Assembly: GCA_963575745.1 (NCBI GenBank)
Contig: CAUYUJ010000002.1
Location: 1,116,001 to 1,180,000, forward strand
From: Prorocentrum cordatum
Taxonomy: Eukaryota
DNA length: 64,000 bases
Direction of reading: 5' to 3'
Part shown: piece after piece, positions 1-64,000 of the stretch
How positions within the stretch are numbered: position 1 is the first letter of the stretch
Layout: each line of letters begins with the position of its first letter
The notes under the pieces: model-generated
Database searches by the model: none
Told to the model about the DNA's origin: nothing
What the model saw: the letters and a program-made list of their open reading frames with translations, nothing else
Program-made: the position numbers and the translations under genes

Positions 1-452
1 AGGGCGACCCAATCTCGTAGAAGTACGCGACCCTATTCGTGGCTGTGTTATTCGTTGAGCTGGTTGTGTTGGTCGTGTTGGTCGCACGGGAAATCGTATT
101 GGTCCAAACGGGTACCCCTACGCCTCTGGGGATGGAGGTTCTGAAGATGGCGTCGGCGTCCCCAATCTCCCGCCACTGGGTGCCTGACCGTACGGCTTCA
201 CCTCACTGCACTCCGCCGCCGCACGACCATCATCATTGGCGCACTTGGTGTCATATTTGCCAGACCACACCCACGTTTCGCAAGTATCGCGACGCCGTTT
301 TCGGGCGAGACGGCGTGCATATATAACACCACATCATTATGCTTCGTAGGCTCGTTCGTGCGCTGTAGATGTAGGACCGCCCTGACGTTGGGCACCCCCC
401 CGATGCCATGGCAGCGCCCTTGCTCCCCCTGCTCCTCCTGCTCCTCCTGCTT

Positions 453-514
<62 letters not shown>

Positions 515-788
515 CCTCCTCCTACTCCTCCTCCTGATCGCGTCCGTCTCCTCCTCCTCCTCCTCCAACTTCCTCCTCCTCCTCCTCCTCATCCTCGTCT
601 TGGTCGTGGTCGTGGACCCGGTCGTGGTCGTGGTCGTGGTCGTGGTCGTCGCCCCCTCCCTGGCAGAGAGAATTCGGAGAGGGCGGAGCAGGCCCGCAGG
701 CCCAGCATGTGCACCTGCGCGACGGCGGGCAGCGGCTCCCCGGCGAACCTCGGCGGGCGTCGCTCGCCGCCGTCGGCAGCGTCGACGT

Positions 789-902
789 CGGCGTCGGCGG
801 CGTCGGCGGCGGCGTCGACGTCGGCGTCGCTGTTGCTGCCGCTGCTGCCTGCTGCCTGCTGCCTGCTGCCTGCTGCCTGCTGCCTGCTGCTGCTGCCTGC
901 TG

Positions 903-943
<41 letters not shown>
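789..943 (+). repeat. left copy of ~155-bp direct repeat (probable target-site duplication), second copy 1999-2153
   Basis: GCGTCGGCGG...TGTTGCTGCC(GCTGCCT)n(GCT)n block repeated at an offset of 1210 bp with one visible mismatch (903 vs 2113). Confidence 0.85.
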
Positions 944-946
<3 letters not shown>

Positions 947-1998
947 GACACGTCTGCGCGGACAAGCTTCGATGTGACCACCTGTACAAGAGAGGTGCAC
1001 CAGCGATCCACTATTGGGACGCTGGTGCGGTAGCGGAGGAGACGAGCACCGCAGTGGCTCGCCCCAAGAGGACTGCAATCCGCTGCCACCAATCGCGGAG
1101 CGGCGACCGTGCACAACCCGTGCCACGGAGATGGCTCTGGTGCCGGGTGAGGCTTGCCAGCTGTTGCAGCAGACGCGTCAGCTGCGGCCCGTGGCGGCCG
1201 CCGAATTCAAGTGCAAGGCCTTGCACGCTGGTGCCGCCTCGAGCTGCATATTTTGTTACTTTCGCAGCCTCGGCAGCGGTCGCGCCAGCACCGGCGGTCG
1301 CCGAATGGCCGCGGCGGTTGTGTGTGCTGACGACTGTGAAGTCCCCGTGGAAAATTGGGAGCGAGCAGTGGCCCCAGAGCTGCACGTCCACGCGCGGCTC
1401 ACGCATGGTTGCCGTGGCCAGCTCTGGAAGCACGACCTCGCGTGTGGCTGCAAGGCCGGCTGTGCGAGCGCACGCCGCGAGCTCGTCGCAGACTCCATCA
1501 TGCAGACGGTTGTGGGCTCCACCGATCATGCAAGATATCGCGTGATCTCCAAGCTCGTCGAGTGCGTGGCCACAGACCCTTCCAGCACGCGTGCGGTGCT
1601 GACAAAAACACGCAACGCCGAAAAGCGGGAGCCGGAGACGCCGGCGGAAATTGATGCGGAACTCATCGTCCGACCAAGGGGCCAAATCCCCAGTGGCGTT
1701 GGCTGTGAAACCAAGCCCGCCTTCCGGGCCGCCTCCGGACAGCCAGTGTTTCCGCTGCTCAGGCGTCCCTGCAGAAAGTACGGCATCGGCCGCTCGGAGC
1801 ATCCACAATTTACGACGGTGCCGCAGCGCTGCGCCTGCAGCTACCGCGTGCTCGAGCGAAAATGTGTGGGCACCTGTTTGCGCATCAGGCTCCGGCTGCG
1901 GCATCCCCCACGCGTCGAGGAATACGCCGCTCGCCGCCAACCGGCCAAGGCAATCTCTGGCAGCAGCGAGCATGCCGGAGCGCTCGTACCCTACGCGG
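944..1998 (-). mobile_element. 5'-truncated CRE/SLACS-like non-LTR retrotransposon (C-terminal zinc knuckle plus restriction-like endonuclease)
   Basis: ORF 1011-2456(-) contains FRINFRRRLRLP, C-x-C...CG-x3-D-x2-GDHAISC, HNRLHD, PRVDV...GDFTV, K-x2-KY, LEFGGRHG and QRIAVLL, as in REL-type non-LTR elements. No RT domain is present. The fragment is bounded by a long direct repeat. Confidence 0.85.
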
Positions 1999-2105
1999 CG
2001 GCGTCGGCGGCGTCGGCGGCGGCGTCGACGTCGGCGTCGCTGTTGCTGCCGCTGCTGCCTGCTGCCTGCTGCCTGCTGCCTGCTGCCTGCTGCCTGCTGC
2101 TGCTG

Positions 2106-2153
<48 letters not shown>
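1999..2153 (+). repeat. right copy of ~155-bp direct repeat flanking the CRE-like fragment
   Basis: Near-identical to 789-943. Confidence 0.85.
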
Positions 2154-2165
<12 letters not shown>

Positions 2166-4313
2166 ACCTGCGCGCGAGGAAGTGTCAGCGCTTGGACACT
2201 GCCCACCCCCGCGGGAAAGCGCCACATTTGCGTGGCGGGCGTGCAAAGTCAGCAAGAACCTCGCAAGGCGTGTCGAAGGCGAGGGAAGGGGGGTGCGGGG
2301 GCGCAGCCGGGCGGGGGGAACTCGAGCCCCAGCTCCTGGCCCTCGGCGGAGAGCTCCAGTACGGCCATCTCCAGGACCTCGCTCGCTGGGCTGGGGTAGC
2401 GGGAAGCCCTCCTCCTCCTCCTCCTCCTCCTCCTCCTCCTCCTCGCCCCCCCCCATGCTTGGATAGCAGGGGCCCCGTCAACGACTCGGGGTTAGCCGGG
2501 GCACCCCCCGATGGTGGAACCAGCGGGGCGGTCGGCGCCTGCTGAAGGTCGGGAAATGTAACCAGTAGCGGCCACTGGGTAGAGGCCGTGGGCGACCGAC
2601 CCAAGGACCGGCAGAAGCGGGGCCCTCTTTCAGGGCTAGGGGTGCGTCCCCCCCGGGGCAGAGGGGTAGGCCGCAGGGGTAATGTGCCCCTCCCCTACTC
2701 CTTCCTCCTGGCTCCTCTTCTCCTCCCCCTCTCCCCTCTCCTCTCCTCCCCCCAAGGTTCATAGCCCCACTGCGGCCCACTCCCCCGCCGGGGCTAGGAC
2801 CGGAGGCCCCCGCGACGGCGGCCAGTGCTCTGGAGAGCGCGGAGCGCCAACGCCGCCGATGCGGGGGGAGCGCGGAGCGCAGTGGATGATGTTTCGGCTG
2901 CGCGCCGTTTTGCAGGAGGCCCCCCCAAGACCTCAGGCGAGGGGGGTCTCGATTTTCGTCGGCTCCGCACTCGTGCTTATTGCGGAGCAGATCAGGCAGG
3001 CAACACCCCGAGGCAACATTCTCCTCCTCCTCCTCCTCCTCCTCCTCCTCCTCCTCCTCCTCCTCCTCCTCCTCCTCCTCCTCCTCCTCCTCTCCTAATG
3101 CTCGTCCGTAGCCACCCCGACTTCGTCGAGCGAAGAACGCAGCGGCAGTCGTTTCCTCCTCGTGCTCATCTTCCTACTCCATCCTCACGCTCCTCCTCCT
3201 CTATACAGAAACTCCTACCTGCTGCTCCTCCTCCGGGAGCTCCTGCTCCTGTCAGCTGCTGCTGCTGCTGCTCCTTCTCCTCCTCCTCCTCCTACATCCC
3301 TCTCCTGGTCGTGCGCGAGGGGGGGAAGGGAGATGGCGCTCCAGTCGCGCACACTCGTGGCAGCACTGGTCTCGACAGGGACAGCCCGTGGCGGCCACCA
3401 GTTGTCCCTGGTATCCTCTCCCCTTCCTCACTCTGGTCCTTCCCCCTCCTTTTCCTCCCTCCTCCTCCTCCTCCTCCTCCTCCTCCTCCTCCTCCTCCTC
3501 CTCCTCCTCCTCCTCCTTTTCTTCCTCCAACTTCCTCCAATATCATCCCTCCATCCTCCTCCTTCCTCCTCCTCCTCCTCCTCCTCCTCCCTCTCCTCTT
3601 TCCCATCCTCCTCTTACCCCTTCCTCCTCCTCCTCCTCCTCCTCCTCCTCCTTCTCCTCTTTCCCATCCTCCAGTTACCCCTTCCTTTTCCTCCTCCTTC
3701 TCCTCCATGCTCCACTTTCTCTATCCCCCCTTCATCCATCCCTTCTCCTCTGCACATACCCTGCCCCCCTTCTGTGGAAAATCATGGGAGCTTCCCATGT
3801 CATCCTGCTGGCTCTTGCGAATCGACGCCTATCAACGCCCATCGGCACTGAATCGGCGCATGCCCATCTATTACCAGACGATGGCGCATGCTCAGACGCT
3901 TTTAAGACAGGATTTCAAGGAAAAACAAGCCGCCCATGAATTGATGCCGACCTCCCCCCCCCCCCCCCCGACATCACGAGCGACGAACATATCCGTATCC
4001 GCGCCCTCGCGGTCTGGATGCTGGGGCGCGATCCTTTGGACACGCGGTCGCACAGATAAAATCCGCGCGGCGCATCAGCGGGGGGAAAAAAAACGCACTG
4101 TATGCGCAGAGTCGCGGCACAGGAGCCCGCGAACCGTCAACAACTGATGAACCACGTTCGTGGTGGACGAGGATGAGGAGGGAGAGGAGAAGGATGCCGA
4201 TAACGACGACAACGACTACGACGACGCTTCAGTGTGGGATGAGGAGGAGAGACGCGTTCCCTGAGGCGCGCCGAGTCCGTCCGCCAGCCAGGCGACTGCC
4301 CAGCCACCCTCCA

Positions 4314-7300
4314 TCAGTGTGTCAGAGCCCTCACTCCAGCACACCTCGTCGCTGACAGGCGCAGGCGTCCCTTCAGGAATTTCACTCCCCGAGGGTGAGA
4401 CAATAAATCACGAGCACGCAAATCATTGAAACTAGTGAGCACTAAGTCAGCAGCGACAGCAGTGGCATGAAACTCGCCAGTGCAAAAATACTCTCTAGTG
4501 TACATAGCAAAGCACGCCCTAGGGTCACACTTGCCCCACCAGTCAGGAAGAGTGGGAAGACAACGCTTCACTACTGGAACTACATAAGGGCAAGAAAAGT
4601 AATGTAATATATCATCAGCGCCACTACGACCGAAACGACATCCTTTACACGCTTGGCGATAACGAAGAGAAGAATGCATAGCATTGCACATGCATATGAT
4701 GATACTCAGACCACTCAAGCAGGGATATGTGTGACCCAGCTTGCACAAACGTAGAATAGCCAGGGATATCTGGTCGGGCGTGATGTGCACGTTCCAATAC
4801 CTGAGACGGGCACCTATCTTCTCCTGCAGGGGTTCAAACGGGGACAATTCAAGGACGACTTTTTTTTGAGCTCTCTCTGGATTTTCGGACACCCGAGAAC
4901 ACCATCATCCCAAGGGCGATTCTGGATATTCCGAGGAAGACTCCATACATAGTTCTATACATCAATCATCTGTTTCAGGGGGGAGTGTTGATAAAACTTG
5001 TTGGGCCTCCATCCCAAGATTAGGTCATCCCCCTCCCATGCCTCCTCCAACTCCACTTTACATCCCGAGAAGATCGGAGACCTTGCGGCATTCCTGTAGA
5101 GTGCAGCTCGCACTTCGTGCCACAAGGAGCGAGCGCTCCAGCTGTTGCTGAAGATATTCTTAAACTGGAACAAGACCGCATTCGGAATAGCATATCTCGG
5201 GCATGCTGTCAAGATCTGGAGGCCGCCCCTCTCGGCGCCAGTGGCTTCTTTTGGGGGGGCAAAGAAAGAGGCGATGAACAGGAGGGCGGAGATGGCGATG
5301 GAATTGCATGACATAATAGCTTGATGGAGGCCTCCAGCGAGGGAGTGGATGAAACGGCAGCGCTCGAGATAATTGGCGATCGGACTAGACCAGGAGCGTG
5401 CGACACTTCTGTGGCCCGGGTGGATGCCGAAATACTTGCCCCAATTCTGAATTGTAAACTTACGAGCGCGAATACCCTGGTCCTGGAATCTCCTCAACTC
5501 CTCCTCCCGGTCGACCTCCTGCCTGTAGAAGACAATGACGCATTTGGCAAGGTTCATCACTAGGCCTGCGCCAGGATACGCATCAGCACTGGCAGGGCTG
5601 TGTGCAAGTCCTGCGAGAAGAAGGCCATGTCGTCGGCGAGCGCGCTCAGCGAGCGCTGAGGGCTCGGCAGTCTGCTCTGAATCTGGCGCAGCACTGGATC
5701 GAGATAAAAGACGCATATACTTCCTGACATCGGGCGCCCCTGACGAACCCCACGGCCGATCTCGAACCCAGGAAACCGACGGCCCCCCAGGAGCATGCCC
5801 ACGGAGATTTTGCCGTGCAGAGCTCTGACGGAATTCAAGAAAAAGTCTGGAACACCCATGGTAGTCAACGCGGACTCGATCCAGAAATGCAATGAACTCG
5901 GGAAAGCCGCCTTCGCATCCAGGAGGGCGGAGCATGCGCTCTTGATGCGCTGCAAGATGCCATATCGCAACATGTTGCACTCGAGCATCAAAATGTTGTC
6001 AGACATCTGACGGGTGCGGACGAAGCCGTTCTGGGCCTCGCTGGCGCCTAATTCGCACTGGTCGGCGAGGGCTCCGTTCAAGCCCGAGCCTAAGATCTTC
6101 GCATCCGTGTTACTCAATGTTATCGGACGTACATTATCGGGGGCACGCCAGAAGCTATTCACATCTTCTTGGTGGGAGCCTTTGGGGATAAATACCATCA
6201 AACCATTGTGGAAGTCCTCGGCGAGAGGGGCGCCTGTCTGGAAGTGACAGTAGAGATCATATAGAGCATGAATAACAAATTCACCTCCGTATTTCCAAGC
6301 AGAGTAGCAGAGCCCGTCTGGGCCAGGAGCACAATCCCGAAAGCGGCTGATCATGTGGTGGGAACGTTCCCGTGATTGCTGCCATTCGACTGCAGGGTGG
6401 ACGGGCTGGATAAACGGGTCAAGCTCGGCGGCGACCTCGCGAGATGCTCCATCAGCACTATGTACTTCGGCCCAGCGGTGGCGAAGCGCATCCGCGCCTA
6501 CTTCAAGCGAAGGGAAATGTGACCCGTCAGGCGCACGAATTCCAGCGAGAGCCATCTTGCGGTTCCGAGGGGCCCAGGGTTGTACTAATCTTTGAATCTT
6601 GGCCATCCGCGCATCTCGAAAACGTTCGGGGGCGAATTCCTGCATCAACTCCTTCCTCTCTTCCTCAAGACCTCCTCTAGCCACCTCTCCCATGAGTTGA
6701 TGAAATCCATGCCTATCGATCCACATGCAGGTGTCCCTATCTATGAACGGGGCGAGCTTCGGCCAAATCTTAAAGGCAGGCTTGATCACGTGCTCGCGCC
6801 TGCTGTGCATGGCGCGATAGATGGTAAATAGCCATGGCAGATGCTGAGCGGCAGTCTCAAGAAAAAAAGGTTTGGTCTGCTGACGAATACGCGTAGCTCC
6901 AAGATGCGTACACTCTTTCATTTCTTTAACTCTGGTAGAGGGGTCCTCCGAGAAACCGACATCATCGATCACATGTTGTAGAGCGGCAGGATGCCAACGA
7001 TGCTTAGGGATCCAAGAAGGAACATAAGGATCTGAAGAGGGTCCAGAGAGCCCCAGAGAGGAATACGGAGCAGTATTCACTGGGGGGCCGAAGATCACAT
7101 ACATCCCAGACTGTGCCTGTTTGTGGATGATAGTCACACACGTCGGCTGTGTATGAGTTTGTGAAGATTCTGTCGATACGGGTTCACGCTTTGACGGTCC
7201 GTATGCCATTGTTCTCGGTAGTGATCCCGTGGGGGGGGGGGGGGGGGGAGCTGCTCTACCTCTAGCATGTCGGGGAACTAAACTTCAAAGAAGCGCGCGA

Positions 7301-8060
7301 GGCCGTCGATGCCCACCTGGTGGATCTCGCCACTCACATGCTGAATGCCCTCGCCTGGGGCCGAGAAGTTGAAATCGCCCAACAGAAACGTCTGGGCCTG
7401 CGCTGGTGGAGGCGTCGCCTGACGGATCCTCAGAAGTAGCTGACGCTTCCCAGTTCTGCTCAACTTGGGATCTATGTGGATATTGATGAAGCAAACCTCG
7501 CCAGACTCTGCCTGGGCGGGAATTCCATGGCAGCGACCAGGGGCGACCTCGAAGGGTCAAATGTCCCGAAGTTTGGCCGGGATGGCAGGGTGGATGGCCA
7601 GGGGCATTCCCGCCCGAATGTGCGAGCGAGGGTCGAGCGAGCCGTAGTTCCCATGATGAGGTAATTCATTTTCGATGGCGACGAGGTCCCCTTCGCGCCC
7701 GTGGGTTTCTTGGACCCCGACAATGCTGGGATGTGCACGAAGCGAGTGGAGACGAGAGTGTTCCCCAGCAATAATTTCATCATGTCCGCGAGTAGACCCA
7801 AATAGCCCTTGCGAATTCCAAGCAGTAACTTTGAGGCCCGAGGAACCATAGAGCCCAGAGAGGGGAGGGGGACTGGCGGGAGACCCGCTACAACAACTAT
7901 CTTCAGAATCAGAGGAGGAAGAGGAGGAGGGCGCAGAGGAAGAGGGAGTACAGCTGTGCTGCTGACTCAAACTCAGATCAAGTCCCGACTGGGCCACAAA
8001 AGGCCCGATCCCCAAGGCGGGAAGATCATTGTACATTGCTACAAAGCTAGACGGTGGCAA
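4314..8060 (-). pseudogene. LINE ORF2 (APE endonuclease, reverse transcriptase, C-terminal Cys/His domain), frameshifted
   Basis: Domains are spread over ORFs 7557-8060, 7278-7463, 5560-7209, 4955-5980 and 4314-4892. Confidence 0.88.
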
Positions 8061-8069
8061 GGCTGGCTC

Positions 8070-9136
8070 CTAGATGAAGCCGTCGCTGGAGGTGCCCGTC
8101 GCGACCTGGATGAGCTTGTTGGCATCGTCGATGCTGATCCCCCACTCCTGGAGGTTGTCGATGTGCGGCTGGATGATGTACTGGTTGTCGCTCTCCTCGA
8201 TCGTCTGGAAGAGCACCCAGTGGTCGTCCATGCTGGTGTCGATTATGCAGAACTCGCCGCGAGCTCCGTTGACCCCGAGCTTGTTGGAGTCGATCGTCCA
8301 CTTTCCTATGATCTGGAGCTTGCTGAGGACGTGGGGCCATAGACGAGACAGCGTGCGCTGCCGAAGCCGTGCTTGAAGTGGCATATCTGGCCGAACGCGG
8401 AGAGGTGCCATTCTTTTGTGCGAGGATCGAACCACCCAGGTAGGTGTTCACTGGCCCAGGCGCGCAGGTTCTTTGCGTGCTGGTCATTCTCGCAGTGGAT
8501 GCTGTACGACATAAATACTTTGTGAAGCTTTGCGGATAGCTCCGTGCCAAGGGTCGGCTCGGTCTCCGCGATCTTCTGCTTGACTGCTTCGAAATGGTTG
8601 CGACGATGACTCTCTAGAATAGCACGTGGGAAGCCCCCAACCCATATTCGACAAGGGTCGATCTCATCATGACCCGCATTGGGCGGAGGGGGGCCTGCCT
8701 CTGTGCGCCTCATCCTAACTCTTGAGGCTGATGAGGGCGCTGTAGAAATAGTGGGTGCTGGACGAGACAGGGAGTTGAGCTGCTTCTGATGCGACGCGAC
8801 CTTCCCATCTATCATGGCTTGAATCCTGCTGAACTTCTCGGGGTCCTCCATCTGCTCGTCGGGAGATTCATGTTGTGTGCGCTTCTCCTCAATGCACTGC
8901 TCAAAACCATGGAATCGAGCCTCCCATGAAGTGCTTATACCCGTGATCATGGACTGCATGTCCTCGTAGGTCTTGGTCTGTGCCTCGCTCAAAACCCCGA
9001 TCGATGTCTCCATTGCTGCAGCACGATTCTGGTAGGAGTCGATCGCGGCGCGCATGGTGGGCAGCTCGGATGACAACTGCGCTGACTGGTTGTGTACGAC
9101 TGCCGTGAGCGCCTGAAGCGCAGCAGCGTCCGCCAT
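8070..9136 (-). pseudogene. LINE ORF1 (coiled-coil-like N-terminus plus RRM-like RIWVGGFP segment), frameshifted near 8400
   Basis: ATG at 9136 (MADAAALQALT). Lies immediately upstream of the APE domain and continues in ORF 8070-8435. Confidence 0.7.
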
Positions 9137-9271
9137 GGCGAGAAAGGCGGCGAAATTCTTCTGATTCAGAAGGCAAAATGCTCGCGAGAATCCTTCCTCC
9201 ACCCTGGGCAGGGCCACTGAACGGAGGGAACCCAATGTGGTCAACCTGGGCCAACCTCGAGAGATGTATTA

Positions 9272-9290
9272 CTTGAGCCAAAATGGCTAC
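9272..9290 (-). other. dinoflagellate spliced-leader (DinoSL) relic at the LINE 5' end
   Basis: Reverse complement reads GTAGCCATTTTGGCTCAAG, the last 19 nt of DCCGTAGCCATTTTGGCTCAAG. Confidence 0.92.
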
Positions 9291-9621
9291 AAATGTATGG
9301 GAGGAGGAGGAGGAGGAGGAGGAGGAGGAGGAGGAGGAGGAGGAGGAGGAGGAGGAGGAGGAAGAAAAAAAAAGGAAACGCAGGCCAGGCCCGCGGGGCC
9401 GCGGATGCGGCTGTGTTTCCCGCCCACAGCGACCCCCTCCGCACCGACGCGGGGAGAGGGCCCCGCCAGGGCCTCGGCCACCCGCGCCACGGCCGAGACC
9501 GTGAGCTCGCAGCGCTTCTCCGGCAGCCGCCCCCGCGCTGGCATCACGCACCTCCCCGGGGCGGGTCGGGAACGTCCTAGAGGGGGGCGCCCACGAGGAG
9601 GGTTCGCAAATCATGGCCCGT

Positions 9622-9885
9622 CTCCCGCCTGATATTTCCCCCATATTCAGGACTCAGGAACCCAAAAATGACGAAGGTTACAAGATTTCGATGACCCGCT
9701 CGAATTCGTAACATGATCTGCGAACCCCTTAGGGAGGGGGCTCCCGCCTGGGACTTCCCCGCAGGTCACTCACAGACGAGGCTCCCGCCTGGTACCTCCT
9801 CAAGTGTGGGTGGCTTTGTGAGTGAGTGAGTGAGTGAGTGAATGATGATTATGATTATGATGATGACGATGACGATGACGATGAC

Positions 9886-9953
<68 letters not shown>

Positions 9954-10105
9954 GGATGAGGATGAGGAGGAGGAGGAGGAGGAGGAGGAGGAGGAGTGTG
10001 ATGATGAGTGAGAGACGGTGTGAGCGAGGAGCTGGGTGATGAGGAGGAGACAGAGGGGGTGAGGGGTGAGGGGAGAGATAGTGGGTGAGGGCGCGGGGTG
10101 TCCAA
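9622..10105 (+). repeat. single ~160-bp satellite unit followed by (GAGT)n/(GAT)n terminal module, paralogous to 58890-59320
   Basis: Unit CCCCATATTCAGGACTCAGG...CACAGACGAGGCTCCCGCCTG, then GTGAGTGAGT, (GAT)n, GCTGGGTGATGAGGAGGAGAC and GGCGCGGGGTGTCCA. The same order occurs at 59040-59320. Confidence 0.8.
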
Positions 10106-11069
10106 AGAAAATTACTCCGACGGTAAGACCCCACATAAGAATATGTTTTCCTTGCCTGGGGATCTTCCCGTGCCCCCTCGCTTCTCCCACCTACTCCTGC
10201 CTCCTCCTTTTCCTCTTTCCTCCTCCTCCTCCTGCCTCAACCCTGCCTCCTCCTCTTGCGTCGTCCACCACCACCACCTCCTCCGCCTCCTCCTCCTTTT
10301 CCTCCTCCTCGTTATGCCTCCTCCCCCCATCCCCCATGCTCCTCCTGCCTCCTGCGTCCTCCTCCTCCTCCTGCTGCATTCCTTCTCCCTCCTCCTCCTT
10401 CTCCTCCTTCTCCTCCTTCTCCTCCTCCTCCTCCTCCTCCTCCTCCACCTCCTCTCTCCATCTTCCTCTTCTCCCTCTCCCTCCTCCGTCTCCACCTCCT
10501 CCTCATCTCCATCTTCCCCCCCTCCTCCTCTGCCTCCCCCTCCTCCTGTTTCCATATTAGGTGTCCCGCCTCCTCCTGGGGACTCTTGGGGCCTCTTGGG
10601 GCCTCCTGTAGCCTTCTAGGCCTCCCGGGACATCCTGGGGCCTCCTAGGGCACTCCTCTTCCTCCATGTCCTCCTCGTCCTTTTCGCCCTCGGACTCTTG
10701 GGGCCTCTTGGGGCCTCCTGGAGCCTTCTACTAGGCCTCCCTGGACATCCTGGGGCCTCCTAGGGCACTCCTCTCCCTCCATGTCCTCCTCGTCCTTGTC
10801 GCCCTCTGTTTCCTCCTTTTCCTCCTCCTCCTCCTCCTGCTTTTCCTCCTCGTCTCCATCTTCCCCCCCTCCTCCTCTGCCTCCCCCTCCTCCTGCTTCC
10901 ATATTAAGTGTCCCGCCTCCTCCTGGGGACTCTTGGGGCCTCCTGTAGCCTTCTAAGCCTCCGGGGACATCCTGGGGCCTCTTAGGGCACTCCTCTTCCT
11001 CTAAGCGCCGGAGGACGACCCAAAATAAGCGCGCGCTGGAGGACGACCCGGAGGAAACACGAGAGGTAC

Positions 11070-12071
11070 GGGCCCCATAGGGACGGGGGTTCCCGCCTGA
11101 GCCTTCCTCACAGTTCACTCACAGTCGAGGCTCCCGCCTGATACCTCCCCCATATTCAAGCCTCAGGAGCGCAAAAATGACGACAGATACATGTTCGAGG
11201 ATGACCCGTTCGGATTGCCAACATGACCTGCGGGCCCCATAGGGAGGGGGCTTCCACCTAAGACTTCCTCACAGCTCACTCACAGACGAAGCTTCCGCGT
11301 GGTGCTTCCTACAGATTCAGGCCTCAGGAGCCCAAAAGTGACGACAATTACAAAATCGAGGATGACCCGCTCGGATTACCAACGTGACCTGCGGGCCCCA
11401 TAGGGAGGGGGCTCCCGCCTGAGACTTCCTCACAATTCACTCACAGACGAGGCTCCCGCCTGATACTTCCCCCATATTCAGGCCGCAGGGACGAACGTTA
11501 CAGGTTCGAGGATGATCCGCTCGGATTACCAACATGACCTGCGGGCCCCATAGGGAGGGTGCTCCCGCCTGAGACGTCCTCACGGTTCACTCACAGATGA
11601 GGTTCCCGCCCAATACGTCTCCCATATTCAAGCCTCAAGAGCTCAAAAGTGACGACACTTACAGGTTCGAGGATGACCCGCTCGGATTACCAACGTGACC
11701 TGCGGGCCCCATATGATATTTCCTTAGAGTTCACTCACAGACGAGGCTCCCGCCTGATACGTCCCCCATATTCAAGCCTCAGGAGCCCACAAATGACGAC
11801 AGTTACAGGTTCGAGGATGACCCGCTCGTATTACTAACGTGAAAACGCATGCCCCATAGGGAGGGGGCTCCGGCCTGAGACTTCCTCGCAGTTCACCCAC
11901 CGACGAGGCTCCCGCCTTATATTTCCACCATTTTCAAGCCTCAGGAGCCCAAACATGACGACAATTACAGGATCTGGATGACCCCTTTCGATTAATAACA
12001 TGATCTGCGGACCCCATAGGGAGGGGGCTTCCGCGTGAGAGTTCCTCGCAATTAACTCGCAGACGAGGCTC
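11070..12071 (+). repeat. ~160-bp tandem repeat array, left half (about 6 units)
   Basis: CACAGACGAGGCTCCCGCC-type anchor recurs at ~11121, 11282, 11443, 11593, 11737, 11898 and 12059. Confidence 0.92.
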
Positions 12072-13150
12072 AAGCCTTTTACGCTGGCTCAAGGCTCAAG
12101 CCTTTTACGCTGGCGCAAATTTTTGGCTCAAGCCTTTAACGCTGGCTCAAGGCTCAAGGCCACTCGAGGGCTTGGCTCAAGAGCGCTCCTGCTCCGATAC
12201 CGAGCTCACCCTGCTCACATCCGATACCCTTACTTCACTTTTCCCTCACATCCTACCGTTTGCCCTATCATCTGTTTCTCTCTTCTCTGCCCATTGCGGA
12301 CCGACGCCTGCCATGCCGGCGAGCGCGCGGCAGCCAGGCACCCCAGTGCGTGGAGTGCTAGGCGAACGTGAAGTCCGGCAACGCCTTTTCAGTCCACTTC
12401 ACGAAATGGACGGCCTGGATCATTCTCCGCCACGTCCGGTGGAGGTGCAGATATCTACACCGGCAGCTCCAGGTACCCCGCCCGAGGCATTGGCAGATGA
12501 ACGTTCCTCAGGAGCATCTCGGCCTACCTTGTCTCAGATTGCGGAAATCGTGAAACAACAGATCCAACCCGTGCAAAATTCGATTTTGGGTTTGGAGCGG
12601 GCAATGTCGGATTTGGGAGGTTCGCTTGAGTCGAGAATGGCATCCACAGAGACTCGTGTTGAGGACATCGAAATCCGCATGGCGAGCATCGAGAATGAAA
12701 TGCCCACCGACTCGAGGGGCTCCGGCGCAGGGTCCCAGACGGAGGAAAAAGTCCGGGAACACATCAAATCATTTGAGGACGAGCTCGCGAACTTCAAACT
12801 GGCAACATCCATGCCGACAGCGACCCCATCAGTGGACAATTCACGCTCTCTTACTGCCGTCGTCGGCGGCCTGAAAGACTGTGGAAACACCGACGACGCC
12901 TGCAAGTTGGTCGGTGACGCTCTTTGGAGCAAGTGGGCACCCTATCCTGTTGACCACTACGTCAAGGGCGAGTTCACCGGCATCCTCTTCTTGAAGTTTA
13001 CTTCTAAATTCGACTGGGACATCGCAGTGAAGACCCTCAGGGAGGCAAACATCCAGCACGGCTCCCACAACGTCTGGGCCAAACTGGATCTTCCTTTCGC
13101 TGTGCGTATGCACCAGTCGTTTCTTTTCAGCGTCAAGCGCATGATGACTG
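12067..13150 (+). mobile_element. 5' part of an RTE-like LINE: stacked spliced-leader relics, 5' UTR and ORF1 N-terminal portion (ATG 12313), interrupted at 13150
   Basis: Seven GGCTCAAG copies at 12067-12181 (one preceded by TTTT). ORF with coiled-coil-like stretch and TAVVGGL...GILFLKF...VWAKLDLP (ORF1-like) that loses coherence after FSVKRMMT. Confidence 0.8.
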
Positions 13151-13225
13151 CCTGGACTCTCCTTGTGGCGTGTTTTGCGAGATGCATGGGCACCGGAGCT
13201 CCGGTGGCGTTCTGGAGCCTCCGGT
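13151..13225 (+). repeat. left imperfect terminal inverted repeat
   Basis: Matches the reverse complement of 54015-54113 in two blocks (terminal ~32 bp and CACCGGAGCTCCGGTGGCGTTCT). Confidence 0.8.
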
Positions 13226-13339
13226 GACCCTAGACAATCGACGCCCACAACGCGACGCCGCGACCACGCGGCGCCGCGACAACGCGAGGCCGCGACAACA
13301 CATGACGCGAAACCACGACGCAGCGAAGCCGCGTCACCC

Positions 13340-13902
13340 GCGCGCGCGTGCGGAGTTCTGCATTGTTAACAATTGAAAAGTGGCCATGGTGGCATGGAAA
13401 CTAAAGTGAACCTTTAGCGGTGACCGAAAGGATTTTGGGTGACCCGCGCGGTGGTGGGTCACCCGCGCGCGACATGTAATTCCAAAAACTGAATTTGAAA
13501 TTTCTATGGCCTTTTAAGGAGGCCCACGAATGTGTCGACTTTTCTGTTGTGTACGAACTCGCCACGCGCGCGCGTGCGGAGTTCTGTATTGTTAACAATA
13601 ATAAACGCCGCCATGTAATTCCAAAAACTGAATTTGAAATTTCTGTGGCCCTTTAAAGAGGCCGACGAATGCGTCGATTTTTCTGTTGTGAACAATACAG
13701 AATTCGCCACGCGCGCGTGCATTGTCGACAATTTAAATGCCGCCATGTAGTTCCAAAAACTGAATTTGAAATTTATGTGGCCCTTTAAGGAGGCCGTCGA
13801 ATGTGCCGACTTTTCTGTTGTGGACAATACAGAAATCGGCACGCGCGCGCGTGCATTGTCGACAATATAAATGCCGCCATGTAATTCCAAATACTGAATT
13901 TG

Positions 13903-13934
<32 letters not shown>

Positions 13935-14538
13935 ATGTGGCCCTTTAAGGAGGCCGACGAATGTGCCGGCTTTTCTGTTGTGGACAATACAGAACTCGCC
14001 ACGCGCGCGCGTGCGGAGTGCAGTGATGACAATATGGATGCCGCCATGCATTTCCAAAAACTGAATTAGAAATTTCTGTTGCCCTTTAAGGAGGCCGACG
14101 GGCGGGCCGATGGTGGGCAATACAGAACTCGCCACACGCGCGCGGACGCGGACGCGCGCGCGCGTGCGGAGTCCAGTATTGCAGACAATTCAGTGATTGC
14201 GCTGCAATTCCAAAAACTGAATTTGAAATTTCTGTGGCCCTTTAAAGAGGCCAACGGACGGGCTGACTATTCTGTTGTGCGCAATACAAAATTCGCAACG
14301 CGCGCGTGCGGAGTTCCATGTAATTCCAAAAACTGAATTTGAAGTTTCTGTGGCCCGACGGACGGCCCGACGTGTTTGTTGTGGACAATGCAGAACTCGC
14401 CACGCGCGCGCGTGCGGAGTTCTGTACTTGTCCACAGTAGAAAAGTCGACATGTAATTCTAAAAAAACTATATTAGATTTTTGTTGGGGGAGGCCTCAAG
14501 GGAGGCCGAGGTGACACGTCTCCCGCGCGCGGGTGACC
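13340..14538 (+). repeat. subterminal tandem array (~8 units, 116-167 bp) bracketed by a 15-bp perfect inverted repeat
   Basis: TTCCAAAAACTGAATTTGAAAT...GGCCCTTTAAGGAGGCCGAC recurs at ~13480, 13619, 13751, 13885, 14052, 14208 and 14324. GGTCACCCGCGCGCG at 13457-13471 and its reverse complement at 14524-14538. Confidence 0.88.
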
Positions 14539-14946
14539 ACGCCGTCGTCGTCGTCTCGACCTCCCCCCCATGCATCGTCATCCTTTTCCTGCCTCTCATC
14601 GTGCTTTACTGGCTATGATCCGCTTGCTCCTGCCGTATCCTCCTCCTTTTCCTGCTTCCCTCTCCTCATGCTCCTGGTGCCTTTGTTCCTCCTCCATATC
14701 TTGCCTCCTCCTCCTCCTCCTTCCCTCCTCCTCCTATGTTACTAGCTATGATGCTGGCTATGCTTCTCGCTATGTTACCCGCTATGCCACCCTTCGCCCG
14801 CGCGTTTCGAGAACGGGGCCCTGGCCTATAGGGAGGACGTTGTGATGTGCAAGTGTTTCAGCCATCATCAGAGTCACTGCAACGTTCGACCGCGCTAAGC
14901 CGTGTTCCGGCGCTTGCCTGACCGTCTGTCATGCTTGCGCCACCGG

Positions 14947-17920
<2,974 letters not shown>

Positions 17921-17944
17921 GCTCCTGCGCGGAGCGGGGGTCGG

Positions 17945-17987
<43 letters not shown>

Positions 17988-17993
17988 GGGGGG

Positions 17994-18040
<47 letters not shown>

Positions 18041-19889
18041 AAGGAGGAGAAGGAGAGGAAGGAGGAGGGGGAAGATGAGGAACATGGGATGGGATAAGAG
18101 GACAAGGAGGAACAGGAGGAGGAGAAGGAGAAAGTAGAGAGTGGTGCGGCTGTCCTGGGCTGCGCAGCACAGGCAGCGTTTTGAAGAGCAGGGGCGAGTC
18201 CTGCGGCGGGGCGGGGGCCGCGGTCCGGACATTTCCCATAGGGCCGAGCGTTCATCCGAATGCGTTTTGACGGTCCAAAGCTTTTTGACGGCCCCAGGGT
18301 CCGAAAACGCACCCCTCAACAAAAAACGAGCGGTGGAATGCAGCGGAGGGCAGTTGAGGGCAGCGGAGAAGGTGGCGGAGAGGGCAGTGGAGAGGGCAGT
18401 GGAGAGGGCAGCGGAGAGGGCAGCGGAGAAGGCAGTGGAGAGGGCAGCGGGGGAAGGCGGGGCAAAGTGGGGGGGCAGTGCAGGGTAGTAGACGGCAGCC
18501 ATGGAGAAGGGGGCAGCGGAGAGGGCAGCGGAGAGGGCAGCGGAGGAGAGTGGAGGGCAGCCATGGAGCAGGGGGCAGTGGAGAGGGCATTGGAGACGGC
18601 AGTGGAGGGCAGCTACGGAGGAGGGGGCAGCGGAGAGGGCAGTTGAGGGCAGCGGGGCGCAGCGGAGAGGGCGGTGGAGGGCAGTGGAGGGCAGCCGTGG
18701 AGGAGGGGGCAGTGGAGAGGGCAGTGGAGGCCATTTCAGTGGTGCAGCCTGGCAGTGTGGCATTATGTCTCCTCCTCCTCCTCCTCCTCGCCCTCCTCCT
18801 CCTCCTCCTCCTCCTCCCCCTCGCCCTCCTCCTCTTCCTCCTCCTCTTCCTCCTCCACCTCCTCCTCCTCCTCTTCCTCCTCCTCCTCCTCTTGCTCCTC
18901 CTCAGTCCCCTCCCCCTCCTTCTCCTCTTCCTCCGTCCCCTTTTGGGGTTCCGCCAATTAAACTCGGTGGAGGCCAGTCGCCTCCAGCCTAGATAGCGCG
19001 CGCGCGTCATGCAATCGGGGTGCTCCATCCTCTCCCTCTCCTCCTCCTCCTCCTCCTTCTCCTCCTCATCATCCTCCTCCCCAGCATCCTTCTCATCCTG
19101 GTCCTCCTTTCCGTGTCCCACACGCTCTAACACTGACCGAATGTCTCCATCATCTTGTCATATTGCCTTCTTATCCTTCTCGTCCCACACCCTCATCATA
19201 CTTCCTCAAACCTCCTCCAATATCATCCTGCCTCCTCCTCCTCCTTCTCCTTGCCCTCATCCTCATCCTCCTCCGCTTACCTCCTCCTGCCCCCCCCCCC
19301 ATCTCCTCCCACTTCATCGCCCCTCTGTCACCTCCTCCTCCGCCGCCTCACCCCGGAGTCTAGCTAGACGTCGTATGGGTGCCCCAGCGCCCTGCATTGA
19401 AGGCGACGCCCACTAGCCAGCAACGCGTGCAAATCGAACGCGTCGCTCGATTCGGCGTTGCACCCGACGGGCGGAGAAGGGGCGGTCGAGCGGGTCGAGG
19501 AGGGAGAGTAGCAAGAAAGCTAGCAGCGCCGGCGTTGCATGCAGGGCGACCCTCGGACGCACTACGCGGGCCACTCAAAAACCACGGGAGAGGTGTGGAA
19601 TGGCATGTGCAGAGGAGATGTTTGGGAGTAGGTGGTAGTAGGCAGCAGGGGTAGGAGCATCCCGAGCCAGTGTAGTGTTGGCCCGCGCAGCTTTGAATTC
19701 ATTCAGAATTGAGCGCTGACATCCCGATGCCCTCAGAGCTCACGCTGCCCCAGCTCCCGCGGCCGGTTTGCTGCCCGACGCCGACCCCTTTCTTCCCTCG
19801 TCCTCAGAAGTGGTGGAGTGGGAGTTTGGATGAGGAGGCAGGGGAAGAGAGGAAAGAGGAGGAGGACGACGAGGAGGATAAAGGGAAGA

Positions 19890-22475
19890 AGGGCCCCAGC
19901 CTGGCGCTTCTTCACGTTGAGAATGGCCTTCGCGTACTGGTTCTTCTTCTCCCAGAGCTCCAGCATCTGCGTCGCTTTCCCCTCGAGCACCTTGCACTGG
20001 GTCTCGTGGGCCTTGTTCTGCGAGACCAACCCGAAGGACTGCGTGTAGACCGACTCCAAGGCGTTGCCGATCTTCTCGAGCTGGTCCGCCAGCTGATCGT
20101 TCACGTTCAGGAGCCGCACCGTGATCGTCTGCTTGCGGCGCGTCCCGACGGCGGTGGAGACCTTGCCCATGAGCGCCTTCGCCTCCTTCACCTTGTCGGT
20201 CGGGCTCATCGGGGTGCCACCCTTGCCGCCAGTGCATCCGGCACCATCGCCACCCGCTTCTCCCGCGCCACCCGCGGCGCCGCCCGCGCCTCCTGCGCCA
20301 GCAGCCGGCTGGCCCGCCGCGTCGGCGTGGCCGCCCGCGCCGGACGCGTCGGCCTTGCCGTTCTGGACCTTGCCTTTCTTCCCTTTGCCCTTGCCCTTCT
20401 GCGACTTGCCCTTGCCCTTCTGGCTCTGGCCCTTGCCCTTGGACCAGTCCCACCAGGCGCCGTCCTCGTATTCATCGTCGTCGACGTCCATGTCCGCAAT
20501 GTCAGCGAAATCCGAGAAGCCGTGCATGCCGCCGAAGGTGCCCGTGCTGCCCAGGCTCCCGGATATGGCCGCTGCATCGTCGCGATCCTCAATCGCGATC
20601 ACTTGCTCGAGCTCCACCTCCTCGGAGAGCTCGCGGTGGAATACGATGGCCTCCTCGTCCAATATCCAGTACATCACTTTCTCGTCATCTTCGGGGACGA
20701 GGGGGCCCCTGGTGACCCTCTTCTTCTTCTTGCAGTCGGCCATCACCTTGAGGACGTACGCCTCGTCGTTGTGGAACTTATTCATCAGATCCTGTTTCGT
20801 CATCTTCAAATACTTCCTGGATGCGTCCTGGAGGTTCCTGAGCTTCTTCCTGGTAACTAGCTCGAGCATCTCCAGGTTCTCACCCTGCTGGAACCAGTCC
20901 TTGAACAGGTCTGCTTTTTTCCCAGCGTCCTTGAAACGGGCCACGAGGTCTGGGTGTTTGGCTTGATTCTTGGGATTCTTCATCGCACGGCATAAGCGCA
21001 TGTCCGCGTCCCTCTGCAAGGGGGGCCTCCAGGACTTGGACTCAACACAGCCCTGAAGATGACGAGCCCCAGGGCCGACGACGTCCAAGAAAACTGCAAC
21101 TTGAGGCTGCCCCCCACGAGCTCAGAACATTAAGGGGGGCAAGCTCGGGATGTCGGAGGGCCGCCAGGCCAGCCATATAGGCAGAGCGGTGCGCGTTGGA
21201 GTTGAGGTCGATGGGCGCATCTTGCTGGTCGTGGCCGTTGATGCTCTCGGCGCCCTTCCCGCTGCCAGCGCCGCCACTCCCCCCGGAAACGTCGGTCATC
21301 GATGGCGACGCCAGCGTTGCGGCTACATCCGCTGCTATTGGCGCATGCGCGTTCTTATCCACCTGCTGCCCCTTCGCGAGTTTCGCCTCCAGCTGCTGCC
21401 CGAGCGCCTCCGCCTGCGCGTCGAACTCCGCGAGTGCCCTCGCTCTGTTCGCAGCCTCCTCTGCATCCTTGGAGGCCTGCATCAGAGATGTCGCCGCCTG
21501 CTCCCGCCCTGCTGCCGCCTCAGCCTTCTGCGCAGCCGCTGCCGCCTCAGCCGTCTGCGCAGCCGCTGCCTCCTCAGCCGTCTGCACAGCTGTTGCTTCC
21601 TCAGCCTTCTGCGCAGCCGCTGCCTCCTCAGGCTTCTGCGCAGCCGCAGCCTCCTCAGCCGTCTGCGTTGCCGTTGCCTCCTCAGCCGTCTGCGCAGCCG
21701 CTGCCTCGTCAGCATTCTGCGCAGCCGCTGCCTCCTCAGCCGTCTGCGTTGCCGCTTGTGCTTCGCACGGGCCGGTTGCCGCTGCCACGGCTGCCGCTGT
21801 CGCGGCGTCCATTGATGCTATATCAGCCACTGGCCCAGCTGCGTCACCTGCCGTGGCGGCTGCCAGCTGCGCCGCATCCGTCACCGCCTCGACCTCCTTC
21901 GTGCCCAGGCGCCTCGCGACGCGACGCGGCCCCTTCCCATCCACCGCAGCGGCGAGCGCCTCGTCCGCCGAAGCGGGCACCTCCTCCACCTCGGCGGGCA
22001 CGCCCTCCCCCGCAGCGGCGGCTGGGGCCACGCAGCCCGCGCCCGGGACGCGCCGCCTCGGAAACAGCTGATCGATCGGAATGCCGCGATTGATGGTGGG
22101 CGCGAAGACGCTCGCTGGAGGGATGTAGACGGCCCCCTCGAACGAGCCGACCGCCGCGACGGGCGCCTCATCCGAAGCGGCGGGCGCGCCCTCTGCGGCG
22201 CACGCCTCCTCGAGGGGGCATGTCCCCGCGCCGTCCAGCATGTCCGCAGCCGCCGCCTGCTGATCAAAGACCTCGGCCTCCGCCTCCAGCGCGGCCATGG
22301 CGCCCCAGGCCGAGGGGTCGACCGCAGCTTCGGCAGGGGCATTGCCAGAGCCCGCCGCGCCCTCGCCGCCCATGATCGCGTCGACCTCGGCGCTGACATC
22401 GCTGCTCATGCCGAAGTTCGCCGCCGCGTCGTGCTCCGGGACTCCAGCCTCCATGACGTCGGCGACGGCTTCCAC
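19890..22475 (-). CDS. companion gene A, unknown function (Ala/Glu-rich N-terminus with 10-aa AAQTAEEAAA repeats, conserved-looking central domain, KG-rich linker, helical C-terminus)
   Basis: Two long GC3-rich ORFs (21042-22475 and 19733-21088) joined by a probable intron at ~21175-21010. Central motifs LFKDWFQQGEN, MTKQDLMNKF and PLVPEDDEKVMYWILDE. Confidence 0.72.
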
Positions 22476-22649
22476 CTTGCCGCCACTCGCGAACTCCTCT
22501 GGGGCGGAGCGGCGGCGGGGGGGGATGGGGGCGGAAGCAGGAGAAACAGGGGAAGCATTTCCTCCACGTCCTCCTCCTCCTTCTCCTCATCCATATTCAT
22601 CCCCTCGCCTCCCTCGTCATTCTCAGTATGCTTCTCGGTGTCCTTATCA

Positions 22650-23837
22650 TCCCTCCTCGGCGTCGGGCGCTCTGCGGTTACTTGGGCGCCCCGGGCCTCA
22701 GGCGGCTTGCGTGCAGATTGTGGGGGTGTCTCAGCACTCCCTTTCGACGGGTCATGTTTGCCACGATTTGGGCGCCCCCAGGGGGGGCCGCCAGGGGTGG
22801 GGGCACTCCAGGATTCGCGCCCAGACTGTGGGGATGTTTCAGGCGGTTTGCACGGCGGCTTGGCCACGCTCAGACGCGCCCACACCCAGACTCAGAGCCA
22901 TGCTCCGATTCGCCCAAACACTGACACACACACACACGCACACGCGCGCTCAGACCCACTCAGACTTCGGCTCGCTCGCGCTCAGCATGCCTCACACTCA
23001 GACTCGCTCGCGCTCAGGCTGTGCCAAGACAATGGGATGAACGTGTGGGGCTCTCTGCGTCGCGTCATTATCCCTGCGCGGGTCCCGGCGCATGGCGTTT
23101 AAAGCGGCTCGCGACACCTCGCCGCCGACGAGGTTCATCAGGTTCGGATCGTTCAGCGTGGCGTCGATCATGGCGGCGGGCTCGAGCCCGAAGGTGCGGC
23201 TGAATGTCTGAATGCCCGCCCGGACGTCGGCGTCGGATACCTTCGCAGGGCTCGGCTCATTCGGGGAGGAGGAGGCTGAGAGAGGAGGAGAAGGAGGAGG
23301 AGGAGGAGGAGGAGCAGGAGGAGGAGGAGGAGGAGAGGAGGAGGAGGAGGAGAAGGAGGAGCTCACCAAGGGGAAACTGCACACAAGATTAAAGACCTGG
23401 CCAGGAGCAGACCCGTGAGCACGCATAGTCCTCCTGGAGCGCAGGGATCGGACTGGCCGAGGCGGCGTGCGCGGGAGGAGGAGGAGGAAGAGGAGGAGGA
23501 GGAGGAGAGGAGGAGGAGGAGGGGAGGAGGAGAGGAGGAGGGGGGGAGGGGATGGGGGAGGGGATGGGGATGAGGGGGGTGAGGAGGATGGTGGTGGGGG
23601 GGGGGGGTGGGGGGGGGGGGGGGGGGGGGGGGGGGGGGCGGGTGGTGTGTGGTGGTGGTGGGGTGGTGGTGGTGGTGGTGGTGGTGGTGGTTGGTGGGTG
23701 GTGGTGGTGGGTGGTTGGCGGTGGTGGTGGTGGTGGTGGTGTGGTGGTGGGGCGTGGTGGTGGTGGTGGTTGGTGGTGGTGGTGGTGGTGGTGGTGTTGC
23801 GTGCGGCGCGTGTGGGGTGGGGGTGGTGTGTGCGGGG

Positions 23838-23877
<40 letters not shown>

Positions 23878-24997
23878 AGGGGATGAGGGATGGGGGGAGG
23901 GGGGGGGGGGGGGGGGGGGACGGGATGAGGCGCGAGGAGGAGGAGGAGGAGGAGAGAGGGGGGGGAGAAGGAGCAGGAGGAGGGGGGGGGGAGGAGGAAG
24001 GAGGAGGAGGAGGAGGAGGTTCATTTGCATGCATAATACGAGGATGAGGGGGATGGGGGGAGGAGGGGAAGGGGGAGGAGGAGGAGGAGGAGGGGGGGAT
24101 GAGGAGGAGGAGGGAGGGAAAGGGGGAGAAGGAAAGGGGGAAAAGGAAAGGAGAGGACTCAAGCCCAGGTCGCCCCAGAGACAGACGCGGCATCGCTCCA
24201 GTCGTCCAGGTCACCGTCGACCGCGGGGGGCCCGCTCGCAGTCCTTGGGGGCTTGGGCGGCGGCGTCACGGCGAACGCGGCCATGCGCTTCTTCTCGAGG
24301 GCCTCGTTCGTTCGATCAGACCGCGTCAGCATGTATGTTTCGATCTCGTCTGGCACTTGATCAGAGTGAGGCGGCCAGGCCGTCATTCACTGCACCGCGA
24401 CCCACCCGCGACCCACCCGCGACCCGCCTGCGACGCACCCCGCGACCCACCCGCGGCCCACCCGCGACCCGCCCGCGACGCACCCCGCGACCCACCCGCG
24501 ACCCGCCCCGCGACACACCCGCGACCCACCTCGCGACCCAACCCGCGACCCACCCGCGACCCAACCGCGACCCACCCGCGACCCACCCGCGACCCACCCG
24601 CGACCCACCCGAGACCCGCCCCGCGACCCGCCCCGCGACCCACCCCGCGCCCGCCCCATCATTACTATCAGCATTTGCGGGGTGTTACGTTTGGTGCCCA
24701 TTTCGTCCCCATGACCTCGCATTGCTGCCACGCCTGGCACGCGTCGACGAACTCGCGCCGTGCACGTTTGCGTTCATACGCATCATACCGTGCAAACGCC
24801 ATGCCCATCGTGTGTTCATCCGTGGTGACCACCTTGGGCCGCGGGACCTCGATGGGAGCCGAGTGTAATGATGTTGGCAGCGATCGTATCTACCATGTCG
24901 GTTCACCCCATAGCTCCAGATATAACTGCGCAGCCCTCCTCTTTATCGCTCTGTCCCTCTCTCTCTCTCTCTTTCTCTTTCTCTTTCTCTCTCTCTC

Positions 24998-25028
<31 letters not shown>

Positions 25029-25745
25029 CGATCTCGTCATATATATATATATATATATATATGCCGTTCCCTCCCCCCGTCTCCCAGTATCAATATCTTG
25101 TCGTTTATCCCTGCACGCGCACCCCTCCACCCGCCATCAGGGCTCCGACCCCGGAGAGCATGCATTAAGCCCGCGGCCGCCGCTGCAGAGCTTGCAGTCG
25201 ATGAAGGCGTCGCAGGCGCCCTGCCTGCCCTGGCGGGCGCAGCGGCGGGCACCGAGCTCGCCCACGAGTGGGGCTGGCCGGGGGCAGCGGCGGGCGCCGC
25301 GCTCACCCGCGCGGGGGGCAGGGCGGGCGCCGGCTTGGACGCCGCACTCGCCTGGGCGGGGGGCATCGCCTGGGCGGGGGGCCTCGGGCGCGCGGGCATC
25401 GCCTGCGCAGGGGGCGTCGCCTGCGCGGGGAGCCCAGCGGGCATCGCCTGCGCTGGGGGCCTCATCTGCGCGGTGGGCGCGGCGGCGGGCAGCTTGCCAC
25501 GACCTGTGGCTCTGGAGCTTGGCGCGCCAAGCGCGTGCGCCGCCATCGGCGCCCCCTTGGACGTCAGGCCTTCGGGGCCACCCTTGGCGACCAACATGCC
25601 ACCGCCCGTGGGGGCGCCCGTCCCTTTGCCTGCAAGGGGATCCATGGGCCGCATCGGAGCGAGGGCCTCGGGGGCGTCAGCAGCGTCAGAGCGAGGGCCT
25701 CGGGATAGCGCTCAATCAGATCTCTTGCAGCCGCAAATGGCTAGG
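22650..25745 (-). CDS. probable multi-exon gene of unknown function (exon-like blocks ~25740-25160, 24935-24670, 24390-24170, 23260-23010)
   Basis: Complex, codon-like blocks (e.g. VPDEIETYMLTRSDRTNEALEKKRM, DADVRAGIQTFSRTFGLEPAAMIDATLNDP) separated by microsatellite-filled spacers. No recognisable domain. Confidence 0.4.
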
Positions 25746-26319
25746 GGCATAGAGCTAAGCGATGTCAACGTTTTTCAGCGTGGGCCCCAACCGGTGTGTT
25801 CTAGTATGCTATGCGTGGTGCAACATGAGGTACAACCCTACGCGCAAGCGATGTTTGGGGCATATAATGATGAATGACAGTTGCGCACCGAGAGCGATGG
25901 CCACATCAGACACGCAACTATGGCAAGCAGACTTACATAACTTCAACACGTTTGAGCTTCACAAGTTTGGCCCGTGAAGCGTGACGATTCACGTGAAGTA
26001 CCGGGTATTTCACGTGAACTTCACGCGTGAAGCGGTTCACGGTCGTTAGCGGGTAGTGCTTGAAAACATCTTTCGGCATCTTGGAACCATGCTGGGGGCA
26101 TCTCGGGAACTTATTGTGGCAAATTGGGGCACCCTGGGAACATTATTGGGCATGTTGAGGCCGATGATATTGCCTGGGAACATCATTGGGCATCCTGCAG
26201 CCTCCTGGGAACATATTGGGGCATCTTCGGGGCGTCCTGGGAACCTCTGGGGGTAGCCTGGGAGCTCCCAGGGGCACCCCTCCCAATCTGAAAGACAGAC
26301 GAGTTACGCGGAACGTGCC

Positions 26320-26352
<33 letters not shown>

Positions 26353-27252
26353 AGGAAGCAACGCCACAACGGCAGCTGCGCTGACGACGACGACGACGAC
26401 GACGACGGCGCAGGCACGGAAAGGCCTCGCTCCATCCGACGGGGAGCCCGAGAAAAAGGACGGGGAGGAGGAGGAGAAGGATGAGGATGTGGAGGGGCAG
26501 AGGACGGGGGGGGGGATTGGGGGGGGGCGACGAGACACGTCGCCACTCTGAGCAAGGGCAGCACCAACATACGCAGATGGCGGAGGAAGGGGAGGAGGAG
26601 GCAGGGGGCGGAGGAGAAGGACTGTGCATCTCCCTCGCGTGGTTCACTCGGATGATGGAGGATGGAAGAGGGGGAGGCATGAGGGGGGCGAGTGGCACGG
26701 TCCAGCTATTCAGATCGCTCGCTACATGGCGCAGTCACACAGTTGCTACTCATTTCCTCACATCGGCCCTCGTCGCCCCACGCTTGCGTAGCACCCCGCA
26801 ATTGCGCAAAAGAGTGAAATGGCGGGTCGCGGGGTGGGGCGCGGGGTGTGTCGCGGGCGGGGCGCGGGTGGGTCACGGGTGGGTCGCGGGCGGGTCGCGG
26901 GTGGGTCGCGGGGCGCGTCGCGAGGCTGGTCGCGGGCGGGTCGCGGGTGGGACGACGACGACAATAACGACAAACCCAGGGGCAGTGAATGACCGTTCGC
27001 CCCCCTCATTCTGATCTCATCTACAATTTCAATTCTCGCTGCGCGTGCTCCCGCAGCTGAGCCAGTAGGCGGCCGGCGCGAAGGAGGGTGGAGAGAGATA
27101 AGGGGGACAGAGGGAGTGCGAAGTGGTGGGATGATGGGGATATGTGCAAGCTGAGACTGCATCGGCATAGGGATGATGATAGTAACGGTGATGATGCTGA
27201 TGACGATGGTGGTGCCGATGTTGCTGATGATGTTGGCGTTCACTCCACTCCG

Positions 27253-28375
27253 TCATGCGATCGCAGCCATGCATCGCAACACAGCGATCGCGTTGCAGAG
27301 GTCTGCGTCATCAAACAGGGGGCCGCAGTCCATTGCCAGCACACTGTCACAGTTTACATTTCCATCGCCAGGGATATGTGCAGCGCCAGGGTGCATCCTC
27401 CAGTTCTCGCGGTATACCGCGGCGACGCCGTGGCCGAACGCCATCGGATACGATTGCGTACTCTTGAGGCCTGGGCCGCCGTCTACACAGCGGCGCCCAT
27501 CACTGCGCACATAAGTAATCACGATATCACCGGTGCTTTCTGGAAGCCAGCTCTGGGCGCGGTACCACCACAACATGTTTTGAAACCAAGGAACTGCACT
27601 GTATACATAGATTGGCTTGGCGGTAGCAGCACCGAAGTACCCCAAGCACTCCCGCACTTGGTAAATAGGGGCGCGCGTGAGGAGCTCTTGGAACTTACAG
27701 TACCTCTCCATCAAATAGTCGGTGGGTTGCTCGAGCGCCACAACCACTCCGCGCGCCTGCAGGATCCGCGCCCACGCGAACGTGGCTACCAGGCACGCTA
27801 TGGGTCAGGATGGTTCGTTGCATGCAATCACGACCAGGGCCACGCGATTGGGGCGTTTTGGACCATGGGGCACATGGGATGTTCTGGAGCTGGGTCGAGG
27901 CGTCAGCCGTGGCCATCCAGATTAGGAGCACGCATCGGGACACCATCTCATTCCCATAAATTACAGACGCACTTGGCAGAAGGCCGCCCGGATGGGCAAG
28001 TGATCGGTGCGTGGGCCCAGTTGCCGCCCGTACCCAGCTGGAGCAAAGCGGGGCGAACCAGCAAAAGCCGCGGGCACGAATGCGCAAACATAGTACCAAG
28101 GCGAACAGGACCCCAACATCGCTATTGATATCTTGAGACGCCCCGTTGTCGATGTCGAAGGTGGTTCCCACGAACCCGTTGGACAAGAAGCCATTCGCGA
28201 TGGCTGCCACTCCAGCGAAGACCTCGAGAAAGTCGAGGTCGGTGTAGCACCGCCCCGCGAGACCAGCACTGTACACGAGGATGACCAGCTGACAGGCAAC
28301 AATGGGGGCACCGAGCGCCATCAGGCGCGACACTAGGAGAGCTAAATCTTGCGCGTCCTCAGCTGAGAGTGGCAT
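27253..28375 (-). CDS. C5 cytosine DNA methyltransferase-like protein, 2 exons (28375-27908, 27756-27253), 323 aa, apparently intact
   Basis: Motifs in canonical order: FLEVFAGVAAI (I), TFDI (II), QDI (III), WFAPLCSSW (IV, catalytic Cys), LEQP (VI), AKP (VIII), QSYPMAFG (X). A GC...CAG intron at 27907-27757 joins the two ORFs in frame. Confidence 0.78.
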
Positions 28376-28424
28376 GGCTGCTCGCTTGGACCGCATCCAA
28401 CGCCTACGGTGGGCCGAGACCTTA

Positions 28425-28795
28425 CCCTGTGGGACCGTTATGCTTACCCTATGGGGCCGTGCCCTATAGGACTTTTTGCTAGGGGGCCTTACCTTATGGG
28501 ACCATACCATATGGTACATTATGCTTACCCTATGGGACCTTAATATGTGGGACCTTACCCTACGTGACCCTATGCCTACCCTATGGGATCTTACCCTATG
28601 GGAGCTTATGCTTGCACTTCAAGGCCCTCGCCCTGCGGGGCATGTGGGACCTTGCCCTATGGGGCCATACTTATCCTATGGGGTCCTATGGAGTCCTGTG
28701 GGTACCCTATGGGGCCCTATGGGGCCCTATGGGAATTCATGCGTACCCTGTGGGGTCCTATGGGTGGCGTTCCAGGTCGCGATGGGACCTGATGC
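28425..28795 (+). repeat. degenerate ACCCTATGGG minisatellite immediately upstream of the methyltransferase-like gene
   Basis: Many CCCTATGGG/CCTATGG variants over ~370 bp. Confidence 0.75.
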
Positions 28796-30349
28796 TTGCG
28801 CTGCAGGGGCGAGACCAGCGGACCTAAGCAACCCCTGCGAGATTAGACCTACCTCGCGAGAGTCCGTAAGCGAAATAAGTATCCCATGCTCGTCCTTCAC
28901 CACCCACGTCCCCTTCCGTTTCCTCCTTATCCCGATCCCCCATCGCTATCCCGCCCCCCCGCTCTTCCCCCTTATCCCGCTCCTCCCTCATCATCCTGCC
29001 CCCCCCACTTATCCCGCCCCCCCCCTCCCCATCCTTCTCCTCCTCATCCCGCTATCCTCCTTATCCCGCCCCCCCTCTTGCAGACCCCCCGGCAGCCGCG
29101 GATGGTCCTCGTCGCTGTCTCTTGGGGCCCCGCGCCACGGGCACCAGCGCAGCGTCACCTGCGCGCGGCGGCGGGGGGCAGCGGGGGCGGGGGCAGGGGG
29201 GGGGGGGGGAGGGCGAGGGCTGTGGCCCCGACACTTCCCTCGGGACAAAATCTTCACCCGAATCGTTTTAGAGGGCCCCAGGGCTTTTTGATTGCCCCCC
29301 CGGGCCCGCGATCCCAGGGCCCGACAACGCCCCGACAAAACGCCCCGAGGCTCCTAACTTCGCGCTTCGCGCCGCGCGAAGCGCGAACAACTTCGCGCCC
29401 TCGCGCCGCCCCCACAGGGGGGGATATGAGGGCGAGGATGAGGGGGAAATAAAGGAGGCCCGCGAAACGCGAAGGGCGAATAACTTCGCGCACTCGCGGG
29501 AGCCCTCGACACCATATGGAGGGGGCAGTGGAGAGGGCAGCGTAGGGCAGTGGAGAGGGCAGTGGAGCGGAGCGGCCCTTTTCATTCTCTCTCCTTCTCT
29601 TCCTCCTATTCCTCATTCTCCTTCTTATCCATGCCGCCCTCGCTCCCCCTGCTCGCCCCCCCCTTGACCCTATCTCTATCCCTATCATTGCCATTATCCT
29701 TATCGCGTCCCTATCCGTATCCCCATCCTTATCGAGCGCTTTCTGCGCGTGCGCGCGCGGCCGCCCTGATCTGGGCCGGGGCGCCTCTCTCGCGCTCGGG
29801 CGGCGCGGCCAAGGCTTGCTCTCGGCGCGGCGGCGGCCGCGGCGAGGAAGATGGGGATTGGCGAAAGAGGAGGATGGAGGAGGACGGAAGTGGAAGGCGA
29901 GGAGGAAGAGGGGGAAAGAAAAGGGCGAGGAGGGGGGGCGGTGGATTCAAAGAACAGTGGAGCGCGAGCATGGGCGAGGGAAGGTCCGGGAACGGGGGGC
30001 CCATAGGCCCTCGCGGCGGTCGGCGCCCCCGCCCCGGCCCGGCGGGGCCTGGCGCGCCCGCGCGCGACAGCGCGCCACCAACTGCGAAAATGGAAAAGGG
30101 GAAAAGGGGGGAGGGAAGGTAAAGGAAACAACCCTAGCACTTGCGCGGCAGCAGTGCGCCGCCTTGCCGCGGCTTGCCCCGCGGCAGCAAGGGCGCTCAG
30201 CGCCGCCCAACGTGAAAACAAAAACAAAACGCAAGCTCGGGGCCAGCACAGCCAAAGGATATCTTCGCGCCTCGCGCTTCGCAGGAATGTTTCATCTGAG
30301 CGGTCGTCATCGCGCTCTCACTATGTATGTCTAGAGTGGCGCGGGGCTG

Positions 30350-35695
<5,346 letters not shown>

Positions 35696-36138
35696 CTTCT
35701 CGAGCCTGAATCTCACGAGGCACCGGGCCGAGACGAGAGGATGACGAGAGGAGGAGGAGAGGATGACGACAGGATGACGAGGGGGACGGGGGGAGAGGGG
35801 GAGGGGGAGGAGAGGGCGGCAAGGCAAACTAGGTGCGCTCGCGCCACATCTGGCATCTCACGCCTCCCTCCCATCCTTTCCCTAGCGTGGGTTGGAGTGT
35901 ACCTGCTGGAGCGGGTCGGCGGTCGGCTCACACCCCCACTACCTGCTGGAGCGGGTCGGCGATAGATCGCGTAGAGTAGAGTAGAGTAGAGTCGTAGAGT
36001 CAAACCCACTACCTGCTGGAGCGGGCTGGCGGTCGGATACGAATACTACTTCCCTCTCTCCCCTGATTCTGTCTGGAAGATCTTCGGCTCTCGAGTCGAG
36101 TAGAACAGATTTTTTTTTGGGGGGGCGGGCGAGGGGGA

Positions 36139-36169
<31 letters not shown>

Positions 36170-36565
36170 GAGGAGGAGGAGGAGCGGGAGGAGGACGAGG
36201 AGGAGGAGGAGGATCGAGAGGATCAGGAGGAGACGACGGAGGAAAAGGAGGAAGAGAGAAGGAGGATATTCCGAGGTTCCGAGTCCTTCCCCAGCCCAAG
36301 CTCCGCCTGGTGGATGGCCACCGCCATGGCTCCCTCCGCCTTGCAAGCCCCTGAAGCCCGAATGGCTGTTGCTCCTCTCCTTGTCCACCTCCTCCTCCTC
36401 CTCTTCCCCCCTCCTCCTCCTACTCTCCCTCGTTCTCCCCCCGCTCCTCCTTCTCCTCCCCCCTCTTTTTTCTTTCCCATGATCCTCCTCCCCCCCTTCC
36501 GCCTCATCCCCCTCGCCCCCCTCCTCCTTTGCATCGTCTCGTCGTCATCAGCTCAACTATCGGCT

Positions 36566-36606
<41 letters not shown>

Positions 36607-37368
36607 TCGTCGTCATCGTCGTCGTCGTCGCGGGCGCCCCCTCGGGCGCGCGCGCGCGTCCACCCGGGCGCGCCATCCGCGCGAAGGCGTCTTTGCTGCC
36701 GTCGTACTTGTTGTAGAGCGTATCGCCCTGCACTCCCGCGGGGGTCGTCGTCGTCGTCGTCCCCAGACATCAGACAGCCCTAAAAAAACCAATGCCGCCC
36801 AGAACGTCATGGTTTTTAACCAAGACAAAGCAGAAAAACCAAGACATTGCAAAAAAAACCGAGACAATTGTAGTTCTGGTGATATAGCGTGTATGTTGTC
36901 GTTGGTTCGTTGTGAAGATGTTGTGTGTATGTAGACAGCTTTTCTATTATATGTAAGCGTCCAACAACAGACTGTTGTTGCAACCGCGTGCGTTGTGAGC
37001 TAGGAGCTGCGTCGTTGGGCGTTGGTAGTAACGCCTCTGCGTCTCAAGGGTACCGGAGCACAGGCGGAAGCCTAGAGGATAGTTTGGCGAGTCAGGGCTG
37101 GGGGGCAGTGCGGACAGAGAATCCACCAGATACGTAAACATGCGGGATGACGATGATTGTTTAAGCAAGGCAAACAGTTCTGGATCATCGTAAAAATGCA
37201 CGCGCGTACGCGACATATGCGTTGCAACAACAACGCAATCTCTTCTCATCCTGGGATGGAAGCTTCGCCCCGAAGGGCGGTGCCCCGAAGGGCGACCGCA
37301 TGTAGAAAAATATGGGCCAGGAGCGACGAGTCTTATTGTTCCTGGCTCTCGTTCCCTCTCTCTCGCTT

Positions 37369-37440
<72 letters not shown>

Positions 37441-37443
37441 CTG

Positions 37444-37509
<66 letters not shown>

Positions 37510-38202
37510 CAGTTTTGCACTGTAGCACGCAAGTGTGTAGGGCACCGCTCTCGGACGGGAACGTGCAGGGGCACCGTTCTCGGAAATGTCAAAGGCCTGC
37601 AGCCGGCGCCGCCAGGGGCCCGAGGCCTGAGAAGAAACGCGACCCCAAATCAGCAGGGCGGTGAAACAGCCCACGGTGGTGAAACATAAGGGTGGTGGAA
37701 CACACATCATATTTGTATATATACACATGAATACAACTGTATGCGTACGTATATGTTAAATGTATGGCAGTGTGTTTGTGTTCATGTATGTGTTGGCGTT
37801 GTTATTTACGGTGCTACATTATTATCACACGGTTCCCTATCCATTTTCCAATTATCCTTGCAATCGTTGCCAGGGAAACACCTGCAAAGCGGAAGTCGAG
37901 CAGAAGGGTTGGCGGCGGTGGTCTTCCCCGCCACCGAAAACACACAATAACGCAATCTGTGTCCACCTCTATTCGCCAAGTATGTTCGGATCCTTCTCCG
38001 TAGTCATCGGGAAATTCGACATGGAATTGTCGAATGCGGTGCCGTGCACGCAACAAAACAAACAACGCAATTTCTATTCATCACCTCCCCTACTTGTCCT
38101 CCTTCTGCCTTGAATTCCTCCCTTTTCCCTCCCTGATTTTCCCAATATCACCCTCAGGAAGGATGGAAATGCATAACGCGCGGTGGCGACGCTGTAAGTA
38201 TT

Positions 38203-38385
38203 CCCAGACATTGAGCGTCTCGAAAAAAAACAAACAGAGGTGTTACATAGTTTTTGGCCTCTCGGGGCCCTCGCTGGGCGTCGGGACCGTCAAAAAACCA
38301 CTCGGGATGAAAAACTAATCCCAGGGAAGTGGTCGGGAGGTCGGGGGCCCGCGTCTCGAAAAAATTGAGACGTCGGATGTCTGGG
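38203..38385. mobile_element. 183-bp MITE-like element with CCCAGACAT/ATGTCTGGG ends and 2-bp TT duplication
   Basis: TT|CCCAGACATTGAGCGTCTCG ... TGAGACGTCGGATGTCTGGG|TT. Confidence 0.65.
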
Positions 38386-38824
38386 TTTCCAATATGCTCA
38401 CCGCGTGCGTGGTGATGCAGCCACGTGGGCTGCATGCGCGCCTGACGCAAAACAACAATCACGCAATCTCTGCTCCTCTTCGGAACGTTAAGTTGGCTAG
38501 AGAAAGCAGCAGCCTGACTGGAAAAAACAGGCGCCCGTTCCGGCGGGGCCAGCCGACAACGCAATCTCTTATCATTACCCCGTCTGAATACTATGCCCCT
38601 GTCCCTTTCCCCCAGGGGACCAAAACAGCGACCACGCATGGAAATTGTTGATGAAATCGTTCAAGCGCACCGTAGTGGCGATCCCAGCAATCTCTGCCAG
38701 GGCAGCAGCAACACAATAGTTGCGAGTGAAACGTTGTGAAACGGTACATAAAGTGCTCTCCACGGAGTCCGTGAGCCCGCGATGGGCGCCGCCTGGGCCA
38801 GGAGGCCATAGGCCCCCTGTGCCC

Positions 38825-38963
38825 TCCACACATCAGGCGTCTCGATCTTTCGAATTGTCATTTGACGGTCCCGAGGGCCTGCACGTGAAATCCCACACCA
38901 ACAAAAATCAGACAATCATGAAATATTGTCGTCTCGATTTTTTCGAGACACCCGATGTGTGGG
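38825..38963. mobile_element. second, related MITE-like element (139 bp)
   Basis: TCCACACATCAGGCGTCTCGA ... TCGAGACACCCGATGTGTGGG. Ends are related to 38203-38385. No clear target duplication. Confidence 0.55.
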
Positions 38964-40099
38964 TACGAGCAACAAACAACGCAATGTATTCTCATCCAAT
39001 TTCCCCTCACAGTCCTTCACTCCTTTCTCCGCTACACACCCTCACCCCTTCTAAACTCGGATTGGGCGATGGGCTTCAACCGTTCACCGTTGCGCAGCAG
39101 CCTGCGCCTGCGTTGCAGCCACTTCGGTGCCAGAGCAGCGAACAACGCAATGTCTTCTCATCTATTGTCCCCCGCTTCCCTCCTCCTCTCCCACATTCCC
39201 GCTTCCCTCCTCCTCCCTCCTCCTCCTCTTCTCATCTAACTCGTAGAAGCAACAAGTAAAATCGATGGCCACGCAGCGCAGCTGCCTCACCGCAGGGGCC
39301 GCCTGGAAGCCGCTCGGGCACTCCAGACCGACAGAGCAAAAACAAAGAACAACGCAATCTCGTCTCCCATCTTTTTTCTCATCCGTAGAAAATCTGCAGC
39401 GCTCAGAATTCGCTCATGCTGGCCTCAAGCACCTGGCTGCCCCGCAGCCGGCGCCCGACGAACAACAAATCAACGCAATCTCCGCTCATCCATTGTGGGC
39501 TACATTTACCCTCCCCTGCCCCCAGGAATGCGAACAACAGCGCAATGTCTTCTCACCGCCAGGAAATACCATGCCAGGGCAATGCTCACGTCGCAAATGG
39601 CACGCGCGCCCCTCGAGGGTGGCCAGCAGCAGCCAACCCGTCGACCATCCAGGTCGCGGGGGTGGAAGAGGTGGCGGGGTGGGTGGGAGAGGTGGATCGA
39701 ATGGGGGTGCTGGAGGGGACGAGGTAGAGGAGGAGTCGGCAAAACAAACAATCTCTTCTGTCAAGCAGCGCAATCTCTTATTCAACTGTTTTTTTTTTGT
39801 GTTGGTGTTGTGTTTCGTTTTGCACATAAGCATTGTTGTTTGTTTGATGTGCTTCTGTATTGCACATATCGTCATTAGTTTGTGTGTGTCGTGATTCGAT
39901 AAGTGCGTTTGGCAGTCAAGTAGCCCCGCTGTTGTTGCAAACCCCTTTCCTTGTTGAGCACATGCGGTGCACAGTAATTTTCTTTTGTCACGAACAGGAG
40001 GTGACGCGCCAAGGGAACAGATTTGAAGAGCCCGCACGCGACGCAAACATTACACGCGTACACGTGCTCAAGATCTTCCCCACCAGAGGCGCACTGCGA

Positions 40100-42145
40100 T
40101 CAGCGCGCCTCGGGCAAGATCTTTTGCAACAGTGTAACGTAGAATGTTGGTCCCGCGTGCACGCTTTTCGCAGCTGTCCCCATGACTCGGTTCTCCTGCT
40201 CGTCCGCATATGTCCAATAAAAAAGGGGGTTGCCCTGGGTACTTGCTCTTTTGGCAAGGTCCCAGGCCACGTGAAACTTATACGTTTCGTGGCCGCCCCA
40301 CGCCTTCCACTCGCGCAGAGCTGTCACGATGTGGTTCTGGAGCTGTGAGAGAGCAACTGGCGGCATTATGCGGGGCGACCGTTTCATGGCGACTTCCATA
40401 TCCACGAGCGCCGAAACTACGCGGCGAAGGTGCCGATGGCCTGCGCCGAGAAAGCGCCAATTCTCATCCGCTAAAATCCGAATGAAAGGCATCAGTCTCC
40501 GCGTTTGTGCAGCTTTCGCCTTCAGGCGGGGGCACGCGCCGCCAGCATTTAGCTGGTTGTACTTTAAACGGTTGATTATTGAATGCTTGCCACGCGGCAC
40601 ACGGCGCATTCTATAATGCGCCTTGAGGCGCCTGCGCAAATGAACCATGTTATCGACCCGCCGCCGCTCCACAGTGGGTGATGGGGGCCCCCAAGCACGC
40701 CTTTTGACGATAATGGGAATGGAGATCGAGGGCAGTACGTCGGATGAGGAGCAATGACCAGAGGATCTCAGAAGTGAGAGGAGCAGGTAGGTTGCGAACT
40801 CGGCATGCGTGCGGGCCCCCGTTCTTCAGCAGATTGCGCAAAATTTGCGTCAATTAGTTTCAGCATGACCTCGCCAGCAACATATTGGCTGATGCCGAGG
40901 TCGAAAACGCGCATACAATCGAGGTGAAGACAATCGACACTAAACCCTCTGATGGTGAACAGCGGGCTCCAGAATTTAATGTTGGAAGTGTTTGCAGCGT
41001 TGAAAAACGTGAGCCAGCCTGGCATATCCACGCCAATGGACCCACCTGTGCCCACGAGGGCGTGCCAATCAAGTAGGTTTTCGTCGCAAATGACGATCCA
41101 CCCCACGGGCAAATGAAGTTCTGGAAACGGCCTTACCAGCGCAAAACCACCATATTTGCGCGAAAGCTCCATGCACCTTAGAAGCCTGCGCAGCTGGGCA
41201 CGACTTTGCACGCACCTTTTGGTCACGCACGCCCCGAGGTCATCATTAAAATCGCTACGCTGGCGGGGGCGCCAAGGGCAGAGGGCCAACGTGCGGGCAA
41301 AATTAAACATATCAGCGCGGGATGCGTTGCAACAAAAACATGGGTGCTGAACGTGCGTCCAATTTGTAAAACCGAAACAAGAAACATATTCTAACAAGTC
41401 TGCGCGATACTCCACGAGAGCGCCATATTTCCCGAAGGGGAGGCCGCGGTGGAGCTCGCGAAGCTCTTGGGAAAAAGGCTTTTGGTTGTGGTCCAGGGAC
41501 GGAAACGCGCCAGCGGCGAGCGCCGAGAATGACCAGGCGATCACCTTTTGTATTACTTGCATCGTGCACCACCCTTTGCACGAGCACTGGCAAAGGTCAG
41601 ATTTTTTAACAGTGCAAATCAAATGTCGTTTTCTGTTGGGATCCACAGCCGAACTCCAATACCAGCAAATAAATGAATCTGTTTTCGAGAACGGAACTCC
41701 GTCTGAGTATAGCGTGAGAGGAACGGTGTCTGCGTGTCCTCTTTCTAAAACAACAGGGTGCGAAGCATGCGTCCCAGGCAAATCATTAATATCAACAGTG
41801 TTGAAATCTGCAGGACGTTGCTCCAGCAGCTCGAAAAACCTCTCGCGTGGTAAGCTGATGGGGGAATCTTTATTCAAGTATCTCGATTCCGTATGTTTGC
41901 TCCACATGGGAACGGCACACGTGTAAAATGATGCAGCACGTCTCTCACCCAGTGCATGCCTAATGTGCTCAGCATAGTGCCCACGACCCGGAGCGCGGGC
42001 TAAGTCTTCAAGGCCAGTGCCCCCTGCAAAACCGCTGGGGTGTTCGCATCTTCCAAATGCAAGGGGAGGGGTGAAAAGGAAGTGTGCAGGGGAGAGGGGG
42101 GATGAGTGGAGGACAGCGATGAGGGAAGAGACAGGGAGAACATAA

Positions 42146-42201
<56 letters not shown>

Positions 42202-43752
42202 TAAAAAGAGGGAGGTGGGGGATGGAAGATGCTATACTCCACGGGGCTGGCCTGCATGAGTGACGTGGTGTGCTAGAATGCACACGTCAGTGGCCGTCCA
42301 GAGGCCACGGCGGTACCTGTCCACCACGTACTCTCGGAGGCCAGATCCGTTGCTTCGGCGGTTCAAACACAGGGCCCTGACAGACGGGATCTAGACGGGA
42401 TTTAAAACCTCATTCGAGGGGAAGGTCACCTTACCGTCCCTTCCTACAAACAGGTTTACATGTGTATACGCACACGTATGTATAGATGTATGTACATACA
42501 TTTGTACATACATACATGTGTATATATATAGATATATATATATGATATATATATATATACATAATCATGTATACGTATATACATATATGTGTATACAGAC
42601 ATACATACACACATACATACATACATACACTCGTATACAAACCACATCCCTCGGACCAGGGCCCTGTGGTTCAACCGCCGACGTGCCCTGGCCTGCAGTA
42701 CCAGGATCGCCACCCCCACTGCCTCCAGCGCCCACACCAGGAGCGCGACGCGCACTGCCTCCAGCGCCCGCACCAGGAGCGCGACCAGCACTGCCTCCAG
42801 CGCCCGCGCGACCCCCTCCACCTCCAGCGTCGGTGGAGAGCAGGGCTGCAGCGGCGCGGGCTGACATGTGTGAACAACGACAACGTATCGTTTGAAACCG
42901 AAACGCTTACGGACAAACCCAGTGAAACCGAACGCTTGAAGTGAACAACCACAACGTATTGTTTGAAACCGAACGCTTCAAGTGAACAGCCACAACTTAT
43001 TGTTTGAAACCATGGTATCCTATCAGTTCTAGCGTCGATGGCCCCAGGATGCGCGCAGTGACGATGCAAGTTCCTTGAACTCCCCTAGCTGGAACTTGTC
43101 CCCACCTGGTCAGCAAAAGCAAGTATGCACAGGTACGCATTGGAACAGCACACATCTTCAAGATGCAGCATGATTGCATTTGATGATGGATGTGGCGAGG
43201 TGTTCAATGATGTCTCCCCCCCCTCCTCCATGCGAGGTATAGAGGCCCCCAGCTCCCAGGGAGGTGTCACCAAACGTTGTTGACCCTGGGACCCCTCTCA
43301 AAAACAGAATTGGCTCCTCCACTCCACGCCTCCATAATATGATGTGCGTATGTCCACTGGCATCCCTTCTCGCCCCTCGTTAGTAGAACTGGGGATGGGT
43401 GATCAGCAACACTTGGAGTGCCCGCGCGAGCGTATTCGGGACGACCCACGTAGCACCATTAACGAACTCAGTGCAGAGCATTCTGCAAGGATGCCTGCAC
43501 CAGTACGGGAGGTGAAGGAAGGAGCGTCAGGGGGTCGGGCGGGAATGGTTGGATGGGGATCGGGCGGGCGAGATGATGCTCCACCAGCTGAGTGCCACGC
43601 CCTCCTCAGACAATCAAGCTGGGAGGGTACTTGCAACCAGGGCGTGTAAACACTACGCGTGGAGGTACACTAAACTTGGAAGGAGGAGAATGATGATGAT
43701 GGTGATGATGATGATGATGATGCTGATGATGATGATGATGATGATGATGATG

Positions 43753-43783
<31 letters not shown>

Positions 43784-44236
43784 GGAGGAGGAGGAGGAGG
43801 AGGAGGACGAGGAGGAGGAGGAGGATGAAGAAGAAGAGGGGGGTAATGTGGCGGAGGAAGACGACTGAAGAAGGGCATGAGGAGGAGACGTGCAATTCTC
43901 GAGAACGCGTCGCTTATTTCGAGCGATGCACGGCGAGCCCCTCCTCGCCTTGCTCGAGCTGTAACGTCGCGCACGTCGCGCGCCAGCAAACTAGGACCGA
44001 TCGGTCCGAAACGTCGGCCTTCGCATGGCCTCGGCCGAACGAGGAAGGGCACCAGGGTCAGAGACGGCCTCGGGCTCTGGGCATGGCCTCGGGCCCCCAA
44101 ACGAAGAAAAGGTTCCAGGGTTAGAGACGGGCCCGCGCATATGGGGGGGTACCCCCCATCCGCGGGCCCGTCTCTGACTGGGACAAGGGGCGTTGAAATG
44201 TTTAGGCGCCCACCCTTCAGAATGGCCGAGAAACAT
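40100..44236 (-). CDS. multi-exon CMC/Plavaka-like DDE transposase B
   Basis: VPLTLYSDGV, LCQCSCKGWCT, EYRADLLE, HPCFCC and HLDCMRVFDLG (41907-40800), then LKAKAAQT, KFH and GNPLFYWTYADE (40672-40100). N-terminal exons LLARDVRDVTARARRG (~43990-43945) and GGTGLEDLARAP (~42023). The start position is uncertain. Confidence 0.8.
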
Positions 44237-44694
44237 GGCCGATGAGCCCCTCGAGGGCTCCCTTACTATCGAGAGGAGGTCTGATCACTCGATCACTGCC
44301 CTCGAAGATATCACCCTCATCTGGAGCTCCTTCCGTCACCCCTCCTTCCGTCACCCCCCCGCCGATTGTTTCATCATTCTCTCTTCCTTTACGGTGATAC
44401 CGGATCCTCCCTCCTCTCGAATTTGTGCTCGGGTCGGGAGGGTGGATCACGGCGGTGCGATCTGCGTGTTGGCCGCGGCGACGGACTGCTGGACAGGGAG
44501 GATCATCTGGTAGAAGCTGTTCGCCTGGAGTCCCCGCCCCCTCTCACGATCCCCTCGACCGTTGCACCCATGGAGGGATCAACGGGATAGGCGATCACGA
44601 GTGGGAGGATCTGTCAATATTGCGTCTTCCGTTGCTTCATCCTCTTCCTGTTCCTCCTCCTCCTCCTCCACTCCCTCCTCATCATTCTCCCTCT

Positions 44695-46788
44695 TCACCC
44701 GCTGGTGGCCTTTGTGATGGCAGCGACGCACTCGTTGTAGTTCACGTCGGCCTCGGACGACCTGGGAAGAGAGCGATGCGAGACCAATCCGTCATCACTT
44801 GGGCCTCGGGGACCAGGCGATGAGGGGATTGTGTTGGGAGAAGTTGCGACGAGGAAGAGGACGAGGTGGAGGGGAGGAGGCGGAGAGGGAGGAGGAAGAC
44901 GAGGAGGAGGAGGATTGATGCGACCGACCTGTTCTGCACATGGTAGACCAACGCATCCTTCGCAAACTCCAGCGCGGCGACATTCTCCTCGAGCTGCACG
45001 TGCCACGGCTGCAACCAGGGCATCTCGGACACCTCCGCCCTCGATATTAGTCGAGTTCGTCCTCATCTTCTCGTCCTCTTTCCTTCCATCCTCGTCCTCG
45101 TGCTCCTCCTCGCCATCCTCCCCCCTCATTTTTCATCCTGCTGTTGCTCATCGAGTTCTCCTCTCTCCTCTCGCCTGCTCCAGTCGTCCTTCCCAACCTC
45201 GTTCGTGCATTCGCCTCCTCATTCATGATCATTCCCACTCCTAGTCCTCCGCTACCTCGACTGCAGCTGCAGTGTTCCTCGTCAGAGGGCCAAGCATCCC
45301 TCCAGTTGGCTGGAACGGGACCCGTGGTCGGCCGTCTGCATCATCATCATCAGCAGCAGCATCAACAACATCATTGACATCATCATCGTCTTGATCATCA
45401 TCATCATCATCATCGTCATCATCAGCATCATCATCATCATCATCATCAACATCATCATCATCATCAACACCAGCATCATCAGTAGCATCGTCATCATCAT
45501 CATCATAATCAGCATACTCAACAACATTATCAGCATAAACTCAAGTGGAGTAGTAATGCGACTCACAATCATAATGCTAGTCATCATCATCATCACCATG
45601 AACCTTGCCATCATCAGCATCATCAGCATCATCTCACCACTCACCACCATCAGCTTCACCATCAGCCACAGCAGCACCATCATCATCAACACCTCCTCCT
45701 CCCACCTTCCAGCCAGACAGCAGCGCGTGGAGGTGGGTAGCAGCTCCCAGGTTCGTGGCCACGCTGGTGCCGATCTGGATGGATCCTGCTGTCGAGGGCG
45801 TCGCTGCTGCTCCAGGCTCGTCCTGGGCTTGGGGAATAGGATACTCAAGACTTCTCCATCTCCCTAATCATGGGGATGGAGGGTTGATTATCATATTCTC
45901 CTCGAGGTATTCCCACCCTCATCGCATCATCCTCCACATCTCGTATCACGCTCCTCCTTCTCGTACCCCCCTCCTTATGTCACAACTCCTCCTCCTCCTC
46001 CTCCTCAGTATCCTCCTTCCTCTTGCTCATCTCGTCCCCTTCCTGGCACCCTGGAAAATCCGTAGCGTCCTGATCCATGTATCCTACCTCCTCCTACCCC
46101 CACCTCCTTGACAGCCTACCCATCTGAACATTATGGCATCATATTTGTATCATCTATGTTTTCCCTCAGCGTCCTCATCATCAGTGTAGCTGCTGTAGGA
46201 GCCGTCATCGTCCGAACCGCTGTCCAGGGCCTCCGCCAGAAGCGAGGAATCGGGGATGGATGAGCTCGGAGAGGAGGTTGGAGGACGAGGACCTCGAACA
46301 GGACAGATGCACGCAAGTCACGGGAATATTGTTATTCGAGGTTCTCGTCCTCCGTCCTCCACTTCGAAGCTAATCCACTTCGATCCCTCCCTCCCGTCTG
46401 GCCTGCGAGCAGCGACCAGCAAGGTCGCGCCTGACGGGCTCCACCGGCTGCTGGTCGCTGGTCAAGCTGGTCTGCAGCCTCTGGCCGTGGTTGGTGGAGA
46501 CCCGCTCGTAGTCTTCAACTCGCTTGAAGACCTCCTCACCGTGCTGCCTGTCCACCTGGGCTGCCCCTTCTCCTGCTCATCCTCGTCCTTATCCAGGGCT
46601 GGATTTTCATCTGAGTGGTTTTTTTTTGACAATTCCAGGGCCTGGCAAATCGAGGGCACAACTACGAAACACATAAATCTTGTTTAGGTCAAATCACCCT
46701 CAGCCTGGATACACGTATTTGTTAGAATCCTCATCTTCTCTCGGTCTCTTCCTCCTCCTCCTCTCCTCCTCCTCCTCCTCCTCCTCCT

Positions 46789-46819
<31 letters not shown>

Positions 46820-48954
46820 TCCCCCTCCTCCTCCTCCTCCTCCTCCCCCTCCTCTCCCTCCTCATCTAGCTTCTCTGTTCCCCCATCATCCTTATCCTCA
46901 TCCTGCCCACCTTCACGTGTCCACGGCACGCCCTGCAGGTAGCGATGATAGCTTCGGCGCGCGCCACGGCCCTGTATAGGCTCGATGTTTACTCCCTGCA
47001 CTCGGGCTGCTGAATTAAGGAACGATGGATAAGGAACGAGACCCCTAGGACTAACAACGCTTGCGAGGGTATCATGGAGCAGACATGGAAGGACCTGAGG
47101 AACATCGAGTACCCTCCGAACCCAAACTGTTCCTTTTTTCAGCGTATTGTCTGTAGGCGAGTCCCCCATCCTCCCATTGATCATCAGTCGATCTTCTCGT
47201 GGATCCCCTCATCGATCATCCAATCGATCTCGCCTCCTCACTCCCTCCTTCCTCCTCTCATCAAATCCTCCCATCGGCAATCCATCGATCTCACTCGTAG
47301 GTCCTTCAATCGATCCTCATATTCCCACCTTTCCTCACCGATGTCATCTTCCCTCCTTAGATCATTCTAGCCTCGCACCCCTCTTCCATCATCACTCCAT
47401 CCTTCGGCGCCCCCTTCAAGCAAACAAGAAAAACAACGATTCCTCACAGACATGGGGCAGTCGGGCAAGGCTGCGTTGTAACCGAAACTCACCAGCAGCT
47501 CGTCTTTCGTGTACCATTTGCCCTCGTGGCCGCTGCTCCTGAGCCTCTCCTCGTACTCCTGCTTCTCGACTTGCACGAAGTCGAAGTTGCCTATCGCTCA
47601 TGCTATATGTTCACTATCGTCATCCTTCTTCCTCCTCATCTTCTTCCTCATGCTTATTTATCCTCATCGTTTTTTTTTCGACCACTCATCCTCATCATCG
47701 ACGTCTTTATCTTCTTCCCCTCACCCTCCTCCGCACCATGTTCATATTCATCTTCCTCATCCTTCTCCGTCAGGTAGCTCCTTCTCGGGTCCGATCATTT
47801 GGTACAGTGCAGTTTTTTAATGCATGCTCTGCGTGCGGATCATGTATAAAAAAATGCAGGGTTTAGTACTAAAACCAACGATGAGCTCATGCATGAATTT
47901 ATGCATAGCATTAAAACCTGCCATGTAATGTTGTCCCTTCCTCCTCATATCCTCATTCCTCAGAGCCCTCTCGTCGAGCCTGTCTCCTGCCAGCGCCGCA
48001 GCCGGTGGTCCTTTCTGTCCTGGCTGAGTTTCTTGAACTCATCGTGCAGCTCCTTCTTGGTCTTCTTTGCGTGGTACCTGGGGTGATGATATCCTCCTTC
48101 CTCACCTCGTTCCTCATCCCTCCTTCGATCCTCATCCCCCCATTCTTCTCTTCGATCCTCATCCCCTCATTTCTTTCCTCATCCTCATCCCTCCATTCTT
48201 CTCCTCGGTCCTCGTGCCTCGAATGTCCATCACTCCTCCTTCGATCCTCATGTCCTCATCATTCATCAATTCATCCTCTCCTTTTTTTCAACCTGGTTTG
48301 TCATCCTTTCCTCGCCTCCTCATTCGCTCCGTTACCTCATCCCTCCTTCCCACCTGCTCAGAACAAGTGCAACATTCCTCCTTCCCGCCACATGTTCCCT
48401 TCATTCCCACCTGCTCCTTTCCTTCCCACGTGTTCCCACCTATTCCTCATTCCCACCTGCTCATAAGTCATTAAAGCACAGGGCGCCGTAAACGCTGCAG
48501 CGCGTTTTCGTGCTCCGTGTTCGCCTCCCCGGCCCGCTTCAGCTTCTCCTTGTTCGGCGCCGCTGCAGCCGCCGCCTTCGCCTCCGATAGGGCGCGGCGC
48601 AAGCATCCTCATCGCCTCCTGGGTCCTCTAGCTCCCGAGCTCAGGGAGGCGAAATCTATACATATCCACTGTTCCCTGGACATGGCGTGCCATGTATATG
48701 TGTATATATACACACGCATATATATGCAGCTGTGCATAGATATGCATATATCCTGGGTCCAGAATGGGCCTGACCAGGGTACCAGTATATGTATAGATTT
48801 CGTCGCCCGATCGGGCGTCGACTTCGGTACGAGTGCAACCCGAGTTGCACGCGCACCGAAGTCGACGCGCGGTGATCGAGGACCCCTCCGGACTCGAGCG
48901 GGGCAGTTCTGGACAGGAGGCCTTCTGGTCAGCATTCTTGCGCTTCGGGGGCAT
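44695..48954 (-). CDS. companion gene B, multi-exon, unknown function, apparently homologous to companion gene A
   Basis: ATG 48954 (MPPKRKNADQK). Exons ...ENALQRLR|YHAKKTKKELHDEFKKL...WQETG|NFDFVQVEKQEYEE...GKWYTKDELL are joined by GC-AG introns. Later exons EEVFKRVEDYE, acidic DSGSDDDG..DDED, and QLEENVAALE..LVYHVQN. Confidence 0.62.
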
Positions 48955-49324
48955 GGCGCCAGCGCGGCGCCTCACCTGTTGCCCAAATGCGCGGGCCGCG
49001 CTGGTTCGAAGCGGCAGTGCATACAGATATGGTACCACCGTACGTGCGCGTGGTGGTGGTGGGTCGTGGTGGCGGTGGTGGTGGTGGGTGGGTGGTGGTT
49101 GTGGTGGTGGTGGTGGTGGCGACGCGGTGATGGTGCTTGTAGGTGTTGGCGGTGGTGGTGGTTGGTGTGTCGCGTAGGTTGCGAGGCTGCTGCAGTTGGG
49201 TTTGATGGGTGCAATCGTGGGGGCTGGGGGCGGTGTGTGCGGGGTCCTTGGACGATCTGGGGGGTGGCCAGGGCGGCCGCGCGGGGGCGGGGAGGTGATG
49301 GGGCACATGCGCGCGCGCGATGGA

Positions 49325-50150
49325 AGAAACATGAAAACACATGAAAACACATGAAAGCACAGGAAATGAAAAAAACATGAAAAAAAAACACGAAAAAAAA
49401 CATGAAAAAAACATGAAAAAACATGAAAACATGAAAAAACATGAAACACCACGAACATGAAAAAACATGAAAAAACATGAAAGAAACATGAAAAAACATG
49501 AAACACATGAAAACCCATGAAAAAACATGAACATGAAAAAAACACGAAAAAACATGAAAGAAACATGAAAAAACATGAAACACATGAAAAAACATAAAAA
49601 AAACATGAAAAAACATGACGCGGGAAAAAACATGAAAGAAACATGAAAAAAACATGAAAACATGAAAAAACATGAAAAAACATGAAAAAACGTGAACATG
49701 AACAACCATGAAAAACACATGAAAGAAACATGAAAAAAAACATGAAACACATGAAAAACATGAAAAAACATGAAAAAAAACATGACGCGGGAAAAAACAG
49801 GAAAAAACATGAAAGAAACATGAAAAAACATGAAAACATTAAGAAACATGAAAAAACATGAAAAAACATGAACATGAAAAAACATGAAAAACATGAAAGA
49901 AACATGAAAAAAACATGAAAAAACATGGAAAAAAAACATGACGCGGGAAAAAACATGAAAAAAACATGAAAGAAACATGAAAAAAAACAGGAAGACATGA
50001 AAAAACATGAAACAACATGAAAAAAACATGACGCTGAAAAAACATGAAAAAAACATGAAACAACATGAACAAACATGAGAACACATGAAAAAACATGACA
50101 ATGAAAAAACCTGAAAAAACATGAAAAAACACATGAAAAAAAACATGAAA
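49325..50150 (+). repeat. AT-rich (ACATGA(A)n) minisatellite, ~10-bp unit
   Basis: Continuous ACATGAAAA variants over ~830 bp. Confidence 0.95.
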
Positions 50151-51958
50151 CCACCACCGCCCGCCCGAAACCCGCAACGCACCCGCGTCTCCCAACTGTC
50201 GACGCACCCCCGCCAACGCACCTTTGCCGAAAGCCCGCTAATCCGCCGCCACCGAACCCCCGACGCCCCCCCCACGACCAACGCGCCCCCGCCGATCGCC
50301 CCGTACACGCCCGCCCGATGATCACCCCGCCGCCACCGAACCTCCAGACCGCTTCCAAACGCAGCGTAATCGAGCGCGGCTGGGAAATCCTCAGCGATCG
50401 AGCCGCGCGAGCGCTTGAGCCCGACTATAATCCCCGTGCCCCAACCATAACGCAACACCTCACACCCCAAAGTGTCCACTTCCGAACGCAGTGGTCGATC
50501 AGCGCGGCTGGAAATCCGCAGGTCGATCGATGCAAGTATGCAGCGGTCCTCTCCGGAGCCCAGCACAATCATGTGCACCTGGCGGCGGGGGGCAGGGGGG
50601 GGGGGAGCGCGCGCGTGCGGGCACGCGTCCGTGCATCATGTGGTGGTGGTGGTGGTGGTGGTGGTGGTGGTAGTGGTGGTGGTGGTGGTGGTGGTGTGGT
50701 GGTGGTGGTGTGCGCGTGTGCGTTTGTGTTCAGATCTGATGTTATTCTCTTCGCCCTCGGGCAGCAACGCACTGAAGCCACATACTCTAGCGTCAGTACG
50801 CAGAAGAAACATATTAAAAACACGGGCGCGCGCTGTACATGCAATCATTTCAGATCGTTGGGTTTGTTGCCAGGGGTGGTGTGCTGGGTTGTTAGTTCGT
50901 TTATGCAATACATTGGTTGGGTTGTGGGGTTGTCGATCACATGTTGGACATCGCATGCATCAGTTTCATGTGCGTTCGAGGTGGGTGTGGGGTGCGAGCT
51001 CGTGGATTATGTGAGTTCGGTTGTTCGGCAATGGTGGTTGTTCTGTACTCGGGTTGTGGTAGTGGTGGTAGTGGTGGTTGGGCTGGGTCGACGGTTCGGT
51101 GGACGAGTTGGGTGGGTGGTGTCGGGTGGTTGGTGCTTGTACAGTTGTGGTGGCTTGTATGGCTTACGCAACCTGCTCATCATGCACTGCCACATCAGTC
51201 CACTTCCGAACGCAGCGCACACATGACGATGCAAACAAGCAAATCCCCAGCCCCATGTCACCAGTCGGAGTGCCCCCCGGCTCGAGCGCGGCTGGAATCC
51301 CACCGTGTTCGATCCCAGAACTGCGCGCAAGGCAAGACCATGCACCGATCGCAACGTTCAGGCCACAATCGTCCGAGTGGTCCTATGCACCACCTCCTTG
51401 TCCGTTCGATCGACCCCTGAATCATCCTGAACACAATTACATACATACACACACACATACATACATACATACATACAGACACCCAGACATACAGACATAC
51501 AGACATACAGACAAACATACATCACTCGAGGATCTCGCTGCGTATGCGAGGCAGGATTGAAGCATCCTCAGAGACTCGACTCCTGAACCATCCTTGGGGG
51601 TCCTAGGCGGGTGCCCGTTTGCACGAACCGTTTGGCGCCCATGGCACATGCATTTTGAAATCATCCTGCAGAGGGGCCTCTTGGGAGAGCGCAACTCGAG
51701 GGACAGCGAGGGGGGCAGCGTCGACGTGAGGGGGAAGGGAAGTTCGAGGGAGGGAGGCTGGAGGAGGGTTGTGGCATGGGGGAGGGGGCGTTGGACATCG
51801 TTCTATCGAACGAGCGTTCTCGAGCTGGAATCTCCTGGACTCGAGGGGAGGGCGGGCAACTATTGTGCCTCGCGGCCTGCGCTTGATCTTGCCAGCGCTC
51901 GAGCTGGTCCGTCAGCGCGCGTGCAAAATAATGCGCATGCGGTCTCTTGAGACTCTCG

Positions 51959-52092
<134 letters not shown>

Positions 52093-52093
52093 A

Positions 52094-52217
<124 letters not shown>

Positions 52218-53451
52218 AGCTCCTCTCACCCTCCAAAAATGAAGGGGGCTATGCGGAGCCGCGGGGGCGCTCAGCTCCACCAGTACACCACCAGTAGTAT
52301 ACGTCGCCTGGTCAGGGCACGATTGAGGTAGAACTGAGGGCATGGGAAGGAAGAGGTGTAGAGGATGAATGTGTGAGAGTAGGAAGCAGGGATGGATCTA
52401 GCAGGAGGAGGAGAACTCTTGCAGAAAGGCGTAGGAGTTTATATCGATGGAGGGCGGAGGGGAGGGACGAGCGAGGAGGTGAACACGAGGAGTGGGAGGC
52501 GCACGTCGTGGAGAAGGCGCTCGAAGAGGAGTGAGGAAACTAATCGTGTATGTATGTACATATATATATATATATATATATACATCACAGGACTGGGGAT
52601 CGAGGGGATAAGCATGGCCCGATGCTGGCCTGGGCCATGCCACGGCCCACACGTAGCAGGTCATCTTCTCGATGTGTCGTCACCTCTGGGAAGGAATCAT
52701 GATGATGCACATGGCAGATGTGCACCGAAACTCCGTCAGCTGGGGCCTCAGGAAGATAAGGGTTGCAGGCGTAAGGAAGGCTGGAGCACCAGCAGCAGAT
52801 GAGAGCAGAAGGATGCGGATCGATGTAGACCATTCGCTGCTTTGTGATGTCAGGGTCGCGTGGGCACAGATTTGCCCACGTGACCCTGGCACCACAGGGA
52901 GATGCTACGAACGTGTAGATTTTGAAGTTCAGTGCTCCCGATCATCCTTATGTGCTTCTTCCCCTCCACCCTCCTCCGAGCTCGTCCTTCCCAGCCCCAT
53001 CCCGCGCTATCTTATGCTTGTCTTCCTCCTCTCTCCTCCTGCTGGCATTCCTCTCTCCTCCTTATATGTCTCTTCCTCCTCTCTCCTCCTTATACTTCTC
53101 TTCCTCCTCCTCTCTCCTCCTTATACGTCTCCTCCTTCGTCCTCTTAGGCCCAGGATCTCACCTAGGATCCACTGGGGGAGCGCAGCTCGTTCACAACAC
53201 TGTTCCTGTACGAGCTCACGACAGCCTTGGTGACGGTCGGCTTCTCGATGATCTTCTGCATGACGTACTTCGGGGTCATGCGGGGAGGAGGCGGAGGGGG
53301 GGGATGGCATTGACGATGGGAGGTGGGAGTTGGAACTATACGAGGGATGAGGACGGTGGGTCATGGGAGGACTGAAAGGCTGCAGGAGTGGGAGGAAACA
53401 AGGGCCCGTGTAGCCACGAGCCCCGAAGAGGGAGGACGGTCTGAAATAGTC

Positions 53452-53551
53452 NNNNNNNNNNNNNNNNNNNNNNNNNNNNNNNNNNNNNNNNNNNNNNNNN
53501 NNNNNNNNNNNNNNNNNNNNNNNNNNNNNNNNNNNNNNNNNNNNNNNNNNN
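53452..53551. other. assembly gap (100 N)
   Basis: Run of n characters. Confidence 1.
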
Positions 53552-54014
53552 GGGGGGGAGGGAGGAGGGAGGGAGAGGCAGAGCAGCGGGGCCCGCCGCC
53601 CCTGCTGTCAGGTGCGCGCTGGAGACGCAGAAAGTCGCTGCACCTGACGAGTGTGCCGAAAGGGCGTCATGGAGCTACCTATGGGGCCACTGCAAAAAGA
53701 GACGCCCGACGACCATTGCCTAGCGACGTCCGACGACGACGCCCGACGCATTGGGGGTGAGAGGAGAATAATATTCATATTGAGCGCGTGTAGAGGGGGG
53801 TGCGGCGGGCGCGCGAGGTTTCCATTCGGAACGGCCGAAGACGTTCCGAATGGGAACGCGCGAAGGAAACGCCATTTTGGCTCAGCGCGGTTCAACCGCG
53901 GCTCAGGCTAATTACAAGTTGGCCTTAGGCCTCTAAAAGCGTGTGTAGTCGGCGCAACGATGCTGTTACATGTGTGCAATCGACGCAACGACGGCGTGAA
54001 CGTACCTCCGGTGC

Positions 54015-54113
54015 TCCGGTGAGGCCGTAGAACGCCACCGGAGCTCCGGTGGCGTTTTGATCGTCTCCGGGGGCGCTACAACCTCACAAAGAAGGCCACC
54101 GGGAGAGTCTAGG
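54015..54113 (-). repeat. right imperfect terminal inverted repeat, containing the palindrome AACGCCACCGGAGCTCCGGTGGCGTT
   Basis: Reverse complement matches 13151-13225. The palindrome lies at 54031-54056. Confidence 0.8.
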
Positions 54114-57100
54114 TGTGGCGGGGATGCGACCGCAAGTCGGCGTGGGCAGATTTGGACTCAATGTGTGCGAAAGTTGGTTTCGATTCAGTCTTGTCTTCAA
54201 AAATTGATGGTGCCAAGCTCGTCGTTGCGTTCACCGCCGACGAATGGAAGAAAGGACTTTCGTGCGAGGATTTGGACAAGCTGCGCCTTGAGTCCGATGC
54301 GAAGCTGGCAAAAGGGGCCCCTCCAACCAAAGGCGCCGGCAAAGGGAAGCGGAAGCATTCGGAGGCAGTCCGGTCGAACAACAATGCCTGCGTGCAGGAG
54401 CAATCGCTCTGGATGTTCTGCAAGGGTGCCGGCTTAAACGGCGATCGCAAACTTGCAAAGGTTTTGGCAGAGCGCCGAGAATTCGTTTGGGACTGCATCT
54501 GCCATAGCGAAGCTAGGGCCGCAGATGGGGGCGTCCTGTCGCCAGGGGGGCACAGACTGTTAAGCAGCTTATGTGGGCAGAAATTTGCAGGAGTAGCTTT
54601 GCTCATCCACGCCCGCTGGGTCGACAAAGTTCTCGACTACAAAGCCGTTTCGGGCGCGACCAGGCCTTCTTCGGCGCTCTGGCCGCCTGTCACGCGGGGG
54701 CGGAGTTGGAGCGCCCGGGGCTGCTACCCACGCGCCCCGCAGGGGAGGCCACCCCCGGGGGCGAGCAGGGCGGGCCCCAGGTGGGCGACAACGGCCGCCG
54801 CCCTGCCGACGTCTACCTGCCGCGGTGGCGCAACGGCGCGGCGGCCGCCTGGGACTTTGCCGCCGCGTCAGGGTTGCGCGCCGATCTCCTCGCCGCGTCG
54901 GCCGCTTCGTCAAGCGCAGCGACGGAGCGGTACGAGGAGTTCAAAAGGCAGCACCAGGACACCGCGCGGCTCTGCGCGGCACAGGGCTTCACTTTCCCCT
55001 CCATGGCGGTGGAAGCCCGCGGCGGCGGGCGGGGCCGCGAGGCGCGCAGGACCTTCGGGGTCCTGGCCAAGCGGGTGGCTGACGCCACGGGGGAAGACGC
55101 CGCACTGGTTGCGGACCAACATGCCCAGCGGCTTTCCGTTTCCCTGCACAGGGAGAACGCGCGGGCGGTGCAGCGGCGCCATCGGACCCTGTCTGGAGGG
55201 GCGGGGGTGGCAGCGGCCCGCCTGGCCGCGGCCGCGGCGGCCTCGACCCCTCCCACGCGCCGCCTGGCCCTTCGCCGGCGGGGTGGCGGATGGGCCCCGC
55301 AGAAGGCAATCCCCACCAAGCCGCGTCGCGCTGGGTTCGGGCGGCCGGCCACCCCGCCCAGGTCGCCGCCGTAAGGTCCGTGGCCTCGTCGCGGGCGGCT
55401 CTTCTCCCCCGGCCCCTGGCCCGGCCTGTCTGCTTGCGGTCGCTGCTTTCTCTCCTCCTTGTCCTCCTCCCCCCCCTCCCCCTTCCTTCGCTTCTGCTCG
55501 TTGCTTCCTTCCCTTTCCTTTCCTCCTGCTCCCTGCCTGCCGTCTCCGCCTGGCCCGTCTTCTGCCTGCCCGCCCGCCCCGCCGGCCCTGGCCTCCCGCC
55601 CGGGCGTTCGTCGTCGTCTGCCTGCTTCCCCCCCCCCCGCCCCCGTCCGCCGGACAGCGCAGCCTGCCCGGAACCAGCGCGGCGGCATATAGGGGGCTGA
55701 CAAGCTGGTCCTGGTGGCTTCCGATTTGCTTTGCGAGCGGTGGAAGACGCGCGCCCATATACGTATTGGGAGGCACACCTGCAGATGGATATCCGTCTAC
55801 GTTCAGCACGCCGGTTGCCCGCGCGACGATTTCATAGAGTGTTTGAACGAGATTCGTTTTGCTGTTCTCGAAGCCCAGAGCCAGAACAACCGGCGCGTGC
55901 TGGGCGGAGATTTCAATATCGAGGTTGGAAGAGGCAGGGGAAGTGCAATATCATCAGCTTTCGCTGCCGAGCTGGATCTTGTGATGTGCAACGTAGTCGA
56001 GGATGAACTTTTCGAGTGTCAGTGGACTTTCCGCAGCTGCCTCGGACGACTCCGCCGTCTGGATTACGTCATGGTCAGCAGTTGCACATCTTTCCACAGT
56101 GCAAAGCCGACAAGCATGCTTGACCTCGGTTCAGATCACAGGGCGGTGCTGGTGCGCCTTCAAGCTCCGACGTTGGCTGGGCAGAGGAGTCGACGGAAGC
56201 GCCGGCAGACGCACAAAGACATTGATTGGGAGATGTATGCCACCAAGGTGCCCTAGAAGATCGCTGCCCAGGAGTTCCCTCCGGCATCTGCGGGCGACGT
56301 GGGGCGCATCGCTCTTCTTGCAGCTGGAGAGTCGCAGCGGCCCCGGTTGCCCGCCCAGCAGAGCAACGGGGGCAGCCATCTGGACCGTCTGCGAAGAAGG
56401 GGGAGATGCATGACCAACCCGGCCGAGAGACGAGATATCCCAAAGGAGATCTGGAGGCTGAGCCGGAAAGAGCCTCGCGCACGACAGACAGCCAGAACAG
56501 CTGAAATGCTCGCTAGCTTCAGTGATCTTCGTCGCCTGGACGCGCTGCACAGATCCCCTATCACAAGATCTTCGCAACAGGGTCCATATTCTCGCAAATG
56601 TGCCGACCTGTTGTCGGAGATATACACGCCCAGCGCGCCGCCCGACGCGGGCGAGCATGACGAGGACCAGGTGCCAGCCGTTACTGTCGAAGAAGTTGCG
56701 AAGGCAGTCGAAGCGATGAGACGACGCAAAGCTGCTGACACGAAGGGCGTAGTGCTGGATATGTTCCTCTTTGGCGGAGACGATATGTTGCACTAATCGT
56801 CTGACATGTTCAATGCAATTTTGTAGAGCGGTTGCGTTCCGGCTGACTGGCGAGAGACCTTCTTCAAACTTTTGCACAGGGGCGGGGGCGCCGCAGACCC
56901 GAACAGTTGGAGGCCGATCGCGATTCTCAGCGTCTCTTACAAGATCCTTGCTCGAGTGGTCTTCCACAGGATACGCGGCATTCTAGATTCGCAAGAGTCC
57001 GAAGAAAAAATGGTTTTCAACGAGACCGGTCGACTGCTGACGCTCTGATTGTTGCCGAAAGCCTCGCGAGCAAGAGCCTCGAGTTCAACGAAGACCTGTG

Positions 57101-58234
57101 GCTGGTCAGCGTAGATCTGCGCAAAGCATTTGACAGGGTTGAACAGCCGGCACTGTTCCGCGCTCTCCAAGCGCAGGGACCCCCCTCTGGATATTGCCAA
57201 ATATTGCGAACGCTGTACAAATCTCAAACAGGTGTCTTGGGTAAGGATTTCTGGTTTCCTATCACCCGGGGCGTCAGACAGGGCGACGTACTATCTCCGC
57301 TCCTGTTCAACAGTGTCCTGGAAGCTGCTATCCGCGAGTGGAAGGCGAAGCTGAACGGTCATGGCCTGGCTGTCTGTTCGGACGGAAGCAAGGAGCGTCT
57401 GTCGAACATTCGTTTTGCAGACGATCTGTTACTATTCGCCAGCAGTGTGGAAGGGGCTGTGGACATACTAGACATGCTCACGCAGACGCTTCGCAATTAT
57501 GGTCTGGAACTCAACGTGAAGAAAACGAAGATGTTGTCGACGACGGTCACGGATAATGACACTGTTCTGATCGAAACAGCCGATGGGTTCGTGGGGCTTG
57601 TGGCTGCTGACAGAACCCACAAATACCTCGGGAGGGCGTGGCCGGGCAACCTCCGACAACGCGGACAGGCTGCTATCGACCATCGCGTTTGCTGCGCATG
57701 GTTGAAATTCCGTTCTCGGCAAACTTCGCTGACGAATAGGCATGTCAAAGTCAAGCTGCGTCTGAAGCTCTTCAACGCGACCGTTACACCTACGTTGGTA
57801 TACGGGCTTGAAACTTGTGCGTTGGATCAGAAGCAGCTGGACCACCTAGACATTACGAAGAGGAAAATGCTCCGGCGAATGGTCGGCTGGGTGTTCGACG
57901 ACAGCGATTCGTGGGAAGATGCTGGCCGCAGAATGAAGCAGAGGCTCGAATCTGCCAGGCGCCTGCACTACATTGCAGATTGGTCTTCGGTTGTATCAAA
58001 CTGCAAGAAGCATTTACTGAGTCGTCTGATGTCCCACCATGCTCCGTCGCCGCCAAAACTAGCGCACGAATGGTCCCCTACTGCATGTGCGGCGCTGAAC
58101 AACAGCCGGCCGCATCGTACCAGAGGCCGGCCGCGGCGTCGTTGGTTTGACGACGTGCAGCTCTTACGGCGCATTGTTTGTTTTTTTCCCCCGAGCTCTG
58201 CACAGGGCCGACTTGTTCGATCGGACTCAACGCA
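54114..58234 (+). mobile_element. 3' part of the RTE-like LINE: ORF1 C-terminus, APE, RT and C-terminal RGRPRRRW, with stops and frameshifts
   Basis: ORF1-like tail GCDRKSAWADLD...KGAGKGKRK. APE: WDCICHSE, GVALLIH, GGDFN, LDYVMV, GSDHRAV. RT: WRPIAILSV, VDLRKAFDRV, GVRQGDVLSPLLF, RFADD, KYLG. Stops at ~56254, 56794 and 56824. Short CTCAA-like tail, then the satellite resumes. Confidence 0.9.
54657..55750 (+). mobile_element. 5'-truncated CRE-like non-LTR element (REL endonuclease plus 3' UTR) nested in the APE domain of the RTE-like LINE
   Basis: RRPADVYLP, AWDFA, YEEFK, FTFPSMAVEARGGG and QRLSVSLHRENA. The APE reading frame stops at KAVSG (~54655) and resumes at AHIRIGRH..ISVYVQH (~55753). 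Confidence 0.82.
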
Positions 58235-59050
58235 ACGAGGCTCCCGCGTGATGTTTCCCCATATACAGGCCTCAAGAGCCCAAAAGTGACGACAGTTACA
58301 GGATCTGGATGACCCGCTCGGATTACCAACGTGATCTGCGGGCCCCATAGGGAAGGGGTTTCCCGCCTGAGACTTCCTCGCAATTCACTCACAGACGAGG
58401 CTCCCGCCTGAGACTTCCCCATATTCAGGCCTCAGGAGCCCAACAATGACGTCAGTTACATGATCTGGATGTCCCGCTCGGATTGCCAACGTGATCTGCG
58501 GGCCCCGTAGGCAGGGGGCTCCCGCCTGAGACTTCCTTGCAATTCGCTCGCAGACGAGGCTCCCGCCTGATACTTCCCCCATGTTCAAGCCTCAAGAGCC
58601 CAACAATGACGACAGATACAAAATCTGGATGACTCGCTAGGAGTAATAACATGATCTGCGGACCCCATAGGGAGGGGGTTCCCGCGTGAGATTTCCTCGC
58701 TATTCACTCACAGACGAGGCTCCCGCGTGATGCTTCCCCCATATTCAAGCCTTGGGATCCCCAAAATTGTGACAGTTACAAGATCTGGACGACCCGCTCG
58801 GATTGCCAACATGATCTGCGGGCCCCATAGGGAGGGGGTTCCCGCCTGAGACTTCCTCGCAATTCGCTCACAGACGAAGCTCCCGCCTGATACTTCCCCA
58901 TGTTCAGGACTCAGGAACCCCAAAATGAGGACAGTTACAGGACCTGGATGACCCGCTCGGATTAGTAACATGATCTGCGGGCCCTATAGGGAGGGGGCCC
59001 CCGCCTGAGACTTCCTCGCAATTCACTCACAGACGAGGCTCCCGCCTGAC
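58235..59050 (+). repeat. ~160-bp tandem repeat array, right half (about 5 units)
   Basis: Anchor ACGAGGCTCCCG at ~58235, 58395, 58554, 58714, 58874 and 59033, in register with the array ending at 12071. Confidence 0.92.
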
Positions 59051-59116
59051 ATTTCCTCAAGTCTGGGTGTGTGAGTGAGTGAGTGAGTGAGTGAAGAAAT
59101 GCTGATTATGATGACG

Positions 59117-59188
<72 letters not shown>

Positions 59189-60129
59189 TTGATGGCGGTG
59201 ATGATGCTGATGCTGACGATGACGAGGATTGTGCTAATGAGTGAGTGTGAGTGAGGAGGTGCTGGGTGATGAGGAGGAGACGGAGGGGTAAGGGGTGAGA
59301 CTTCCGGCGCGGGGTGTCCAGAGACAACAAAAACCCCACCTTGGATGCGGGGGACAAAAAACCCATTTTGGATGTTGGGAAAAACAATGTAGATTGCAAA
59401 GCCGGTTCCGCATTCACCCCTTTTTGGGGGGGCACTCAGGGGCCAGGGGCTGGGGCTAGGAGACAGGCTCCCTGAGACCAGGGGAGTCTGCCCGACAAAA
59501 TCTGGCGACGCTGCTGGACATGAGTCCGATCAGCAGCCCCCCGAATTTACGAAGCTGGCCACATGGCAACAGATGCGGCGTGTGATAAGTTTCCTCCCCA
59601 AAGAGCGCTGCATCTTCGAGGCCCGCGCGAGGCAATTGCACCCCAGGCGCGGGTGAACCCGCAGTCCGGCGTTTCCCCTGGCGACGACTGTTCGGCGGTG
59701 TAAGGGCGAAGGTGAGAAAAATGGATTGAAAGAACAAGGGAAGGAAAACAAGGAGGGGAGGGAGGTTGAATGGGGGGGCGGGGGGGAGGGGAGGAGGACG
59801 GGCAAGAGGAGGAGGGGGAAGAAGAGGAGGAGGAAGAGGAGGAGGAAAAAGGTCGATGGGGAGGTCGAGGAGGGGGGGCACCTGATCTTGAGCTCGATGC
59901 TCTGCAAGTTCTCCTGCCACGCCTGGCCCATCTGCGCGGCCTGCGTGGAAGTGGTGGGAGGTGGGGGCACCGAGGGGTAGCAGGAAAATGGCCAAGGTGG
60001 GAGGAAGAGGAGGAGGAGGAGGAGGAGGAGGAGGAGGAGGAGGAGGAGGAGGAGGAGGAGGAGGAGGACGAGGACGAGGAGGAGGAGGAGGAGGAGGAGG
60101 AGGAGGAGGAGGGGGAGGAGGAGTGACCG

Positions 60130-63100
60130 TACCAAAAAAGGAAATCACGAGGGCAAGCGGGCAAGACGCGAGAAGAGGGCAAGTGTCCCCGCTCCAGTTC
60201 GTCTCAGGCTACGGCCTCATCGAGCGCAGTGCAGCGGCGCGGCACTCAGTGCCAGTACTGTAAAGAAACGCGGCGCGTGTAGCGTGTAGCGGCGCGCGTG
60301 ATGACGCGAAGTTTGTTGTAGAAGTGAAACGACAGCGCTGTCCGACGGACAGATCCAGGAACGGCGTGCTCAGGGTTAGCGCGTTGCGCAGGCGTCCCCA
60401 GGCCGATGCGAACGAAGGGGTCAGAGGAGAGGATGGAACGAGATAACGCGAGAAAGTGACGGAGGCGGGGGCAGGTGAAGGGATGGCCGAGACGATCTGG
60501 GCAAGCATCGCGCCCGAGCAGACAGGTGCGGCACGGGCCGACGGGGAAGCGGCGGCTGGTCCACCACGCTCCCGCCAGAGTCTTATATACGACCCAGCGA
60601 ATGGCTGGAGCCCTCGTCGAGAGGTAGCTGGTTAATTCCTGCCAGCGGTCGGACATGCTCACTGGCACTGCGAGATCGGGCAGCGCCGATGAGAGACGGC
60701 GTGCTAGAGTCTCTGCGAACTTGTCGGAGAAAAAGGGAGGAGTGGAGGACCGGAGCGAGGGATCGCTGGACCCTAGCACGCCTGGATCCTTGGGCAGCGG
60801 CAGTCTGTTCGTCTGCGGCCGCTCGCTGAGCTGCACGCCAGACGAGCGGTGAGACCGAGTGCGGTGGCTTGCCGTCAGCAAGCTCGCGCCAGTATTCGAC
60901 AGTGCTAGGGCTCTCCCAAATGCACGGGGGAAACAGTGGCCCGAATGCGGGCCTGGACCAAATCCGCCAGAGACAGTTTTAGATTGAGCTGGACTTGTGC
61001 AGTGGCTCCCAATTGAGAAGCGTGGCAGAGGCCGCGCGCCACGCTGAGGCCAGTGAAAGCGTGATCAGCGAATTGGGGGAGGGCGATTGCGACCGCGAGC
61101 GAGCACCGAGGAGGTCGACGAGGCGCCAGGAGTTGGGGGGGGCCCTGCGAATCTGATGCAGGGCGCCGCGTTCGTGCCGCAGAACGTGACTGGAAATAGA
61201 AAATACTGCGTGAGGTACGAGAGGAGAGTAATAACACATGTTTTGTACAGCTTGAGCGCCTCTGCAGGGCCAGGGGCATTCGCCGCTAATTGTACCACGA
61301 GCAACCAGTATTTATCACATGCGGTTTCCCATTGGGTGTCTAAAACTACTGCTGGGCCTATGAGCACGCCTAGGTAGCAAACGTATTCTGGACTCTGACC
61401 GCGCTGCCACTCAGGCACCAGCAATGCCAAGAGGCGTTGGGTGAGAGAGTGCACGGCAGGTGATCAGGGGGCCCATGCGGGCACAATCGCTGTCTCCTTG
61501 TTCTGTAGTTCGAGTCCTGCGAGAGTAGCAACGGCCCGAAACGGGGGAAGGAGGGGGGGGGGGGTCCCAAGGCGAGCGAGGATGAGACCCAGATCATCTG
61601 CGCAGGCACCGAGCATGTTGGATCCAGGGAGGGCGTTAAACATCTGGACCAGGTGTCGAACGGGCGCATCAAAGGCCGGGGCCCGAGTCGAGCCCGAGAG
61701 GGGGAGAACGCCTGAGCCTGTTTCGAACGTGCATTGGAGACGGCCGCCCACACGGGCCCAGGCTCCCGGGGGATGATAAAGCGCATAAATGACACTGAGA
61801 TAGCCTGGTGGGCCCCGTGAGCTACCAGCGACGCAAACAACAACTCCCATCCTAAGGATGGGAAGGCAGCTGTGCTATCAAAGCTGACAAAGATAGGGAG
61901 AGCATCTGGGGCATCTGGGGAGTGACCTGCTCTACGGGCCCCAGAGTCTAGGATCAGTGCGTGTTGTCCGAAGTTCCGCCCCTTTGCCGATCCCTGTCGC
62001 GCGTCTATTGTCCGATCCCTGACCATGTCCACGAGACCCATGCCAACGACACGAGCGATCAGTTTGGCGTCGCAGTTCATTAAGGAGAGGGGGCGAGTGG
62101 CACCTGGAACCCGAAAGACGGCATGCTGGCCCTGGGGTTCGTCTCCTTTCGGAAGAAACGCGAAGACCGAGTCGTTGAAGTGGTGCGGGGCCAGGCCCGC
62201 TTCGAACATCTGCATCATGAGGTGGCCCATGCAGCGCGTGGAATCTGATCTGGGCCTGGAGCGGCATGTCTGACCTTGCGGAGGGCTCCCAGAAAGTCCT
62301 GAAGATCTGGAACCCGTAGGTCCGCGCAACCGAACTTGGGGAGGTGCTGGGACAAGCGATGCCGGGCCGCCACGGGGCCCACGATCTTGCTCGAGAAGAT
62401 GGGCGGCCAAAACTTCTGAAGGACTACCCTCGGGGGAACTGGTGGTGGTGGTGGTGGGGGATGCTGTTGGTGCCCCCTCTTTCGGTATCCTAAGTCCTGA
62501 AAGCACGAGTCGACGGCGAAACGGATACCAGGTCTGTGCCCGGCGCGTGAGCTGCATCGCGGCCTTCCGACTGCCGGCCTGGTCCAACTGCATCTCGGCC
62601 TTGGACTGCACCTGGCGCTTCGTGGCGAGGGCGACGCGCCTGTCGCAATCGGCGGTGACCGCCGTGTCGACCAGCTTGATATACTCGTCCCTGGTCGTGA
62701 GCTCGGGGCCGTCGTCCGTGAGGCGCAGGCGCGCGCTGCCGATGTCGCTCGTGGCCAAGAGGAGCGCCGCTGTGTCTGAATATGTTCTCCAAATCGCCCG
62801 TGACATTGCACGGAAAGTAGCGGGCCTGCTATGCTTTGCCCAGCGACTGGTCTTGAAGGGAGGCGCGCTGCTGAAGGTTGCGAGTGTATCTAACCGCTTC
62901 TTTGATGATGAGCTCGCGCTGCTTCCAAGCCGCGCTAGGCGTGAGCGCGGCCATGGCAATGTTGTCCTTCAGATGGTTGAAATGGCGCTGGTAGTTGGGG
63001 TCGTGGAAGATGATCGGGTCGATGGCTTGCTCTTCTGGCCGCGAAGCTGAGGCGTTGACCAGAAGCAAATGAATACTTGCATGATCGCTGAGGCCATCGT

Positions 63101-64000
63101 CGGATAGTGCTGCACCGTCTCTGTGAATCTTCAGGTGCGCGTCCCCGTTGATCAGGTCGCTGCCCGAGAGGAATATGAAGACGCGGTCGGTTGCCGTGGC
63201 CGCTTGCGCGTTGGCCGAGAAGTGCCTGGCGAGGTCGTGCACGATCTCTGTGAGCGAGGCAAAGAATTGGCGCCGCCGCGCCTAGTCTCGCCGATATTGC
63301 CCGCCAGGTACCATGGGCCGCCAGCGCGCAGAAGGATCCTTGAAGTTGAAGGAGGGAACGGCACTGGCATCGAAGCCGCCCATGGCGATGAAGAGTCTTT
63401 GCTGGGACACTGCTGCTGCCCAGCTCCGTGAGGCACGCCGCGCCTCGGCCACTCTGTCCATGTCTGCTGTCGGCGAGTCGTGATTACGTACGCTCATAAT
63501 GTGCGTATCGAAGCCCGCGGCGTGGCTAGTAACGTGCAGAACGGCCGCTCATCCGCGGATAGCTGGCCAGAACGACGTTGATGTAGGGGTCGGTGAAGGT
63601 GTCGGGACCGGAAAGGCCACTCCCCCTTTGCCACGGTTGATGGGGCAGCCGCTGAAATGCAGTTGGTGATCATGCGGAAGTTTGCCGATGTGCATTTCGA
63701 GATCCAATTTAGAGCCGTGTACTTCTTGCAGGGCTATCAAGGCCTGCTTGCGCATGAAGGGAGTCATCTGCCCAATCTTCCCCATCTCTTGCAATCATCA
63801 TGACAAAGAAGGCCGCTGGCGCTCCAACAGATGTAGCTGCCTGCGGCCTCTGAGGCAGTAAGTATGGTAATAGTCCGCGCCGGCTTGGCACGACGGGCGC
63901 GCGCAGATGTGCTGGGCGAGGAAAAAGAGTCTGAGCTGCCAGCGCTGGAAGAAGAATCATTGCCCGATGATGAGCTGAATCCCGAGACTGAGGCCGCCTG
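60130..64000 (-). mobile_element. degraded LINE ORF2 (APE-RT-zinc finger), continues beyond the window
   Basis: LIALQEVHG, FIAMGGFD, DRVF and LSDHASI (APE). APGPD, FLPKG, RPLSLMNCDAKL, FDSTAAFPS, ACADD and YLGV (RT). C-x2-CLLG...DRLGH..TCP (~60500). Many frameshifts. The 3' end abuts (TCC)n. Confidence 0.88.

What the first reader, a model, noticed from the sequence alone, without database searches (positions are those of the whole stretch)
27253..28375. Apparently intact cytosine-5 DNA methyltransferase-like gene carried inside a DNA transposon
Seen: splicing a GC-AG intron (27907-27757) gives an uninterrupted 323-aa protein with C5-MTase motifs in order (LEVFAG, FDI, QDI, APLCSSW, LEQP, KP, YP..FG), while the surrounding LINEs are heavily decayed. 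Established: Symbiodiniaceae retrotransposons are known to have captured DNMT domains. Inference: here a stand-alone, intron-containing DNMT is cargo of a cut-and-paste element, and could methylate the element itself or modulate host silencing.
Basis: partly seen in the sequence, partly recalled or inferred. Interest (0 to 1): 0.82.

Follow-up and report, generated by a model that had tools for sequence, protein, structure and literature searches.

The report
Methyltransferase-like gene in a transposon-like unit
An intact two-exon gene for a very divergent cytosine-methyltransferase-like enzyme sits next to a RAG1/Transib-like transposase gene in a gene order that recurs in unrelated organisms, which suggests a family of jumping genes that bring their own DNA-marking enzyme.

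Summary
Removing the GC..AG intron (27907-27757, minus strand) joins 28375-27908 to 27756-27253 into a 323-codon frame. The join is gap-free against full-length relatives.

The protein belongs to a large unnamed family: 1180 representatives at E<=1e-3. Pfam does not see it: PF00145 matched 0 of 73 members. A confident model of a relative (pLDDT 95.5) is closest to C5 cytosine methyltransferases. The 16 best chains of a 48,161-chain search are all of that kind, Z 10.0-8.5. Cys, Glu and the F-x-G motif are nearly invariant.

The gene is not a one-off capture. In metagenome contigs it lies in a conserved same-strand order: unknown gene A, MTase-like gene, a K/E-rich gene, then a transposase-like gene. 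Five of the six loci that reach far enough downstream have the transposase. The window has the same order on its minus strand, from 28.4 to 14.9 kb.

A model of the transposase family matches RAG1, ProtoRAG, P-element and Transib transposases, Z 14.8-10.0.

No terminal repeats, target duplications, RNA evidence or enzyme activity were obtained.

The parts
27908..28375 (-). Exon 1 of the MTase-like gene (156 codons; motif I-like LEVFAG, FDI, QDI, catalytic-type APLCSSW)
   Evidence: Finds 1180 representatives at E<=1e-3.
27757..27907 (-). Predicted 151-nt intron, GC donor and AG acceptor
   Evidence: Its removal gives a gap-free join against relatives. It is contiguous (unspliced) in a DNA-run contig. 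The acceptor G at 27757 is changed in copies in runs X1 and X2. No RNA evidence.
27253..27756 (-). Exon 2 (167 codons plus stop; LEQP, G.FG....KP, LK.TQ.YP..FG, C-terminal D.A.L...A.L helix)
19937..20971 (-). Stretch similar to the conserved K/E-rich gene (group g03) that follows the MTase-like gene in related loci
   Evidence: A profile of g03 hits frame 19736-21121(-), E 4.2e-5, in two stretches.
17621..17848 (-). N-terminal part of the linked transposase-like gene (group g04)
   Evidence: A profile of g04 hits residues 352-427 of frame 17543-18901(-), E 4.6e-4.
16130..17167 (-). Core of the linked transposase-like gene (groups g05-g07: HSDG, TGD, C..C, D.LH..YLG motifs)
   Evidence: Profile g07 E 1e-10. 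tblastn hits for g05 at 16966-16811 and g07 at 16639-16331. BLASTP E 2e-5 to the 40.8-42.2 kb frame.
14898..15282 (-). C-terminal part of the linked transposase-like gene (group g08, NPR...(D/E)E motif), in two frames
   Evidence: Profile g08 E 2e-7 and 7.9e-4. tblastn at 15108-14992.
40103..42390 (-). Second, related transposase-like gene, with no MTase-like gene upstream of it in the window
   Evidence: Frames 40771-42231 and 40103-40825 align to the whole length of 541-690 aa relatives. A model of relative P0168 matches the RAG1 core at Z 14.8. Only one MTase-like copy is present in the window.
28479..28764 (.). Tandem repeats (periods 31-51) directly upstream of the MTase-like start codon

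Best explanation
The 323-codon gene encodes a member of a large, unnamed and very divergent branch of the cytosine-5 methyltransferase fold.

It is one of the fixed genes of a multi-gene unit of 13 kb or more. On one strand the unit reads: unknown gene A, the MTase-like gene, a K/E-rich gene, and a DDE transposase-like gene of the RAG1/Transib/CACTA fold class. I read the unit as a cut-and-paste DNA transposon family whose members encode their own DNA-modifying enzyme.

Shown:
- The gene is intact.
- The family exists and is under coding constraint.
- The fold is closest to C5-MTases.
- The residues expected for covalent pyrimidine-C5 chemistry are nearly invariant: the Cys after strand 4 and the Glu after strand 5. 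So are the residues expected for SAM binding: F-x-G after strand 1 and an acidic residue after strand 2.
- The gene order recurs in several divergent loci and in the window.
- The linked protein family folds like known transposases.

Inferred:
- The enzyme transfers a methyl group from SAM to C5 of cytosine in DNA.
- The unit moves.
- The enzyme acts on the element's own DNA or on nearby host DNA. Possible purposes are damping or timing transposition, or blending into a host genome that is already heavily CG-methylated.

The window's copy may be incomplete. Gene A was not detected, and a 93%-conserved Ser is Tyr at codon 170.
For: Gene and family:
- establish the frame and the gap-free join.
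- 1180 representatives at E<=1e-3.
- the window protein keeps 27 of 29 conserved positions. Cys is present in 71 of 71 relatives, the motif-I Gly in 71 of 71, and E-Q-P in 97-99%.

Fold:
- The model of relative P0040 has pLDDT 95.5 and pTM 0.93.
- All Foldseek rows listed are C5-MTases, best E 2.1e-3.
- In VIA-align against 48,161 chains, ranks 1-16 are all C5-MTases. M.HhaI is best: Z 10.0, rmsd 4.3, 201 residues aligned. Generic Rossmann dehydrogenases follow at Z<=8.2.
- Profile-profile alignment with 21 bacterial PF00145 proteins gives probability 50% and E 1.6e-4. It pairs FAG with FAGxGG, DI with DI and CSS with PCQ. When extended, it also pairs EQP with ENV and G.FG....K with GVPQ.R.
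- One ESM-Atlas neighbour cluster, score 0.97, is auto-named a DNA (cytosine-5-)-methyltransferase family protein. This is a lead only.

Linkage:
- Nine distinct loci show gene A, then the MTase-like gene, and the later genes as far as the contig reaches.
- Five of the six loci with 6.5 kb or more downstream have transposase exons on the same strand, 5.4-7.2 kb downstream.
- The gene A C-terminal domain also lies directly upstream of the gene in the intronless loci L003, L004 and L006 (E about 1e-7), and beside it in L015 and L007.
- In the window the order on the minus strand is MTase-like gene, g03, g04, g05-g07, g08.

Constraint: between L038 and L044, pS is 0.72-0.90 against pN 0.18-0.27 in six exon blocks covering the MTase-like gene, gene A, the K/E-rich gene and the transposase-like gene. 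A seventh, 15-codon block gave pS 0.59, pN 0.43.

Co-divergence: pairwise identities of the MTase-like and transposase parts correlate (Spearman 0.75 over 15 pairs, which are not independent).

Transposase: VIA gives RAG1 core Z 14.8 (427 aligned), amphioxus ProtoRAG 13.4, P element 10.8, Transib 10.0 and ISCth4 7.5, with unrelated folds at Z<=6.7 below them. Foldseek ranks 1-35 are all RAG1 or RAG-like.
Against: - No Pfam match for the exons or for any of 73 relatives (PF00145 0 of 73 at E<=1). A profile search of PDB sequences found nothing relevant.
- The structural margin over generic Rossmann folds is modest (Z 10.0 against 8.2). No Foldseek match reaches E<=1e-3.
- The canonical P-C-Q, E-N-V and Q-x-R-x-R motifs are replaced by x-C-S, E-Q-P and K-P. 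The substrate could therefore differ.
- No terminal inverted repeats were found. Self-BLAST of the window shows none around the unit. No inverted 13-mer that is not low-complexity joins 9-15 kb to 28.4-40.7 kb. The inverted pairs in the loci are at chance level.
- Locus L027 has 6.7 kb downstream and no later genes of the unit.
- Gene A is not detectable in the window.
- The transposase-like proteins have no Pfam match. Plavaka is only an Atlas lead (rank 29, score 0.92).
- The window copy has Tyr at a 93%-Ser position, while the copies in runs X1-X3 have Ser.
- The copy in run X1 differs by 13 non-synonymous and 5 synonymous changes and lacks the acceptor G, so at least some close copies may be decaying.
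- No RNA run holding the gene was listed.
Confidence: 0.6

Rival explanations
1. The unit is a conserved host gene cluster, with a domesticated RAG1/Transib-like transposase gene and a host MTase-like gene family. It is no longer a mobile element, or never was one.
For: No terminal repeats or target duplications were found. All genes of the unit are under strong coding constraint between L038 and L044, as host genes would be. Similarity between loci is limited to exons. Many family members lie on contigs of 1-2 kb that carry just one full frame.
Against: Several divergent copies with the same gene order come from contigs with the same sample prefix: L028, L039, L042, L044 and L048. The family has 1180 representatives at 50% identity. 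A second related transposase gene without an MTase-like gene lies in the same window. Intron positions differ between lineages. Multi-copy, diverging lineages with variable partners are typical of mobile elements.
Confidence: 0.2
2. The protein has the C5-MTase fold and covalent Cys chemistry but acts on something other than cytosine in DNA. Candidates are RNA (as DNMT2 does) or another pyrimidine-C5 reaction such as carboxymethyl or hydroxymethyl transfer.
For: Motifs IV, VI and VIII deviate from the DNA C5-MTase consensus (C-S-S-W, E-Q-P, K-P). DNMT2 enzymes and a cytosine C5-carboxymethyltransferase are among the tied structural matches (Z 8.6-9.2). PF00145 does not match.
Against: The best structural matches are DNA enzymes (M.HhaI, DNMT1, DIM2, DNMT3). 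Linkage to a transposase fits a DNA substrate.
Confidence: 0.2
3. The window's own copy is an inactive relic. The frame is open, but the element is truncated and the enzyme is impaired.
For: Gene A is not detected upstream. The surroundings are dominated by simple repeats. Codon 170 is Tyr where 93% of relatives, and the copies in runs X1-X3, have Ser. Close copies in X1 and X2 lack the acceptor G, and X1 differs by 13 non-synonymous and 5 synonymous changes.
Against: There is no stop or frameshift in 323 codons, and 27 of 29 conserved positions are kept, including all catalytic-type residues. The copy in run X3 differs by 15 synonymous and 11 non-synonymous changes.
Confidence: 0.3
4. The gene lies near the transposase gene by chance, as a one-off capture or simple adjacency.
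For: The two genes are about 9-10 kb apart in the window, with repeat-rich DNA between them.
Against: The same order and orientation occur in five of the six loci that reach far enough downstream, with intervening genes g03 and g04 also conserved.
Confidence: 0.03

Closest known systems
DNMT-bearing retrotransposons of Symbiodinium (SymbioLINE-Dnmt, SymbioDIRS-Dnmt3) and charophytes; de Mendoza et al. 2018, PMC5890265 (abstract and passages read)
   Same: A mobile element of a dinoflagellate-type genome encodes a cytosine-methyltransferase-type enzyme. Self-methylation is the proposed role there too.
   Different: Those are retrotransposons (reverse transcriptase, tyrosine recombinase). Their DNMT is usually in, or fused to, the element's ORFs, is intronless, and is detected by PF00145. 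Here the partner is a DDE transposase-like gene, the enzyme is a separate gene containing an intron, and PF00145 does not match.
[quoted passage not shown]
   Same: Large cut-and-paste elements, some of the CACTA-Mirage-Chapaev-Transib group, carry a separate gene for an enzyme that acts on cytosine methylation. Relatives with and without the enzyme gene coexist, as with the two transposase genes in this window.
   Different: The enzyme there removes or oxidises the methyl mark. Here it is of the writer type. The hosts are fungi, and termini and target duplications are defined there but not here.
Canonical C5 cytosine DNA methyltransferases (M.HhaI, DNMT1, DNMT3, DIM-2; Pfam PF00145)
   Same: Best structural matches. 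The motif order I, II, III, IV, VI, VIII is collinear, with the nucleophile Cys and motif-VI Glu conserved.
   Different: No PF00145 match. P-C-Q becomes x-C-S-(S/T)-W, E-N-V becomes E-Q-P, and Q-x-R-x-R becomes K-P. There is a helix between motifs III and IV, and the C-terminal part is small. About 8-12% identity in structural alignments.
RAG1 / ProtoRAG / Transib and P-element DDE transposases (for the linked gene)
   Same: The model of the linked protein family aligns over 415-434 residues to the RAG1 core and ProtoRAG (Z 12.7-14.8), and to P-element and Transib transposases (Z 10.8, 10.0).
   Different: 9-11% identity and no Pfam match. The catalytic triad was not mapped on a structure here. 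No heptamer-like or other termini were identified.

Membership tests
C5 cytosine DNA methyltransferase (Pfam PF00145, DNA_methylase) | Match to the PF00145 profile | tested here: not met
   No family at E<=10 for either exon. PF00145 matched 0 of 73 relatives at E<=1. The same profile finds bacterial enzymes readily (27 of 41 genomes).
C5 cytosine DNA methyltransferase (Pfam PF00145, DNA_methylase) | Class-I Rossmann methyltransferase fold closest to solved C5-MTases | tested here: met
   Model pLDDT 95.5. VIA ranks 1-16 are all C5-MTases, Z 10.0-8.5. The next rows are dehydrogenases at Z<=8.2. All Foldseek rows listed are C5-MTases, best E 2.1e-3. The model is of relative P0040, not of the window protein itself.
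C5 cytosine DNA methyltransferase (Pfam PF00145, DNA_methylase) | Motif I (F-x-G after strand 1) and an acidic residue after strand 2, for SAM binding | tested here: met
   F 96% and G 100% of 71 relatives. D or E in all 15 rows of A1 that cover that column. Aligned to FAGxGG of 21 bacterial enzymes. SAM binding itself was not tested.
C5 cytosine DNA methyltransferase (Pfam PF00145, DNA_methylase) | Motif IV catalytic Cys (P-C-Q) | tested here: met
   Cys in 71 of 71 relatives and at window codon 111. Aligned to the PCQ Cys. The neighbours differ: Pro is variable and Gln is replaced by Ser.
C5 cytosine DNA methyltransferase (Pfam PF00145, DNA_methylase) | Motif VI Glu (E-N-V) | tested here: met
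   E 97%, in E-Q-P after strand 5. Pairs with ENV only in the low-confidence extension of the profile alignment and in the Dcm alignment.
C5 cytosine DNA methyltransferase (Pfam PF00145, DNA_methylase) | Motif VIII Arg pair (Q-x-R-x-R) and motifs IX/X with a target-recognition domain | tested here: inconclusive
   A 97%-conserved Lys (K-P) falls opposite the R of GVPQxR in the low-confidence extension. The C-terminal 120 residues did not align with confidence.
C5 cytosine DNA methyltransferase (Pfam PF00145, DNA_methylase) | SAM-dependent methyl transfer to cytosine C5 in DNA | not testable with these tools
   Needs biochemistry.
Cut-and-paste DNA transposon of the CACTA-Mirage-Chapaev-Transib group (incl. 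Plavaka, Transib/RAG1-like) | Encodes a DDE transposase with the RNase-H-like core of that group | tested here: met
   Model of relative P0168 (pLDDT 75.8). RAG1 core Z 14.8, ProtoRAG 13.4, P element 10.8, Transib 10.0. The window's frames align along it. The fold is shown; catalysis is not.
Cut-and-paste DNA transposon of the CACTA-Mirage-Chapaev-Transib group (incl. Plavaka, Transib/RAG1-like) | Match to a named transposase profile (e.g. PF18759 Plavaka) | tested here: not met
   No transposase family at E<=10 for the window frames or at E<=1 for 9 relatives. Only an Atlas lead (rank 29, score 0.92, 159 shared features).
Cut-and-paste DNA transposon of the CACTA-Mirage-Chapaev-Transib group (incl. 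Plavaka, Transib/RAG1-like) | Terminal inverted repeats and target-site duplications bounding the unit | tested here: inconclusive
   None found. But only one copy per genome was available, the ends may lie outside the ranges searched, and short termini cannot be told from chance.
Cut-and-paste DNA transposon of the CACTA-Mirage-Chapaev-Transib group (incl. Plavaka, Transib/RAG1-like) | Several copies in one genome at non-orthologous sites | tested here: inconclusive
   At least five distinct loci come from contigs with one sample prefix, but a metagenome can hold several organisms. The window's genome is not held.

The most novel reading that the evidence does not exclude
This is a previously unrecognised, widespread lineage of eukaryotic cut-and-paste transposons. 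Its fixed gene set is a RAG1/Transib-fold transposase, a very divergent cytosine-C5-methyltransferase-type enzyme that domain searches miss, and two conserved proteins of unknown fold (gene A and a K/E-rich protein). The element writes its own DNA mark. With 1180 family representatives, such enzymes could contribute to the unusual genome-wide methylation of dinoflagellate-type genomes.
Probability: 0.35. Interest if true: 0.85.

Novelty: new variant of a known kind. Interest (0 to 1): 0.7.

Why it matters
Two kinds of mobile element that carry DNA-methylation enzymes are in print: retrotransposons with DNMT domains, and fungal DNA transposons with TET/JBP demethylation-type enzymes. A cut-and-paste lineage with a methyltransferase-type writer as a fixed gene would be a third kind, and it would allow a direct test of whether transposons use self-methylation to regulate or hide themselves.

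The family is large and is missed by PF00145. The DNMT surveys of dinoflagellates and marine protists that I read relied on that profile (PMC5890265, PMC9998398; passages read). Counts of methyltransferase-type genes in these genomes may therefore be too low.

The linked transposase family adds RAG1/Transib-fold proteins with no Pfam match. This is relevant to the history of that transposase group.

I found no description of such an element in five full-text searches. Subscription journals and Repbase were not searchable.

Tried and rejected
- Whole-genome search: no genome is held for this window. Copy number, termini and genome-wide linkage could not be tested.
- RNA support: no RNA holder was listed. 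The four runs that were laid are DNA contigs and show no spliced joint.
- Word-index homology searches in the 'longer' class found nothing for exon 2 or for the 16.1-17.2 kb frame.
- Pfam on 117 long frames of the window gave only two LINE reverse transcriptases, an endonuclease fragment and low-complexity hits.
- Pfam on 34 neighbour frames of the intronless loci and on 23 conserved-group frames gave nothing usable.
- A PDB sequence search with exon 1 and with the family profile gave nothing relevant.
- Viral contigs (IMG/VR): 4 pattern matches, none confirmed. I have no evidence for a viral source.
- Prokaryote genomes: one hit, L049, in a contig titled as a Cyclobacteriaceae MAG. The gene there is split by introns and its neighbours are the same eukaryote-type unit. 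I do not count it as a bacterial relative.
- Terminal-repeat hunts: the long inverted pairs in the window are simple-repeat matches. Self-BLAST shows no dispersed inverted repeat near the unit. All 4222 inverted 13-mers between 9-15 kb and 28.4-40.7 kb are low-complexity. The 27-nt, 78% pair near both ends of L041 is within what chance gives.
- DNA similarity between loci is limited to exons, so boundaries could not be read from alignments.
- The dinoflagellate spliced-leader motif is absent from all 82 loci.
- Gene A was not found in the window with profiles or a motif scan.
- Earlier notes of this scan: none on this genome or sequence. The word search returned only prokaryotic, phage and giant-virus transposons carrying methyltransferases. 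I did not use them.
Full report
THE OBSERVATION

On the minus strand an ATG at 28375 opens a frame that runs to 27908 (156 aa, P0001). The next bases are GC, and an AG lies at 27758-27757. From 27756 a second frame runs 167 codons to a stop at 27255-27253 (P0002). Joined by coordinates, this gives 972 nt, 323 codons and one terminal stop.

Long open frames are common in this GC-rich window: there are 114 of 180 aa or more. So the case rests on homology, not length:
- Exon 1 alone finds 1180 representative proteins at E<=1e-3 and 171 at E<=1e-10 in a 1.84-billion-protein library.
- Full-length relatives are 290-360 aa long.
- The two exons abut on these relatives without a gap (...VSRCVLLIWMAT | ARGVVVALEQP...).
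- An 81%-identical database protein, P0003, loses family similarity at the same residue and then reads into unrelated sequence. This fits an intron at the same place.

Only one copy is present in the window.

WHAT THE PROTEIN IS

Sequence profiles do not name it. Pfam gives nothing for the exons, and PF00145 matches none of 73 relatives even at E<=1. A profile search of PDB sequences found nothing.

I folded the relative P0040 instead (324 aa; 37% and 32% identical to the two exons in alignment A2), using a 73-row alignment. The model has pLDDT 95.5 and pTM 0.93.

The structure searches agree with each other:
- Every row Foldseek listed is a C5 cytosine methyltransferase (DNMT3A/B/C, DNMT1, DIM-2, MET1, EhMeth). 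The scores are weak, with a best E of 2.1e-3.
- VIA-align against 48,161 chains puts sixteen C5-MTases first. M.HhaI is best: Z 10.0, rmsd 4.3, 201 residues aligned. The last of the sixteen has Z 8.5. Ordinary Rossmann dehydrogenases follow at Z 8.2 and below.
- The margin is modest, but the ranking is consistent.

A profile-profile comparison with 21 bacterial PF00145 proteins, taken from loci plus E. coli Dcm, gives probability 50% and E 1.6e-4. It pairs EFFAG with LFAGxGG, DI with DI, and x-C-S with P-C-Q. In the low-confidence extension, and in the comparison with Dcm alone, EQP pairs with ENV and G.FG....K with GVPQ.R.

In 71 relatives the Cys, the motif-I Gly and a following Arg are invariant. 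E-Q-P is 97-99% conserved. The strand order in the model puts these residues where a C5-MTase has motifs I, IV and VI.

I therefore call it a distant C5-MTase-like enzyme with the residues for covalent pyrimidine-C5 chemistry. I do not file it as a member of the Pfam family. Its activity and substrate are inferred.

The window protein keeps 27 of the 29 well-conserved positions. It has Tyr for a 93%-conserved Ser at codon 170 and Phe for Trp at codon 304.

THE SURROUNDINGS IN THE WINDOW

Pfam sees only LINE parts: reverse transcriptases at 5563-7284(-) and 56847-58286(+), and an endonuclease fragment at 55693-56253.

Two frames look like transposases by eye, 16130-17167(-) and 40771-42231(-). 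They are 22% identical to each other (E 2e-5) and have no Pfam match.

The DNA around the gene is rich in simple repeats.

LINKAGE ELSEWHERE

A pattern built from the family's AP[VLT]CSSWV stretch retrieved three sets of results:
- 48 metagenome loci.
- No viral contigs.
- One locus, L049, from a contig labelled as a bacterial MAG. This locus is clearly eukaryote-like, with its gene split by introns.

An all-against-all comparison of frames showed a conserved, same-strand order in the long loci:
- Gene A (groups g00 and g01).
- The MTase-like gene. Its last exon came out as group g02.
- A K/E-rich gene (g03).
- A transposase-like gene (g04-g08).

Nine distinct loci show the part of this order that their length allows.

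Six loci have 6.5 kb or more downstream of the MTase-like gene. Five of them (L035, L038, L040, L041, L044) carry the transposase exons 5.4-7.2 kb downstream on the same strand. L027 does not.

The C-terminal domain of gene A also lies directly upstream of the MTase-like gene in the intronless loci L003, L004 and L006 (E about 1e-7). It lies beside the gene in L015 and L007.

Profiles of these groups hit the window on the minus strand in the same order:
- The MTase-like gene at 28375-27253.
- g03 at about 20971-19937 (E 4.2e-5).
- g04 at 17848-17621 (E 4.6e-4).
- g05-g07 within 17167-16130 (E 1e-10).
- g08 at 15282-14898 (E 2e-7).

Gene A was not found in the window.

The second transposase gene, at 42.4-40.1 kb, has no MTase-like gene upstream of it.

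ARE THE GENES OF THE UNIT MAINTAINED?

Between L038 and L044, synonymous sites are near saturation (pS 0.72-0.90) while pN is 0.18-0.27. This holds in six exon blocks that cover all four genes of the unit. A seventh, 15-codon block gave pS 0.59 and pN 0.43.

Pairwise identities of the MTase-like and transposase parts rise and fall together (Spearman 0.75 over 15 non-independent pairs).

DNA similarity between loci is limited to exons. The complete loci have 42-46% GC against 59% in the window, and intron positions differ between lineages. The unit is therefore old and occurs in different kinds of host.

THE TRANSPOSASE

Nine relatives of 331-690 aa were found, none with a Pfam domain. The window's frames and the locus exons align along them.

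A model of P0168 has pLDDT 75.8 and pTM 0.71. Its best structural matches are all transposases:

| Match | Z | Residues aligned |
|---|---|---|
| RAG1 core | 14.8 | 427 |
| Amphioxus ProtoRAG transposase | 13.4 | 429 |
| P-element transposase | 10.8 | 271 |
| Transib transposase | 10.0 | 300 |
| ISCth4 transposase | 7.5 | 241 |

Unrelated folds come below at Z<=6.7. Foldseek ranks 1-35 are all RAG1 or RAG-like. The ESM-Atlas lead to Plavaka fits that fold group but is not a test.

WHAT IS MISSING

- No terminal inverted repeats or target duplications were found.
- The genome is not held.
- No RNA run was listed.
- In the DNA runs, a contig about 97.6% identical spans the intron unspliced, as genomic DNA should. 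But it and a second run have the acceptor G at 27757 changed.
- The copy in run X1 differs by 13 non-synonymous and 5 synonymous changes. The copy in run X3 differs by 11 non-synonymous and 15 synonymous changes.
- Some close copies may therefore be decaying, and the window's own copy may be incomplete.

VERDICT

The fold and the linkage tests both passed. However, the gene behaves as a fixed component of a conserved four-gene, transposon-like unit and not as picked-up cargo. The unit's ends, its mobility and the enzyme's activity are unproven.

Compared with what is in print:
- DNMTs in Symbiodinium and charophyte retrotransposons: PMC5890265, abstract and passages read.
- TET/JBP genes in fungal DNA transposons, including Plavaka: PMC12730594, abstract and one section read.

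Against these, the finding is a new variant of a known kind. I found no description of it in five full-text searches. Supplements, subscription journals and Repbase were not examined.

That GC donors are common in Symbiodiniaceae introns is recalled, not checked here.

Noticed in passing
window 9272-9292 (-): A 21-nt match, with 2 mismatches, to the dinoflagellate spliced-leader sequence lies in genomic DNA. None was expected in 100 shuffles. It sits just upstream of the open frame 8309-9268(-) and near a LINE reverse transcriptase. It looks like a relic of a retroposed, trans-spliced mRNA and supports a dinoflagellate origin for the window.
   Followed up: partly
L003, L004, L006, L007, L015, L027, L038, L041, L044, L046, L048, L049 (e.g. 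L044:1872-2333, L015:2178-3737): Gene A next to the MTase-like gene ends in a conserved domain of about 100 aa (LP.EA.P...G.HSYTL...G..LEVLL.K.AFFVK...G...W....AW..AK..GF). It has no Pfam match and was not folded.
   Followed up: partly
L049 (contig titled as a Cyclobacteriaceae MAG, 330 kb) and L050, L052 on the same contig: The contig carries the intron-split eukaryote-type unit (gene A, MTase-like gene, g03, g04), and two PF00145 matches elsewhere on it. It looks like eukaryotic DNA binned into a bacterial genome.
   Followed up: partly
window 40103-42390 (-): This is a second RAG1/Transib-fold transposase-like gene. It is 97% identical over 98% of the query region to a database protein (P0166), and it is split between two frames near 40.8 kb by a frameshift or an intron.
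   Followed up: partly
window 11069-12078 and 58231-59056: Two arrays of the same satellite of about 160 bp, 79-87% identical and in the same orientation, lie 46 kb apart. The second array directly follows a LINE reverse-transcriptase frame.
   Followed up: no
window 24395-24645 and 26821-26951: Two arrays of an 11-nt unit (CCGCGACCCAC and its reverse complement) form an inverted pair just downstream of the MTase-like gene.
   Followed up: no
window 27319-28353, against runs X1-X3: In each of runs X1 and X3, 13 of the listed differences to the related copies are C>T or G>A, and only 3 of the 13 lie in CpG.
   Followed up: partly
window about 53.4-53.5 kb: A run of 100 N (an assembly gap) lies inside frame 53062-53607(-).
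   Followed up: no
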